Shown: positions 1-64,000, numbered from the stretch's first letter. The stretch is 64,000 nucleotides of DNA from Acidimicrobiia bacterium (GCA_965203555.1 CBDBCY010000004.1:224001-288000), one strand, 5' to 3'. Translations and numbers: made by a program. The notes: generated by a model not told the origin, from the letters alone.

Positions 1-294
1 TCCAGTTGGCGATGTCCTGTCGGGCCTGGGTTCTGGTGACGTACCGGCGGTCGACGAGGCGTTCTGTCTGCAGGGGTGGAGAAAACGACTCGGCCGCGGG
101 GCTGTCCAACGCTGAGCCTGCTCTTCCCATGGACTGGACGATCCCCAGCCGGGTGCAGGCCTTGACGAAGGCGTGGCGGTGTGTTGTCTGCCGCGGTCGG
201 TGTGGAAGATCACTTTCCGTACGGTGCCGCCGCGGGTGCCCACGGCCATGTTGATAGCGGCCTGGGCCAACTCGGCGGTGGGATAGTTGTCGCT
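1..294 (-). mobile_element. IS3-family transposase (integrase core) fragment, frameshifted, runs off the window edge
   Basis: Minus-strand translation gives VIFHTDRG, then after a frame change GIVQSMGRAGSALDSPAAESF...RRYVTRTQARQDIANW, typical IS3 OrfB DDE-region motifs. Confidence 0.8.
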
Positions 295-339
295 TGGATC
301 GAATCCCAGCATGCACCGGATACGGGGGAACTCTAAACT

Positions 340-1578
340 CTATTGTCTTTGTTTTATGGGCTGTCGGCGTTTGCGGGTGGGTGGGCGGCGGTAGCGGTTG
401 GGGGTACGGCGGGGTGGGTTCCAGTCGGTGGTTGGTGGGCGGCGGAGGGTGTACGTTCCGGTGGGAGTTCTGTGTACTGTCCAATCCTGGTCGTGTACTT
501 TGTGGTGGCATCTGCTGCACAGAAGACACATGTTGTCCAGGTTGGTGGGGCCCCGATCTTGCCAGTGGACGATGTGGTGGGCCTGGCACCAGGAGGCTTT
601 GGCGCCGCAACCGATGCAGTGTTTGTCGCGGGCGACGAGGGCGGCCCGTTGGGAACCGCTGGCTGTCCGTCGGGCTCGTCCCAAATCCAGCGGCACCGAC
701 GAACCTGAGAATATGGCGGGGAGTATCTGAGCGTCGCAGGCCAACTGGCGCAGGGTACGGGCAGGCAGGGGGGTTCCGTTCTCGAGGCGAGGGTTGCCCA
801 ACTGTTTGCTGATCGTGTCGTAGTCGGCGATCAACAACAGCCTCACGCCCTGGGAACCGCCATCTTCTCCTTCCCGAGTGAGGAGCTTGGCTATGGCGTC
901 GGCCATCCGCTGACCCGCAGTAGCCCGATCGGTGGGGTCTTCTTGGTGCCATAGTTGTTTCATCATGTGAGACACCGCCGTCTCGACCCGGGCACCGGTG
1001 ACCGGGTCGAAACGCCCATACAACACGGTCATCCCGTCGTCTTGGCCGGTGGTGATCTTCGCGAACCGCCGGGACCGCTGATGCTCCAACCTCGACACAC
1101 CATCATCCTCTGAACGCTTCTGTTCGTGTTTGCGTACCATGACCGCGAACTTGTCAGGAGACTGGGAACGGGCACCGTCCAACAACTCGTCCTCGACGAT
1201 GGTTCCCCTCTGGTTAGCGCCCGCCAAAATACGCACGTTGTCAGCAGAGATCTCTCCCTTTTGGAAACCCTCCCTCGTTTTGGGCAGTTCCTCCAACCCC
1301 CGGGCGGTCTCCACCTCAGACCGGGCCTTCCGACGGCCCAACAGCCCGTCCTCCCGCAAAATCGTCTCCACCTGCTCTGTTCCCTGGCGGCGGCGCAACT
1401 CCGACACCGCCTGGGCGCGGACCGCCGCCACCTGGTTCTGGACGCGGATGGTGGACTGTATACGCTGTTTCAGCTCTTCAACCGACGCCTCAACGACCGG
1501 GATGGTGGGTGACAGGAGCTTGGCCAGGTTGACGGACCGCCGACTGTCGACTGCTTGTTTCATGCTTACAGTATGCAC
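340..1578 (-). CDS. DUF222 / HNH endonuclease domain protein (13E12-repeat-like)
   Basis: 412 aa ORF; LACDA...PLDLGRARR...QRAALVARDKHCIGC...CQAHHIVHW...GPTNLDNMCLLCSRCHHKVH is an HNH motif preceded by a DUF222-type region. Confidence 0.88.
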   Translation of the reverse strand: MHTVSMKQAVDSRRSVNLAKLLSPTIPVVEASVEELKQRIQSTIRVQNQVAAVRAQAVSELRRRQGTEQVETILREDGLLGRRKARSEVETARGLEELPKTREGFQKGEISADNVRILAGANQRGTIVEDELLDGARSQSPDKFAVMVRKHEQKRSEDDGVSRLEHQRSRRFAKITTGQDDGMTVLYGRFDPVTGARVETAVSHMMKQLWHQEDPTDRATAGQRMADAIAKLLTREGEDGGSQGVRLLLIADYDTISKQLGNPRLENGTPLPARTLRQLACDAQILPAIFSGSSVPLDLGRARRTASGSQRAALVARDKHCIGCGAKASWCQAHHIVHWQDRGPTNLDNMCLLCSRCHHKVHDQDWTVHRTPTGTYTLRRPPTTDWNPPRRTPNRYRRPPTRKRRQPIKQRQ

Positions 1579-1757
1579 AGGGGGTGTGACAAAACATCAC
1601 CAAGTTGTGAAAACAAACACTAAAACTTTCGCAACGTCCAACTCCGCCCTCACCCGCGGCGCCTCCACAATGTGAACACGCCTTAGAGGTCTCCCCGGGG
1701 AGCGCCCACGACCATTCCACATGTGGAATTGTGTTTTGTCAGGCCGAGGAAGGAGGC

Positions 1758-1796
1758 CGGGTAGTCAGAGTGGCCTGGTGGATTTCTGACTACCCG
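1758..1796. terminator. Stem-loop downstream of the uracil permease, possible terminator
   Basis: Perfect 12-bp inverted repeat cgggtagtcaga / tctgactacccg, about 40 bp past the permease stop. Confidence 0.45.
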
Positions 1797-1834
1797 AACA
1801 GGATGAAAAGATTCTTCGCTCGGATATTTCCTAT

Positions 1835-3028
1835 TTAGGAGTCGTCGCTGGGAAGCACCAGGTTGAGCACCACTCCCACCACTGCGGCAAGAGCCAGGCC
1901 GGAGATGGCCACTCCGCCGATCTGGAGGTTCTCAAGCCCCGAGGTTCCCAGTCCCAGGACCAGAATCACCGCTACCACGATCATGTTGCGACTCTTGGAC
2001 ATCTGCACTTGGCTTTCCACCAGGGTACGAAGGCCCACTGCGGCGATCATGCCGAACAACACGATGGAGAGTCCTCCCAGCACGGAGAGGGGTATGGATT
2101 GCAAAACGGCCGCCACTTTGGGGATGATTCCCAAAATGATGGCCACTACGGCCCCGATGCGCAGGACGGCGGGGTCATAGACCCGGGTTACCGCCAGGAC
2201 CCCGGTGTTCTCCGAGTAGGTGGTGTTGGCGGGGCCGCCGACCAGACCGGCGACGAAGGTGGCTGCTCCGTCACCCAGAAGGGTCCTGTCCAGGCCCGGC
2301 TCCTTGAAGAAGTCCTTGCCCACTACTCGACCGTTGGTGATTATGTCTCCGACGTGTTCGATCATCGTGACGAGTGCCACCGGTGCGATCAGGGCGATAG
2401 CGCCCCACTCGAAGGTGGCGACGGTGAACTCCGGCAGGCCGATCCAAGCTGCATCGGCCACCGGGTCGAAGTCGACCTCGCCGGCGATGGCGCCAATCAC
2501 GTACCCGACGACCGCGCCGGTGAGGATCGGCAGCATCTTCCACAGACCTTTGAGGAAGATGGCTGCCGCGACCGTTACCAGCAGGGTGAGAATGGCCAAC
2601 CACCAGTTTGCATTGGACATGTCGATGGCCACGGGCGCCAGGGTGATCCCGATGATCACGATTATGGGTCCGGCCACCACCGGGGGAACCAATCTCTTGA
2701 TCTTGTCCGATCCTATGAACCGGACAATCACTGAGACGATCCCGTACACCACACCGGCGGCGGCGATGCCCCCGACGGTGGCTGACATGGAGAATCCCTC
2801 CGTGTTGAGGCTGGCGACGATCGGTGGGATGAAGGCGAATGACGATCCCAGGAATACGGGGACCATCATCCTGGTGAGCAGATGGAAGATCAAAGTACCT
2901 ACACCAGCGGCCAGCAGCGCTACCGAGGCGTCCAATCCGGTCAGAAGGGGCACCAGCACGGTGGCGCCGAACATGGCAATGGTGTGCTGAACCCCCAAGA
3001 CAACTTTGCGTTGCGTGTTGAGTTCCAT
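1835..3028 (-). CDS. uraA: NCS2 nucleobase:cation symporter, uracil permease
   Basis: GVQHTIAMFGATVLVP, FLGSSFAFI and GGPANTTYSENTGV (NAT signature); start at MELNTQ after a GAGGAGG RBS. Confidence 0.88.
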   Translation of the reverse strand: MELNTQRKVVLGVQHTIAMFGATVLVPLLTGLDASVALLAAGVGTLIFHLLTRMMVPVFLGSSFAFIPPIVASLNTEGFSMSATVGGIAAAGVVYGIVSVIVRFIGSDKIKRLVPPVVAGPIIVIIGITLAPVAIDMSNANWWLAILTLLVTVAAAIFLKGLWKMLPILTGAVVGYVIGAIAGEVDFDPVADAAWIGLPEFTVATFEWGAIALIAPVALVTMIEHVGDIITNGRVVGKDFFKEPGLDRTLLGDGAATFVAGLVGGPANTTYSENTGVLAVTRVYDPAVLRIGAVVAIILGIIPKVAAVLQSIPLSVLGGLSIVLFGMIAAVGLRTLVESQVQMSKSRNMIVVAVILVLGLGTSGLENLQIGGVAISGLALAAVVGVVLNLVLPSDDS

Positions 3029-3174
3029 TGTTTCCTCCTCTCTGGGGAACCGTACGTACATATCCCCCGGCTCCCTCAACGCTCTAGGCAGGGGAAGCCA
3101 GAGCAACGGAAAATCCCCTAATGGCATGCCTGCTTCCTGTGGCATGCTGGTCTCCTATGGTAGGCTGTGATGCG

Positions 3175-4416
3175 ATGAGGTCACGGCATATCCGCCTAAC
3201 TTCTCACATGGACAGTCACGGGCCTCAACCACTGTCCATTCGCTGGGGAGAGGCCACTGCCGCCGCCAGGGGACCCGTCATCGCAACGCTGAGCAATCTT
3301 GCACATCGCAATGTGGTGGGAACTCACAGCGGTGCCTACGCGATATATCGAGCGGTTTCCATCGCGCAGGGAAAACTGGACCGTGATTACCGGGCGGATC
3401 TCACCAACACTGCGCCCACCCGCCGCATCGGACCGCACCCCGCCTGGACCGAGCCTGGCAGGATCGTCTCCCTGGATCCGTGGGGTGCGATGACCGCCGA
3501 GTGCTTTGCGGATCTGCTGGCGGACGGCTACGACATCCGCCCCACCATCGCCGTCACCTCGGCTCACATTTTCATTCCCGAATTGAAGGACGCTATCGAG
3601 AAGGGACGGATCGTCCCCGACGGAGTCCTGTGTCTGCCGGACGGCTCCTGCCGGGTCACCAAGGCGGCCATCGAACCGGTCTGGCATCTTCCCGGCCTGG
3701 CGGACAGGTTTGATGTTGCCGAGCGGGATCTCCGCAGGATTCTTTTCGAAGAGACCGCGGGCATGTTCCCGGAGTTGGTCACCCGGTCGGACCTGGAAGT
3801 GTTCCTTCCGCCCATCGGAGGACAGACCATCTACATCTTCGGCGATCCGCGCAGCCTGGCCGACCCCGACCAGACGCTGGTGGGCAGAGTCCATGACGAG
3901 TGCAACGGTTCGGACGTGTTCGGGTCGGATATCTGCACTTGCCGACCCTATCTGGTGCACGGAATCGAAGTTTGTATCCAGACCGCTTCCCAGGGAGGAG
4001 CGGGGTTCATCGTCTACAACCGCAAGGAAGGCCGGGCGCTGGGAGAGGTCACCAAATTCCTGGTCTACAACGCTCGGAAGCGGCAGGAAGGCGGGGATCG
4101 CGCCGATGCCTATTTCACGCGGACCGAATGTGTGGCGGGGGTGCAGGATGCCCGCCACCAGTTGCTGATGCCCGACTCCCTGCACTGGCTGGGCATCACC
4201 AGGATCGACAAGTTCGTGTCCATGTCCGACGACAAGTACGGGGCCATCACCGGCTCGGGGATAGAAATCGGGGAGCGGGTCTCCATCCCTGCGGAACTGG
4301 TGCCCGCCGATGCCTGGGTGGAACTGGACGCCAAGGTGGCGGCCGGCTATTTCAGCGAAGAGGACCCTCCCGACCGGATGGAACTGGCCAAAGCCAAGGG
4401 ACGCTCACTGCATTGA
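3175..4416 (+). CDS. GTP cyclohydrolase II-like protein, URC1/Urg1 family
   Basis: N-terminal extension NVVGTHSGAYAIYRA plus GCH-II zinc motif RVHDECNGSDVFGSDICTC and RKEGRALG; start placed at MRSRHIRL. Confidence 0.88.
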   Translation: MRSRHIRLTSHMDSHGPQPLSIRWGEATAAARGPVIATLSNLAHRNVVGTHSGAYAIYRAVSIAQGKLDRDYRADLTNTAPTRRIGPHPAWTEPGRIVSLDPWGAMTAECFADLLADGYDIRPTIAVTSAHIFIPELKDAIEKGRIVPDGVLCLPDGSCRVTKAAIEPVWHLPGLADRFDVAERDLRRILFEETAGMFPELVTRSDLEVFLPPIGGQTIYIFGDPRSLADPDQTLVGRVHDECNGSDVFGSDICTCRPYLVHGIEVCIQTASQGGAGFIVYNRKEGRALGEVTKFLVYNARKRQEGGDRADAYFTRTECVAGVQDARHQLLMPDSLHWLGITRIDKFVSMSDDKYGAITGSGIEIGERVSIPAELVPADAWVELDAKVAAGYFSEEDPPDRMELAKAKGRSLH

Positions 4417-5579
4417 CCGTCCCGGATTTGGCCCGCCTCCGCCATCCTGACACTATCAGAAGCCAAGCCGAACGGATTCTTGCGCTCGCTGACCGACAGA
4501 AGTTGCAACGGTGGCGGATCGACCTGGAAAGGCTCCCGAATCTGGGCCGCCTGGTCGGTGAAGTGACCCGAAACCGGTACCCGGACCTGAAGGTGCCGCT
4601 CCACGGCCGCCGTCTCCACTTCAGAGTGGGGGACGTCGATCTGTGGCACAGACGCCCCCGCCCCGTCGACCGGGATGAAGCCGGCAGGTCCGACGTGGAA
4701 CTCATCGTGGTCTCGGTGCTGCTCGACGGGGGCAGCGGGGCCCGGTGGCGATACGCCGATTCGCAGATCCCGCAGGAGTTGAGGCGTTCGGAGGGACTGG
4801 CCGCAGCCAGCTTCCGGGCCTGGAAGAGGGGGGTGTTCTCCGATAGCGGTCTTCCGCGCGCCGATTCACGCGCGCTTTCCAACCTCGCCGACGGTGATCT
4901 GGCCGCCGCCTTTCAGGTAACACGGGACAACCCGTTGGTGGGGGTGGAGGGAAGGGCCGGACTGCTGAGAGCCTTGGGTGAAGTTTCGTCCGGTTGGCCC
5001 GGGCAGCGGGTGGGCGGTCTCTACGATCTGCTGGTTGACCGGTCCTCGGCCGGTGACCGCCTCTCGGCGGTGGCCCTGTTGAGGACTCTCTTGGAGCATC
5101 TGTCGCCTCTCTGGCCCGATACCACGGTGGCGCATGGCGAATTCCTGGGCGACGTCTGGCCCTATGCCTCCCTGGGACTGGTGCCTTTTCACAAGCTCAA
5201 CCAGTGGCTGGCCTATTCGCTGGTGGAACCGCTCGGCGCGGCCGGAGTCACGGTCACCGACGTGGACCGATTGACGCCCCTGGCGGAATACCGGAACGGG
5301 GGGCTGCTCATCGACGGCGGTGTCCTGACCCCCGTGGCGCCGCGATGGCAGACCGTCCGCCATCCGGTTTCCTCTCCACTGGTGGTGGAGTGGCGCGCGC
5401 TGACCGTGGCCCTGATCGACCGTCTGGCCGAGATGGTGCGGGAAGAACTGGGTGTGAGCCTCACCATGGCCCAGATTCTGGAAGGTGGAACCTGGGCGGC
5501 CGGAAGGAAGCTGGCCGCGGCGGGCCGCCCGGACCGCCGCCCGCCGGTCAGGGTGATCAGCAACGGGACTATCTTCTGA
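4413..5579 (+). CDS. URC4/Urg3 family protein (DUF1688)
   Basis: Motifs VSVLLDGGSG, RSEGLA, LVPFHKLNQWLAYSL, LAEYRNGGL, VEWRALTV, LEGGTW and SNGTIF; TTG start overlaps the upstream stop (TTGA). Confidence 0.88.
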   Translation: MTVPDLARLRHPDTIRSQAERILALADRQKLQRWRIDLERLPNLGRLVGEVTRNRYPDLKVPLHGRRLHFRVGDVDLWHRRPRPVDRDEAGRSDVELIVVSVLLDGGSGARWRYADSQIPQELRRSEGLAAASFRAWKRGVFSDSGLPRADSRALSNLADGDLAAAFQVTRDNPLVGVEGRAGLLRALGEVSSGWPGQRVGGLYDLLVDRSSAGDRLSAVALLRTLLEHLSPLWPDTTVAHGEFLGDVWPYASLGLVPFHKLNQWLAYSLVEPLGAAGVTVTDVDRLTPLAEYRNGGLLIDGGVLTPVAPRWQTVRHPVSSPLVVEWRALTVALIDRLAEMVREELGVSLTMAQILEGGTWAAGRKLAAAGRPDRRPPVRVISNGTIF

Positions 5580-5581
5580 CC

Positions 5582-6229
5582 ATGGCATCCCGGGCGTCCA
5601 ATTCCCAGGTCCACCTGATCGATCATCCCCTGGTCCAGCACAAGCTGACCCTGATGAGAAAGCGCGAGACCAGTTCCAGCGCCTTCCGCCGGTTGGCTTC
5701 GGAGATCTCGGGTCTTCTGGCCTACGAGGTGACTCGTCACCAGCCGTTGAAGCCCACCCGGATCAACACTCCCCTCAAAGCCATGACCGCTCCGCTCCTG
5801 GACGGGAAAAAGCTGGTGGTGATCTCCATCCTGCGGGCCGGCATCGCCATCGCCGACGGGATCGTGGACGCCATCCCCTCGGCGCGGATAGGGCATATCG
5901 GCCTGTACCGGGACCGGAGAACCGAGATGACGGTGGAGTACTACTTCAAGGCGCCTCGGAACATGTCGGATCGCACCGCCCTGGTGGTGGATCCCATGGT
6001 GGCCACCGGGCACTCGGCGGAGGCTGCTATCGCCCGAGTCAAGGGCACCAGCCCCAAGGAACTGGTGTTTATCTGCCTGATCGCTGCGCCGGAGGGAGTG
6101 GAGTACCTGCACAAGTATCACCCCGATGTGCCGATCTACTGCGCGGCGGTGGACGAAGGACTGGATCCCTCCGGTTACATTGTGCCCGGTTTCGGCGATG
6201 CGGGCGACCGGATCTTCGGCACCAAATAG
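5582..6229 (+). CDS. upp: Uracil phosphoribosyltransferase
   Basis: HPLVQHKLT, ILRAG, GHIGLYRD, PRPP-binding VDPMVATG and GYIVPGFGDAGDRIFGTK. Confidence 0.95.
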   Translation: MASRASNSQVHLIDHPLVQHKLTLMRKRETSSSAFRRLASEISGLLAYEVTRHQPLKPTRINTPLKAMTAPLLDGKKLVVISILRAGIAIADGIVDAIPSARIGHIGLYRDRRTEMTVEYYFKAPRNMSDRTALVVDPMVATGHSAEAAIARVKGTSPKELVFICLIAAPEGVEYLHKYHPDVPIYCAAVDEGLDPSGYIVPGFGDAGDRIFGTK

Positions 6230-6295
6230 GGGAGTGGCGCCGCGGCGGGGAGGAACTTGAACCCGCACGGGGTCGGCGGAGGGGACCTTCGCCTT

Positions 6296-6778
6296 CTAGT
6301 CGGCCTTGTTGACCAGGTGAGTGGCGGCGTTGTCGAAGTGGGCGAACATGTCGTCCCGAATCTGGGCGGGCAGCGGACGGCCGGTGCCGTCGGCCAGGAC
6401 GGCGCGGTCGAGCGAGGCTGTCATGTGGGTCATCCACGCCTCCCGTTCGGCCCGACCGATGGTGAAGGGCAGGTGGCGCATCCGCAGACGCGGGTGGCCC
6501 CGGGTTTGGCTGTAGCGCGGCGGGCCGCCCCAGTACTGGGCCAGGAAGCCCGACAGGCGAGCCCGGGAGGGCCGCAGGTCCTTGGGGTACATGGGCCGCA
6601 GAAGGGGATCGTTCTCCACCGCGTCGTAGAAGCGGTTGACGAGATCATCGAAGAAGCGCTGTCCTCCCACCGCCTCGTACACGGTCAGAGGAGCGTCCAT
6701 CGCCTCTCGCAGAGACCCTCGCAGAGTCACCCCCGCCGGACGACCATCGTCGCTGTTCGTGTTGTCCGGTTGGCTCAC
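6296..6778 (-). CDS. glbO: Group II truncated haemoglobin (trHbO); start uncertain
   Basis: YEAVGG...FY...DPLLRPMYP...FLAQYWGGP..YS..RGHPRLRMRH signature. Confidence 0.85.
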   Translation of the reverse strand: MSQPDNTNSDDGRPAGVTLRGSLREAMDAPLTVYEAVGGQRFFDDLVNRFYDAVENDPLLRPMYPKDLRPSRARLSGFLAQYWGGPPRYSQTRGHPRLRMRHLPFTIGRAEREAWMTHMTASLDRAVLADGTGRPLPAQIRDDMFAHFDNAATHLVNKAD

Positions 6779-6929
6779 GACCCCCCAGCCTGTTGACCTT
6801 GAGTGTATTGACCAGATCTTAGGCATCGACTCCGACACCGTGAAGAATCAGGGCTAGAGTGGGGTGGAGACCAAACAGGACGTAGCCCGCGCCACCCTGT
6901 GGTTCGGGGTGGAGAAGGCAGGTGCGACC

Positions 6930-7844
6930 GTGTCGACAGCCATAGAGACCACGGGTCTCACCAAGTACTACGGGGACACGGCGGGAATCGTCGATCTGGA
7001 CTTGGCGGTGGAGGTGGGTGAGGTGTTCGGTTTCATCGGTCCGAACGGGGCGGGCAAGACCACCACCATCCGCCTACTGCTGAATTTCCTTCGGCCTTCA
7101 GCAGGTTCGGGGTCCATCTTCGGTATGGACATTTGCGACGACTCGCTGGAGATTCGCAGCCGGGTCGGGTACCTGCCCGGCGACCTGGCGCTATACCCGT
7201 CCATGACCGGCAGGGAGTTTCTGCTTTATTTCAGCAGGTTGAGAGGTATCGACACGGCCGCCGCCACCAACAGGTTGGCGGAGCGTTTCGACCTGGACCT
7301 GGACCGGCGTATCAAGGAGTACTCGAAGGGCAACCGTCAAAAAGTCGGGGTGGTCAACGCCTTCATGCACGAGCCGGAACTGTTGATCCTCGACGAGCCC
7401 ACCGGTGGTCTCGACCCCCTGATGCAGCAGGAGTTCGCGGAGTTGCTGGCCGAGGTCCGAGGGGAGGGACGGACGGTGTTTCTGTCCTCCCACTACCTCC
7501 CGGAGGTGGAGCGGGTGGCGGACCGGGTGGGGATAGTCCGCCGGGGCCGCCTCATCGACGTGGACACCCTTTCGGGGTTCAGGTCGAAGGTCCAGTCCAA
7601 CCTGTCCATCAAGTTCGGCGCACCCGTCGACCCCGACCCGTTCGCCGCCATCGAAGGCGTGACCGTCATCGATCTTCTCGACGGCGGCACCCTCCTGCGG
7701 CTCAGCATCGCCGGATCCCAGAAGGCGGTGATCGCGGCGGCCGCTGCCGGCGACGTGATAACCGTCACCTCCGAGGAAGCGGACCTCGACGAAGTGTTCC
7801 TCTCCTACTACGGGTCCGCCACCCAGCCGGGCCCGGCCGGCTGA
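6930..7844 (+). CDS. ABC-2 type exporter ATP-binding protein
   Basis: Walker A GPNGAGKTT, signature YSKGNRQK, Walker B LILDEPT. Confidence 0.92.
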   Translation: MSTAIETTGLTKYYGDTAGIVDLDLAVEVGEVFGFIGPNGAGKTTTIRLLLNFLRPSAGSGSIFGMDICDDSLEIRSRVGYLPGDLALYPSMTGREFLLYFSRLRGIDTAAATNRLAERFDLDLDRRIKEYSKGNRQKVGVVNAFMHEPELLILDEPTGGLDPLMQQEFAELLAEVRGEGRTVFLSSHYLPEVERVADRVGIVRRGRLIDVDTLSGFRSKVQSNLSIKFGAPVDPDPFAAIEGVTVIDLLDGGTLLRLSIAGSQKAVIAAAAAGDVITVTSEEADLDEVFLSYYGSATQPGPAG

Positions 7845-7848
7845 CCGC

Positions 7849-9525
7849 ATGACTTCCGCCATCCTCGGCAAGACCCTGCGTGACCGGCGGCGGGCGGTCA
7901 TGGGGTACGGCCTGGGCATCGCGGCGCTCGCCGTGTGGTTGGGGTTGCTGTTTCCGTTGATGCGGGAGTCCGACGACTTCATCGCCTTCATGGACAATCT
8001 CCCCTCGGGGATGCTGTCGGCATTCGGGATAGACTCCGCCACCTTTCTCTCCGCGGCCGGCTTTCTCACCGCCTACCTCTACTCCCTGTTCGCGCCGCTC
8101 TTCATTCTTTTCTTCGTCATCAGCGCGGCCGGCGCCGAGATCATGGGCGAGGAACGGGACGGTCTGATGGATATGTTGCTTTCCCTGCCGGTGTCCCGGA
8201 CCCGGGTCTTCCTGGAGAAAGCGGCGGGCGTGGGACTGGCGGCCCTGGCGCTGGTGGCTGTCCTGACCGCGGCTCTCCTGGTTGTGAACCCCATCTTCGA
8301 TTTGGCCCTGTCGATGACCGGTGTGCTGGCCGCCGGTCTCTCCCTCTGGTTGCTGGGGATCTTGTTCGGGTCGGTGACGCTGGTGGCGGGTACATTCACC
8401 GGGCGCGGAGTGGTGGCAGGCGGAGCGGGAGGTTCCCTGGCGTTCCTGGCCTGGTTCATCACCGGTTTCTCCGACCTGTACCCTCCTCTGCAGAGCATCA
8501 ATGGTGTCAGTCCGTTCACCTGGTACCAGGAACCCAATCCGCTCGTGGTGGGAGTGGGCGCCGGGCACCTGTGGCTTGCGCTAGCCGCTGCAGCGCTCCT
8601 CACGGTTGCCGGTTTCCTGTTCCACCGTCGTGACATCGCCACCGAGCGCCCTCTGGTTCCCAGGATCAGGGCCACCCGCCGTTCCCGTGCCCGGAAGCGG
8701 CGAATCCGGGCGGCATGGTTGCTGACCGACTCGTTACGCAAGACCATCTGGGACCGTCGCCGCTCCGTGTGGGGTTGGGGCGGGGGTCTCGGACTCCTGA
8801 CGCTGGTGATGTTCTCCGCCTGGCCTGCCCTGGCGGCAGATGCCGAGGCGCTGGCGGGTCTCATAACCTCGCTGCCGCGAGAGGTTTTCGCCATGTTCGG
8901 CATGAGCAACCCGGAGGCGATAGTCACCGCAGCCGGGTTCATCTCCTCCCGCACCTACCAGGCCATCGGTCCGATCTTGATCGTCATGTTCGTGGTCAGG
9001 GGAGTCTCGATGGCCATGGTCAAAGAGGAGAGCGCCGGTGTTCTCGACCTGGTGCTGGCGGTCCCCACCTCGCCCGGAACGGTGGTTGCCAACAAGGCAC
9101 TGGGAGTGGTGTTCTCGACCGGCCTGGTGGTGGCGATCCTTACCGTTGCAGCGCTGGTGGGAGACTCCGCATGGGAGACGGAACTGGGCGTTGGAAGGAT
9201 ACTTGCCGCCGGAGCGGGTCTGGGCCTTCTCGGTCTGTTCTTCGGCGGGTTGACGATGGTGATGTGGGCGATACGGGGGTCGTCTTTCCCCGCCGTTCGA
9301 GTCACCGCTGTGGTGGCGATGGCCACTTTCCTGCTGAACGGTCTGGGTTCCCTCACCGACGCCCTGGAACCCGCCCGGATGATCTCTCCCTTCTACTGGT
9401 ACTTCGGAGACACCCCGCCACTCGCCAAGGGCTTCGAGCCGACGTACTTTCTGCTCCTCGCCGGCGCCCTCGTCATGGGGTGGGTGGCCATCAACCGGAT
9501 CCCGCGAAGAGACATTGCCGCCTGA
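7849..9525 (+). CDS. ABC-2 type exporter permease with two tandem permease domains
   Basis: Two homologous hydrophobic halves (KTLRDRRR / KTIWDRRR; EERDGLMDMLLSLP / EESAGVLDLVLAVP; SPFTWY / SPFYWY; RRDIA twice). Confidence 0.88.
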   Translation: MTSAILGKTLRDRRRAVMGYGLGIAALAVWLGLLFPLMRESDDFIAFMDNLPSGMLSAFGIDSATFLSAAGFLTAYLYSLFAPLFILFFVISAAGAEIMGEERDGLMDMLLSLPVSRTRVFLEKAAGVGLAALALVAVLTAALLVVNPIFDLALSMTGVLAAGLSLWLLGILFGSVTLVAGTFTGRGVVAGGAGGSLAFLAWFITGFSDLYPPLQSINGVSPFTWYQEPNPLVVGVGAGHLWLALAAAALLTVAGFLFHRRDIATERPLVPRIRATRRSRARKRRIRAAWLLTDSLRKTIWDRRRSVWGWGGGLGLLTLVMFSAWPALAADAEALAGLITSLPREVFAMFGMSNPEAIVTAAGFISSRTYQAIGPILIVMFVVRGVSMAMVKEESAGVLDLVLAVPTSPGTVVANKALGVVFSTGLVVAILTVAALVGDSAWETELGVGRILAAGAGLGLLGLFFGGLTMVMWAIRGSSFPAVRVTAVVAMATFLLNGLGSLTDALEPARMISPFYWYFGDTPPLAKGFEPTYFLLLAGALVMGWVAINRIPRRDIAA

Positions 9526-9768
9526 CCCGGGTTATCCACCATTGCTGATGCCGCGCCCGGTGTCTCCCGGCCTGATCACAAAATCGCGGCCGTCACGGTA
9601 GGCGTGGCGCGGTGCACTGTTGACCGTCTTATGCGTGATATGGGGGGATCTTAAGGAGAGGCCAGGGACAATAACGGTGTATATCCACTGTCGCTGATAA
9701 CACCGCCCACCGGTCTGCCGACTTGGTCGACCTCCATCCCCAAGATAGCCGATCCCGCCTTGCGTTCT

Positions 9769-10131
9769 TCAGTTCAGGTAACGGGCATGAAATACATAGC
9801 AGCAGGGAATGTGCAGATTGTATTCATGGCATTTCTCCCTCCACTCATATCTCAAGTTCTGCCGCACAGCGACTTCAAGCCACCCCTTTCTGGTTTCTCC
9901 AACTGCCAGAGTGGCGGTTGTACCGAAAATAGCATCAGTCTCTGGATCAGGGTCGTTCTCCGTGTACACGAATAGCGTTGGAGGATCCTGATCCAGCATC
10001 TCCATGATCTCGGCCCTCTTGACTCCGTGCCTTGATGACGAGCGGGCAAAGAGGACAATGGCTTGCTCTATGCCTGGCCAGAAGAGTCCGCCGTGATGTT
10101 CTAAGGGATACGGATGCGCCCAACAGGGCAT
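9769..10131 (-). CDS. Small putative toxin-like protein (possible RelE/BrnT-type fold)
   Basis: VLFARSSSRHGVKRAEIMEML...LAVGETRKGWLEVAV...YVFHARYL resembles small actinobacterial toxin-like proteins; lies just downstream of an acidic ORF. Confidence 0.4.
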   Translation of the reverse strand: MPCWAHPYPLEHHGGLFWPGIEQAIVLFARSSSRHGVKRAEIMEMLDQDPPTLFVYTENDPDPETDAIFGTTATLAVGETRKGWLEVAVRQNLRYEWREKCHEYNLHIPCCYVFHARYLN

Positions 10132-10147
10132 GCCTGACCGCCGATTG

Positions 10148-10459
10148 CTATGGGCACTTGGAGGGTGTCTCCTCCAAGAGGGGGATGGAATCAGGAAGAA
10201 GGCTCTGATCCCAATAGGGCAGTCGTGCTTTCAGAAACAGGCGATAGGGTTCAAGGGAATGTTCCCGCCTGTGGTGGGGGATTCCGCATTTGTCCACTAT
10301 CTCGTCGGGCGTGGCCACGAGCAAATCAATTCGGACAAGATTTCCTGTGATCCTGTGCGGTATCGTTACCTCGCCGCTGGGTGGGTTTTTCGCCACCACG
10401 TTTTCGTAGTGGTCCCAATCGGCAGGATGATGCTGATCGAGGAACTCCTGCTCCTCCAT
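10148..10459 (-). CDS. Hypothetical acidic protein, candidate antitoxin partner
   Basis: GGAGG RBS before MEEQEFL; similar to the ORF at 11437-11775. Confidence 0.45.
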   Translation of the reverse strand: MEEQEFLDQHHPADWDHYENVVAKNPPSGEVTIPHRITGNLVRIDLLVATPDEIVDKCGIPHHRREHSLEPYRLFLKARLPYWDQSLLPDSIPLLEETPSKCP

Positions 10460-10954
10460 GAGAGCTTCCTCCAGTCCTGCCTGAGGGTGAGTGGTCGCTA
10501 CCTTGCCGTCCCGCCTCAAAACCATGTGGCGCATGCTAATGGGGTGCGGGGCCGCTTGGCAGGCGTATCGCCGACGCCGCTTCCCACGAGAGCCGCAGCG
10601 TCGGCGACGGCGCGTTCGCTGATGCGACTCGCGACCGGATCAAGCGGGGGGCCAACAGCGAACACGTCTGGTCCACTGAGGACTGGCCGAGCGGCTCAAG
10701 CCCGTCGACGACGACACCCGGTCGGCGGAGGCGACCTTCAAGCTGGCGTTGCACTTCGAGGCGGTACTTCGCCGCGGCACAGCACCTGGCGCCTGACAAC
10801 TGGAACTACCTGCGCCAGGGCTGGTCTCATCGGGGGCCGCTTCATGCCGGCCTGAATCCTGAGGCGGACCAACTACCAGCAAGCACACCGACAAAAGTTT
10901 CTAGGTCCCCACCGGTTTGCCCGGCGAGAACCACCGCCGGTTCATCGCTCCGGA

Positions 10955-11155
10955 GTGACTGTGGATCCCTGCCGTCCGGCGGGTCAAGCAACTGCTCCGC
11001 CGCTCGGGAGGCATGACACGACCAGGTTCGTGGAGATTGACGACCATCTCTACCTTGTACTGTTCGTGGCAGAACCCGGCGGCACCCGATTGCTCAAAAC
11101 TATTATTCCCAGCCGCAAGGCGATGAGACACTACCAGAGGGGACGGTCACAATGA
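10955..11155 (+). pseudogene. BrnT-like toxin, C-terminal fragment
   Basis: FVEIDDHLYLVLFV...LLKTIIPSRKAMRHY; stop overlaps the next start (ATGA); the expected N-terminus is not recognisable. Confidence 0.6.
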
Positions 11156-11343
11156 ACTACAAACTGAGTGCCGAGGAGCGGGAGATTCTCGAACGCTTTG
11201 AGCATGGCGAGTTGCGCTCGGCCGCCGCCCCACATGAAATGGAGATGGCACACGAGGCGGCGCGTAATGCCCTCAACGAAATCGACAAGCAGCACATAGC
11301 TTTTCGGTATGACTCCTCACCGAGCGGTGCCGGCTCGGCGTAG
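11152..11343 (+). pseudogene. Cognate antitoxin (CopG/BrnA-like), apparently 3'-truncated
   Basis: MNYKLSAEEREILERFEHGELRS...AHEAARNAL is typical of the antitoxin after KTIIPSRK-type toxins; no C-terminal DNA-binding domain follows. Confidence 0.6.
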
Positions 11344-11436
11344 AACACGGGGCGACAGCACCCTGGGCTGTTGGAAAGCGCTTCAGGGGTGGTGCCATTC
11401 TGGAGCGTATGAGGGATCCGGTCAATTAGGATTTGC

Positions 11437-11775
11437 TTGGTGAGGGAGCCGGCACTAGCAGCATTTTCTGAATTGAGTGCTGACGAGCAGGCGTGTTTGG
11501 AGGAAGACGCGAAACTTGACAGGGAGGCTGCCCGCTACATCACCGAGAACGGACCGTTCGCTCCAGGGGACACCACGTTCGCGATTGGTCATTACTCGGA
11601 AGATAGGTTGGTGTGGTTCGACATTCTCTCTGTCACTTTGGACGACATCATGAGGGAATGTGCCTTTCCTGAGGATCAGAGGCCAAAACGAAGACTGCTT
11701 GGCAGCAGTTTCGTGAAACACTTCCTTCGTTTCCACAATGCGCCAGGAGGGACCCTTCCTCTGTTGCAGGAGTAG
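11437..11775 (+). CDS. Hypothetical acidic protein, paralogue of 10148-10459
   Basis: DILSVTLDDIMRECAFP...GTLPLLQE aligns by eye with DLLVATPDEIVDKCGIP...DSIPLLEE. Confidence 0.45.
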   Translation: MVREPALAAFSELSADEQACLEEDAKLDREAARYITENGPFAPGDTTFAIGHYSEDRLVWFDILSVTLDDIMRECAFPEDQRPKRRLLGSSFVKHFLRFHNAPGGTLPLLQE

Positions 11776-11900
11776 AGGGAGAGGCCAATATGCCTCCCTT
11801 CCTGTATTGGCCAGGCCGTCCTTGGCGCGTCGTCTATGCAGATTCCGCCTTCGAACGCGGCGTGTCTCAAGAACCTTGGAAGCGGACGGAAATCCTTGTG

Positions 11901-12857
11901 TTATTCGACTATTTCCCGGGCCTGTCCGGCCGACACGCCGTAAAGCGATCCTTCGTCAGCCTGGTGGATGGCTCCAGGGTAGATGTCGGCCATGGCGGCC
12001 AGTTCATGCTCCTCGATTCCCGCTCCGATGTTCGGACCCCTGTGGGTGAGTATCAGGGATCCGGCCTCTGCTTGGGCGGACATTCTCGCCGCGCCCAGGG
12101 TGCCGGTCTGTCCGGGCGACTCACCGCTCTCAACCATTGAACGCTCCTCGTCCCAGCACATCGACACCAGTACGTCGGTCCCTCGGGCCAGTTCGACCAC
12201 CTCGTCACAGGGTTCGGTGTCGCCGGTGTACACCACCGAACTGGAGCCCACCTCGATCCGATAGGCGTTGGAGTCGAGAAAGGGTTGCACATGGCGGGCC
12301 AACCCGGTAGTGAATTGGATGTCACCGATCATGAATCCGTATCCGGGATGGATGTCCCGGACCTGGGGATCCGGCGGGAGACGGGGGAGATCGCCTCCCC
12401 GGTTGAGGTACACGGCCTGGCTGACCGGCGCCCGCATTCGGGCATGCAGATCGGGCCAGAAGGCGCCGGCTTCGGCGGCGAACAGTCTGTCGACGAAGCC
12501 CACGGTCGGGGGCGGGCCGTACACCAGTAGGTCGTCAATGAGACCGGCGCCCTGGTCCCAGCGGCTCAGGAAGAAGGCGGGAAACCCTGCATTGTGGTCG
12601 AAGTGGTGATGGGAGAAGACAACCGCATCCACTTCGGTCGGCCCGACCCCCGCCTTGACCAGAGACCGGGCAGCACCGGGACCGGCGTCCACCAGCACCG
12701 TGGTGGTGACGCTTCTTATCAGGATGGCGGTTCCCCACTTGCCAGGAGTGGGGGTCGGCGTCCCGGCCAGCAACACTGTGACCGTAATCTCGGATGCCAC
12801 CTCCTCCAACCGTGCCGTGCCGTCGCCCTGCGTAGCCGATTGTTGTGCGTCAGACAT
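11901..12857 (-). CDS. MBL-fold metallo-hydrolase (RNase Z / arylsulfatase-like)
   Basis: LAGTPTP, LVDAGPG, SHHHFDH metal motif, YTGDT and LILTH. Confidence 0.88.
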   Translation of the reverse strand: MSDAQQSATQGDGTARLEEVASEITVTVLLAGTPTPTPGKWGTAILIRSVTTTVLVDAGPGAARSLVKAGVGPTEVDAVVFSHHHFDHNAGFPAFFLSRWDQGAGLIDDLLVYGPPPTVGFVDRLFAAEAGAFWPDLHARMRAPVSQAVYLNRGGDLPRLPPDPQVRDIHPGYGFMIGDIQFTTGLARHVQPFLDSNAYRIEVGSSSVVYTGDTEPCDEVVELARGTDVLVSMCWDEERSMVESGESPGQTGTLGAARMSAQAEAGSLILTHRGPNIGAGIEEHELAAMADIYPGAIHQADEGSLYGVSAGQAREIVE

Positions 12858-13026
12858 TTCCCCAACGCTACTTAACAACCCTCACTTAACAACCCTCCCC
12901 ATCAGATGTCCACAGATTCCGGGGGGAAGAGCCCTATCTCGCAACTCCGAAGGGCTTCCGGCACCCGTTCCCAGCAACAGGAGCGGCGGTGTTCGATGAC
13001 TGCACCTCGGGTATGTGGGTGACCGT

Positions 13027-14181
13027 TCAGGCCGCGTCATATATGAAGTACTCTGCGGGCAGTTCTATGATTGTTTGCCGCTCTCCCGATTGCGTGTCGA
13101 TGGACATGATGACCTCGTCTTGGCCCATCACCCCGGTGGCAACTATTAGGAGGTTGTCCACCATGCCTAGCGGTGTTACGGATTCGCCTTCCTCGTTGTC
13201 GTGCAGCCATCGCAGGGTGTGGTTTGAAAGGTCGGCCATATAGACCGCTTTCCCGATTGTGTACGGAGGGTTCGCCGGATCGGGTGCGTTGTAGACGAGC
13301 AACAGTTGATCCGTATAACGTCCCGGGGCGTTCCCTATCGCCACCGGGATGGGGGGCAGAACACTCAGTGTCCAGCGGCCCGACTCGAACGCAGTAAACC
13401 GGTCGGTTTGCCCGGTGGTCACGTCATAGAGGACCAGATGTCTACCGTCATCACTGAGGCAAGCAATGTTGTGTTCGTGCACAGACACCAAATGTAGGTT
13501 TCCGTTGTCTATGTCGTCTGGGCACGTCGCTACTTCATTGATGGCGATGGCGCCGGTGCTTGTCAGCACCAGATCATCCCGGCCGTCATCGTCAATCACA
13601 ATAAGGTCGTTGTCCAACGACCTGCGCGCGTAATAGGAGCCATTCAGGTCGAAACTGGCCACTACGGTCCCTTCTTTGGTGATCAGGTCTACTAGCGTGG
13701 CGACACCGGTCCGCTTCAACACCCATATGTTCCCTCCGGACTGATCCTCCAGGGCATCGACACCATTACCCACAATGTCACCTCGATCAGTGTCGGCTCC
13801 GACGGAGCGGCGCAGGCGAATGGTCGAAGGTGCGGCGGAAAAGTCCCCTCCAGGCACCACGTACAGGACTTGCTCACCGGACGGATGAACCAACACATCG
13901 CCCGACCTGGTGAACGCTGCCACATCAACCGAACTGACCGGCAGGCCACGATGCTCCAGCCGGGACAGTCTCATCACACCCTCTGCCAAGTCAACCACCG
14001 CAACTCCACCCTGATGATTCAGAGCCAGCACCCGGAAATCCACCGGATCACCTTCCCACTCAAGGTCCACGACACGGGAATGAAAGAACCCGATCTGCCA
14101 CCCAATCAACAACCCAACCGCGACGATAGGCAGCAGAATCCACCAGCGCCGGCGCCACGCTCTCGCTTTATTTTGCGTCAT
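13027..14181 (-). CDS. Membrane-anchored exported hypothetical protein, YFIYDA family copy 1
   Basis: N-terminal WRRRWW plus a hydrophobic helix; beta-strand-rich body; C-terminus ELPAEYFIYDAA; ATG overlaps the upstream paralogue's last codons. Confidence 0.75.
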   Translation of the reverse strand: MTQNKARAWRRRWWILLPIVAVGLLIGWQIGFFHSRVVDLEWEGDPVDFRVLALNHQGGVAVVDLAEGVMRLSRLEHRGLPVSSVDVAAFTRSGDVLVHPSGEQVLYVVPGGDFSAAPSTIRLRRSVGADTDRGDIVGNGVDALEDQSGGNIWVLKRTGVATLVDLITKEGTVVASFDLNGSYYARRSLDNDLIVIDDDGRDDLVLTSTGAIAINEVATCPDDIDNGNLHLVSVHEHNIACLSDDGRHLVLYDVTTGQTDRFTAFESGRWTLSVLPPIPVAIGNAPGRYTDQLLLVYNAPDPANPPYTIGKAVYMADLSNHTLRWLHDNEEGESVTPLGMVDNLLIVATGVMGQDEVIMSIDTQSGERQTIIELPAEYFIYDAA

Positions 14182-15553
14182 AGATGAAGTAGCCCTCGGG
14201 CAGATCGACAACGGTCTGCCATTCTCCGCTTTCGATGTCTATCACGACTATCGTTGACCGACCCTCGTTTCCTGCCTTAGCTATCAGCAGACCCTCTACG
14301 ATGCCCAAAGGTGCAAGGTAACCAGGCCGTTGGTGCTCGTAAACCAGCCGCACGGTGTGTTCTGACAGATCGGCTACATACACCGCTTTGGTGAATACAT
14401 ATGGCGCGGTCGACGCGTCGGGCACCTGCAACTTGAGCAGCAAATGATCATTGTGAACTCCGGTAGTGTTCAACGCGGGTATCTCAGGCAAATAAGTCGA
14501 TACCCACTTTCCCGACTCGAAAGCTGATATCGCGTCTAGCTGGCCCGTCATTACGTCATAGAACACCAGATGTCGACCGTCGGTGCAGGCGGTTTTTGTG
14601 CCATACACCGCCCTAAGGTTCAGACGGCCGTACTCGGTGGAATGGTCCCTGCAAGAGAATACCTCTGCAATTGCCCCTTTCGGGCTAACACTCAGCATAG
14701 ACCGCTCACCTTCGATGGTGGCCACCACCACGAGGTGGTCCTCTAACAATCCCCCCTCCATGTAATAGGAGCCTTCCAGCGTCACCGTCTCCATGACGGT
14801 GACATTGTCAGCGGTGACCAGGTCAACCAGGGTTGTTTCCCTCCAGGTCCTTTGCAAGAACCAAACCTTTTCTCCCGACTGATCTCCCAGGACCTGAGTA
14901 GAGCCGTATACATAACGCACTTCGTTCTCTCTTGATGGGCGGAGCACAGTTGGCGACGCAGAGAAATCCCCATCAGGCACAACGTACACCTGCGGTTCCC
15001 CGGAGGGGCTTAGGAGAACATCGCCTCGTCTGGTAAAGGCCGCCACGTCCAAAGCACCGACCGGAACGTAGCTATCCCCCAGCGGTTGCACGATGCGATG
15101 ATGCCCTCGCGGGTACACTCTCATCACTCTGTCGGCCAGATCCACAACAGCGTATCCCCTTTCCGGATGGTTCACTGCTAGGACTCGGAAAGCAATCGGC
15201 GCGCCGTCCCAATCGAGTGATGTTTCGACTGGAGGGAGTATTGGATCGACGGGGTCTTCTGGGGCTGTGGGCCGATCCGGGGCATCAACCCGAGTCTTTT
15301 GGGTTGCGGCCTGGTCCCTCGTTCCCTTCGTTGTGGTGGTTCCAGGTACCTGATCCTGATTAGTAGACCGATCGGTAGTAGAGGTTGCTGCGGCGGTCGT
15401 GGTTGATCTCGAACCGACCTGGGGGACTGTTGCAGTAGCTCCGGTGGTCTCCGGAGTTGCCGACCGGTCGGAGCCAGAAACAACCAACAGTCCAACCATC
15501 CATGCCGCGGCCGCCACCGCTATGGTGACCACGAGCAGCCAACGCCGTGGCAT
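14168..15553 (-). CDS. Membrane-anchored exported hypothetical protein with Thr-rich linker, YFIYDA family copy 2
   Basis: Signal-anchor, Thr/Pro-rich stalk and shared motifs FRVLAVNH, VVDLADRVMR, AFESGKW and DLPEGYFIYDAK. Confidence 0.75.
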   Translation of the reverse strand: MPRRWLLVVTIAVAAAAWMVGLLVVSGSDRSATPETTGATATVPQVGSRSTTTAAATSTTDRSTNQDQVPGTTTTKGTRDQAATQKTRVDAPDRPTAPEDPVDPILPPVETSLDWDGAPIAFRVLAVNHPERGYAVVDLADRVMRVYPRGHHRIVQPLGDSYVPVGALDVAAFTRRGDVLLSPSGEPQVYVVPDGDFSASPTVLRPSRENEVRYVYGSTQVLGDQSGEKVWFLQRTWRETTLVDLVTADNVTVMETVTLEGSYYMEGGLLEDHLVVVATIEGERSMLSVSPKGAIAEVFSCRDHSTEYGRLNLRAVYGTKTACTDGRHLVFYDVMTGQLDAISAFESGKWVSTYLPEIPALNTTGVHNDHLLLKLQVPDASTAPYVFTKAVYVADLSEHTVRLVYEHQRPGYLAPLGIVEGLLIAKAGNEGRSTIVVIDIESGEWQTVVDLPEGYFIYDAK

Positions 15554-15618
15554 CCTATCTCCTCACAATTCCAGGATCCATGCGAAGGGGCACGACGAAG
15601 CGCCACAGGACCGTTTGC

Positions 15619-15815
15619 TTATTTCGCGTCATAGATGAAGTAGCCCTCGGGTAGATCGACAACGGTCTGCCATTCTCCGGATGCGATGTCTATCACTACT
15701 ATCGACTTCTCGCCCTCGACTCTCCCGCTGGCTATCAGCAGGCCGTCCACCATGCCCAACGGCGTAATGAATCGGGCCCGTTGGTGATCGTTCTCGTAAA
15801 CCGGTCGCACCGTAC
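15619..15815 (-). pseudogene. 3' remnant of a third YFIYDA-family gene
   Basis: TVRPVYE...TPLGMVDGLLIA...IVVIDIASGEWQTVVDLPEGYFIYDAK; the DNA is very similar to 14168-14355. Confidence 0.8.
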
Positions 15816-16099
15816 TCAACCGCAACTCCCCACAATCCCTCGGGGCTGGTATCCGTCGCCTCGGTCCCAGCTTTCCTGGGGCCCCAGCCTTCATCGAAGT
15901 CACATATATTACTCAGCCGCCGCACGATTTCTACACTAAGGAAAGTTCACTCCGAGCTCCGTCGCAGAGTTCTGGACCCCACCAGAGGGGGTAGTCATCA
16001 TGGACCACGACATGAGAGCCGAGGAGCGGAACACTCTCGAACGCGTTGAGAAGTGACGAGTCGCGCTCGGCTTCCGCCGCCAGAGTGCCGCTTCACCTG

Positions 16100-16816
16100 T
16101 CAATCTCCACCGAACCGAGCTCTGTAGGTGGCGGCCATCCGATCGATAAACTCCTGCCATCGAAGGCCGCTGCCAGCGGCAGGAAGCTCTGCATCGATTT
16201 CTCCCGACTCTCGATCAAACACCACGACTGCGATGCCTTCAAGCAAGTGGGAAGCATCGCCCTCGGTTTGTCTTCCACCAGCACGCGTGAACCGCCCGAT
16301 GGCCCTTTCGATCAGGTGGGTTGTCGGCTTCCAGAGGTCATCATGCCCCGACCGCGCCCGCTCCGTCGTCGGTAACGTGAGGATCCCCCCGACAACTGCG
16401 AATGGGAACTTGAGATGAACGTTAACGGCGAAAATACGGATGTCTCCGAAGCGGTTCCAGACCGCACGTCCCACAGCCAAATGGACAGGCTTAATCTCTA
16501 CCGCCAACTTCAACCCGTCTGTCTCGGTGATCTCCGAGACATCGGCTTTCGCGCTGCGCAGACCCCCGCCGACTGTACGCTCGCCAGCAAAGGCCCCTTC
16601 TAAGCCGAGCCCGGTTGCCTTGAGGCTGGCGAGCGTCGCATTAGAGAGTCCCTTGGAGAGCCGGATCTGTGCCGACTTTCCCCTCTTAGAGTCGATCTGC
16701 GACGCTCCTGTGATGTACTGGGCGGCGGCAGCGCAGTAGTCCTCAATTGTCGGGACGGCCAACTCCCCAAAGCGGTCGACCAGAGAGAGATCGGTAGAGT
16801 CTGGCGGGCGAGCCAC
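16100..16816 (-). CDS. Putative type II restriction endonuclease, PD-(D/E)XK fold
   Basis: KADVSE...KLAVEIK catalytic-type motif; starts 2 bp after the methyltransferase stop. Confidence 0.7.
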   Translation of the reverse strand: MARPPDSTDLSLVDRFGELAVPTIEDYCAAAAQYITGASQIDSKRGKSAQIRLSKGLSNATLASLKATGLGLEGAFAGERTVGGGLRSAKADVSEITETDGLKLAVEIKPVHLAVGRAVWNRFGDIRIFAVNVHLKFPFAVVGGILTLPTTERARSGHDDLWKPTTHLIERAIGRFTRAGGRQTEGDASHLLEGIAVVVFDRESGEIDAELPAAGSGLRWQEFIDRMAATYRARFGGD

Positions 16817-16818
16817 AG

Positions 16819-17832
16819 CTAGGCCGTGCGATCCAAGGCCAGATAACCCTGCGGGCTGAGGGCGTCCCGCACTCTGTTGACGGAGTGCTCGAAGTAGACC
16901 GGATCGACTTCACAGCCGACACTGTTCCGACCCCAGGCCGCGGCGGCGGCGGCAGTCGTGCCGGTGCCGAGGAACGGGTCGTAGACCGTGTCTCCGACAA
17001 ACGAGAACATGCGGACCAGACGCTCGGCCAAACTGAGGGGGAAAGGCGCGGGGTGATCCCTTGTCGAGGCGCCGTTGATTCGCCAAATCTGCTGGAACCA
17101 CTCCGCATGGTCCTCGGCTGGAAGAAGTGACAAGAGCCTGGTGGCCAACTCGGGCTTGCGGTATCCGCCAGGCTTTCGCTGAAGCAGGATGTACTCGATG
17201 TCGTTCTTGACGACCCCGTTGGGCTCGTAGGGCTTTCCGTAAAATCCGCCACCGCCCATCTCGTATTTGGCATTGGCGATCTTGTGCCAGATGATCGGCG
17301 CGAGGTTGTCGAATCCGATCAGGCGGCACCGCTCTTGGATGCTGGCATGCAGCGGGAACACAAGATGCCGTCCGAACGTCCTGCGTGACACGTTGACGTC
17401 CCCCACCACGACCACCATCCGTCCACCGGGTACGAGAGCACGATAGACGCGGCGCCACACCTCGTCCAGTTCGTCCAAGAACTCTTCATAGTCTTCGATC
17501 CGGCCGAGTTGGCCGTCTTGATCGTTGTATTTCTTCAGGGTCCAGTAAGGAGGCGAGGTGACCACCAGTGCGACACTGTGCGACGCAAGCTCCAGGCGTC
17601 GGCTGTCACCAAGGTGGAACAGGTGGGTGCTCGGGAGGCTCTGGACAGCCCGGGTGATCGCCGCGCACGCCTCCGGTTCTTTCGCAATCGCTGGGACCGC
17701 CCGCTGGGGCTCAGCAGTTACACGGTCGAGAAGCGGCGGGGGCGCGGCAGCCACAACCGCTGACAGGTGGGTCGGCATTCCCAACCGGATCCGCTGCCCG
17801 GTCGGGCCCTCCGGTCGGCCGTTAACGCTCAT
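16819..17832 (-). CDS. Beta-class N4-cytosine/N6-adenine DNA methyltransferase
   Basis: Catalytic VTSPPY precedes HPAPFP and SAM-binding DPFLGTGTT. Confidence 0.93.
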   Translation of the reverse strand: MSVNGRPEGPTGQRIRLGMPTHLSAVVAAAPPPLLDRVTAEPQRAVPAIAKEPEACAAITRAVQSLPSTHLFHLGDSRRLELASHSVALVVTSPPYWTLKKYNDQDGQLGRIEDYEEFLDELDEVWRRVYRALVPGGRMVVVVGDVNVSRRTFGRHLVFPLHASIQERCRLIGFDNLAPIIWHKIANAKYEMGGGGFYGKPYEPNGVVKNDIEYILLQRKPGGYRKPELATRLLSLLPAEDHAEWFQQIWRINGASTRDHPAPFPLSLAERLVRMFSFVGDTVYDPFLGTGTTAAAAAAWGRNSVGCEVDPVYFEHSVNRVRDALSPQGYLALDRTA

Positions 17833-18679
17833 GAGAAACTCGACTGTGATTTCTTTCGCGTACCGCGGACGGTCGCGACAACTCGATGAGTCCGATCGGC
17901 CAAGATCTGCTCAAAATCCGGCAAACGACATGCATGTAATTATAGGACCTGGCCCGTGAATCTCGGCCACGGGAGGACTTCGGTAAGCCCGGAACATCCG
18001 TCCATCGAGGAGTCAGCGCCAACCAACTCCTCTTGGGGCCGGAGTCACAAGCCCGGACACCCCAGCCGATTGCGTTGGCCGTTGTCGGGCACCCATCAGA
18101 AACGCCTGCCCGTGTCCAAAGCCGGCGCCGAGGCGCCGGTGTGCGATTCTCAGGCGCAATGCATTCCATCGGCGGCCAGGAAGCAGGGCCAGACCTCCAG
18201 GGATCCCCGAAGGGAAATGGGGACGAGAGACTGCCGCGGCCTCGATGAGATCGCGTACCGCGTACCACCTCGCGACGGCCACCGCTTCGGCAGTCGGTCC
18301 GCTGGGCACAGACTCGGGGTTCGGCCCTCCGGTTGGCTTTACGGACGCAAACGCTCGACTCTGCCTTGGTGAACCGGTAGGGACATTCTGGCATCATCTT
18401 TCCTTTCGCTGAGACGCAGTCTTGCTGTGAGCTTCAATCACATGACTACACACATGGTTGTCCTGGGGGTGGGACAGTGCCCCAGGCACGGTTTAGCGAC
18501 CAGCACTACGAACACCAGTCACCGAGGGTTCAAATCGAGACTTTAAACCGCTCCTTGAGCATCTATTGCGTCGAGCGCGGTGGAGATTCCTCGCGCTCAT
18601 CGTGAAACAGCCATAGCGGAGCGGTGCCCAAGCCAGGTGAGGTGAGTCTGCGCCGGCTTCGCTACGCGAGTGTGAATAG

Positions 18680-18812
18680 CTGGACTACGCGGATGTTGGT
18701 GTCGGCACGTGAGGAGTGGACATTCTCTAACGCTAGGAACATGGTGAGTTGCGTTCGGCGGCCGCCGCCCCACTTGAAAGGAAGTGGCACATCACGCGGC
18801 GCGTAATACTTC
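18680..18812 (+). pseudogene. Decayed second copy of the antitoxin at 11152-11343
   Basis: One frame reads EHGELRSAAAP; DNA gagttgcgttcggcggccgccgccccacttgaaa...gcggcgcgtaat matches 11209-11268, with stops and indels. Confidence 0.7.
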
Positions 18813-18945
18813 TCCCTTTGGCGGAGCAGTAGCCTCACGATCTTGATGGTTTCGGATTCTTGTAGGAACACAGGTGTACCCCTCTGCTTGATGTCTCACT
18901 TACAATGTCGCCGCCACGACACTTCGGTTAACGTTTGGAACATGT

Positions 18946-21774
18946 ATGAACTCTCGTGAGCCGGTCTCTGTGGAGAGTTCTGGGTTGTACCGTTTCTTCA
19001 CAAGGGGACATGTTCGCGTCTCTCTAGTTGATGGACGACTTCGCCTGGAGAGGCAGGCGGGACGTGGGGCGGAGGAGTTAGGCGTCCGAGCGATCCACGA
19101 CATAACGGTTCGTCGTTCCTTGTTCCGAACGCGGTTGACAATCCACAGGTCAGATAACACCCGGTGCTCGATAGGTGGACTTGACCAGCAGGCCGCTGCC
19201 GGATTCCGCGTTGCTGTCCTGGAGACCGCCGGGCGGTATGCCTCCGAACTGGGTCCGCGTCTGGAGAAACTCGGAAGGTACCTGGACTTGGTCTGGGCTG
19301 GCGGCACCTATTTCAGGCATTCGGAGTCCCGCAAGTTTCATGAGGATCTGGTGTCGGCGGTCCACCAATCCGGCGGGCTGGTGCGGAACCGCCTCGGGCG
19401 GGGAGCGAGAGCTGCGTTTGTTCGGCTTGCCCCGCTCGAGTCCGCCCAGCGGTTCGAAGCGGAGCGGGCAAAGGCGAACAGGCATTTCATTGAGGTGACC
19501 ATCCCCTGGGTGAAAGAGGTATCCCGTTCGGTTCTCTCTCATCCGCTCACAGACGAGCAAGCAGAGGCGATCGCCACCGGCGAGGATGTAACCCTCGTGT
19601 TAGCTGGTGCGGGAACAGGCAAGACCGCGACCATCGTGGGCAAGGTCGCCCATCTGGTTCGTAACGAGGGGGTAGATCCGGATCAGGTCTTGGTGCTGGC
19701 CTACAACCGCAGGGCCGCCGAGGAAATCCGTGAACGTCTTCCCTGGGACCTCTCTGGGGCGCAGGTTTCAACTTTCCACGCCTTCGGCCGAAGCATCATC
19801 GCCAAGTCCGGGCGAGCCCCTTCGGTATCGAAACTTGCCGGAGACCGACGTGCTTTCACCAGGGAGATTGAGACCATTCTCCAAGAGATCTTGACCGATC
19901 CCGGGCAGCCGGCTGATGTGACCAACTTCCTTCTTTACCACCATCGGCCCTATCGTTCGGCCTTCGACTTCAAGACGGTCGCCGTATACGAGGAGTGGGT
20001 GCGCACGGTCGAGTTGCGAACGTTGAACGGCGAGTTGGTCAAGAGCTTCGAGGAACTCGTCATTGCCAACTTTCTGGCCGAGCATGGCATCCGGTATGAG
20101 TACGAACATGATTACCCGGTTGACACAGCAACCGGGTCGCACCGGCAGTACCAGCCTGACTTCTATCTCCCGGACCACCGTATCTACATAGAGCATTTCG
20201 CTCTCAACGAACAGATGAGGCCCCCGGGTCACTGGAAGGGTTACGCGGAAGGCGTCATTTGGAAGAGGAGTATCCACCAACAATATGGGACCACACTGGT
20301 GGAGACGTACAGCTGGCAGTACCGCAAGGGTGTGCTGCTGAATGGCCTACGGGGAGAACTCGAAGATAGAGGCGTCAGGCTGCACCCTATCCCGCGCCAG
20401 AGGCTACTCGGGGAACTGGTCAGACAGCTGGTTTCGTGGCTCTCTCAACTACTGTCCACATTCCTGAACCACGTCAAGACCAGCGGTCTGACATCGGACC
20501 AATTGCGGAAGCGTGCCCGTCAACGCCAAGATCATCTACGCTGCCGAAGCTTCCTGGGCCTCTTCGACGTGGTAAGTGAACGCTACGAGCGGCTGCTTGC
20601 AGATGAGCAGGCCGTGGATTTCCACGACCTAATCAATCGCGCGGTGATCCAGCTGCGACAAGGATTAGAAACCCCCGGGTTCCGCCATGTCTTGGTCGAC
20701 GAGTTCCAGGACATCTCCAGAGGCCGGATGGCGCTCCTCCAGGCACTCGCACAGTTCAATGTGGCATGGTTCCTCGTCGGTGACGACTGGCAATCCATCT
20801 ACCGCTTCGCCGGTAGCGATGTGGGTCTCGTGCGTAACTGCCGCACCTACCTCGGTCACACCAAGGAACAGACCCTAAGCCAGACCTTCCGATTCGGGCA
20901 CCGTATCCTCGGCCCGTCGACCGCGTTTGTGCAGCGCAACCCGGAACAGACGCAAAGGCCACTGCGTTCAAGCAGGCGCGGAGGCGACATTGGGATCAGC
21001 GTCGTAGTCGAGGCAGACTCTTCCCGCGGGGTCCAACGCGCCCTTGAGCACATCGAGACGCTCGGAGGAGGTGAACGCCGGACAGTGCTTGTCCTCGGCC
21101 GTTATGGCTTCAGCCGGGAGGTCCTCCCGCCGCTCCGACCATACCGGTCTCTGAAGGTGCGGTTCAGTACTGTGCACAGCGCAAAAGGGGAAGAGGCCGA
21201 CTACGTGGTGGTGGTGGACCTGAAGGATGACCGGATGGGATTCCCGTGCCGTCTCGAGGACGACCCGTTGCTGGACTTGGTGCTGCCCCCTCTGCACGGA
21301 GAGGCATTCCCGTTCGCCGAGGAGCGGCGTCTCTTCTATGTAGCCATGACGCGGGCGCGTTTCGGAACCTATCTGATCACGGATCCTGTACGACCGTCGA
21401 CGTTCGTCACGGAGTTGCTCCGCGAGTCCGAAGACCTATCACAACTCGGGCATCTCGCCCCGAATTGTGCACGTTGCCGCAGCGGCCGTCTGATCCCGTC
21501 CCAAACCGGTAGGAACCTGCGCTGCGCGAACCATCCAACCTGCGACTACCTGGCGCCCCGGTGCAACAGTTGCAACACCGGCTACTCGTTGGTTATGGGG
21601 AAGTCTGGAAGGCCCAAATGCAGCAATACGTCCTGCGGTCACCGTCCGAGGGCCTGCCCACAGTGCAGGATTGGCGTATTGGTGGAGAAGAAGGGCAGAT
21701 ACGGACGCTTCCGAGGATGCTCCAGATACTGGGCCGAACCGTCCTGCAAGCACACGGAGAAAATCGCTGGCTGA
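18946..21774 (+). CDS. UvrD/helicase IV-like SF1 helicase with an inserted nuclease-like segment and C-terminal zinc ribbons
   Basis: LAGAGTGKT, STFHAFG, VDEFQD, VGDDWQSIYRF, STVHSAKG, EERRLFYVAMTRA; internal YQPDFYL...IYIEHF; C-terminal Cys clusters ending GRFRGCSRY. Confidence 0.88.
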   Translation: MNSREPVSVESSGLYRFFTRGHVRVSLVDGRLRLERQAGRGAEELGVRAIHDITVRRSLFRTRLTIHRSDNTRCSIGGLDQQAAAGFRVAVLETAGRYASELGPRLEKLGRYLDLVWAGGTYFRHSESRKFHEDLVSAVHQSGGLVRNRLGRGARAAFVRLAPLESAQRFEAERAKANRHFIEVTIPWVKEVSRSVLSHPLTDEQAEAIATGEDVTLVLAGAGTGKTATIVGKVAHLVRNEGVDPDQVLVLAYNRRAAEEIRERLPWDLSGAQVSTFHAFGRSIIAKSGRAPSVSKLAGDRRAFTREIETILQEILTDPGQPADVTNFLLYHHRPYRSAFDFKTVAVYEEWVRTVELRTLNGELVKSFEELVIANFLAEHGIRYEYEHDYPVDTATGSHRQYQPDFYLPDHRIYIEHFALNEQMRPPGHWKGYAEGVIWKRSIHQQYGTTLVETYSWQYRKGVLLNGLRGELEDRGVRLHPIPRQRLLGELVRQLVSWLSQLLSTFLNHVKTSGLTSDQLRKRARQRQDHLRCRSFLGLFDVVSERYERLLADEQAVDFHDLINRAVIQLRQGLETPGFRHVLVDEFQDISRGRMALLQALAQFNVAWFLVGDDWQSIYRFAGSDVGLVRNCRTYLGHTKEQTLSQTFRFGHRILGPSTAFVQRNPEQTQRPLRSSRRGGDIGISVVVEADSSRGVQRALEHIETLGGGERRTVLVLGRYGFSREVLPPLRPYRSLKVRFSTVHSAKGEEADYVVVVDLKDDRMGFPCRLEDDPLLDLVLPPLHGEAFPFAEERRLFYVAMTRARFGTYLITDPVRPSTFVTELLRESEDLSQLGHLAPNCARCRSGRLIPSQTGRNLRCANHPTCDYLAPRCNSCNTGYSLVMGKSGRPKCSNTSCGHRPRACPQCRIGVLVEKKGRYGRFRGCSRYWAEPSCKHTEKIAG

Positions 21775-21849
21775 TGCACCCGTCTGTTACCGCGGATAAC
21801 CCCACCCGCAGGGGCAGGTCAAACCAGTACGAGTGGGGTGTGGGTCAAA

Positions 21850-22157
21850 GGAGCGCACCGGACCCAAAGTGGAGCCTCACCCGGCAGCTGTCCGGGGATC
21901 TCCAGGACTGATCACTACCACCAGAAAGTGAACCGTCTCGGGCGTACGATCGCTCGTTGGGCCACCCAGATCACGAACACTCTGGCACCACTCCGCCGTG
22001 ACCAACGGACTCACAGAGGGTCTGAACAACCTGATCAAGCGAGCAGCGTTCGGGTTTCGGAGCTTCACCAACTACAGAATCCGAGCATTCCTATACGCCG
22101 GAAATCCCAACTGGAAACTCCTTGCCACCATCACTCCCCGTTGAAATCCGAAGAGCC
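21850..22157 (+). mobile_element. ISL3-family transposase 3' remnant with right end
   Basis: Across frames: RLGRTIARWATQITN, TNGLTEGLNNLIKR, FGFRSFTNYRIRAFLYAG; ends in gaaatccgaagagcc, an ISL3-type terminus. Confidence 0.82.
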
Positions 22158-22248
22158 TGTTAACGAAGGGCCTGCCACCACCTAAGATCCCTTCCAGGCA
22201 ACTCCGCTCCCACCATTCCCTTGATTGAGAATGATCTCGCGAAGTCGA

Positions 22249-24057
22249 CTAATTTGGTTCTGTGATAAGCAACTCTTCTATTGCATTGTAGAAGGTGCGC
22301 TGCCGCTCCAGAGTGAAGTCTTCAAAGTCACTTATCCCGAACGGTGTACGGAGCAAAATCTCTAAAGCCGTCTCGGTGATAAAGTGCGACGCAAGGGTCG
22401 CGCGAACCGTTTCTTCGCCGTTGTTCTGGATGAGTTCCGGCAAGTATTCGTTTGGCAGTCGATCGCCGATGACGTGCCGGTTTGTGTTGGCGGTCAAAGG
22501 TGTGCGATTAAGAATCGAGTCAATCTTGACACCGAGCCCTTCTGTCCTTCCCCACCTCTGAGGCACGATGTGGTGGTCATCAAGCACTCCATGTTGGGGG
22601 ACAGCTCCAGTAATCCAATCCTTGGCTCCTCTTATAACGAGAAGATTGAAAAGCCCGTTATAGATAGATGTCCCTCGTCTTGTCTCTCGATGAAGCTCCA
22701 GTTCGCGGAAATCTCGCGTAAACTCAGAAATCAGGGCCGGTTCCGCCTCGTCACTTTCGAACCACTGACAAAGATCTCCGTAATCACGGGCTGCTGTGGA
22801 TTCAACTGCGCCTGAGTAGCGACGTGTGAAAACACTTGCCCAATACCAAAGTCTGATCTTTTTTTGTGCGTCAAGGTGACGATAAGGATCATTCTGGGAC
22901 GCTGCAGTCTGCAAAGCAGAAAAGGCAGGGACAATAGAGACATACGGAAGGTATCTTGAAAGAGTTGCTCCGAATTCCTGTGGATGCTGAAGCAACTTCA
23001 GACTACTCTCAATTGACTCCACTGCGGTATCCCAAAGCTGACTGAATTCATCAACATCACTTACCAGGATGATAGTTTTAAGAGTGCCGTCGGGCTCGCG
23101 CACCTTCTTCTTATGCCCTGGTAGTAAATAGTAAAGGTAATGCGGGGAGCAGTATTGTTGTCGAAGTATCGACATAACTTGTAGCACGTACACATTCATG
23201 CGTCCTGTCTCAACAAAATCAAGACGCTCCTTAGCGGCTCGCCACATATGCTTAAGTTGGAGACCTTTTGGTTTGAGCATGGCGTTCATTAAATCAAATA
23301 CATCCAGCCTAACACCTTTACTGTTGACTTGAGTAAAAATGTCGCATACCTTCGAAAGCTCTAGATCTTGGTCAAGCTCAATGTATGATACTTGATATTG
23401 TTGCTGAAGGTCGTGGAGGTAGATCCCGAATTGTTTGGCATCTTTGGCTCGTAGCTGTGCACGAGTTGCTAGATCTAGATCGCCACTTGCGTTCGCATCT
23501 TTGGCCTCTTTAGACCAATACGCCTCGTATTCCTGTACCCAGTTGGGCAAATCCCAGCCCTCTGCTCCGAAAATCCAGAGAGGAAATATGTGTTCTCTAA
23601 ACTGTTGTTGGCGATCCTTCATGAGCCTTGCAGTACCTCGCGTCCAGCCGTACGAGAAGGCTTCATCATAGTCCTCACTCATAAACCGGTCCACATGAAC
23701 ATAGTAGTAATAGCGATTGCGCCGATTAGGCAGATGTAGGTCTGGGGCAACGAAGGTATAGTAGATAGCAGTGAGGCGTTGCTGGCCGTCAAGGACAATG
23801 TGACGCGGATCTTCACTGTTGCTGGAGAATCCATAAACTGGTTCACATGCTAAAGCTCCAAAAGTCTCAGTCTTTCCCTTCCAGAGCAAGAGGCTGCCAA
23901 TAAAGTAGTCAAGGAAAATGGAACGCATGAGGTCGCGTATATCCCAGGGTTGCCATTCGAACTCCCTTTGAAAGTCCGGGATAACAAAGCTGCCTTCTCG
24001 AAGCTTCTTTATGAGGGGACCAAGACTAATGTGATTAGGTTTTTGTGCGTCTTTCAT
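22249..24057 (-). CDS. GmrSD-like DUF262 + HNH (DUF1524-type) modification-dependent restriction protein
   Basis: IPDFQREFEW, LDGQQRLT, FTQVNSKG and C-terminal DDHHIVP...ILNRTPLTANTN; visibly more AT-rich than its flanks. Confidence 0.88.
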   Translation of the reverse strand: MKDAQKPNHISLGPLIKKLREGSFVIPDFQREFEWQPWDIRDLMRSIFLDYFIGSLLLWKGKTETFGALACEPVYGFSSNSEDPRHIVLDGQQRLTAIYYTFVAPDLHLPNRRNRYYYYVHVDRFMSEDYDEAFSYGWTRGTARLMKDRQQQFREHIFPLWIFGAEGWDLPNWVQEYEAYWSKEAKDANASGDLDLATRAQLRAKDAKQFGIYLHDLQQQYQVSYIELDQDLELSKVCDIFTQVNSKGVRLDVFDLMNAMLKPKGLQLKHMWRAAKERLDFVETGRMNVYVLQVMSILRQQYCSPHYLYYLLPGHKKKVREPDGTLKTIILVSDVDEFSQLWDTAVESIESSLKLLQHPQEFGATLSRYLPYVSIVPAFSALQTAASQNDPYRHLDAQKKIRLWYWASVFTRRYSGAVESTAARDYGDLCQWFESDEAEPALISEFTRDFRELELHRETRRGTSIYNGLFNLLVIRGAKDWITGAVPQHGVLDDHHIVPQRWGRTEGLGVKIDSILNRTPLTANTNRHVIGDRLPNEYLPELIQNNGEETVRATLASHFITETALEILLRTPFGISDFEDFTLERQRTFYNAIEELLITEPN

Positions 24058-24208
24058 ATGATGTCCTTGGCGATTTAGTATTGCGCCCCTCTCTTAATGT
24101 GGGGCGTAGCGGAGTATACGTAGAGAGTGGCGCTGTGCTAGATACGATCGTGACGCTGCCAGGAGCCCCAAATATAGCAGCGTTTCGGGATGCTCGAACC
24201 GACTGAAC

Positions 24209-25387
24209 TCACCACCCGTTCTGTGGAGACGGGACTTGGAAGTCGGAGCCGAGCGTCCGCCATATCATCGGGACGCCGGGGCGGTAGGCGAGGTGATGGC
24301 GGGTTGGGGCGTTGAGGATGGTGAGGTGGGCTGGGCCTTCGGGGGCTAGGCGACCGACGTCGGTTCGGCGTAAGGCGGCGGCGGCGCCGGTGGTTGCTGC
24401 TGCTATGGCTTCGTCGATGGTCATGTTCATATCGCGGACAGCCAGGGCGATGCAGAAGGAGATGGAGGTGGTGTAGCTCGAGCCGGGGTTGCAGTTGGAG
24501 GCGATGGCCACTTGGACTCCGGCGTCGATGGCGCGGCGGGCGTTGGGGTAGGGCTGGCGGGTGGAGAAGTCGGCGGCGGGGAGGAAGGTGGCTACGGTGT
24601 CGCTGGCGGCGAGCATCTCGATGTCTTGGTCGGAAAGGTAGGTGCAATGGTCTACGGAGGCACAGCCCATCTCCACGCCGAGGCGGACCCCGGGTCCGTA
24701 GTGGAGTTGGTTGGCGTGGAGGCGTAAACCCAAGCCTGCCCGCCTTCCGGCTTCGAGGACCGCTCTCGATTGATCGACGTCAAAGGCGCCGGTCTCGCAG
24801 AACACATCGATCCAGCGCACATGGGGGCGGACCGCATCGAGCATGGGCCCGCAGACCAACTCGGTGTAGTCGTCGGCGCGTCCCTGGTACTCGCTCGGTA
24901 CGACATGGGCGCCCAGGAAGGTGGTCTCGGTGGTCACTTCGGCTGCCAGGGAGGTGGTCAGGGCTTCGGATTCGACCGACAGTCCATAGCCCGACTTGAT
25001 CTCCACGGTTGTGGTGCCCGCCCGGTGTGCCTCGATGAGCCGCCGATCTAGTGCCGATCTCAGGGCCTTCCGGCTGGCGGCGCGGGTGGCTTCGGTGGTG
25101 ACCCGGATCCCTCCTCCGTCGTAGGGTTCGCCGGCCATGCGACGGGTGAACTCCTCGGCGCGGTCACCGGCGAAGACCAGGTGGGTGTGGGAGTCGACGA
25201 ATCCGGGTAGCACACACCGACCCCCGACGTCGAGACGTTCATCGGCCAACGCGCCGGTCGGGCAGATGGCGATTACCTGGTCGTCGTCGATCACTACGGA
25301 GGCGTTCTTGACGATCCCGAGCGCTCCCTCTCCCAGGGCGGGGATGTTGGTGATCAACTCGCCGATGTTGTCGACCACCAGGGTCAT
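24209..25387 (-). CDS. hutI: Imidazolonepropionase
   Basis: PGFVDSHTHLVFAGDRAEEF, GTTTVEIKSGYGL, DVFCETGAF and SNCNPGSS; start MTLVVDN overlaps the hutF stop. Confidence 0.95.
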   Translation of the reverse strand: MTLVVDNIGELITNIPALGEGALGIVKNASVVIDDDQVIAICPTGALADERLDVGGRCVLPGFVDSHTHLVFAGDRAEEFTRRMAGEPYDGGGIRVTTEATRAASRKALRSALDRRLIEAHRAGTTTVEIKSGYGLSVESEALTTSLAAEVTTETTFLGAHVVPSEYQGRADDYTELVCGPMLDAVRPHVRWIDVFCETGAFDVDQSRAVLEAGRRAGLGLRLHANQLHYGPGVRLGVEMGCASVDHCTYLSDQDIEMLAASDTVATFLPAADFSTRQPYPNARRAIDAGVQVAIASNCNPGSSYTTSISFCIALAVRDMNMTIDEAIAAATTGAAAALRRTDVGRLAPEGPAHLTILNAPTRHHLAYRPGVPMIWRTLGSDFQVPSPQNGW

Positions 25388-26748
25388 GAGGTCATCAACT
25401 TGGGGATGATGGAGTCGAGTTCGGAGGCAACATTGATCGAGACGTGGGTCCCGTCGACCACGACCGGCGCTCCCCCCACCACCAGGTGACGGACATCGGC
25501 GCTCGATGCGGCGAAGATCGCCGAAGCGAGTGCATTGGCGGCGTCGGCGCCGGCGAGGCGCACCGAGTCGAGACCCAGAGTGGCGAAGTCGGCCAGGGAA
25601 CCCGGCGTGAGAGCGCCTCCCTCGGTCCATCCCAGCGACAGGTAGCCGTTTCGGGTGGCCATGTCGGCCAGGGCTTCGAGCGAGTGCACCCCCCGCTCGA
25701 GTTTGGTGACACGCTGGCCCATCTCGACTGCCCGGGTCTCCTCGAAGAGATCGACGATGGCATGGGAGTCCGAACCCACGCAGAGGCGGGCGCCGGCGGC
25801 CGCCAGTGCCTCGCTCGGGCCGATGCCGTCGGCCAGATCGCGTTCGGTTGTCGGGCAGAGACAGACGTTCGCTCCGGCCTCGCCGACCAGGGAGATGTCT
25901 TCTTCCGAGACATGCGTGGCGTGGACCAGCGTTGTCTGGGGACCCAGACCGCCCGCATCGGCCATCACCCCGATCGGGGTTCGCCCATGAACCTCGAGGC
26001 ACCCCCGGTTCTCGGCGGGCTGCTCGGAGATGTGGACGTGGAGCGGCGCGCGGTTTTCGGCAGCCCAACGCGCCGCGGTCCTGATAGACGTAGGGTCCAC
26101 GGCGCGCACCGAGTGGACAGCCGCGCTCACCGAGGTGTTCGAGCCCGAGATGGCGGTGGCCAGGTCGTCCACCCGGTCCGCCCATGCCTCGGCGGAGCCG
26201 TCGGAGAAGCGGGCTTGTTCCTCTGACAGGGGTGCGTACCCGGATGCCGTCCCGGGAGCAAAGCCACCGTGGAGGTAGAGGGTGTCGAGGAGGGTGAGGC
26301 GGATGCCGGCGTCGGTGGCCGCTGCCGCCAGTGAGGCTCCCATGGCGTTGGGGTCGTCGTAGGCGCCCCCGCCGGGACGGTGGTGGACGTAGTGGAATTC
26401 GCCCACCACGCCGATTCCGGCCATGGCCATCTCGGCGAAGACCGCCCGGGCAAGTCGGTAGTAGTTGTCGGGATCGAGGCCGGAAGAAACCCGGTACATG
26501 AGGTCCCGCCAGGTCCAGAACGTGCTCCGCTCGCCCTGGGTTCGGCTCCGGAGTGCCCGGTGGAAAGCATGGCTGTGCGCGTTGGCCAGCGCCGGAATCG
26601 TCAGTCCTCGCAGCTGTGTGGCGCCCGGGGGAGGAGCGCTGTGCCCGGAGGTCACCGCGCAGATGCCACCCTGATCGACTTCGATCACCACTCCCGGTGC
26701 AGCTTCCGGACCACCCAGCCAGGCCAGTTCGCACCAGTAGACGGTCAC
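25384..26748 (-). CDS. hutF: Formimidoylglutamate deiminase
   Basis: LANAHSHAFHRAL, FWTWRDLMY, VGEFHYVHH, HSVRAV, HVHISEQ, CPTTERDLADG and GSDSH. Confidence 0.95.
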   Translation of the reverse strand: MTVYWCELAWLGGPEAAPGVVIEVDQGGICAVTSGHSAPPPGATQLRGLTIPALANAHSHAFHRALRSRTQGERSTFWTWRDLMYRVSSGLDPDNYYRLARAVFAEMAMAGIGVVGEFHYVHHRPGGGAYDDPNAMGASLAAAATDAGIRLTLLDTLYLHGGFAPGTASGYAPLSEEQARFSDGSAEAWADRVDDLATAISGSNTSVSAAVHSVRAVDPTSIRTAARWAAENRAPLHVHISEQPAENRGCLEVHGRTPIGVMADAGGLGPQTTLVHATHVSEEDISLVGEAGANVCLCPTTERDLADGIGPSEALAAAGARLCVGSDSHAIVDLFEETRAVEMGQRVTKLERGVHSLEALADMATRNGYLSLGWTEGGALTPGSLADFATLGLDSVRLAGADAANALASAIFAASSADVRHLVVGGAPVVVDGTHVSINVASELDSIIPKLMTS

Positions 26749-27314
26749 GATCCGACCTCTCGGACGAAGCGGGTGATGCGCTCGACGAAGGCGTCCTGGT
26801 GGTGGGTCCTGAACTGCTCCCAGGTCGCGAGCGTCCTGGGGTCGATCCGATCGACCACCAGGATGCCGTTGAGGTGGTCACACTCGTGCTGCCAGGTGCC
26901 GGCGGTGAGTCCCCGCACCACCCGTTGGTGGTCGACGCCCTCGCGATCGGTGTATCGGACCGCAAGGTTGACCGAGCGGACCAGTTCGCCTCTCAACGGC
27001 ACCGACAGGCATCCCTCGTTGATGACCACCTTCTCGTCGTCCATGACTTCGAGTTCCGGATTGATGGCCACCGTCAGGGGCACGGGGGGCTTGTAGGGGT
27101 AGCGAGGGTTGTCCTTCACCTCGATGGTGAGGACCCGGTCGGTCTCTCCTATCTGGTTGGCGGCTATGCCCGCCCCGTTGGCGTGGCGCATGGTGTCGAT
27201 GAGATCGTCGATGAGGCACTGGATTCGCGGGCTGGAGATGTCCGAACGCGGCACCGGCGTGGTCCTGGTCCGCAAGGTGGGATGGCCGATGGGGAGAATG
27301 GGGCGGACGGTCAT
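26745..27314 (-). CDS. def: Peptide deformylase family protein inside the hut operon
   Basis: All three PDF motifs are intact: GAGIAANQIG, EGCLSV and QHECDHLNG; stop overlaps the hutF start (GTGA). Confidence 0.93.
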   Translation of the reverse strand: MTVRPILPIGHPTLRTRTTPVPRSDISSPRIQCLIDDLIDTMRHANGAGIAANQIGETDRVLTIEVKDNPRYPYKPPVPLTVAINPELEVMDDEKVVINEGCLSVPLRGELVRSVNLAVRYTDREGVDHQRVVRGLTAGTWQHECDHLNGILVVDRIDPRTLATWEQFRTHHQDAFVERITRFVREVGS

Positions 27315-27447
27315 GGGGGTGGCCTGTGGCCGACGGCCGGCAACGTCCGGCAGGTGGGATGGCGGTGGGGGAGGGGCGACCGGAGAACAGCCGATCCGTG
27401 AACTTCGAGCGGGAGGCGCGGCCCGCCGGGCAGGCGGCTGGCGGCCA

Positions 27448-29139
27448 CTATCGCCGGGTCTTCTCCGCCATGGGTACGTGCACTCCCCGGTCGGCGGCGA
27501 CCCGGACGGCCTCGTCGTAGCCGGCGTCGACGTGGCGCATCACCCCGGTGGCCGGGTCGTTCAGAAGGACCCGCTCCAGCTTGGCGGCCGCCAGGTCGGT
27601 GCCGTCGGCGAGGCACACCTGGCCGGCGTGGATCGACCGGCCGATGCCGACGCCGCCGCCGTGGTGGATGCTCACCCAGGTGGCGCCCGAAGACGCATTG
27701 ACCAGGGCGTTGAGCAGTGGCCAGTCGGCGATGGCGTCGCTGCCGTCCGCCATGTCCTCGGTCTCCCGGTAGGGCGAAGCAACCGAGCCGGAGTCGAGAT
27801 GGTCGCGGCCGATGACGATGGGAGCGGAGATCTCCCCGGATCTGACCATCTCGTTGAAGCGAAGCCCCAGGCGATGGCGCTCGCCGTAACCGACCCAGCA
27901 GATCCGGGCCGGGAGACCCTGGAAGGCGACCCGTTCGCCGGCCAGGTTAATCCAGCGGGCAAGAGCCTCGTTCTCGGGGAACTCCTCGAGCACGGCCCGA
28001 TCGGTGGCGGCGATGTCCGCCGGGTCGCCGGACAGGGCCACCCAGCGAAAAGGCCCCTTGCCCTCGCAGAACAGCGGACGGATGTAGGCGGGTAGGAACC
28101 CGGGATAGTCGAAGGCGCGGTCGTATCCTCCCAGTGCGGCCTCGGCCCGGAGGCTGTTGCCGTAGTCGAACACCTCGGCGCCGGCGTCGAGGAACCCGAC
28201 CATAGCCTCCACATGGGTGGCCATGGCGTGGCGGGCCCGATCGATGTACTCGTCGGGCTTCTTGTCACGTATGTCATCGGCTTCCTCGAGGGAGAGATCG
28301 AGGGGGATATAGGTGAGCGGATCGTGCGCCGAGGTCTGATCGGTGACGATGTCGGCCGAGACCCCGTCGGCCAGGAGGCGCGGCAGCAGGTCGGCGGCGT
28401 TGCCGACCAGTCCCACCGAGAGGGCCCTCCGGGCGGAGACCGCTTCCCGGCAGCGACGGAGTGCGTCGTCGTAGTCGTCGGCCACCACGTCCAGGAACCG
28501 GGTCTCGACGCGGCGAGCCGCCCGGTGGGGGTCGACCTCGATGCAGAGTGCCACGCCGTCGTTCATGGTGATGGCCAGCGGTTGGGCGCCTCCCATGCCG
28601 CCCAGTCCGGCGGTGACGGTGAGGGTGCCTGCCAGAGACCCGTCGAAGCGCTTCCGGGCGATGGCGGCGAAACACTCGTATGTCCCCTGCAGGATGCCCT
28701 GGGTGCCGATGTATATCCACGAGCCGGCGGTCATCTGCCCGTACATGGTGAGACCGAGGTGCTCGAGGCGGCGGAACTCGTCCCAGGTGCCCCAGTCGGG
28801 GACCAGGTTGGAGTTGGCGATCAGGACCCTGGGCGCCCACTCATGGGTCCGGAGGACGCCGACCGGCTTGCCGGACTGCACCAGCATGGTCTCGTCGTCT
28901 TCGAGGGTGGTGAGTGTCCGGATCATGGCGTGGTAGGCGTCCCATGACCTGGCCGCCCGACCGGTCCCCCCGTAGACCACCAGGTCCGCGGGTCGCTCGG
29001 CGACCTCGGGATCGAGGTTGTTCTGGAGCATCCGGAAGGCGGCCTCCTGCGGCCACCCGCGGCAGGTCAACGACGTGCCCCTCGGGGAGCGGACGCCACC
29101 CGGCGGTGCGCCGGAACTGTGTTGGGCTATGGCGGTCAT
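27448..29139 (-). CDS. hutU: Urocanate hydratase
   Basis: [43 protein letters not shown] and [13 protein letters not shown]. Confidence 0.97.
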
Positions 29140-29239
29140 GGTGGCTTACCACATCAGCACGGTGGGTCGTTTACAGGTCCGGGCTGCTGGTTGCCATTAT
29201 ACCGATCGTGCATCTATCCTGTCATTTACTAGCAATACT

Positions 29240-29254
29240 TTTCATGCAGTGAAA
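29240..29254. promoter_or_regulatory. Candidate IclR-type operator
   Basis: Palindrome TTTCA-N5-TGAAA in the divergent hutU/regulator region. Confidence 0.45.
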
Positions 29255-30001
29255 TCACCGAACCTCAGAACAGATCGCACGGCTTCCGAGGGAACGCCAT
29301 CCAATGGCGAGTCCCCAGCGCCCCTCCACAAATCACGTTCGGCGGAGCGGGTGCTCGCCCTACTGGACACCGTCATCACCAACGGAGCGGTCACCCTTAC
29401 GGACGCGGCTGCCGAAGCCGACATGCCAACCAGCACCGCCCTGCGGCATCTGCGGCTTCTGACCAACCGGGGCTATCTCGTTCGGGACGACCGGGGTTGG
29501 TACTCGGTCGGACCCGCCTTCGTGCGTATCGCGCTGCTCTCTTTCCAATCGGGTCCCTACGCACAACTCATGACAGCGGCCCAGCCCGGCCTCGAGCGGT
29601 TGGTCGAGGTCACCGAAGAGTCTGCATATCTGGCCGTGCGAGATGGAGGCGAGGCGGTCTACATTGCCACGGTCGAGAGCCGGCGGGCCATCCGCCACGT
29701 CGGCTGGGTAGGCAAGTCGGTGCCGCTGCAGGGGACCGCGGTGGGTGAGGCTCTGCTAAGCGAAGCGCCGTCGCCCGGTGCTCGGTGCAAGGCGGTGCTC
29801 AACACCGGCGCCATCGAGCCCGATGTCACCGCCGTGGTGGCGCCCATCCACGGGTCGGCTGGCGTGATGGGGGCATTCTCGGTGCTGGGTCCGGCCGAGC
29901 GGATCGTCGGGGAGCGCTTGGAGATTGCAACGGAAGCGGTGGTGAACGTCGCTATGGCTACGTCGAATTCCCTCTGCAGGGCCGAGGCAGTACGGCCATG
30001 A
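29249..30001 (+). CDS. IclR-family transcriptional regulator (HutR-like); start uncertain
   Basis: SAERVLALL...TLTDAA...PTSTALRHLRLL HTH, then TEESAYLAV and VPLQGTAVGEALL effector-domain motifs. Confidence 0.88.
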   Translation: MKSPNLRTDRTASEGTPSNGESPAPLHKSRSAERVLALLDTVITNGAVTLTDAAAEADMPTSTALRHLRLLTNRGYLVRDDRGWYSVGPAFVRIALLSFQSGPYAQLMTAAQPGLERLVEVTEESAYLAVRDGGEAVYIATVESRRAIRHVGWVGKSVPLQGTAVGEALLSEAPSPGARCKAVLNTGAIEPDVTAVVAPIHGSAGVMGAFSVLGPAERIVGERLEIATEAVVNVAMATSNSLCRAEAVRP

Positions 30002-31524
30002 GCGTGGTACTCGAAGGTCCCGGCGTAACCATCGCCGATGTTGTTGCGGTTGCGCGCCGTGGTGAGCGGGTTCATCTCAGCGATGCAGCCTTAGAGCGGA
30101 TGGCGGTTAGTCGCCGGATCGTCGAACGCCTGGCGGAGGGCGATCCCGTATACGGCGTCTCGACCGGATTCGGCGCCCTGGCTACCACGACGATTCCCCC
30201 CGATCGGCGGGAGACCCTCCAGCGTGCAATGATCCGCTCCCACGCAGCAGGGATGGGATCGGCTGTGGAGACGGAAATGGTTCGGGCCATGATGTTCCTG
30301 CGGGCGCGGACCCTGGCGCTGGGAGCTTCAGGCGCCCGACCGCTGGTCGCAGAGACGCTGGTGCGGATGATCAACGCCGGTGTTGTTCCCGTGGTCCCCG
30401 AGCACGGCTCTCTCGGCGCCAGCGGCGACCTGGCGCCTCTCGCCCATGTTGCCATGGTTCTGATCGGTGAGGGCGAGGTCCTTGCCGACGCAGGGGTATG
30501 CGAAGGCGGGGCGGCGATGGCTCGGGCGGGCGTCGAGCCGGTGGAACTGGTGGAGAAGGAGGGCCTGGCGCTCATCAACGGGACCGACGGCATCCTGGGC
30601 ATGCTCTGTCTGGCGGTCCATGACGCCTCTCATCTTCTCACCGTCGCCGACATCGTGGCGGCTCTCAGCGTCGAGGGTCTCCTCTGCACCGACCGGGCAT
30701 ACGCCGCCGACCTGCAGGCGCTCCGCCCGCATCCGGGCCAGGCGTTGAGCGCCGCCAATCTCCGCCGGATGCTTCGGGGATCGCCGATCGTGGCCAGCCA
30801 CCGAACCGACGATGTTCGAGTGCAGGACGCCTACTCGATACGGTGCACACCCCAGGTTCACGGCGCGGCGCGTGACACCCTGGGGTTCGTGACGAATGTG
30901 GCGAAACGGGAGTTGGCGTCGGCCATCGACAATCCGATGGTGCTTTCCGACGGCCGAATCGAGTCGTGCGGCAACTTTCACGGAGCGCCGGTGGCGATGG
31001 CGGCCGATTACCTGGCGATCGCCATGGCCGAGGTCGGGGCCATCGCCGAGCGTCGTGTGGACCGGTTACTCGACTACAACCGCTCCCAAGGTCTGCCTCC
31101 CTTCCTGGCCGCCGACCCCGGTGTCGACAGCGGCTTGATGATCGCCCAGTACACCGCGGCTGCGATGTGCGCCGAGAACCGCCGTCTGGCCGCTCCCGCA
31201 GTGGTCGATTCGTATCCCACCTCGGCCATGCAGGAGGACCATGTCTCGATGGGATGGAGCGCGGCCCGCAAACTTCGCCGGGTGATCGACAACCTCCGTC
31301 GCATCCTGGCCATCGAGTGGGTCACCGCCGCCCGGGCCGTGGAACTGCGCGCTCCCCTGATGCCGAGTGACGGCACCGCAGCGGCCGTGGACTTGTTACG
31401 GACGCGGGTTCGGGGGCATGGTCCCGACCGGCCCCTGGCGCCCGAGTTGTCGGCGGCCGAGCAACTGCTCGGAGAGGAGTCGCTGGTGAGGGCGGTCGAG
31501 ATGGTGACGGGCCCCCTCGACTGA
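29998..31524 (+). CDS. hutH: Histidine ammonia-lyase
   Basis: VYGVSTGFG, MIO-forming GASGDLAPL, VQDAYSIRC, GNFHG and QEDHVSMG. Confidence 0.97.
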   Translation: MSVVLEGPGVTIADVVAVARRGERVHLSDAALERMAVSRRIVERLAEGDPVYGVSTGFGALATTTIPPDRRETLQRAMIRSHAAGMGSAVETEMVRAMMFLRARTLALGASGARPLVAETLVRMINAGVVPVVPEHGSLGASGDLAPLAHVAMVLIGEGEVLADAGVCEGGAAMARAGVEPVELVEKEGLALINGTDGILGMLCLAVHDASHLLTVADIVAALSVEGLLCTDRAYAADLQALRPHPGQALSAANLRRMLRGSPIVASHRTDDVRVQDAYSIRCTPQVHGAARDTLGFVTNVAKRELASAIDNPMVLSDGRIESCGNFHGAPVAMAADYLAIAMAEVGAIAERRVDRLLDYNRSQGLPPFLAADPGVDSGLMIAQYTAAAMCAENRRLAAPAVVDSYPTSAMQEDHVSMGWSAARKLRRVIDNLRRILAIEWVTAARAVELRAPLMPSDGTAAAVDLLRTRVRGHGPDRPLAPELSAAEQLLGEESLVRAVEMVTGPLD

Positions 31525-31544
31525 GTTCAGTGGTTGACGGCGTT

Positions 31545-32528
31545 CTATACCTCTGCGGCCAGGATGTCCGCCAACCGGTCGGCGCCGATGCTCCCGCCGC
31601 TCAGAATGCAGGCAACGGGACCGTCACGGTCCTCTGCGAGGGCGGCTGCTACAGACATGGCGCCGGACCCTTCGACCACCAGCTTGTTCCCCAATGCCAG
31701 GTGAGCGATGGCGGTGCGAACGTCGGCTTCCGAGACCAGGACCACCCTGTCGACCACGGAACTGACCAGCGGGTACATCTCGTCGACCACCACCGGCACC
31801 ATGGTGCCGTCACAAATGGTCTCACCCGTTTCGACCCATCTCGGTTGACCGGCATCCAGGGCTGCATGCAGGGAAGGACACGCCCTGCTCTGCACTCCGA
31901 TGATCTCCGTGGCCGGTCGGAGTTCCTTGATCACACTGCCTATGCCGGACACCAATCCGCCGCCGCCCACCGGTATGTAGATCGCTCTCACCTCGGGGAG
32001 GTCCTCCAGGATCTCAAGGTCGATCGTTCCCGAGCCCGCCAGCATTGAGGGATCTCCCCAGGGATTGAGGTAGCTGTACGGTTCCTTCTCCCATCCCTTG
32101 TCGAACACGTAGTCCATGAGCGCCGAGAACGGGACCGGCACCGGCGTGACGCCGTAGGCGCGGACCCCGTCTACCTTCACCTGCGGCGCGGTGGCGGGCA
32201 GGAGACTGCGGGCCGGGACCCCCAGCAACTGCGCCGAGTAGCCGAGAGCCTGCGCGGTGTTGCCGGCGCTCTGGGTGGTCACACCCCTTTGAAGGTCGGC
32301 GTCCGACAGCGATCGCGCCCAGTTGAACACGCCGCGCAGCTTGAAGGATCCGACCGGCTGGAGGCACTCCGCCTTGATCCAGATGGAAGGGCCGGGCTCA
32401 GGAGACTTGTACTGCAGGAGGGGTGTGCGCAATGCAACTCCGCTGATGCGCCAGGATGCCTCCCGCACATCTTGGACTGAAGGTGGGGGAATGGGAGGGT
32501 CCCCGGATCCGGTTCTCATAGGGCCCAT
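31545..32528 (-). CDS. PLP-dependent serine/threonine dehydratase family protein
   Basis: KAECLQPVGSFKLRG (PLP lysine), SAGN, PVGGGGL and ILSGG. Confidence 0.88.
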   Translation of the reverse strand: MGPMRTGSGDPPIPPPSVQDVREASWRISGVALRTPLLQYKSPEPGPSIWIKAECLQPVGSFKLRGVFNWARSLSDADLQRGVTTQSAGNTAQALGYSAQLLGVPARSLLPATAPQVKVDGVRAYGVTPVPVPFSALMDYVFDKGWEKEPYSYLNPWGDPSMLAGSGTIDLEILEDLPEVRAIYIPVGGGGLVSGIGSVIKELRPATEIIGVQSRACPSLHAALDAGQPRWVETGETICDGTMVPVVVDEMYPLVSSVVDRVVLVSEADVRTAIAHLALGNKLVVEGSGAMSVAAALAEDRDGPVACILSGGSIGADRLADILAAEV

Positions 32529-32695
32529 GCGCTGAACTCCTTCACTTGTTGCCCGTACCTTCAGAGTAGGTCGGAGCCGAGGGTATGGCAAGAACGGTGA
32601 ACGGTGTGGTGAGGGCCCGCCGGGAGCCGACCCCACGGTAACAAATCAACCTGAGAAGATGGGTCTCCCACTTGCTGTCGGGTTGGACAGGTCCT

Positions 32696-33121
32696 CTATG
32701 ACTCCTGAGGGTTGTTGTAGCTGACCATCCAGTTGATGCCGTACCTATCGGTGCAAGCGCCGAAGTACGAGCCCCAGAACGTGTCCCCCAGGGGCATGGT
32801 GACCGTGCCGCCTTCGGAGATCCGGTTGAACAACTCCTCGGTCTGCTCGCGGCTATCCGCGTTGTAGGAGATGGCGAAATTGTTGCCCTGCTGTACAGGA
32901 GGGCCGAAGGCGCTTGGAACGTCGCTTCCCATCAGGGCGGTACCGCCGATGTCGAGGGACACATGCAGGATGTCGTCCTGCTCGTCCTCGGGAATGTCCA
33001 TCTGCTCGGGCATGTCGCGAAAGGTGGCGAAGGAGCTGAAGTCTCCCCCGAACACCGAGCGGTAGAACTCGAACACCTCCCGACAGTTGCTGTTGAAATG
33101 CAGGTACACGTTGAGTGCCAT
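32696..33121 (-). CDS. VOC family protein (PhnB/YjdN-like)
   Basis: YLHFNSNCREVFEFYRSVFGG...LMGSD...TFWGSYFGACTDRYGINW. Confidence 0.9.
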   Translation of the reverse strand: MALNVYLHFNSNCREVFEFYRSVFGGDFSSFATFRDMPEQMDIPEDEQDDILHVSLDIGGTALMGSDVPSAFGPPVQQGNNFAISYNADSREQTEELFNRISEGGTVTMPLGDTFWGSYFGACTDRYGINWMVSYNNPQES

Positions 33122-33250
33122 CAGATCCTCCTTCTGCAACCCGGCGCTTGTGAAGAATATCAAGTCGAACCATCAGGGCAACGGGTCCTTCCGCCGGGTT
33201 ACCTGCGGGTCGGGGATCCGAACCTAGGATCTATGCGTTTCTGCTGCAAT

Positions 33251-34393
33251 TCAGGCAGCGTCATAGATGAAATACCCTTCGGGCAGTTCTATGATTGTTT
33301 GCCGCTCTCCCGACTGGGTGTCAATGGAAATGATGACCTCGCCTTGGTCAATCACCCGGATGGCAACTATCAGGAGGTGGTCAACAATGCCTAATGGCGT
33401 GAGAAACTCGCCTTCCTCGTTGTCGTACAACCATCGCATGGTGTGGGTGGAAAGGTCGGCCGCATAGACCGCTTTCGTGATTGTGTATGGAGGATTCGTG
33501 GGATCGGGTTCCCGGTAGACGAGTAATACCTGGTCCGTATAACGTCCTGGGGTGTTCGCTACCGCCACCGGGATGTCGGGCAGAACTCCTAGTGACCAAC
33601 GGCCCGACTCGAACGCGGTAAACCGGTCGGTTTGCCCGGTGGCCGCATCATAGAGGACCAGGTGACTATCGTCATCGCTGAGACAGGCAGTGTGGTGTCC
33701 GTGCACCGACACCAACCGTAGGTTCCCGTTCTCTATGCTGTCCGGGCACATCGCCGCCTGACCGATGGCGATGGCCCCGGTGCTGCTCAGCGCCAGATCA
33801 TCCCGCCCGTCACCGGAAAACACAATGAGGTCATTTCCCAGCAACCTGTCCGCGTAATAGGAGCCTTTCAGTTCGAAACCAGCCAGTGTGGTGCCTTCTT
33901 TGGTGATCAGGTTTACCAGCGTGGCGACACCGGTTCGCTTCAACACCCAAATGTTCTCCCCGGATTGATCCTCCACGGCCCCGACCGCACCATCTCCCAC
34001 GTCAGTTCGATCAGTTTCGGATTCGAGGGATCGGGGTAGGCGAATGGTCGCGGGAGCAGCGGAAAAGTCCCCACCCGGCACCACGGACAGGAATTGTTCA
34101 CCGGACGGGTGGACCAGCACATCGCCCGACCTGGTGAACTCCGCCACATCAACCGAGTGGACCGGCAGGCCGCGATGCTCCAGCCGGGATATTCGCATCA
34201 CGCCGTCCGCCAAGTCAACCAATGCAACTCCACCCTGACTGTTCAGAGCCAGCACCTGGAACTCCACCGGTTGGCCTTCCCACTCAAGGTACACGACACG
34301 GGAGTGGAAGAACCCGGTTTCCCACCCAATCAGCATCCCGACCGCGGCGATAGGCAGCAGCATCCACCAACGCCTGCGCCACGCTTTCAACAC
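33251..34393 (-). CDS. Membrane-anchored exported hypothetical protein, YFIYDA family copy 4
   Basis: Collinear and closely similar to 13027-14181 from WRRRWW to ELPEGYFIYDAA. Confidence 0.78.
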   Translation of the reverse strand: MLKAWRRRWWMLLPIAAVGMLIGWETGFFHSRVVYLEWEGQPVEFQVLALNSQGGVALVDLADGVMRISRLEHRGLPVHSVDVAEFTRSGDVLVHPSGEQFLSVVPGGDFSAAPATIRLPRSLESETDRTDVGDGAVGAVEDQSGENIWVLKRTGVATLVNLITKEGTTLAGFELKGSYYADRLLGNDLIVFSGDGRDDLALSSTGAIAIGQAAMCPDSIENGNLRLVSVHGHHTACLSDDDSHLVLYDAATGQTDRFTAFESGRWSLGVLPDIPVAVANTPGRYTDQVLLVYREPDPTNPPYTITKAVYAADLSTHTMRWLYDNEEGEFLTPLGIVDHLLIVAIRVIDQGEVIISIDTQSGERQTIIELPEGYFIYDAA

Positions 34394-34487
34394 TCTCTAG
34401 TGGTATGTCTGCCAAACAATCGGGTAGGCGGCGCCCTGGGGGTAGCCCCTGTTAGAACCGGCTTCCGGTCGTTCTCAGACACCCTGC

Positions 34488-36740
34488 TCATGGGGCATCC
34501 GTGTCGTGGCTGCCAGGAGCGGACGCAGCCTGCCGGGAGGGCCACCAGTTCCACCGGCCCAGCAGGGCGACCAGGGCCGGCACTATCAACGTGCGGGTTA
34601 TGAAGGTGTCGATCAGCACGCCCACCGCAACCGCGAATCCGAGTTGCAGAAGGTCCTGGAGCGGAAGGGTCATCAGCGCGGAGAACGTGCCGGCGAGGAT
34701 GATCCCCGCGGAGGTGATGACCGGACCGGTGCGGGCCAGGGCATGGCGGGTCGCTTCCTTGAGCGGGGACCGTCGCGCCTCTTCGCGGATCCGCGACATC
34801 AGATAGATGTTGTAGTCGACACTCAGCGCGTTCAGGAAGACGAATAGGAAGAACGGCACCGCATACCCGACCCCGGCGTGCCCGAATACCAGGATGAACA
34901 CCGCAACCGACAGGCCCAGGGTTGCAAAGTAGGTGAAGGCGATCGTGGCCATGAGGTACAGGGGCGCGATCAACGAGCGAAGCAGCAGCGCCAACACCAC
35001 GCCGATGGCCAGAAGGATCAGGGGAAGCACCACCAGCGAGTCCCGGTCTCCCGCGGTGCGGGTGTCGTAGGCCTCCGCCGTGTCCCCGCCGATCAGCACG
35101 CTTTCGGGGGACAGACCCTGGGCCGAGCCGGTCCGGCGGGCCAGGGTACGCAGATCGGGCACCACGTCGAGAGCCGCTCGGGAGAACGGGTTCGCCTCCA
35201 GCACGATGTCGATGCGGCCGGCGCCGCCATCGGGGGACACGAACCGCCGGATGAGCGACTCCGGCAGCAACGAGGCCGGGGGTCCCTCCATGCCGAGGGG
35301 TCTGGTGGGACCGGAGGCGTTGGCCACGGCCGGGTGCCCGGCGATCTCCAGCGTGAGGGCGTCCAACTGCCGGAGGGAGGCCGGATCGAGCGCCCCGGCG
35401 CCCGGGGGCAGAGACACGTAGAGTTGAGTGGGGGAGAGTTCTCCTGCCGGAAAGCCGCTTCGCAGCAACTCGAAGCTGCGAACCGACTCGGCATTGTCGG
35501 GCAGGCTTTCAAGCTGGTCGTAGTTGGTCCGGTACGGGATAAGGCCTGCCACCAGAACACCGAGAGCCAGCACCGTGACCGCAAGGGAGACGCCCGGGCG
35601 ACGCAGCACTACCGCGCCCACCCTGCCGTAAACGCTGCGTCGCCAGTCGGTCTGCTTCACGGCTTCGGTGTCCAGGCGAGGTTGCCTTGGCCAGAAGGCG
35701 CCCCTTCCGAAGATGGTCAGCACCGCCGGGATCAGGGTCAGGGCGGCCAGCATCATCAGGGCCACCGCCAGGGCGATCACCGGGCCGAGCGCCTGGTAGG
35801 AACGCAGAGTCGCCAGCCCGAGAGCGATACAGGCGACCAGGATGGTGGCCCCCGCGGAGGCGACCGCTCCGCCCACGCCCCGCATGGTGCGTCTCATGGC
35901 CTCGTGGCGATCGCCGTGCCTGGTCAACTCCTCGCGAAAGCGGGCCGACACGAAGAGCACGTAGTCGGTTCCGGTGCCGAAGAGCACCACAGTCATGATC
36001 CCGGTGGTCTGTCCGGAGATCGGAAGGTCGAAACCGAGGGCGAGCCAGGCGGCTATCCCCCCGGCCAGTTGAAAGACGAGACCCACGCCCAGGAGAGGGA
36101 TCACCGCCATGATCGGGGAGCGATAGATGATGATCAGCAGCACCAGCACCAGAAGGACCGTCACCAGCAACAGCAGGGTGTCGATCTGCAAGAACACCCC
36201 GACCAAGTCCACCACCAAGCCGCCGGGTCCCCCCGAGGCGATCTCGACGCCGGTCAGATCCAGGGACGCCGAGCGGTCGCGGATGGCATCCACCGTGTCG
36301 AAAAATGGCTGTTCAGCCGGCTCACCGGCCACTTCGACGAACACGTACATGGTGGTTCCGTCGGTGGACACCAGGCCGGACCGCGGGCCCGTGGAGAGGT
36401 CGGGGCTCAGCACCCGAGTCACGTTGTCCGGCGCGTCCGGCCCGGAGAGCCAGGCCGCGATCCCGGCCGCCCCCTGGTAGGCGGCAGGCCCCAGACCGGC
36501 CGGTTCGCGAAACACGATCAGAACGGGCGTCCCGGCCGATGGGAAACGCTCCTGTGCGAACTGGTAGGCCCGGGTGGCCTCTGCGTCCCTGGGCAGGAAC
36601 AGAGCCTGCTCGTTCTCGGTGGCCTCGTTGAGGGTCGGAAGTTGTGAGATCAACCATCCTGCGGCGATCATCCACACGACCACGGTCACCCACTTGCCGC
36701 GGGGACTGGAGGCGAAATCGGTCAGGCGGCCGAGCACCAT
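34488..36740 (-). CDS. MMPL / RND-family transporter
   Basis: Two membrane repeats with FGTGTDY and ALSVDYNIYL, plus GPVITSAG and DTFITRTLIVPA. Confidence 0.92.
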   Translation of the reverse strand: MVLGRLTDFASSPRGKWVTVVVWMIAAGWLISQLPTLNEATENEQALFLPRDAEATRAYQFAQERFPSAGTPVLIVFREPAGLGPAAYQGAAGIAAWLSGPDAPDNVTRVLSPDLSTGPRSGLVSTDGTTMYVFVEVAGEPAEQPFFDTVDAIRDRSASLDLTGVEIASGGPGGLVVDLVGVFLQIDTLLLLVTVLLVLVLLIIIYRSPIMAVIPLLGVGLVFQLAGGIAAWLALGFDLPISGQTTGIMTVVLFGTGTDYVLFVSARFREELTRHGDRHEAMRRTMRGVGGAVASAGATILVACIALGLATLRSYQALGPVIALAVALMMLAALTLIPAVLTIFGRGAFWPRQPRLDTEAVKQTDWRRSVYGRVGAVVLRRPGVSLAVTVLALGVLVAGLIPYRTNYDQLESLPDNAESVRSFELLRSGFPAGELSPTQLYVSLPPGAGALDPASLRQLDALTLEIAGHPAVANASGPTRPLGMEGPPASLLPESLIRRFVSPDGGAGRIDIVLEANPFSRAALDVVPDLRTLARRTGSAQGLSPESVLIGGDTAEAYDTRTAGDRDSLVVLPLILLAIGVVLALLLRSLIAPLYLMATIAFTYFATLGLSVAVFILVFGHAGVGYAVPFFLFVFLNALSVDYNIYLMSRIREEARRSPLKEATRHALARTGPVITSAGIILAGTFSALMTLPLQDLLQLGFAVAVGVLIDTFITRTLIVPALVALLGRWNWWPSRQAASAPGSHDTDAP

Positions 36741-37079
36741 GCACTCCGGTCTCGGAGTAGGAGGTCGACGGCTGCCGCCTGCCATCCACAGGGCTCTATC
36801 GATACCAAAGTCGGCCTTGGCAGTGAGGTGACCGGTCCTCTGTCATACAGGGCTGTGCCTACTGTGCCTGACAATGTGGGGTAGTGACGTGTAGGTCCTG
36901 TAGAGGCATCGGATACTCCAAGAGCGTACCGGGATCGTGTTCATATTGCGGAGAGGTTGCGGGCAGAGGCCTCCCGGCGCCGATGGGGTTATTGGATGAT
37001 GCTTGCGAACCGTTGTTGGTGACTGCGCCATAGTCCCTGCGCGGTCAAATGTAAGCGAAGCCAAAAGCCCCGGTTCTCC

Positions 37080-37898
37080 CTACGTTTCTTCTAACCGAGC
37101 TTCAGGCCAGCGTAGGATGGCTCTTTCGATCCATCCGATCAGGTGGAAGAACACAATGCCCGCCAGGGACGACAATGCTATGGCCGCAAACATCAGCCTG
37201 GTGTCGATCCGGTAGCTTGCCTGCACGATGACGAATCCAATGCCCCGATCGGCGCCGGTGAATTCTGCCACTATTGAACCGATCACCGATAGCGTGGCTG
37301 CGACTCGAAGACCGGCGAATACGTAAGGAAGCGAGCTGGGAAGCCGCAGCCTCCAAAATATCGAAGCCCTGCGTGCCGACAGCACGTTCATTAGCTCCAT
37401 TGCCTGGTTGCTTACCGATCGGAGGCCGCGAGTCGTGTTGACCAGGACTGGGAAAAAGCAGATTATGGCTGCGATCACTACTTTGGGAAGGAGTGTGTAT
37501 CCGAACCAGATTGTCAGTAGGGGTGCGATGGCGACAATAGGGACGGTTTGGAGAACTATGGCCCAGGGAAACGCAGCGCGCTCCACCACCCTCACGTGGA
37601 CGAACACCACTGCCGTCACAAACGCTATGCCGCTCCCAATCAGGAAGCCCAGCACGGCCTCGAGCATCGTCCATCCCAGATCGGCTGCGAGCCACCGACC
37701 CTCCGCCAGCAACTCAAGGAAGATCTCGGAAGGACTCGGGACGATGTAGGCCGGTACGTCGGCTACTACTACCACGATCTGCCAGATAGCGAGGGCGAGC
37801 AGGGCCAACAGGGCTGCCGGAAGAATCCCCCTTGCCTTGGTGATCCAGCGTTTGCTGAAATGATCCTCCCCTATCACATTCAACCTAATGCGGCTCAC
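37080..37898 (-). CDS. ABC transporter permease (NitT/TauT type)
   Basis: QTVPIVAIAPL, FFPVLVNT..GL, LRLPSSLP and IVAEF. Confidence 0.92.
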   Translation of the reverse strand: MSRIRLNVIGEDHFSKRWITKARGILPAALLALLALAIWQIVVVVADVPAYIVPSPSEIFLELLAEGRWLAADLGWTMLEAVLGFLIGSGIAFVTAVVFVHVRVVERAAFPWAIVLQTVPIVAIAPLLTIWFGYTLLPKVVIAAIICFFPVLVNTTRGLRSVSNQAMELMNVLSARRASIFWRLRLPSSLPYVFAGLRVAATLSVIGSIVAEFTGADRGIGFVIVQASYRIDTRLMFAAIALSSLAGIVFFHLIGWIERAILRWPEARLEET

Positions 37899-38692
37899 GA
37901 CGGGTGGTCTGTTTCGAGGAGGGATCGCAGTTGGCTGGCCAGCGATCCGAACTCGGGTTCGTACCGCAACTCCAGCGGCCTCGGCCGCGGGAAGGGGACG
38001 GCAGCCACTCGTTCGATCCGTCCTGGCCGAGGACTCAGAACCACGACCCGGTCAGCAAGGAATATCGCCTCCTGGATACTGTGGGTGACGAACAGCACGG
38101 TGGCTTGTGCCTTGTCCCATACGTCGAGGAGTTGGAGATTCAGCCGGTCCCTGGTGAATTCGTCGAGCGCTCCGAACGGCTCGTCCATCAAGAGAGTTGA
38201 GGCCTCGTAGATCAGCGCTCGAGCGATAGCGACCCGCGACTGCATCCCGCCCGACATCTGGGCGGGGTAGTGCTCTTCGAAGCCGGCCAGACCCACATCT
38301 TTCAAAAGTTGGCGCGCCAGTTGCTCGGTCTGTGGACCATGGGTCGGGTTTCGCTTCCCGAGGATCTTGTCCGGAAGGAGCACGTTCGCCAGCGCCCGCA
38401 ACCACGGGAAGAGTACGGGATTCTGGAAGACGACCCCGAATTCGACGTCGCGGCGTGCTTGTTCCGGCGTCCTGCCGTGCACAGAGACGGTCCCGGCCGT
38501 TGGTTCGAGCAGTCCCGAAACAACCCGGAGCAAGGTCGACTTGCCGCATCCCGACGGCCCCACGATCGCTAGGAACTCGCCGGCGGTGATTTCCAAGTTG
38601 ATGTCCTCAAGGGCAACTACATGATTCTCGCCACCAAAGGTGACCCCAACCGAGTCGAGAACTATTCCGGCGCCGACGCTCGGTTGGCTCAT
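37895..38692 (-). CDS. ABC transporter ATP-binding protein (NitT/TauT type)
   Basis: GPSGCGKST, MSGGMQ, LLMDEPF and FVTH. Confidence 0.93.
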   Translation of the reverse strand: MSQPSVGAGIVLDSVGVTFGGENHVVALEDINLEITAGEFLAIVGPSGCGKSTLLRVVSGLLEPTAGTVSVHGRTPEQARRDVEFGVVFQNPVLFPWLRALANVLLPDKILGKRNPTHGPQTEQLARQLLKDVGLAGFEEHYPAQMSGGMQSRVAIARALIYEASTLLMDEPFGALDEFTRDRLNLQLLDVWDKAQATVLFVTHSIQEAIFLADRVVVLSPRPGRIERVAAVPFPRPRPLELRYEPEFGSLASQLRSLLETDHPS

Positions 38693-39477
38693 GGCTTCCT
38701 TTTCTTGGCCTCGTACTTTCGGATTCCTTCCAGAGCGACATCAATGGCGTTGTGCCATCCATTGAAGAGCGCTTGATTGACGCCTTCATAATCTATTTCG
38801 TCCGGTTCTGTGTAGTTGTATGACACTGCACACACCGATGCTGCCTTGAGACCACGGAGGTGGGCTATCGTGAAGATCGCCGCGCTCTCCATCTCGATAT
38901 TCATGATCCGTTGCCGGATGCGGTTCTTTACCCGGTCCTCGGTCTCTGCATAGAACGCATCAGCGGAGGCGTTTATGCCAATGAACAACCCGAAACCACG
39001 TTCTACGCTCAGCTCTTGTCCGGCTTCGATGAGAGCGGCGGTGAGAAAGTGATCCGCCACTGCCGGGAATCCGTCATCGACCAGGGCGGCGGTAGTTCCG
39101 TCCTCTCGCATTGATGCAACATTGATCAGGACGTCGCCTTTACGAATCCCCGGCACAAAGGCCGCGCTACTCCCGACACGGATGAAGTGGGACACGCCCA
39201 CGTTGGCCAGTTCCTCGACCGCTATCGAAGCCGAAGGGCATCCGATTCCGGTCGACGTGCCGCTCACTCTTATGTCGTGATACTTGCCGGTTACGGTGCG
39301 GTACTCGCGGTGGTGGGCAACCTCTGTCGGCTCGTCCAGGTGTTCTGCAATCAGTGTGATGCGGCCGGGATCCCCGGGCAGAAGCACATAGTCGGCCACG
39401 TCCCCGGGTTTGACTCGCAGGTGATACTGCATTTTGCCTACATTCCCGGCCGTGTTGTCAAACAAGTCCATGCTCAT
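38689..39477 (-). CDS. udp: Nucleoside phosphorylase, uridine phosphorylase-like
   Basis: QYHL...VLLPGDPGR, REY, STGIGCPSASIAVEEL, IRVGS and NIEMESAA. Confidence 0.8.
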   Translation of the reverse strand: MSMDLFDNTAGNVGKMQYHLRVKPGDVADYVLLPGDPGRITLIAEHLDEPTEVAHHREYRTVTGKYHDIRVSGTSTGIGCPSASIAVEELANVGVSHFIRVGSSAAFVPGIRKGDVLINVASMREDGTTAALVDDGFPAVADHFLTAALIEAGQELSVERGFGLFIGINASADAFYAETEDRVKNRIRQRIMNIEMESAAIFTIAHLRGLKAASVCAVSYNYTEPDEIDYEGVNQALFNGWHNAIDVALEGIRKYEAKKRKP

Positions 39478-39498
39478 TCCTTTCCTAGAGGACTTACA

Positions 39499-39528
39499 GA
39501 TAGGGGCCCCTCCGGAGGGGCCCCTATC
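39499..39528. terminator. Perfect 30-bp palindromic hairpin after the substrate-binding protein gene
   Basis: gataggggcccctccggaggggcccctatc; likely an mRNA-stabilising or partial-termination hairpin. Confidence 0.65.
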
Positions 39529-39532
39529 GCGA

Positions 39533-40588
39533 TCAGGAGGAGAAACACGCGTCTGTGAACAGACTGTTCACGTCCACGTCAACTGTCAGCCCTCCGTAGG
39601 CTTGGAGAACGTCGATCACCGTTTGCCACCGCTCCGCCGTCATGAAACCCATACCATGCTCGACCGATTCCGGAGTACGGATGTGAGTTAGCGTGGTGTC
39701 GAGGATCAAGCGTTCCGTGGGGGCATCAAGGTTGTCCGGGTCCGAAGCGACGACTATGTCAGTGGTCTCGTCCGGGTTCTCGTGGGCGTATTCCCAGCCT
39801 CGAGCGATTGCCCGAACCATTCCACAGACAACCTCTGGATTGTCTTCGAAATAGCTCCTGGTTGTAAAGAGAGCGTTGGCCGAGGTCTCGACGCCATAAT
39901 CAAACGGGACCCACACGTTTGTCTCGGCACCCTGCAGGCTGGCTCTGATCGGTTCGTTCGTTGCAAAGACCGTGACGATGTCGATGTCCCCTTCGAGCAG
40001 GGGAGTCAGGTCGAACCCGACCGTCACCTTGTCAATGGAGCCGAGATCGATGCCGTTCTTGACCAACATTGCCTGGCTCAGCATCCACGGGCCGCCTTCC
40101 TGAAAGCCGATGGTTGCCCCGGCGAAGTCCTCAAGCGTATCGATTCCAGAGTCAGCCAGGGCCATCACCGCGCCGGGGTGTTTCTGCAAAAACGCCGCTG
40201 CGGTAATCAACGGGATGTCTTCTGATGCCGCGTAGACCAAAGAGTTCATGTCGTGAAGGCCGAAAGTGTCAGTGCCGGCAGCCACCAGTGTGATGCTGTT
40301 GGTGTCGAACCCTCCGGGATTGATGGTTACGTCGAGTCCTTCATCCGCGAAGAATCCCTTTTCCAGTGCTACGAGTTCTCCCGCGAACTGGGTTCCAAGA
40401 AACCACGGGAGCCGGAGGGACACGGCAACAGGCTCGGGAGCTGCGGTTGTCTGGGGGGCTGCGGTTGTTTCGGGGGCCGCGGCCGCTGTCGTGGTTGTGC
40501 CGTCATCGTCTGCGCATGCGTTAGCGAGGATGGCTATCGCGATGAGCAGGGCTACCCGATACCCCGTGGTACGGTTGATGTTTGTCAT
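39533..40588 (-). CDS. NMT1/THI5-like ABC substrate-binding lipoprotein
   Basis: Lipobox LANAC, Thr/Ala linker, LPW...QFAG..VALEKGFFADEGLDVTINPGG. Confidence 0.88.
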   Translation of the reverse strand: MTNINRTTGYRVALLIAIAILANACADDDGTTTTAAAAPETTAAPQTTAAPEPVAVSLRLPWFLGTQFAGELVALEKGFFADEGLDVTINPGGFDTNSITLVAAGTDTFGLHDMNSLVYAASEDIPLITAAAFLQKHPGAVMALADSGIDTLEDFAGATIGFQEGGPWMLSQAMLVKNGIDLGSIDKVTVGFDLTPLLEGDIDIVTVFATNEPIRASLQGAETNVWVPFDYGVETSANALFTTRSYFEDNPEVVCGMVRAIARGWEYAHENPDETTDIVVASDPDNLDAPTERLILDTTLTHIRTPESVEHGMGFMTAERWQTVIDVLQAYGGLTVDVDVNSLFTDACFSS

Positions 40589-40606
40589 GTTCTCTCTCCT
40601 TACGTG

Positions 40607-41779
40607 TTAGAGGGCTCTTTGGCTTAGGCCGGCGGATTCGGGGCAGTTACAGGATTCGCGCAGTATCAGGCGGGTCTCAAATGTGACCGGGGGCTGGACG
40701 GCTCCCGTGACGATGGCTCGGCTAAGGGTGCGGACAGCCTCGTAGCCGAGGTCATCGGCCGGAAGGCGGGTTGTGGACAGCGCAGGTGCGGCGAGGGCCG
40801 CAAACGGAATCTCCCCGTAACCCATGACAGCGATATCGTCGGGCACCCGTCCTCCGAGTTCGGTTATAGCGGTGATTGCGCCAAGCGCAAGGACGTCGCC
40901 GGCGCAGAAAATTGCGGTCGGGGGCCTGTCGGCTTCCAGCATCTGAGCTGCGGCTTTGGCGCCTGCTTCCAGGCTCCAATCTGAGGCTGCCACCACCAAC
41001 CGGTCTTCTAGGGGTACCCCGGCAGTTGTCAGAACCGGAGCCGATCCTTCGACAAACCTCGACGTTCCCCAGCCAGCCGCCGGATCGATGAATCCGATAC
41101 GACGATGACCATGGTCGATCAGATGGCTGATGGCCTTGGAGCCGGCCGCAGCCTCATCGACCACGATCCGCGAGCCGCTGTCGGCGCTGTGGCTGTCCAC
41201 GAACACGAAAGGCCGTAGCGCAGACGCCGACCTGAAGATCTCGGCAGTCTCGCGGTCGGGCCGGTCGAAGTGAATCACGATGATTCCGTCCACATTCCGG
41301 CTGAACAGTTGGTCGACATCTCGGGAGACCACTCTCGGGTCGTAATGCCGGGTCTGGCATATGACAGGTAGCCATCCCTCTATCTCGGACCCCTTGGAGA
41401 TGGCGTCGAGAAACTCCGCGTAATAATCAGTGAAGGAGGGAACCAGGACACCGATGGTGAAACTCGACTGCCGATTCTCTCTTCGGGACCAGGCTTGATC
41501 CCGGTCGTAACCCAGGACGAGGGTGCGTGACCCTCGGCGCATGAAGACCAGCCCATCGTCGGCGAGTTGCCGGTAGGCCGCTCGCACCGTATGAACGTTC
41601 ACGCTTAGATGCTGCGCCAAATCGGCGATCGTTGGCAGAAAGCTGTCGGGCTTTGCCACGCCGGTGGCGATGAGCCGTGTGAGTTGACCGGCTATCTGAG
41701 CGGCGAGAGATACCCGGCTACGTCGATCGATGTTTATTCGATCGACCAGGGTAGATACCGAATGCGATGTGTCTGTCAT
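40607..41779 (-). CDS. Regulator with GntR-type HTH and LacI-type ligand-binding domain
   Basis: LPTIADLAQHLSVNVHTVRAAYRQLADDG...RRGSRT, then GHRRIGFI, PTAIFC and VPDDIAVMG. Confidence 0.9.
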   Translation of the reverse strand: MTDTSHSVSTLVDRINIDRRSRVSLAAQIAGQLTRLIATGVAKPDSFLPTIADLAQHLSVNVHTVRAAYRQLADDGLVFMRRGSRTLVLGYDRDQAWSRRENRQSSFTIGVLVPSFTDYYAEFLDAISKGSEIEGWLPVICQTRHYDPRVVSRDVDQLFSRNVDGIIVIHFDRPDRETAEIFRSASALRPFVFVDSHSADSGSRIVVDEAAAGSKAISHLIDHGHRRIGFIDPAAGWGTSRFVEGSAPVLTTAGVPLEDRLVVAASDWSLEAGAKAAAQMLEADRPPTAIFCAGDVLALGAITAITELGGRVPDDIAVMGYGEIPFAALAAPALSTTRLPADDLGYEAVRTLSRAIVTGAVQPPVTFETRLILRESCNCPESAGLSQRAL

Positions 41780-41792
41780 AAGAGGGAGTATA

Positions 41793-41815
41793 ATAGATAT
41801 CTATATATCTAGATA
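41793..41815. promoter_or_regulatory. AT-rich double palindrome, candidate operator
   Basis: atagatatctat (12 bp) and tatctagata (10 bp) are perfect palindromes just upstream of the regulator start. Confidence 0.5.
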
Positions 41816-41899
41816 AATCGAGCGCCAGAACGAGTGGAGCGGTTGATGCGTTTGGCAGGCACAGCAGGTGTCGGCCGCCAGAGTGCCCACCTATCGCAG

Positions 41900-42050
41900 G
41901 TGGAGAATTACCGTCGGGATTGCGGTTGACCTGGTTGAGCGCAAGTTTCGAACCGCCACAGCGGACCAACTGTGGGCTGCGGATGTAGCCCAACACCTGA
42001 CCGGTGGGGGAACGGTGTCATTTGGCGGTAGTGATTGACGTTTGCAAAGC
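41900..42050 (+). mobile_element. IS3-family integrase core, N-terminal remnant
   Basis: DLVERKFRTATADQLWAADV, then after a frame change HLAVVIDVC. Confidence 0.75.
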
Positions 42051-42077
42051 GGGAAGTTATCGGCTGAATGATCGGGG

Positions 42078-42490
42078 CTTAGGCCTACGCAGTCAGGATG
42101 TCCGCCAACCGGTCGGCGCCGATGCTCCCGCCGCTCAGAACGCAGGCGACCGGATCATCCAGCTCTTCGGCGAGAGCGGCCGCCAGGGAAATGGCGCCGG
42201 ACCCCTCGACCACCAGCTTGTTCCCCAATGCCAGATGAGCGATGGCGGTGCGGAAATCGGCTTCCGAGACCAGGACGACCCTGTCGACCACCGAACCCCT
42301 CGCAGCTTGAACGATCCGACCGGCTGGAGGCACTCCGCCTTGAGCCAGACGGGTGGGTCGGGATCTGAAGACCCGTACATCAAAGCGGCGTGCGTATCGC
42401 CACTCCGCTTATCCGTTCGGCTGCCTGCACCTTTCGGACCGAGGGTGGGGGAATGGGAGGGTCCCCGGATCCGGTTCTCATCTGGTTCAT
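42078..42490 (-). pseudogene. Internally deleted copy of the dehydratase at 31545-32528
   Basis: WLKAECLQPVGSFKLRG is joined directly to SVVDRVVLVSEADFRTAIAHLALGNKLVVEGSG...ADRLADIL. Confidence 0.88.
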
Positions 42491-42537
42491 GCGGTGAGCT
42501 CCTCCCCACCCACCACCCGAATAAATCAGTAGCCTCC

Positions 42538-42702
42538 TAGAAGTCTTCCACAATCACCAAAGATGCCACACCGCTCTCGGTATTGCGCACCACCGAATAC
42601 GAAAACGCCTGTTAGAACGATGGAGCGTCACACCACTGATCCAAGAGGGCTGACTCCACGAAAACGGGGGACCATCACTTCCGGGATACACGGGGCGGTT
42701 CA
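42538..42702 (+). mobile_element. IS3-family 3' end plus a second IS3-type terminus
   Basis: EVFHNHQRCHTALG...TEYENAC*, then tccacgaaaacgggggaccatca (ends 42677) and cggggcggttca (ends 42702), the latter matching the TGAACCGCCCCG IS3-type end. Confidence 0.72.
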
Positions 42703-42950
42703 ATGGCTCACCCGGGGAAATCCTCGTAATCGGGGCCGAGCTTGAGGTGGGTCAGACCAAGTTCCTCATAGCAATGGGTGCTACCATACAGGTATCCCAC
42801 AAGGGTCTTTGCGAAGGGAGCCCTGATCCTCGGCACTCCGGACACCGTGTCGATGGGTTCTGATGGCTCTCGTGTCTAGGTCCAACTCGCCCGGCGAAGA
42901 TGCGACCATTTCACGAGAGTCCTACGCCTCTACATCGAGGAGAGACGCCG

Positions 42951-43781
42951 GTGCCATACAGTTTTGAACCAGGCCAGATGTACAGGATGCCGACCCACTT
43001 CGGCCCGAGCTTAGGTCCCCGCCAAGGGGTGGATGGAAACCGGTACACCAACACAGGCAGTCCCAAAAAGACGATGTATTCGGTCAGTTTTCTTACAGCG
43101 GCTGAAGCGTTGGACAGGTTACTTCCGCCCGGATTCGAACTCGCTGGGGAGCCGGTCGTCACCGTAACGGCGAGCTATATCACTGACATCGAATGGCTGG
43201 CGGGGCGCGGATACAACACGCTTGGGGTCACTTGTCCAGTGGTCTTTCGCGGTGAACGGACTATTACTTCGGGCTCTTTTCTCATGGTTCTGTGGGAGAA
43301 CCTAACTGACCCGATTATCACCGGCCGCGAGGAACTGGGATACCCGAAGATATACGGGGAACTTCCTGAACCGCGTCATTTGAACGGTACGGTAAGTTGT
43401 AGCGCGGGTTGGCTTGGACACCAGTTCATGTCGATGACGGTTCGTGAGCAAACCAAGTTGGACGACGACGAGATGGCCGACCTAGCCATGAACCAACCGG
43501 GTGTTCTTCTCTATAAATACATGCCTCGGACCCACGACTGGGGGGAACATGATGTCGAGTACGTCACGTTTACGCCTCCTCCCGACCTGAGTCCCTATCT
43601 CAAAGGAGCCTGGATCGGGGAAGGGTCTGTATCTTTTCACGAGTCGACGTGGGAGGACCTGCCGACGTTATTCAATATCGTCAACGCGCTGGCGTCCTTG
43701 CCGATTCTTGAGACGCGACCCTCGAGAACGCTGATGACGGTTGGAGGCATCGATTACAGTTCTCAACAGATCTTGGAATAG
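42951..43781 (+). CDS. Acetoacetate decarboxylase-like family protein
   Basis: YRMPTHFGP, LLPPGFE, WLAGRGYN and GREELGYPK (Schiff-base Lys position); GAGGAG RBS. Confidence 0.85.
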   Translation: MPYSFEPGQMYRMPTHFGPSLGPRQGVDGNRYTNTGSPKKTMYSVSFLTAAEALDRLLPPGFELAGEPVVTVTASYITDIEWLAGRGYNTLGVTCPVVFRGERTITSGSFLMVLWENLTDPIITGREELGYPKIYGELPEPRHLNGTVSCSAGWLGHQFMSMTVREQTKLDDDEMADLAMNQPGVLLYKYMPRTHDWGEHDVEYVTFTPPPDLSPYLKGAWIGEGSVSFHESTWEDLPTLFNIVNALASLPILETRPSRTLMTVGGIDYSSQQILE

Positions 43782-43880
43782 CTGCTACCAGTTGCGGAAC
43801 TGACATGCCCTTAAACCCCGAGGCTCTCAGGGCTTGACGGTTCACTCCCCACTGGAATGCACTCATACCTGTCAGGGCCA

Positions 43881-44750
43881 CTAGAGCGCTCTGAGCTTGG
43901 GATCAAGGAGGTCTCGAATGCGGTCTCCGATAAGGTTGAAGGAAAGCACCACCAGGCCTATCGCAGCTCCGGGGAATACGGAAATCCACCAGGCCGACCG
44001 GATCAGGTCACGCCCTTCGGCCACCATGCCGCCCCACGTTGGCGTCGGTGGAGGAACACCGGCGCCGAGGAAACTCAAGGTGGCTTCAACCGTGATGGCC
44101 CAACCGATCTGCAGGGTGGAAAGGACGATCACGCTGTTGAGCACGTTCGGCAGCAGGTGTGAAGCCATTATCCGCAGGGGTGATCCTCCCGCTACTCGAG
44201 CGAGCGCAATGAAGTCGCGCTCCTTCAAGCTGAGAACTTCCCCTCGTACCAGACGGGCATAGCGCGCCCAAAGGATAAGCGCCATTACTGATACGACAAC
44301 CGTAACACTTGGGCCGACTGTGACAGCGAAAACGAGGGCGATCAAGATTGCGGGAAAGGCAAGCCAACCATCGACCAGCCGCATGATCACCGTATCGACC
44401 CAACCTCCGAAGTAGCCGGCGAAAGAACCGAGGGTCGTCCCGATAGACCCCGCGAGTAGGACAGTGCCTGCGGCAACGGCCATAGACACTTGAGCACCCT
44501 TAATGATCCGACTGAGAATATCGCGGCCCAGGGTGTCGGTCCCCAGGGGAAACTCCCAGCTACCTCCTTCGGAGAAGACCCATCCCTGGCGGGCGTGGGC
44601 CAAGTGCAATTCGTCGGGTCCGTGGGGAGCGATGAAGTCCGCCGATAAGGCGGCCGTTACGGCCAACAGGACAATCAGAAGAGGAAACAGGGGAAAGCTG
44701 CGCCAGACTGTGGCCAATCCGGTCCGTACTTTGCCGAAGAACTCAGACAC
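43881..44750 (-). CDS. Dpp/Opp-type ABC permease C
   Basis: PLGTDTLGRDILSRI, ARLVRGEVLS, EATLSFLG and PTWGGMV. Confidence 0.92.
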   Translation of the reverse strand: MSEFFGKVRTGLATVWRSFPLFPLLIVLLAVTAALSADFIAPHGPDELHLAHARQGWVFSEGGSWEFPLGTDTLGRDILSRIIKGAQVSMAVAAGTVLLAGSIGTTLGSFAGYFGGWVDTVIMRLVDGWLAFPAILIALVFAVTVGPSVTVVVSVMALILWARYARLVRGEVLSLKERDFIALARVAGGSPLRIMASHLLPNVLNSVIVLSTLQIGWAITVEATLSFLGAGVPPPTPTWGGMVAEGRDLIRSAWWISVFPGAAIGLVVLSFNLIGDRIRDLLDPKLRAL

Positions 44751-45663
44751 TGCGACGAATCCGCGGATCAATGACCGCATATGACAGGTCTACGAGAAGA
44801 TTGGCAAAGACAATGAGCGCCGCCCACAAAATGACTACTGCCTGCAGCACCGGGAAGTCCCTCCACACCACTGCTTCAAAGGCGAGCCGACCCAGACCCG
44901 GCCACGCAAAGACGACTTCTGTCGTGACCGCAGCAGCTACGAGAACACCGTACATGAGCACCACAAACGTCACGACCGGAATCAAGGCATTTCGGAAGGC
45001 GTGTCCCCATACAACCCTCATCTCGCTCGCACCCTTGATACGGGCAAGCTTGGCGTACTCGCTGTCCAACACTTCAAGCATGGCCGACCGCATCAGTCGC
45101 GTGATCCCGGCTCCGGTAAACAGGCCCATCGTTGCTGCGGGAAGCAACAGATGCTGCCAGGTGCCCGAACCCTGCGCCGGCAACACCTGCCATCTGACTG
45201 AGAACAGAATGATCGCTAGGACACCGGTGAAAAAGGGCGGAAGTGATTGACCCAGAACGGCCAGGCCCATTGCGGCACGATCTATGACCGTACCGCGCTT
45301 CACTGCTGCAAGGACACCGAGAGGAAGGCTGAATGCGACCATGAAGAGAAGTGAGGTGCTGACCAGCAGGACCGAGTTGACAAGGCGGTCCACAACCAGT
45401 TCAAGAACAGGCAGCTTGGTCCGTATCGACTTGCCAAAATCGCCCTGGACCACATTGCCCAAGAAGGTGAGATACTGAGTTACGAGTGGCTCATCCAACC
45501 CCAACTCATCGATCAGTTGCATCCGCTGTTCGGGCGTCGCTTCCACTGGTAGCAGTACGTCCACCGGATTACCGGTCGATTGGCTCAACGCGAACACCAC
45601 CACGCTGACACCGAGGAGGGTGACCAACGCTTGTAGCGCACGACTTACTATGACTCTTGTCAT
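44743..45663 (-). CDS. Dpp/Opp-type ABC permease B
   Basis: GLDEPLVTQY, GDFGKS, RSAMLEVL..EY...ARIKG and FAWPGLG. Confidence 0.92.
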   Translation of the reverse strand: MTRVIVSRALQALVTLLGVSVVVFALSQSTGNPVDVLLPVEATPEQRMQLIDELGLDEPLVTQYLTFLGNVVQGDFGKSIRTKLPVLELVVDRLVNSVLLVSTSLLFMVAFSLPLGVLAAVKRGTVIDRAAMGLAVLGQSLPPFFTGVLAIILFSVRWQVLPAQGSGTWQHLLLPAATMGLFTGAGITRLMRSAMLEVLDSEYAKLARIKGASEMRVVWGHAFRNALIPVVTFVVLMYGVLVAAAVTTEVVFAWPGLGRLAFEAVVWRDFPVLQAVVILWAALIVFANLLVDLSYAVIDPRIRRSV

Positions 45664-45701
45664 TACCGGAGTCTGTCAGGACTCGACAGCGGGAACCGGA
45701 G

Positions 45702-47093
45702 TCATGCTTTCACACCTCGAGCCAGATATCTGCCGCCCGGGTTGTCCAACACCTCACCTTCCGATACTGCCAAGTACCCACGCCTCACCACGTACTTTGG
45801 GAATCCTCTGGATGTGAGCCCTGTGTAAAGCGAGTAGTCCGCGCGACCGTGCAGAGTGTGTGGCCCTATCTCACGGGGTTCTCCCTCAATCGGGACGATC
45901 GCAAAATCAGCGTCGGCTCCAACCCGTATGGCGCCTTTTCGAGGGTAGAGACCATAGGCCTTCGCGGCGTTGGTTGCGGTCAGCTCTGCCAACCTACATA
46001 TGTCGAATCGACCCGTCTCAAAACCGAGGGCGTACGCCAGCGGTAGTAGGGCCTCCGACGACGTGATTCCCCCATATGAGGCGTCGAATATGGCTGGTTT
46101 AGCTTGCTTCATAGCCTTCGTGCGAGCTGAATGATCGCTTGAGAGCAAGTCAACTTGCCCGGCGTCGACGGCGTTCCAGACTGCCGCCACATCCTCACTT
46201 CTGCGAAGCGGGGGGCCTATCTTTGCGAGGGAACCGTGCTCCAGGAGGGCGTCCTCGGTCAATAGGAGGTAGTGCGGCTGCGTCTCGCTCCATACCCGCA
46301 CCGAAGTCGCACCGCCCTTCAGCCATGAGAGCACTCGAACAGTCTCGGCTGCGGACAGGTGAACAAACAGCACATCGCAGCCGGTGAGTTCGGCCAGCGC
46401 GGCTGCACGGAACATGCCTTCGGCTTCGAGTATTCCCGGCGAGCATCGCAGATAGCCCGCCAGGTCATTGGGGTCGCGGCTGTATTCCTTGTCGTGGTAG
46501 TACTTGGTTGCTCTCCCGTTCTCGGGGTGTATCAGGAGCAGACAGTTGTGGGAGGCTACTGCCACCATCAATTCGACCAGTTCGTCATCTTCCAACATGG
46601 TGCCACGAACGTAGTACCCGAGAAAGGCCTTGTACGTGGTCACGCCCAACCCGACGCCTTCGTCAACCACCTCGGTCAGCGGATCTCCCGGAAGGCATAG
46701 AGCGTTGATAGCGAAGTCGACCGCAGAATGCTCGCTCCCGAACTGGATTTGGTATTTAATGGTGTCGATCAATCCCATTTCGGATGCACGGCTGACATAG
46801 GCTCCGACCGTCGTGACGCCGCCCATGAGAGCCGCAGCGGTCGCCTCCTTCAGGTCCTCGGCGAGGGGATCCATCGTGTGGGAACCACCCACCGATGTGT
46901 GAACATGCGGGTCAACCACGCCGGGCAGCACCCATGCTCCGCGAGCATCCACCACCGGACCGCCGGAAAAGCCGGTTCCGATCGACTCGATGGACCCATC
47001 GACGACGAGGATGTCTGCGTCGACAACGCCAACTTCTGTCACAACGCGGCCACCTTTGATGATCATGGCGGCGTCATCCGAATCCCCGGACAC
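45702..47093 (-). CDS. Cyclic amidohydrolase (dihydropyrimidinase/hydantoinase/allantoinase-like)
   Basis: PGVVDPHVH, GGVTT, YKAF (carbamylated Lys position), HPEN, VHLS, ETQPHYL, PPLR, SDH and GADAD. Confidence 0.88.
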   Translation of the reverse strand: MSGDSDDAAMIIKGGRVVTEVGVVDADILVVDGSIESIGTGFSGGPVVDARGAWVLPGVVDPHVHTSVGGSHTMDPLAEDLKEATAAALMGGVTTVGAYVSRASEMGLIDTIKYQIQFGSEHSAVDFAINALCLPGDPLTEVVDEGVGLGVTTYKAFLGYYVRGTMLEDDELVELMVAVASHNCLLLIHPENGRATKYYHDKEYSRDPNDLAGYLRCSPGILEAEGMFRAAALAELTGCDVLFVHLSAAETVRVLSWLKGGATSVRVWSETQPHYLLLTEDALLEHGSLAKIGPPLRRSEDVAAVWNAVDAGQVDLLSSDHSARTKAMKQAKPAIFDASYGGITSSEALLPLAYALGFETGRFDICRLAELTATNAAKAYGLYPRKGAIRVGADADFAIVPIEGEPREIGPHTLHGRADYSLYTGLTSRGFPKYVVRRGYLAVSEGEVLDNPGGRYLARGVKA

Positions 47094-47111
47094 ATCGGGC
47101 GTTGGGGGTGG

Positions 47112-48689
47112 TCATGCGTTCCGCAAGGCTCGGCCCGGGAGAGCGCCGGTGTGCTCCCCATCGTCTATCACGAGGACACCATTGACCATGACGTGCGAAA
47201 TTCCCAGAGGGAACTGGCGCGGACTCTCCACGGTTGCCGGCGAGTGAATCTCGAGGGGATCGAATACGACCAGATCGGCTGCGAAGCCGTTGCGCAGAAT
47301 CCCTCGATCTTGGAGCCCAAGTCGCTGTGCTGGCAGGGAAGTGATTTTGCGAATCGCATCCGCCATCGACAACAGCCCTTCCTCACGCACGAGATCACCG
47401 AGTACCTTGGGAAACGTGCCGTAGGAACGCGGGCTGGGGTAGTCGCCCAGGAGAAGGGCATCGCTTCCGACCATGCATCTGGAGTGGGCCAGGACTTTCC
47501 TGTTGTTCGTGGCGTTGTTGGCATACAGACCCACCTCTGAGATGCCGAGATTCTCGTCGAGTAAGAGATCGCATAGGGCATCAAGCGGATCTTTGGCCAG
47601 TTCGTCCGCGATCTGGCCGATGGTCATCCCGTCGAGCTTCTTGTTCTGAGGCTTACGAAACCCGCCCAGGGTGATTCCGTCGCCCGCTCGCCAGCGAGCT
47701 GCCCGCGGATCGGTTTCCTGACGCATGCGACTGCGAGCCTTCGGATCGCGGAGCCTGGCGAGAAGGGCTTGCGGCCCACCCTCATGCGTCCATTCGGGGA
47801 TCATCACCAGGGCACGGCTGCCGGTGTGTACGTACGGGTAGGCATCGAATGTCACATCAACGCCGTCGGCAGTTGCATCCTCCACCAGCCTGAGCAGGGG
47901 ACGGAACTGGCCGTTGCGCTTCCAAGTGCTGGCGAAGTGCGAGACATGGACCGGCACTCCCGTTCTTCTCCCGACATCGAGTGCCTCAAGGTTGGGATCG
48001 ATGAAGCCATCGCCGGATCCGTAACGAATGTGAGTGACGTACACACCTCCCATGTCGCGGACAACCTCGCAGAGTGTTGCGATCTCATCCGACGTCGCAT
48101 AGCTGCCTGGTGGGTAGGTGAGCCCGGTGGACATGCCGAATGCGCCGTCACGCATCCCAGAACGCAGCAATTCCAGCATCTTCTTTACCTCAGAGTCCGA
48201 GGGAGGCCGGTCATTCCAGCCAACGGACGAGATTCGAAGAGGAGCATTCCCTATGACATACGCAATGTTGACGGCAACTCGTCGATCGTACTGAGAGAGG
48301 TACTCATCGACTGTAAGCCATTGCGGGTTCTCGGGCAAGTGACCATCCAGGCCCCCATTGAGCAACCCCCAGTTACGAAGGTCCTCCGCAGAAAGGAAGG
48401 GAGCGTAGGAATTGCCGTCCACACCGATCAACTCGGTGGTGACACCCTGGCGCACCTTTGGTTCGTGCTCCGGATGCTCGAGGATGACCATCGTCGAGTG
48501 GGCGTGCATATCGACGAAACCCGGGCACACTATCTTGCCTGTAGCATCGATCACGCGCTTTGCCTTCAGACTTGAGGTGTCACCCGAGATGAGTTGCACC
48601 TTGGCCTTCTCAATGGCAACGGAGGCGCCGAACCAATCTGAACCCGTACCGTCGTAGACCCTACCGTTTCTGATGAGAGTTTCGACCAT
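47112..48689 (-). CDS. N-acyl-D-amino-acid deacylase family amidohydrolase
   Basis: PGFVDMHAHS, QGVTT, GAFGMSTGLTYPPG, THIR, FDAYPY, GSD and PRSYGTFP. Confidence 0.9.
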   Translation of the reverse strand: MVETLIRNGRVYDGTGSDWFGASVAIEKAKVQLISGDTSSLKAKRVIDATGKIVCPGFVDMHAHSTMVILEHPEHEPKVRQGVTTELIGVDGNSYAPFLSAEDLRNWGLLNGGLDGHLPENPQWLTVDEYLSQYDRRVAVNIAYVIGNAPLRISSVGWNDRPPSDSEVKKMLELLRSGMRDGAFGMSTGLTYPPGSYATSDEIATLCEVVRDMGGVYVTHIRYGSGDGFIDPNLEALDVGRRTGVPVHVSHFASTWKRNGQFRPLLRLVEDATADGVDVTFDAYPYVHTGSRALVMIPEWTHEGGPQALLARLRDPKARSRMRQETDPRAARWRAGDGITLGGFRKPQNKKLDGMTIGQIADELAKDPLDALCDLLLDENLGISEVGLYANNATNNRKVLAHSRCMVGSDALLLGDYPSPRSYGTFPKVLGDLVREEGLLSMADAIRKITSLPAQRLGLQDRGILRNGFAADLVVFDPLEIHSPATVESPRQFPLGISHVMVNGVLVIDDGEHTGALPGRALRNA

Positions 48690-49048
48690 CAGGTTCCCAC
48701 CCTCGACAGTGCTGATCCGAGGTGAATCACTACGTGTCCCAGGCCCTTGGCATACGTGGCGATTTCGCCAGAGTCCATGGGGGTCGACGGCCCTCTTCCC
48801 AGTCCGGTGCGGTTGAATACTTCCTCGTTCATCAGACCCAGGACCCGGGGATGATTTGGCGGTAGCGATCCATCTCTGGAATAGCTGGGCTCATCCGACC
48901 AGACCTCCTGTTCAGGATGGGAACCTGCCTCAATGTGGGTTGAGGATAGTGGTTCCATGAGCTCTCGTGTCGACTCTGAGGTATTCGTTGTGTCGGTGAA
49001 GCGACCAGGTTCATCGGGAGTGTTTGTTCGGATCAGGCCGGGGTTCAC
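48689..49048 (-). CDS. Hypothetical protein or gene remnant
   Basis: 119 aa ORF fills the gap and its stop overlaps the deacylase start (TGATG); no recognisable motif. Confidence 0.3.
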   Translation of the reverse strand: MNPGLIRTNTPDEPGRFTDTTNTSESTRELMEPLSSTHIEAGSHPEQEVWSDEPSYSRDGSLPPNHPRVLGLMNEEVFNRTGLGRGPSTPMDSGEIATYAKGLGHVVIHLGSALSRVGT

Positions 49049-49093
49049 GTCCCGGTCTTCGCTGGTACTCCGCAGGGCGATGCGGTCGCTGGG

Positions 49094-50236
49094 TCAGGTC
49101 TGCTGACGGCGACTACTCAACTCCACTGCCAGCACCAGACCGGCTGCCACAAGCACAAAGCCCGCCGCTGTCACCCACGCGAAACGGTATGAGAATTGAT
49201 CGATCAAAAGACCGAAGAATGCCGGCCCGATACCGCCTCCGACGTAGAACCCGATCTGGGTCACCCCTGTCGCACGCGCGGGAGCTTTCAGATTCCGGTC
49301 AACCACCGCGTGAGCTAAAAGCCCTGACCAACCCAAGACCCCGCCGAACGAAGTCATGGCGCCGATGAGGACAAGTGTTGGTTGCTCCGTGCTGAGCAGC
49401 AAATACCCTAGGCTGCCAACAGTCAGAAGCCTCACAATGCCAACGTAGCCCTGGGTTGACCGGCGATCGGCTAGCCATCCCCACATGACTCGCATGGCGA
49501 CAGCCGAAGCACCGCCTGCGGAGAGTAGGAACCCGGCGGAAGCTGCGCCGATGCCTGTTGCGACTGCGAAGGAGACCAGGAAGGCGCTAAGCGCGGAACC
49601 GCTGGCCATCGCCAGAATGGTTGCCAATACCAGCACGATGAGTTCTTTCGGGGGACTGCCTCCGGCATCTTTTGCAGGAGGGTCTTTGAACCCGGTGAAT
49701 GACTTCGGCAGCCATACCCACAGGAGAGTCGCTCCGCCTGCGGCGATGGCGAAGGCCCAGCGCCATCCGATCGTCACGGCAACCGCCGGCACCGCCAATC
49801 CCGCCAACAAGGCGGCCAGCGGAATGGCCGCGTGCTTGATGCCCAGTACCGTGGCCCGGTTGCGCGCAGGCACGGTTCGCGTGATGAAAAGATTCGTGGA
49901 AGTCTGCGCCAGAGCGAACCCCAGCCCGGTGCCGATCAGGAAGCCTGCGTACAGGACGGGACTTCTCCCGCCCAGAGCGATACCGACCAGGGATAGGAGA
50001 GTGAGAGTCACAGCCCATCGCATTGACATCGCCGGGTGTCTCTCGGCAACTCGGCCCAGGGTCGGCGACGCCAGAGCAGAGCTGGCATGGAACGCGCTCA
50101 GCATTATGCCGAATCCGGCAGGACCGAGACCGAATTCGGCGCGAATCTGAACCCCCATGGCGCCGGTCAGGAACACCGGTACGGCAGCGAGCGCCACCAC
50201 GCTCGAGGCGACTGCGGTAACCCGGGCCCGCCTCAT
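49094..50236 (-). CDS. MFS transporter
   Basis: About 12 hydrophobic segments; LGRVAER and WGWLADRR motif-A-like loops. Confidence 0.88.
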   Translation of the reverse strand: MRRARVTAVASSVVALAAVPVFLTGAMGVQIRAEFGLGPAGFGIMLSAFHASSALASPTLGRVAERHPAMSMRWAVTLTLLSLVGIALGGRSPVLYAGFLIGTGLGFALAQTSTNLFITRTVPARNRATVLGIKHAAIPLAALLAGLAVPAVAVTIGWRWAFAIAAGGATLLWVWLPKSFTGFKDPPAKDAGGSPPKELIVLVLATILAMASGSALSAFLVSFAVATGIGAASAGFLLSAGGASAVAMRVMWGWLADRRSTQGYVGIVRLLTVGSLGYLLLSTEQPTLVLIGAMTSFGGVLGWSGLLAHAVVDRNLKAPARATGVTQIGFYVGGGIGPAFFGLLIDQFSYRFAWVTAAGFVLVAAGLVLAVELSSRRQQT

Positions 50237-50357
50237 TCAAGCACGGCAGAGGGTACTGTGGGCGTACCCTTCGGGTCCGGTCACTCCGTAATGGCGATGC
50301 CGACTCACGACCGTACACCCTCTTCGTGTGAGGGTGACATGACACGCCCCAAGGATT

Positions 50358-51173
50358 TCACTCCATGTGGCTGGCGAAGTAGACCCGCTCGGCGGTAGCC
50401 CCCAAGACCGAGGCCATCTCGTCAGCGTTCAGCAAGCGCCCAAGGTACTCCCGCAGGTACCCGAACACGTTGGAATAACCTTCCCAATCCGAGCAGCGAG
50501 GGTGGTCGGAACCGACCATTACCCGATCCGGCCCGAAAGCATCCACAGCCATGTCGATGAAGGGTGGGATAGCGTCAAAGTCATATGGTGGACTGCGGTG
50601 AGGGACCGGTCTGGGAACGAACTCGCCGAGTCCAGGCAGTTTCAAATAGACGTTGTCGTAGCGATGTAGCGCCAGGATCCGCTTGAAGTCGGCGTAAGGA
50701 GGATCCGGGTCATTGGCGACGAACCCGAGATGTTCGACGACAAATGGCATCTGCGGAAAGCGTTCCACCAATTCGGTGAAATCGTCGGACACGAATCCCT
50801 TCATGGCGTCAGGGCCATGAAGAGCCCACAGGTCCACCAACATGCCCAACGTGTTCGCCTTCTTCCAAACAGCGAGCGGATCTTTGCCTGCCGACCTCTG
50901 CATCGGTTTGAGCCGGACCCCTATCACACCCACGCCGGCCCAGTATTCGAGCTTCTCCAGGCAGTCTGGTGCGGAAGTGTCGACCGCGCCCACGATCGCA
51001 AACCGCCCCGGGAATCGATCGGAACACTCGACGAGATAGCTGTTGTCATAGTTGGTGGACAGCTGGACCAATACAGCTTTGTCGACATCGGCCCGCGCCA
51101 TCTGGAACAGGAGTACCTCAACCGGTTCAAACCATGTGTCGAGCACATGGCAGTGGGTGTCTACGGTAAGCAT
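50358..51173 (-). CDS. Amidohydrolase_2 family protein (lactonase-like)
   Basis: VDTHCH, DKAVLVQ, GVRL, VVEHLG, NVYLKL and FGPDRVMVGSDHP. Confidence 0.88.
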   Translation of the reverse strand: MLTVDTHCHVLDTWFEPVEVLLFQMARADVDKAVLVQLSTNYDNSYLVECSDRFPGRFAIVGAVDTSAPDCLEKLEYWAGVGVIGVRLKPMQRSAGKDPLAVWKKANTLGMLVDLWALHGPDAMKGFVSDDFTELVERFPQMPFVVEHLGFVANDPDPPYADFKRILALHRYDNVYLKLPGLGEFVPRPVPHRSPPYDFDAIPPFIDMAVDAFGPDRVMVGSDHPRCSDWEGYSNVFGYLREYLGRLLNADEMASVLGATAERVYFASHME

Positions 51174-51190
51174 CGGAGTGACTATTCAGG

Positions 51191-52189
51191 TCACCAGCCC
51201 TGCGCGAGGAAGTCGATCAGTGCCTTGTCGGCCGCGGCATAGAGACAATCCACCCCTGCACCTTCGTAGGCGCGCAACCGCTCTCTCACCTCATCTTCGT
51301 TCCCGTAACATCCGATGTTCTCGATGATCTCGTCGGGAATGAGCTTGGACGCCTCCACAATGGAGCTTGGGCTCGCCGGCCAACCGCCCACTACGTCTCG
51401 GATTCGATCAGCCAACTCCGGTTCGATTCCGGTGGGTCCCGCAACGTGTGCCTGCTGCGCGATGAACTGTGTGACGATTACCTTGTCCTTGGCGATGGCG
51501 GTCGGCTTGTCGTTTGTGAGGCGAATGGTGCATGGCTGCACGATATCTATGTCGTCGAGGCTGCGGCCTGCCGCCTCGGCTCCCACCCGTACCTGCTGAA
51601 CCTCGTTCCGCGTGGCCTCAACCGTGTGACTGCTGTTCAGGACCACACCGTCGGCAATGCGACCGGCCAGTCTGAGCATCTGCGGTCCGACGGCGGCCAG
51701 GTAGATCGGAACCTGGTGCGGACCGGTTGCGTTGTGGTCGAGGAACACATCGTTGAACCGTACATATTCGCCCTCATAGGTGACCGGTTCCCTGCGTTCA
51801 AGCAGAAGTCGAATAGCTTCGAGATATTCACGAGCCGCTCGGATGAGTTTGGTCCCGCGGTCAATGCCGACCTTGGTGGCGATCGGGTCCCACCATACGC
51901 CCAGACCGAGAATCATCCTCCCCGGCGCAAGGAAGTCCAAGGTGGCAAGAGTCTGTGCGATTAGGGCCGGATTGCGAGTAAAGACGGGGAGCACCCCGCA
52001 TCCGACCCTGATCCTCTCCGTGCTCGCCGCATATACGGCCATCGGAGTTATCGCATCAGTGGTGAGACGCCCCTCAGCAATCCAAATACAATCCACGCCG
52101 GCGTCATCAGCGTATTGAGCCAGATCGATATTGTTGCGAATTCCGGCGCCCGGTAGCTTGATTCCGAATCTCTTGGGTACGTCCTTCAT
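51191..52189 (-). CDS. LLM-class oxidoreductase, Mer-like, probably F420-dependent
   Basis: WIAEGRLTTDAITP, TRNPALIAQTLATLD, GRMILGLG and PIYLAAVGPQMLRLAGRIADG. Confidence 0.88.
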   Translation of the reverse strand: MKDVPKRFGIKLPGAGIRNNIDLAQYADDAGVDCIWIAEGRLTTDAITPMAVYAASTERIRVGCGVLPVFTRNPALIAQTLATLDFLAPGRMILGLGVWWDPIATKVGIDRGTKLIRAAREYLEAIRLLLERREPVTYEGEYVRFNDVFLDHNATGPHQVPIYLAAVGPQMLRLAGRIADGVVLNSSHTVEATRNEVQQVRVGAEAAGRSLDDIDIVQPCTIRLTNDKPTAIAKDKVIVTQFIAQQAHVAGPTGIEPELADRIRDVVGGWPASPSSIVEASKLIPDEIIENIGCYGNEDEVRERLRAYEGAGVDCLYAAADKALIDFLAQGW

Positions 52190-52226
52190 CAAGTTACGCT
52201 TTTTCAAGCTCAACAGTGACTGGTTG

Positions 52227-53972
52227 TCATGGCCGGAGGGTCTCGAAGTTCACCGCCGCTATAGAACCGTTGGTTGGTGACCAACTGCCTATCCGAGGAC
52301 CCTTACCCCAAATCATGTCTGTAGTGGCGATGGGAAGCACCGCGTAGGTGTCGTAGATCAGGCTGACGGCATTGCCGGCCAGTTCCGCTCTCCTCCCCGG
52401 GTCAACTTCAGATCGGTATTGGCTGTAGATGTCGTCCAGTTCAGGATCGCCGAAGGCCGCGTAAAAGCCACCGACGTCCTTGCTGACGACCCCGATCCTC
52501 AGGGCGTTTTCCGTGGTCGTCCCGGCTGTGACGAACCAAAGGTGCGTGAAGGGCTCGGTGAAGTACGGGGCCTCGAGGAAATTCGGGCGGATGGTTGCGA
52601 AGTCGGTGGGCCTCAGCTGCGGGCTAAGCCCGGCTATGGTCCAAAAGGCCGCTACAGCTTCCTGTATCTGCGGGAACTCCGGCGTTGCGCCGAACGCGTA
52701 TTGGTACATCGTGATCTCCTGGCCGACCAGCCCCAGATCTTGAATTGCCTGCGCGGCGGCCGCGGGATCGTACGCGTATGGCGTCAGGCTGGGGTCGTGC
52801 CCCTCCTGGCTCGGAACCGCAGCGAAGCTGGCGGCTGGAGTGGCTGTCCCCTCGGGGTAGATGGCGGATACGATCGCTGCGACATCAACCGCTTTGATCA
52901 GAGCTTCGCGGGCAGCTTGGTTGTTGTAGAAGAACTCGGTCTTCCAGGGCATACCAAACGCCATGCTCAATGTCTGGACGCGTTTGGGCCCGGCAATCTC
53001 CAGGCCGGCCGCCAACACGTCGGGGGCCGTGAACGGGTCCATCAACGCAAGGTCGGCGTCTCCGCGCTCGAGCAGAGCCAATCGGCTGGTCGCTTCGGGA
53101 GCGAGGACTATGCGAAGGGTCTCGAATCCGGGTACCCGGTCGGGGTTCCAATACTCGGTGTTCGCCTTGAACTCGACGAACTCTCCAATGGCGCGATCGC
53201 TGAAGACATAGGGTCCGCTTCCGAGAGGATTGGCGTTGAACCCGTCGGCGCCCCCCACTGCTTCCCAATGGTGTTTCGGGATGATGGCAAGAGTGTCATT
53301 CACTCTGGTCAGGTCCCTGAGGAACAGGGCGTTCGGCTCCTTGAAGGTCACTTCCAGGCTGTATGTGCCCGTGACAATGGCAGAGTCGAAGTTCTTCTGC
53401 ATCTTTCCACAGGAGGTGCAGGCAGCGTTCTCGCCCGCGTACAACTCGAAGCTGAAGGCGACGTCCTCGGCGGTGACCTCCACGCCGTCGTGGAATGTCA
53501 TGCCCTCTCGGAGTGTGATCGTCCAGACCTTGGCGTCCGGGGAGGATTCGACAGCCGTGGCTGCACCGGTCTCGGTGGTCGGGTTTCCGTTGGCATCCAT
53601 ACCCAGGAGGAAATCAAAGGAGTTGCCCCAGTACGGCAGGTCGGGGTTGGAGGACCGGGTCGGATCAAGTAGTTCATTGCCGAAGGTTGGAATCGCGACG
53701 GTCACGGTCCCCGTGGGAACAACTTCCGGTGCGCCAAGGGTGGTAGACGTCGTTGCAGTCGGCGCCTCGGTCGTCGTGGTAGCCGGCGCCTCGGTCGTCG
53801 CGGGCGATTCTTCGGTTGTGGCCTCCGCCGCGGTGGTAGGTGCAGCGGTAGTCGGTGCTTGGGTTTGGGCGGTTGTAGTGGCGGCGGAGGTCGGGGGCGG
53901 GTCCGTATCACCGCCTCCACAAGCAGCGACTATAACCAGGAGAAAGGTAAGGAGAGACAGGTACCGTCTCAT
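52227..53972 (-). CDS. Family 5 ABC substrate-binding lipoprotein
   Basis: Lipobox VAAC, Thr-rich linker, WTITLREGMTFHDG.EVTAEDVAFSF and PLGSGPY. Confidence 0.92.
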   Translation of the reverse strand: MRRYLSLLTFLLVIVAACGGGDTDPPPTSAATTTAQTQAPTTAAPTTAAEATTEESPATTEAPATTTTEAPTATTSTTLGAPEVVPTGTVTVAIPTFGNELLDPTRSSNPDLPYWGNSFDFLLGMDANGNPTTETGAATAVESSPDAKVWTITLREGMTFHDGVEVTAEDVAFSFELYAGENAACTSCGKMQKNFDSAIVTGTYSLEVTFKEPNALFLRDLTRVNDTLAIIPKHHWEAVGGADGFNANPLGSGPYVFSDRAIGEFVEFKANTEYWNPDRVPGFETLRIVLAPEATSRLALLERGDADLALMDPFTAPDVLAAGLEIAGPKRVQTLSMAFGMPWKTEFFYNNQAAREALIKAVDVAAIVSAIYPEGTATPAASFAAVPSQEGHDPSLTPYAYDPAAAAQAIQDLGLVGQEITMYQYAFGATPEFPQIQEAVAAFWTIAGLSPQLRPTDFATIRPNFLEAPYFTEPFTHLWFVTAGTTTENALRIGVVSKDVGGFYAAFGDPELDDIYSQYRSEVDPGRRAELAGNAVSLIYDTYAVLPIATTDMIWGKGPRIGSWSPTNGSIAAVNFETLRP

Positions 53973-54350
53973 GATCAGTGCTCCATTTCGGGATCTTGTC
54001 AACCGAACCCTAATAGCGGCAGTCGGATCATGCCCGTACACGATGCTTCTATTTTTCCAAAGCGGTATTCATCCGCTCTTCGAAGGTCCCTTTTGAAAAC
54101 CGGGAAGCCGGTGTTGGTATCGGAACATGGTCTTGGTGCTTGGCCGGTCGGTGTCGGTGTACCGCTGTGCTGGCGCGTGTTGTGTGCTGTTGGTGGACCA
54201 GACTTCGAAAACCCGTCGGCATCGGTTTTGTGACCGTGGTCGGGTGAGGTGAACAGCAAGGCTTGGCAATGATCCCCGGCCGCACGAAGCCGCCTTTGGC
54301 CAGGTTCCGATTCGGTCGCGCCTGGTGGCTCCGCTGGGTACTATCGTCGT

Positions 54351-55352
54351 ATGTCCGAGTGCAGCTTTGCTGTGATTCTGCCGAGTAATCACATCAGGGA
54401 AGCGATTCCATTGGCCAAGTTGGCGGATGCCGAGTCTGTCGATTCGCTCTGGACCATCGAAACGCGGCTGACAGGAGATGCGATCACCCCACTTTCGGTG
54501 TACGCAGCCAATACAGCCCGGATCCGCGTGGGTACGGCCGGGCTCCCGATTTGGACACGGCATCCCGCCCTGATTGCTCAGACATTCGCGACACTTCATG
54601 CGCTGGCGCCCGGCCGAGTAGTACTCGGTCTGAGCGCCTGGTGGAACCCGTTGGCGACTCGCGTAGGCCTTGGCCTGAAGAAGCCTGTTAGAGCCATGCG
54701 GGAGGTTATCGAATCGATCCGACTCCTTTTTACTGCAGAAGGTCCCGTAAGTTATGCCGGCGAATTTGTTCGGCTACGGGAGGTGCGGCTGGAGAACCGG
54801 CCTGATGACATGGACAAGATTCCCATCTACATAGGTGCAGTAGGCCCTCAGCTTCTGCGTTTGGCAACCCGCGTGGCGGATGGCATCGTGTTGAACGGCG
54901 GTCATACCGTGGCGGTAACGCGCCGCGAGGTCGAGGTCATCCGCGAGGAGGCGAAGAGGATAGGCCGCCCCTATGACGAGATTGACATTCTCAAGATGCT
55001 CCGGATCCGTGTCGATAACAACAAGAAGAGGGCGATTGCAGGACACAAACCGGAAGTTGCGCGGTACATTGCCGAACAAGCTCACATCGCCCGGTCCTCT
55101 GAAGCTGACCCTCGGCTGGTAACCCGCCTAAGATCGATGATGTCCTGGCCTTCATCCGAGAGCGAGGCCATTAGGGCAGCTGACCTGATCCCGGCTGGTC
55201 TCGTGGAAAGCCTCGGGTGTTACGGTGACCACCAAGAGGTGCGCGCCAGGATCCGTGAGTACATGGCGGCTGGAGTCACGATGCCTCTGCTGGTACCCGA
55301 TAACATCACGTATATGCGCCGAGCAGTGGACCTGATGTTGGAAGGCTGGTGA
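54351..55352 (+). CDS. Second LLM-class oxidoreductase, paralogue of 51191-52189
   Basis: ETRLTGDAITP, TRHPALIAQTFATL and PIYIGAVGPQLLRLATRVADG. Confidence 0.88.
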   Translation: MSECSFAVILPSNHIREAIPLAKLADAESVDSLWTIETRLTGDAITPLSVYAANTARIRVGTAGLPIWTRHPALIAQTFATLHALAPGRVVLGLSAWWNPLATRVGLGLKKPVRAMREVIESIRLLFTAEGPVSYAGEFVRLREVRLENRPDDMDKIPIYIGAVGPQLLRLATRVADGIVLNGGHTVAVTRREVEVIREEAKRIGRPYDEIDILKMLRIRVDNNKKRAIAGHKPEVARYIAEQAHIARSSEADPRLVTRLRSMMSWPSSESEAIRAADLIPAGLVESLGCYGDHQEVRARIREYMAAGVTMPLLVPDNITYMRRAVDLMLEGW

Positions 55353-55434
55353 CATGATGTACTCAAGCTGCACACCGCGCCGGAACAATACGGTCGACTA
55401 GCCATCCACGGACGCGGTATCAAAGAGCGCTGCT

Positions 55435-56391
55435 GTGCTTGAAGTCACCAACCTTCAGGTCCATTTCACAACGAGACAGGGAACCGGGCGAGCCGTCGAC
55501 GGTGTTTCCTTTAAATTGGAGCGAGGCGAGACGTTGGGGTTGGTCGGCGAGTCGGGATGCGGCAAGAGTGTCACCGCCCTCTCGATCATCGGGCTACATC
55601 CAAGGCCTGCTTCAAGAGTTGTTGGCGGTGAGATAGAACTGGATGGGGAGTCCATTCTCGGTCTTTCGAATCGGGAGATGCGTAAGGTTCGAGGAGAACG
55701 TATTTCGATGATCCTCCAGGATCCCTTGACGTCGCTGAACCCGGTTCTCACGATTGGCAAGCAGGTGGGCGAACCGCTGCAGTTGCATCGCAACATGGAC
55801 AGGTCGGCGTCGCGCAACCGGGTGATCGAGTTGCTTCGTCAGTTACACATCCCCGAACCCGAGTCGAAGCTCGATGATCATCCCCACCAGTTCAGCGGTG
55901 GAATGCGTCAGAGAGTGGTGGGTGCGATCGCGTTGGCCGCAGACCCTGATCTACTTATTGCGGACGAACCAACCACCGCGCTGGATGTTACGCTCCAGGC
56001 TGCTTTTCTCGCTCATCTGAAGGCGATACAGAGAGAACGAGGTCTTGCGATTCTGTTCATCACTCATGACTTCAGCATCATCGCCAAGATGTGTGACAGG
56101 GTGGCTGTCATGTACGCAGGAAGGATTGTCGAGACTGGACCCACGGCTAAGCTGCTTTCCTCTCCAGAACACCCTTACACGCAAGCCCTCCTTGAATCCG
56201 TTCCGTCTGTCGACCGGGGCAGAAAGCGGCTCAATTCCATCAGGGGGAGTCCACCGTCTATCTACGATCTGCCGAAGGGATGCACTTTTGAACCGCGGTG
56301 CTCGTACGCCATGGACCGCTGCGGAGAGTCCTATCCTCTTCGATTCGACATCGCCGACGATCACTCAGTGAGTTGTTGGCTGCTGGAATGA
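55435..56391 (+). CDS. Dpp/Opp-type ABC ATPase D
   Basis: GESGCGKS, FSGGMRQR, IADEPTTALD, HPYT and a C-terminal Cys motif. Confidence 0.93.
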   Translation: MLEVTNLQVHFTTRQGTGRAVDGVSFKLERGETLGLVGESGCGKSVTALSIIGLHPRPASRVVGGEIELDGESILGLSNREMRKVRGERISMILQDPLTSLNPVLTIGKQVGEPLQLHRNMDRSASRNRVIELLRQLHIPEPESKLDDHPHQFSGGMRQRVVGAIALAADPDLLIADEPTTALDVTLQAAFLAHLKAIQRERGLAILFITHDFSIIAKMCDRVAVMYAGRIVETGPTAKLLSSPEHPYTQALLESVPSVDRGRKRLNSIRGSPPSIYDLPKGCTFEPRCSYAMDRCGESYPLRFDIADDHSVSCWLLE

Positions 56392-57407
56392 ACCACCCCG
56401 ACCCCATCATCGGCGTCAGAGACCTCAAAAAGCATTTTCCAATTCGTAGTGGAAATCTGCTGCCACGGAGGGACAGCAAGGTTGTTCGTGCTGTGGATGG
56501 TGTGACATTCAACCTGTATGCACGAGAAACCCTGAGCCTGGTTGGCGAATCCGGATCAGGCAAGACGACCACTGCCCGTATGATCCTGCGGCTCCTTACC
56601 CCTACGTCCGGCCGTGTCGTCTTCGAGGGGGAAGACGTGGCGAAGTTGCGGGGCGCCGAGCTAAGACACTATCGGGCATCGGTTCAGGCGGTGTTCCAGG
56701 ACCCTTGGAGTTCTCTCAATCCCCGCAAACGAGCTGAATCGATCATTGCTGAACCGATAGTCATCAACCAACCGTTGCCGAAGGCGGATCTTCGGGTTCG
56801 TGTTGAGGAACTTCTTGCGGCCGTTGGGCTTGGTCCCACTGTCATGAGGCATTACCCACATGAGTTCAGCGGCGGGATGCGTCAGCGCATTGCGGTTGCC
56901 CGTGCACTGGCGCTCAATCCATCCGTCATCATCCTTGACGAGCCCGTCTCAGCACTCGATGTCTCGATCCGGGCGCAGATCATGAACCTCCTCCGTGATC
57001 TCCAAGAGCGCTTCCATATCTCGTATCTACTCATCGCTCACGACCTGGCGACCGTTCGCTATCTGAGCGACAGAGTGGCTGTGATGTATCTCGGAAGACT
57101 GGTGGAGGTGGCTCCTTCAGAAGAGCTATTCGAAAACCCGCTGCATCCTTATACCCAGGCGCTAATCGCTGGGTCACGCTCGACGACAATGGTGGATGAA
57201 GAAGCAGCGCGTCTTCTGGCTTCCGACATACCGTCGCCTGTCAAGCCCCCCTCCGGCTGTGCCTTCTATGCCCGCTGTCCGGTCTCGGTAGCAGCAAGAA
57301 GCGACGACCCCATCTTCTACGAAAGAACCGTAACCGAGAGACCAGAACTCATTGAAGTCCGACCTGGTCACCTGGTGGCCTGCCATCAATTCGATCCCGA
57401 GGATTGA
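56388..57407 (+). CDS. Dpp/Opp-type ABC ATPase F
   Basis: GESGSGKT, FSGGMRQR, LDEPVSALDVSIRAQI and HPYT; ATGA overlap with the upstream gene. Confidence 0.93.
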   Translation: MNHPDPIIGVRDLKKHFPIRSGNLLPRRDSKVVRAVDGVTFNLYARETLSLVGESGSGKTTTARMILRLLTPTSGRVVFEGEDVAKLRGAELRHYRASVQAVFQDPWSSLNPRKRAESIIAEPIVINQPLPKADLRVRVEELLAAVGLGPTVMRHYPHEFSGGMRQRIAVARALALNPSVIILDEPVSALDVSIRAQIMNLLRDLQERFHISYLLIAHDLATVRYLSDRVAVMYLGRLVEVAPSEELFENPLHPYTQALIAGSRSTTMVDEEAARLLASDIPSPVKPPSGCAFYARCPVSVAARSDDPIFYERTVTERPELIEVRPGHLVACHQFDPED

Positions 57408-57599
57408 AAGGATGTGGGCGGAAGAGGTTCTTTCCGACTGGTGTAATCACTGTTCATGAGTCGGTATCTTCAGGAGTTCTGGCCGCTACGTTGAGTGACG
57501 ATCGTTGGCCCGTTAGGACCACTCCAGTGAAGGGTGCCTACGAGGTCAAGATCAGAGGCCAGTTTTGATATCTTCCATGCTGGCCACTCCCTCCCATTT

Positions 57600-57795
57600 T
57601 CCCAGGGAACAGCAACCCAGAACCTGCCCAGCCGGTAAAGCCGCGTCGATCGGTCCGAAAGGATGGGCTCGGTTCGGGAAAGCCTGCACCGATTGTCCTC
57701 TCCGCAGTCGCTGTACCGCCTACAGAACAGAACGAACAAATACGGATACACCCCACGACCGATTACTGGTCCGAGCCTGCCGACAAATGAAAACA
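57600..57795 (+). mobile_element. Transposase remnant, IS1182-like
   Basis: TCPAGK...ARFGKACTDCPLRSRCT...PHDRLLVRA resembles the Cys-rich insertion domain of IS1182-family transposases. Confidence 0.6.
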
Positions 57796-58084
57796 TCGAG
57801 AGACTCGCCGCCGGCTAGTTCGCCGCCCTGGACAGCCCCGTTGCCCATCGCTCAGGTAATGCTCCCCGTCATTGGGTCGGTTCTGTGGTCACCCCTGTCC
57901 CGGTGGGTTATGTTTTCCGCGGTTTTTCCACGGACGGCTTTGGGGTGGGTCCAGGTGCTGTGGCGGCTCCAGCAGTGCTGGTTGGGGTTCTACACCCTCA
58001 GTTTCTTTCCGCAGTTGATGCACAGACGCCCGTGAAGGTAGGTAGGGGCCGGTCGCCGAGCGGCTCGGGCCACTTCTCCTCGTA

Positions 58085-59518
58085 TCATCCGGCTGGTTCT
58101 ATTTCTTGGATTGTGAGGATGTACGAACCGGCGCTGTAGCCCTCGACGTGTACGGAGTAGGTACCGGTGGCCGGCGCTTCCCAGACCAGAAGGGATGACA
58201 GATCTTCGAGGTCTTCGTGGTCGTCGTTCCAGGCGAGCTGGTCCCCGTTGGAGTGAACGGAGACAATCGAGTCGGTGAGAGTGCCCAGTTCCACTCTTAT
58301 CTGGTACGTCTGGTTCTCGGTGGCTTCGAACACAAACACGTCGATATCGTCTCTGTATTCCAACCGTCCCTGGAGGGGGTGTTCCACCTCGACCGGAGAC
58401 CCGGCGTCGCCCGGATCCGGGTAGTCATCGATGTCCGAATCGAGAACCACAGTGTATGAGCCGTCGCTGTCCGCGGACACCCCGATGTAGTAGTCGCCGC
58501 TGGCCACCGGTTTCATAGACAACAAGTATCCGTCGCTCCGCCAGTCGCTGAACTCCACTTGAACCCCGTCGGCGTTGTAAACGGTCACAATGGGACTGAT
58601 AAGCGAATCCACATCGATCCTGTAGATCAAACCCTTCACCGCTTCGAACACGAACATGTCTACGTCGCCGGAGTATTCGATCACCCCATCTGCGGTCTCT
58701 CCCACGCCCACCCGGGAAACCTCGCTGTCTATCCGATCCGGATGGTCGTCCACAACATCGGACAACTCCACGATCACCATGTAAGTGCCGGCGCCATAGC
58801 CCTCCACCGCGATGTAGTAGTCACCACCGGTTGGCGCCCGCCAGACCAGCTGCGACGCCAAGGACCCGTCATAATCGTCGTTCGATCCCAATACGGTCTC
58901 GTCCTGGTCGTAAATGGTGAGAAACGAATCTCCCAAAGTGCCAAGGTCAACGCTTACCCTGTACAACCCGTTCTCCTCAGCTTGAAACACAAACACATCG
59001 ACATCGTCGGCATAATCCAGCACACCCTCAACGGCCTCTCCCACACCAACACGAGCCGAGGCATAAACCGGCAACTCAGGAAGACACCTCAAAAAGGGCG
59101 CCTCCAACTCGAAAAAACCAGTGTCCCTCTGGAAAAAGTTGTAAGCAACCAACTCGGAAGCAAGGGCGGATATCAAATCGGCCACGTCCATCTCAGCAAC
59201 CGACTCCTCCAAACAAGCAACCAACAGATTGATCGCGGCGAGGTCCGGACGCAGACGCTCCGGAAAAGGAATAGTCGTAGTAGTAGTCGGCGGCGGAGCC
59301 GTGGTGGTGGATGTGGTGGACGTCGGCAACGTCGTGGTGGACGTCGGCAACGTCGTGGTGGTGGTCGGCGTCGTGGTGGTTGTAGCTGCAGGCAAGGACG
59401 TCGTGGAAACCGTCTCGGGTCCCGTGCTGTCCTCATCACCACACGCCGACAACAACACGACAACCGCCAACAACAAACCAACCCCCACAAGCCGCCGGTC
59501 AAGGAACGAAGATCGCAT
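58085..59518 (-). CDS. Surface lipoprotein with Thr-rich stalk and three PPC-like repeats
   Basis: Lipobox LSAC; three G.(L/I)(D/E)Y..D.D.FVF.A.....Y.(I/V).V units; NDDY/NDDH and Y.I.VEGY..G.Y motifs. Confidence 0.82.
   Translation of the reverse strand: MRSSFLDRRLVGVGLLLAVVVLLSACGDEDSTGPETVSTTSLPAATTTTTPTTTTTLPTSTTTLPTSTTSTTTAPPPTTTTTIPFPERLRPDLAAINLLVACLEESVAEMDVADLISALASELVAYNFFQRDTGFFELEAPFLRCLPELPVYASARVGVGEAVEGVLDYADDVDVFVFQAEENGLYRVSVDLGTLGDSFLTIYDQDETVLGSNDDYDGSLASQLVWRAPTGGDYYIAVEGYGAGTYMVIVELSDVVDDHPDRIDSEVSRVGVGETADGVIEYSGDVDMFVFEAVKGLIYRIDVDSLISPIVTVYNADGVQVEFSDWRSDGYLLSMKPVASGDYYIGVSADSDGSYTVVLDSDIDDYPDPGDAGSPVEVEHPLQGRLEYRDDIDVFVFEATENQTYQIRVELGTLTDSIVSVHSNGDQLAWNDDHEDLEDLSSLLVWEAPATGTYSVHVEGYSAGSYILTIQEIEPAG
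59313..59354. repeat. Tandem 2 x 21-bp in-frame repeat in the lipoprotein stalk
   Basis: gtggtggacgtcggcaacgtc twice, encoding TLPTSTT-type units. Confidence 0.85.
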
Positions 59519-59948
59519 CCCAATCACCCATTTCGGACTGTTGGCGGGACGGGTCACGCAGATTGCACGATCACCGCTGCTAGGGCCGAGCAGTTCAGCC
59601 CCCACGTTCAAATCCTGTTGTGGATCAAATCCTGTCGTGCTCTGTGCATGCTTAATGGTTTGGCCCCTTGGGCAGTTTCCGATGTCGTTTGCCGATCGGG
59701 GTTGTCCTTTTTCTCTATGCATGTCGCTCTTTCGGGTGTGTGCTTTCTATTGTAGACATATCAATAGGGGGGTAGACGTATGGTGAGTGTATGGCTATTG
59801 TGGGGTTTGCAAGCAATTCGAGGGGTTTCGTCATGCCTGCAATACGGGGGAGGGTATTTCTGTCTGGTGTTCTCCGATGCAAAGAAGGTGGGAGGTTGGG
59901 TAGTGGGTGTGACAAGGTTGAGGTTGCAGCCCCGGATGGTGATGCAGA

Positions 59949-60013
59949 TGGCGGTGACTCGTGTTGTGTTTGCCGGCTGATCGTAAGGGGCTTTGGCGGT
60001 GACTCGTGTTGTG
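59949..60013. repeat. 20-bp direct repeat pair, 45-bp period
   Basis: tggcggtgactcgtgttgtg at 59949-59968 and 59994-60013. Confidence 0.8.
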
Positions 60014-60140
60014 ATCTTGGATTGATCCAGGTTGTCTGTGTTGGCTTTGTGAGGATGTCGAGGTCTCTGAACTAGCCCGTTATCAGATATACTTTGGCCG
60101 AAGGGCGACGCGGCCCGAACCCTAGTCGGAAGGGGGAGCA

Positions 60141-62543
60141 TTGGTGCGATCAGGCCAGCATGATCGAGAGTTGCTGGCGTTGAAGGATCGTCTGTCGCGG
60201 CTTAGCCAGGCCAGCCTGCGCATTAACGAGAGTCTGGACTTCGATACAGTGCTTCAGGGTGTTCTCGATTCGGCTCGGTCTTTGACTGGTGCCCGTTATG
60301 GGGTGATGACGCTGTTCGATCACGGGGGCTGGGTGGAGGAGTTTCTGTCCTCGGGTATAACCGCCGGGAAGGCCGAGCTGCTGTGGCAGGTCCAGGACGG
60401 GTTGCAGGTCTTTGAGGCGCTGACTGAAGCCTCGGAGCCTCAGAGGCTCCCCGATTTGGTGGAGCATCTCCGGTCTCTGGGCTTTAGCAAGTTCGCTTCA
60501 CCTCTGCGGGCTGGGGTTTCGTCCTTCCTGGCGGCGCCTATGTTTCATCGGGGTGTTCGGGTGGGTCATGTGTTCTTGGCGGGTAAGGAAGATGGGGAGG
60601 AGTTCACCCGGGCGGATGAGGAGACTCTGGTGATGTTCGCCTCGCAGGCGGCGCTGGTTATCGCCAACGCCCGCCAGCACCGGGAGGTAAGGCAGGCCAG
60701 GTCGGATTTGGAGACTTTGGTGGACACCTCTCCGGTGGGTGTTGTGGTTCTGGATGCCCGGACGGGAGCGCCGGCGTCGTTCAACCGGGAGACTATGCGT
60801 ATTGTGGATGGCCTGCGGGAAGGGGAACAGCCGGTGCAGGATCTGTTGGACTTGATGACTTTCGTGCGTTCCGACGGCCGGGAGGTCTCCCTCAGGGAGT
60901 TGCCGCTGGTCGAGGCATTGAGGTCCGGTGAGACGGTCCGCGCCGAGGAGATCGTGCTGAGGGTGCCCGACGGGCGAAGCGTCAGCGTTCTGCTCAACGC
61001 CACGCCAATCCACTCCGACGACGGCCATTTGGCATCCTTCGTCGTGACCATCCAGGACATGACCCCCCTCAAGGAGCAGGAGCGGCTACGGGCCGAGTTC
61101 CTGGCCATGGTGAGCCACGAACTGATGATGCCCCTGGCCGCTGTAAAGGGATCAGTCACCACCTTGCTGGAGACCGCCGGTGACCTGGACCTTGCAGAGA
61201 TGAGTCAGTTCTTTCACATAATTCGCGACCAGTCGGACCAGATGAGGCACCTGATCGGTGACCTCCTGGACGTAGCCCGCATCGAGACCGGCACCCTCCC
61301 GGTGTCCCCCAAACCCGCCGACCTGCGCCACATAGTGGGTGAAGCCAAAATCAGGTTCGAGAGCGGAGACACAAGGACCGCCCTGAATGTGGACCTGCCA
61401 GCAGACCTACCCCTGGTGATGGCCGACCGGCGGCGCATCGTCCAAGTGCTGAGCAACCTGCAGGCCAACGCCGCCGCGTACTCACCGGACGGGTCGCGGG
61501 TGCTGGTGACCGCCGTCCGGGAGGGCGTACACGTGGAGGTTTCGGTCTCCGACCAGGGACAGGGAATACAACCGGAACAACTACCCAAGCTGTTCCACAA
61601 GTTCTCCCGGGCACCCGGCGTCGATCGGTCGGGTCTGCGTCTTGCCGTCTGCAGAGGTATCGTGGAGGCCCACGGAGGCCGTATCTCGGCCGAGAGCGAC
61701 GGTCCCGGTCTCGGAGCGCGGTTCGCGTTCACCCTGCCGGTGGCGGAGCACACCGCAACCCCTGTTCCCGTACCGGCTGCCCCCGATTCGCGATCGCCAG
61801 CCCAGGTGCGGGTCTTGGCCGTTGACGACGACCAGCAGGCGCTGAGGTACGTCCGCGAAGCGCTGGCCAGAGCGGGCTACGCGCCCATCGTGACCGGCGA
61901 CCCCGCCGAGGTACCCCGTCTTATGGCCGAAGAGAAACCCCATGTCGTGCTGTTGAACCTGGTACTGCCAGGAAACAACAGCACGGAACTGATGAACGAG
62001 ATCCTGAACACGGCGGACGTGCCGGTCATCCTCCTGTCTGTGTACAGCCAAGACGAAACCGTGGCAAGGGCTTTAGACAAAGGAGCCGCCGACTATCTGG
62101 TAAAACCGTTCTCACCGACGGAACTGGCCGCCAGGATACGCACCGCCCTCCGCAAACGGCTGGATCCCTTCCATAACGAACCCTCCGGACCCTACACCAC
62201 CGGACGCCTCAGCATCGACTACACCCAGCGCCGGGTGACCGTGGATGGGGAGCCGGTGAAAACGACCGCAACGGAATACGCTCTGTTATACGAACTGGCG
62301 ACGAACGCTCCGAGGGTGCTGCCCCATAGCGTGCTGTTACAACGGGTCTGGGGTCCCGAGAGAGTCGGCGAGGCATGGCTGGTGCGAGACGTAGTGAAAA
62401 GACTCCGACGCAAACTAGGCGACAACGCCGACAGCCCCACATACATCTTCACCGAACCACGCGTCGGCTACCGAATGGCGACAGAGAGACCCAGCAACGG
62501 CAAGCGACAAGAAACGGCTGACCCAGCACACTCCCTCCGCTGA
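60141..62543 (+). CDS. Fused GAF-PAS-HisKA-HATPase-receiver-winged-helix signalling protein with degenerate motifs
   Basis: SARSLTGARYG (GAF), DTSPVGVVVLD (PAS), SHELMMPL, VLAVDDD...KPF and ELATNAPRVL...LRRKLG...TEPRVGY (OmpR-type output). Confidence 0.9.
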   Translation: MVRSGQHDRELLALKDRLSRLSQASLRINESLDFDTVLQGVLDSARSLTGARYGVMTLFDHGGWVEEFLSSGITAGKAELLWQVQDGLQVFEALTEASEPQRLPDLVEHLRSLGFSKFASPLRAGVSSFLAAPMFHRGVRVGHVFLAGKEDGEEFTRADEETLVMFASQAALVIANARQHREVRQARSDLETLVDTSPVGVVVLDARTGAPASFNRETMRIVDGLREGEQPVQDLLDLMTFVRSDGREVSLRELPLVEALRSGETVRAEEIVLRVPDGRSVSVLLNATPIHSDDGHLASFVVTIQDMTPLKEQERLRAEFLAMVSHELMMPLAAVKGSVTTLLETAGDLDLAEMSQFFHIIRDQSDQMRHLIGDLLDVARIETGTLPVSPKPADLRHIVGEAKIRFESGDTRTALNVDLPADLPLVMADRRRIVQVLSNLQANAAAYSPDGSRVLVTAVREGVHVEVSVSDQGQGIQPEQLPKLFHKFSRAPGVDRSGLRLAVCRGIVEAHGGRISAESDGPGLGARFAFTLPVAEHTATPVPVPAAPDSRSPAQVRVLAVDDDQQALRYVREALARAGYAPIVTGDPAEVPRLMAEEKPHVVLLNLVLPGNNSTELMNEILNTADVPVILLSVYSQDETVARALDKGAADYLVKPFSPTELAARIRTALRKRLDPFHNEPSGPYTTGRLSIDYTQRRVTVDGEPVKTTATEYALLYELATNAPRVLPHSVLLQRVWGPERVGEAWLVRDVVKRLRRKLGDNADSPTYIFTEPRVGYRMATERPSNGKRQETADPAHSLR

Positions 62544-63075
62544 CCGCCTAACAAGGTCTATTCGCGTCTCAGGCATCACCTAATGACGATGACCGGCACG
62601 GCCTACACCATCCGCCAACACGCAACCGGTACAGCCCATCGGAAGAAGAGTCAGGCAGAAGCGCTGGGGTGAGGCGTTCGAGGTTGTCGAAGGGGGAACC
62701 GTTCGTAACGTTGGGAGCAATGGCCGCGGGCGGTCCCACTGGCGACATGGTAGGAGCGATATGGGGGTGGGCGTTTCTGGCACTGTCGCAGGTGGGGGAG
62801 CGACGGCGAGGGCGGGTTCACGATGGAGTGGCTATGTATGCGCCACAGGCGTTCTCGTCTACTGGCGACTTTTGTACACCACCTAATTCCAGCGAGGCCT
62901 CAACCTCTAACCAAGGACCCCCTCCCTAACCCTGCTCCCCACAAATACGCGCAACCTCCATTTTGGGGTTGCGTCAAAGGTCGGGATGCTTCGGTTGGAA
63001 GTATAGGAAGTAACAAGCCTGTGACCTGGGGTTTTGGACCGTTCTGAAACGTCAGGAGACGGCAGGAAACATCGG

Positions 63076-63160
63076 TGCCGGGAGCGGGATTCGAACCCGC
63101 ACGGAGTTGCCCCCAATGGATTTTGAGTCCATCGCGTCTGCCAGATTTCGCCATCCCGGC
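63076..63160 (-). tRNA. tRNA-Leu (CAA)
   Basis: Reverse complement GCCGGGATGGCGAAATCTGGCAGACGCGATGGACT-CAA-AATCCATTGGGGGCAACTCCGTGCGGGTTCGAATCCCGCTCCCGGCA; long variable arm, T-loop GTTCGAATC; CCA is not fully encoded. Confidence 0.96.
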
Positions 63161-63674
63161 TGTCCAGGTTGATTGTAGGCAGAATCGGGGAAAGGAGTGT
63201 TCGAGGTTTGACCTACCGAACGTTCTGTACTCAACGCGTCCCTGCTCGATCAATTCGGCATCGCTTCCGGGGCGCCGCCGCCCCGGGCACACCTTATCCC
63301 TTCGGGTTTCCCCTCCCGACCCGCCGCCGCCTCCTGGTCGATGTGGCTCTGGATCGGGCAGGGTAACCCGAACCGAGGATTGGTCGTCGGCTAGATGCTC
63401 CTCCTGGCGGGCCGTCGAGGCCGGCACCTGTGGAGGAGACTTGTGATGATCGTTTGCGTCCGGACGGCAAGCGATGTTTGTGCTGGTAATCATCATGGGG
63501 TCGCAAGTGTGACACTTCGAACATGGCCTCCAAGGATTGGCTCTCGGCAATTGAAGATTTCCCGGCCGGTGGCCGCGGCATCTTGGTGGCCGGTGCCAGC
63601 GAACCTGATCCGTCCTGTCGGCGCGCGGGCCTTCGCAGCGCTGGCGGGCATTGCCTCCGATATGCTCAATCGGA

Positions 63675-63974
63675 ATGGGGAACAGGCGCCTGTCGAAGAA
63701 GTTGTTCGTGGTGAATAATCGTCTCTTGCATCTGGAGCAGGAGGAGACTCAAATCTCCGCCGAACTGGACTACCACCGCCACCTGGCTGATGACGCGGTC
63801 CGGGACGCGGCCGTGTTCGACTCCGAACTGCACCGCAACGCGGCCGATCGGGCGCTGGCCGATGTCGACCGGTTCGAGAGGGCCCTGACAGAGATCGACT
63901 ACCGGCGGGAGGTTCTGCGGGCAAAGCGAGACCGGTTGTTGGATCGCATGGACTCCTTCGAGGACCTGTACTGA
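63675..63974 (+). CDS. Small coiled-coil hypothetical protein
   Basis: Helical, charge-patterned 99 aa ORF with GC-rich third codon positions. Confidence 0.65.
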   Translation: MGNRRLSKKLFVVNNRLLHLEQEETQISAELDYHRHLADDAVRDAAVFDSELHRNAADRALADVDRFERALTEIDYRREVLRAKRDRLLDRMDSFEDLY

Positions 63975-64000
63975 TGTCCACACTGGCGCTGATCGACGGG

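Follow-up and report, generated by a model that had tools for sequence, protein, structure and literature searches.

The region of interest lies in a 64,000-nucleotide window (the whole stretch of DNA that was analysed) from the 3.42 Mb genome of an Acidimicrobiia bacterium (four contigs, 95.2% complete). ORF calls and profile matches place a histidine utilisation (hut) cluster at window positions 24209–31524, with the following features:

27448–29139, minus strand: hutU, which encodes urocanate hydratase and begins the operon (TIGR01228, 895.7 bits, cut-off 375; three urocanase Pfam domains)
26745–27314, minus strand: hut-type peptide deformylase (PDF) paralogue, 189 aa, proposed N-formyl-L-glutamate deformylase (PF01327, 135.6 bits)
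25384–26748, minus strand: hutF, formimidoylglutamate deiminase, GTG start (NF006681, 580.3 bits, cut-off 362; TIGR02022, 454.7 bits, cut-off 413)
24209–25387, minus strand: hutI, imidazolonepropionase, ATG start (TIGR01224, 347.1 bits, cut-off 298)
29249–30001, plus strand: iclR, IclR-family transcription regulator (PF09339 HTH_IclR and PF01614 IclR_C)
29998–31524, plus strand: hutH, histidine ammonia-lyase, ATG start (TIGR01225, 656.4 bits, cut-off 539)
29196–29225, minus strand: candidate promoter of sigma-70 type, preceding hutU in the gap between the divergent genes (consensus match)

This arrangement agrees with a first-pass annotation of the same DNA, which had described the order hutU-def-hutF-hutI on one strand, with an IclR regulator and hutH divergent. 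The two 4-nt overlaps that it reported can be read directly from the sequence: GTGA at 26745–26748, where the hutF start lies over the PDF stop, and ATGA at 25384–25387, where the hutI start lies over the hutF stop. To these we add a third, an ATGA overlap between iclR and hutH (29998–30001), because of which the hutH start was shifted to 29998; the iclR start is probably the GTG at 29249. The promoter-like match (ATGACA-18-TATAAT) agrees with the consensus at 11 of 12 hexamer positions, two such sites being present in 7.8 kb where 0.8 are expected. No terminator-like site was found inside the hutU-PDF-hutF-hutI operon. A look-up of sequencing runs that contain the operon listed two of DNA or unknown type, both from one study, and none of RNA. 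A low-GC, GmrSD-like gene (22249–24057) lies just downstream, outside the hut region.

The unexpected member of the operon is the deformylase homologue. It matches PF01327 well above the cut-off of 22.8 bits, covering profile positions 2–153 of 156, and passes the Def equivalog model TIGR00079 (EC 3.5.1.88) by a narrow margin (105.4 bits, cut-off 103.95); a relative fused to HutF (P0162) scores below that cut-off, at 95.2 bits. The PDF motifs GxGxAAxQ, EGC[LM]S and HExxH align with those of E. coli def and, as noted in the first pass, are all kept: GAGIAANQ at residues 47–54, EGCLS at 100–104 and HECDH at 143–147. The catalytic residues are intact and invariant in an alignment of 100 hut-linked copies (100/100). 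A profile search of the protein gave no match to PF05013, the FGase family to which HutG belongs. Every source consulted, including the ESM Atlas clusters returned for it, names the protein 'peptide deformylase'.

In the pathway, HutH, HutU and HutI would lead to N-formimino-L-glutamate, which HutF would deiminate. The product of HutF is N-formyl-L-glutamate, and after HutF it is this compound alone that still needs hydrolysis. The first-pass annotation had found no FGase, formiminoglutamase or M20 gene in the cluster, and profile searches bear this out. Extending the searches to the whole genome gave no FGase-type HutG (PF05013), no member of the arginase family (formiminoglutamase) and no formiminotransferase (FTCD_N), so that no canonical hutG was found elsewhere in this 95.2%-complete assembly. 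Eight M20 genes are present, all outside the window, and none of the eight matches the hydantoinase or allantoate-amidohydrolase models among the models listed.

Nor is the hut-type PDF the only def gene of the genome. A second def lies at G000:C4:96869–97363, directly followed by a Formyl_trans_N (fmt-like) gene, the def-fmt pair spanning C4:96869–97908. The same holds across the class: a hut-type copy scoring at least 187 bits is present in 20 of 151 Acidimicrobiia genomes (the next best PDF scores at most 74.9 bits), and all 20 carry at least one further PDF. In a phylogenetic tree, 26 hut-linked sequences and one further sequence form a clade (UFBoot 97, SH-aLRT 89) that contains none of 40 ordinary PDFs from the class. 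The hut-type PDF therefore neither groups with the organism's ordinary PDFs nor sits in a def-fmt context; the tree proposed as a check on the first-pass reading sets hut-linked copies apart from the housekeeping PDFs that those genomes also carry.

Linkage between this clade and hut genes is widely conserved. All 20 class genomes hold the hut-type PDF in a hut cluster, in six different gene orders, and in 19 of them hutF lies within 3 kb of it. Among the best 80 loci of a species-level genome collection, hut genes lie beside the PDF in every case (80/80), and these genes include hutF at 76 loci. Copies with the clade's RYPYKP loop (described below) also occur in other classes of the phylum, where four of five are found in hut clusters; genome G358 carries a hut-type copy without hut linkage. 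Together with the gene fusions described next, these results confirm that the proximity to hutF seen in the window is conserved, across the class, in some other classes and in several gene orders.

In two unrelated metagenome lineages, the PDF is fused to HutF. The 659-aa PDF-HutF cluster has six members, one of which occurs on 13 contigs, and the PDF-HutF joint is read through in a single frame at two loci, with GC contents of 49% and 74%. (On the 49%-GC contig, the fusion is adjoined by a gene of the Oscp1 family, which we take to be eukaryotic.) The fusion-anchored metagenome scan is informative about the last step at these two loci only: against our reference set, 74 of its 80 loci show hutF alone, mostly stand-alone hutF genes of other lineages.

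The distribution of candidate last-step enzymes was examined in a phylum-wide sample of 401 genomes, 74 of which are hutF-bearing Actinomycetota, using a neighbour window of 3 kb from hutF. An M20 gene of the NF006770 type lies by hutF in 41 of the 74 and a PDF in 12, while no genome has both. An M20 arrangement also occurs within the class (M20-hutF-hutU-hutI in one relative, G047). In 20 of the 74, the hutF neighbourhood contains neither an M20 gene nor a PDF, and none of these 20 genomes has an FGase; three class genomes (G082, G033 and G142) similarly carry hutF without any last-step candidate. Six of the 20 were inspected for a third analogue. One, G161, encodes a diverged M20 protein (34% identity) inside the cluster, and tblastn with the reference set gave nothing in the other five. 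The anti-correlation proposed as a check in the first pass is only partial: PDF and M20 are mutually exclusive beside hutF, whereas exclusion of the FGase family is incomplete, a match to that family lying away from the hut cluster in 5 of the 20 class genomes with the PDF (154.6 bits in G055). Gap-filling logic by itself is a weak argument here, because a missing last-step enzyme is also seen in genomes without the PDF.

Comparison of hut-linked and ordinary PDFs reveals eleven clade-specific residues, each at least 90% conserved: Y74, K75, N99, R134, T137, G139, T140, W165, F176, R179 and I180. The first two belong to a loop, RYPYKP, that all 100 hut-linked copies and none of 40 ordinary PDFs possess; the nearest non-hut PDFs have RYP[D/E]A at this point, Tyr74-Lys75 replacing Asp/Glu-Ala. 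Where ordinary PDFs have W, D or E, the hut-type protein has N99, and R134 stands in place of D or E. Just before the HExxH motif, T137, G139 and T140 replace hydrophobic or Arg residues (G139 in place of Arg/Ile, T140 in place of Val/Ile). In an alignment to E. coli def, Gly139 and Thr140 fall on Ile128 and Cys129, residues that we take to line the S1' pocket. The last four residues (W165, F176, R179 and I180) lie in an extra, conserved C-terminal segment. The median net charge of the C-terminus is -2 in hut-type copies versus +1 in ordinary ones (the maximum is inflated by one mis-extended ORF), and this less basic tail is a weak hint that ribosome binding may have been lost.

N-formyl amides are the substrates that PDFs hydrolyse. 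Genomic context and sequence lead us to infer what the enzyme acts on, what it releases and how single residues contribute, as follows. The hut-linked PDF probably acts as an N-formyl-L-glutamate deformylase that replaces HutG, a role already suggested in the first pass and now supported computationally by the second def, the separate clade, the conserved linkage, the mutual exclusion with M20 beside hutF and the failure to find a canonical hutG in this genome. It would carry out the last of five histidine utilisation steps, converting N-formyl-L-glutamate to formate and L-glutamate, and would thereby have displaced HutG (FGase family, EC 3.5.1.68) non-orthologously, filling the operon slot that is taken by an M20 hydrolase in most other Actinomycetota. 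The PDF machinery would be unchanged, with the metal on Cys102, His143 and His147, Glu144 as general base, and Gln54. Three features might account for a specificity that has moved away from fMet-peptides and towards an acidic amino acid in free form: (i) the extended loop after motif 1, with its invariant RYPYKP and Tyr74-Lys75, (ii) Gly139 and Thr140 at the putative S1'-pocket positions, as judged by alignment, and (iii) the gained Arg134 together with the conserved, non-basic C-terminal extension. Given how barely the TIGR00079 cut-off is passed, the protein may keep residual or dual peptide activity.

A precedent calls for caution. The hut-linked M20 protein (COG0624) is tabulated in an earlier paper as a predicted 'alternative N-formylglutamate deformylase' that was not validated (PMC3223725, Table 3, case 20; 2011), and the same entry reports no deformylase activity detected in vitro for the M20 protein of Streptomyces avermitilis. 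Our assignment of the hut-type PDF is likewise predicted from genomic context. Given the negative test in that entry (PMC3223725, Table 3), the enzyme in the Actinomycetota slot might have a different substrate.

The hut-type PDF might instead act one step earlier, on N-formimino-L-glutamate, alone or alongside the formyl compound, releasing formamide or ammonia plus formate and making HutF dispensable in some lineages. A few PDF clusters do lack hutF: that of G094 (hutH-hutU-PDF-hutI), a 96%-complete genome in which the best hutF-like match scores 113 bits, and those at loci L078 (r'-H-U-P-I) and L095 (h'-P-I, on a 3.7-kb contig). Attack by a metal-activated water on a formimidoyl carbon would also be chemically close to that on a formyl carbon. 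However, the G094 assembly consists of 160 contigs and its hut contig ends 4 kb downstream, so hutF may be merely unassembled there. Evidence the other way is that hutF accompanies the PDF at 76 of 80 loci and in all but one of the 20 class genomes, and fusing PDF to HutF would be pointless if the former bypassed the latter. We consider action on the formimino compound very improbable. A bolder version would make the hut-type PDF the first metabolic member of its fold with a substrate other than nascent peptides, forming a two-enzyme unit with HutF and, where hutF is absent, by itself turning N-formimino-L-glutamate into glutamate—a new, fourth route by which histidine catabolism could end; this we likewise regard as very improbable.

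Another explanation is that the protein is an ordinary second peptide deformylase for nascent proteins, placed in the hut operon by chance or through co-regulation and with no role in histidine use. Many bacteria have two def genes, and the intact catalytic motifs, the match to PF01327 and marginally to TIGR00079, and the uniform 'peptide deformylase' naming are all consistent with this, as is the fact that the closest solved relative, 1sv2, was deposited as a peptide deformylase and has part of the loop (NERYP) in common with it. Chance hitch-hiking, however, leaves unexplained the six gene orders, the 80/80 linkage and the occurrence in other classes, as well as the HutF fusions and the strict exclusion of M20 from the same slot. 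The eleven clade-specific residues, including Gly139/Thr140 at the presumed S1' positions, and the housekeeping def-fmt pair elsewhere in the genome also argue against it, and we give the idea very little credence. Hydrolysis of some other small formyl- or acyl-amide (N-formyl-isoglutamine, N-formylaspartate or a side product), to which the negative M20 test lends some colour, or a mainly structural partnership with HutF deserves scarcely any, given that established pathway knowledge has N-formyl-L-glutamate as the sole post-HutF intermediate needing hydrolysis and that the catalytic residues are strictly conserved.

The assignment of the hut-type PDF as an N-formylglutamate deformylase appears to have no prior description: a literature search of article full texts found no paper in which hut genes or N-formylglutamate are tied to a homologue of peptide deformylase. 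So far, the peptide deformylase fold has been associated with the maturation of proteins during translation, and with antibiotics that target it. If correct, the assignment would give this fold a second physiological job and supply a missing step of histidine catabolism in a large group of mostly uncultured bacteria, namely Acidimicrobiia (such as Ilumatobacteraceae, Microthrixaceae and sponge symbionts) together with certain genomes from the phylum's other classes. Since the genes are labelled 'peptide deformylase', metabolic reconstructions would miss this step and over-count def copies; the RYPYKP loop and Gly139/Thr140 offer a simple sequence rule for re-annotation, and would show, in a case from nature, how the specificity of a PDF can be re-tuned. 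Because the slot is filled by amide hydrolases of two unrelated families, one being a family of dedicated deformylases, its most likely function is deformylation. The alternation also bears on the older, unvalidated M20 prediction.

Three known systems invite comparison. The NF006770-type M20 protein shares the slot by hutF with the hut-type PDF and never occurs together with it (74 hutF genomes); it belongs to an unrelated family, and is not an established reference point because its predicted activity was not detected in vitro in the tabulated test (PMC3223725). HutG of Pseudomonas-type hut operons (PF05013, EC 3.5.1.68) matches the hut-type PDF in proposed reaction, in its place in the pathway after HutF and in hut operon membership; its fold and family are unrelated, so the hut-type PDF would be analogous, not homologous, to it. 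With canonical Def (PF01327, EC 3.5.1.88), the hut-type PDF shares the fold family, the three motifs and the metal ligands, the likeness being clearest to the loop-bearing PDB entry 1sv2 (117.8 bits), presumably the PDF of Leptospira interrogans, where R108-G109, R113 and the N-x-RYP portion of the loop are found as well. It differs from canonical Def in being embedded among hut genes without linkage to fmt, in forming a clade of its own, and in having Y74-K75 in place of D/E-A.

The hut locus of the window comprises six genes, identified with curated models unless stated otherwise:

24209–25387, minus strand: hutI
25384–26748, minus strand: hutF
26745–27314, minus strand: peptide deformylase (PDF) homologue, 189 aa
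27448–29139, minus strand: hutU
29249–30001 (extent probable), plus strand, divergent from hutU: IclR-family regulator (family models)
29998–31524, plus strand: hutH

The genes hutU, PDF, hutF and hutI follow one another on the minus strand, with model scores well above the cut-offs. Between hutU and the PDF gene there is a gap of 133 nt, and the stop codon of the latter shares the sequence GTGA with the hutF start; ATGA is shared likewise at the hutF/hutI and iclR/hutH junctions. No terminator-like site was found within the hutU-PDF-hutF-hutI operon, and a promoter-like site (11 of 12 positions; a consensus match only) lies upstream of hutU. Both divergent hut operons are probably controlled by the IclR-type regulator. 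The PDF homologue retains GAGIAANQ, EGCLS and HECDH. The first-pass annotation, which had described this gene order, the 4-nt overlaps, the divergent iclR and hutH, and the three motifs, was right in every particular. On either side of the locus lie (i) a 602-aa GmrSD-type restriction endonuclease homologue, directly downstream of hutI (22249–24057, minus strand; PF03235 N-terminal domain, 111.5 bits), and (ii) a PLP-dependent enzyme gene convergent with hutH (31545–32636, minus strand; PF00291, 202.6 bits). The former, which may be an acquired defence gene, falls where the GC content of the window is lowest (0.546 at 20001–24000, versus ~0.61 for the window as a whole and 0.669 in the hut genes).

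In the proposed pathway, HutH, HutU and HutI would yield N-formimino-L-glutamate, from which HutF would remove the imino nitrogen as ammonia to give N-formyl-L-glutamate; the PDF-type enzyme would then hydrolyse the formyl amide to formate and glutamate through the usual PDF mechanism. The carboxylates of the substrate are predicted to touch K75, R71 and R134, with the gamma-carboxylate in a pocket that G139 and T140 make wider. We consider it likely that the hut-type PDF is an N-formyl-L-glutamate deformylase replacing HutG, as had first been proposed from the window alone, and the available comparative tests speak in favour of this reading, that of anti-correlation with other last-step enzymes only in part. 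The novelty would lie in the substrate and physiological role of the PDF, as a non-orthologous replacement of HutG; its fold and chemistry are already known. NCBIfam, Pfam, the source annotations and Atlas all label the protein "peptide deformylase", and full-text literature searches, which reached neither supplements nor most subscription journals, turned up no report connecting PDF homologues with the hut pathway genes or with N-formylglutamate.

The hut-linked copy is not the only def of its genome. The source assembly (3.42 Mb, four contigs, completeness 95.2%; window at C4:224001–288000) belongs to Acidimicrobiia, judging by the names of close homologues (Candidatus Poriferisodalis, Acidimicrobiaceae and Acidimicrobiia bacterium). 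It holds two PDF genes, the second of which (C4:96869–97363; PF01327, 154.3 bits) lies 42 nt ahead of a Formyl_trans_N gene. This def-fmt arrangement is shared with E. coli K-12, and the second copy is taken as the housekeeping def. No canonical hutG turned up elsewhere: FGase-family, arginase-family and FTCD_N genes were not found in the genome, none of its eight M20 genes matches the hydantoinase/allantoate-amidohydrolase models, and NF006770 has no match at E ≤ 1e-30. Because the assembly is about 95% complete, these negatives are read as "not found" rather than "absent".

When 151 genomes of the class Acidimicrobiia were searched with the window's PDF protein, full-length matches were obtained in 20, including the source genome (187–425 bits, 49–100% identity); the remaining PDF matches reached at most 74.9 bits and 42% identity. 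Each of the 20 carriers also has one or more other PDFs. A quick tree of 147 rows places the 20 hut-type copies in a single 55-row subtree (SH-aLRT 93), the other 35 rows of which are unnamed cluster representatives, while 33 ordinary class PDFs form their own clade (94), the branching of which tracks taxonomic families. A second ordinary type, represented by seven PDFs from seven class genomes (L125, L134, L136, L140 and L150–L152), makes up a separate clade (SH-aLRT 97) that is not related to the hut type. A more careful tree, from which RYPY-bearing representatives and fragments were omitted, was built from 94 rows: 26 copies linked to hut, 40 ordinary ones and 28 representatives that lack the RYPY motif. 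Here, the 26 hut-linked copies group with a single unnamed representative, P0155, in which the catalytic Glu is missing (UFBoot 97 / SH-aLRT 89; bootstrap not fully settled, correlation 0.968). None of the 40 ordinary PDFs falls inside, so that the hut-linked copies are separate from housekeeping def. The second PDF of G082, a same-family relative without a hut-type PDF, is very divergent (L133) and forms the longest branch in the trees.

The linkage to hutF is conserved. In the class sample, 21/151 genomes have hutF above its cut-off. It lies on the same strand and within 3 kb of the hut-type PDF in 19 of the 20 class carriers, and tblastn maps of 19 fetched loci and the window show hut genes surrounding the PDF in all 20. 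Gene orders in these loci (H, hutH; U, hutU; P, hut-type PDF; F, hutF; I, hutI) are as follows:

Gene orders around the hut-type PDF, by number of class genomes
U-P-F-I: 9
U-F-I-P-H: 4
U-F-P-I: 3
F-P alone: 2
H-F-I-U-P: 1
H-U-P-I: 1

The H-U-P-I cluster without hutF belongs to G094 (L019, contig C7; 96% complete, 160 contigs); a genome-wide search there gave no hutF, the best hutF-like match scoring 113 bits. A species-level scan, with one genome per species, gave 584 relatives, of which the best 80 (58–90% identity) were retained; their titles are mostly Acidimicrobiia, Ilumatobacteraceae or Microthrixaceae, with some Solirubrobacterales or Thermoleophilia. All of these best 80 adjoin hut genes, and hutF lies within the locus in 76, at a distance of 100 bp or less in 65. 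As for the other four, the contig stops directly after the PDF in L053, hutF is present below the threshold used in L083, and L078 and L095 carry the hut-type PDF without hutF. Across 401 genomes of the phylum Actinomycetota, the clade profile (E ≤ 1e-35) matches 14, six of them outside the class. RYPYKP occurs in five of these six copies, four of which sit in H-U-P-F-I clusters; the fifth, in G358, is not hut-linked, a hutF-like gene being found on a different contig. The sixth match (G501) has neither RYPYKP nor hut linkage. The G358 PDF adjoins a PF00291 PLP-dependent enzyme gene (L169:3885–4985, plus strand), the family of hutH's convergent neighbour in the window, which may be coincidence.

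Elsewhere, the slot beside hutF is taken by an NF006770-type M20 hydrolase, a hut-linked M20 being the earlier literature candidate for this step. One class genome, G047, has a hut cluster without the hut-type PDF, in which such an M20 gene (507 bits) lies directly upstream of hutF-hutU-hutI. In the phylum sample, hutF (E ≤ 1e-90) is found in 74/401 genomes and M20 (E ≤ 1e-95) in 54/401.

Neighbours within 3 kb of hutF in the 74 hutF genomes of the phylum sample
M20 beside hutF: 41/74
Hut-type PDF beside hutF: 12/74
M20 and PDF both beside hutF: 0/74
M20 elsewhere in the genome: 1/74
Neither beside hutF: 20/74

The M20–hutF distance is mostly below 100 nt. Since relatives are not independent, the 41/12/0 split is a pattern, not a statistic; it is unchanged without the unpublished genomes G262 ("neither") and G167 (M20 without hutF), which the counts include. 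The anti-correlation envisaged in the first-pass annotation holds for M20, which never accompanies the PDF beside hutF (0/74), but only partly for the FGase family: matches occur in 10/151 class genomes, including 5/20 hut-type PDF carriers, albeit always off the hut cluster and with a high score only in G055 (154.6 bits). Nine carriers have hydantoinase-family M20 paralogues that score under the NF006770 cut-off (222–280 bits); these are not hut-linked and follow one taxonomic family, with or without hut genes (17/17 genomes). No FGase gene was found in the 20 "neither" genomes (e.g., L257–L261). Inspection of six of these showed a diverged M20 within one cluster; the other five clusters (U-F-I and similar) hold no recognisable last-step candidate. 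A further, unrecognised last-step enzyme may exist. In G082 (L030, contig C4), a winged-HTH/SAM-methyltransferase gene lies between hutI and hutF (features at 4954–6003 and 5885–7273), and the hutF match has an in-frame TAA. For the hut-linked M20 (COG0624), predicted from genomic context as an alternative N-formylglutamate deformylase, Table 3 of PMC3223725 (case 20) reports that deformylase activity was not detected with the Streptomyces avermitilis protein. Either context can mislead, or that assay may have lacked the metal or conditions that the enzyme needs.

Fusion of two enzymes is a classic sign of a common pathway, usually of consecutive steps, and PDF–HutF fusions were found among cluster representatives at 50% identity. 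In P0162 (659 aa), PDF residues 1–159 are followed by HutF residues 211–657 (TIGR02022, 389.5 bits); its 90% cluster has six members, and one 659-aa member occurs on 13 contigs from three source collections. Both domains lie in an uninterrupted ORF (3839–5998) of L172, a 91-kb JGI metagenome contig of 49% GC, and in L173 (74% GC) the PDF/HutF joint is crossed in one frame; RYPYKP and AAGT-QHE are kept in both. Two singletons may be gene-calling artefacts: P0154 joins a partial PDF to HutF, and P0204 joins a urocanase C-terminus to a PDF. On L172, where ORFs are sparse, the fusion stands beside an Oscp1-family gene (PF10188, 215.5 bits; both within L172:2320–5998), a family that we take to be eukaryotic; the contig may derive from a microbial eukaryote. 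Distant representatives show other fusions, namely PDF with ankyrin repeats and a TatD-type hydrolase with PDF (P0188, 590 aa; P0270, 459 aa), neither of the latter two carrying RYPYKP.

The catalytic motifs are common to the whole PDF family; comparison of 100 hut-linked copies with 40 ordinary class PDFs and the 59 nearest non-hut representatives revealed eleven clade positions (Y74, K75, N99, R134, T137, G139, T140, W165, F176, R179 and I180), each conserved in ≥ 90% of the hut clade and ≤ 15% of the others. RYPYKP is present in 100/100 hut-linked copies versus 0/40 ordinary PDFs, and also in 72/150 representatives and 115/120 of the closest database matches. Where the nearest non-hut PDFs have RYP followed by Asp/Glu-Ala, the hut type has Tyr-Lys in place of the acidic residue. 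The best solved relative, 1sv2 (117.8 bits; presumably the Leptospira interrogans enzyme, in which we understand this loop to gate the active site), has NERYPGTP and GYKAIVYQHECDH. In the alignment, DGLLAICIQHEMDH of E. coli def becomes RGLTAGTWQHECDH in the hut-type PDF: Ile128 and Cys129, which we take to line the S1' pocket that seats the methionine side chain, are replaced by Gly139 and Thr140, and Asp123 by Arg134. Judging from these substitutions, the hut-type enzyme would have a wider, more polar pocket than E. coli def and an extra positive charge, which fits a substrate with two carboxylates.
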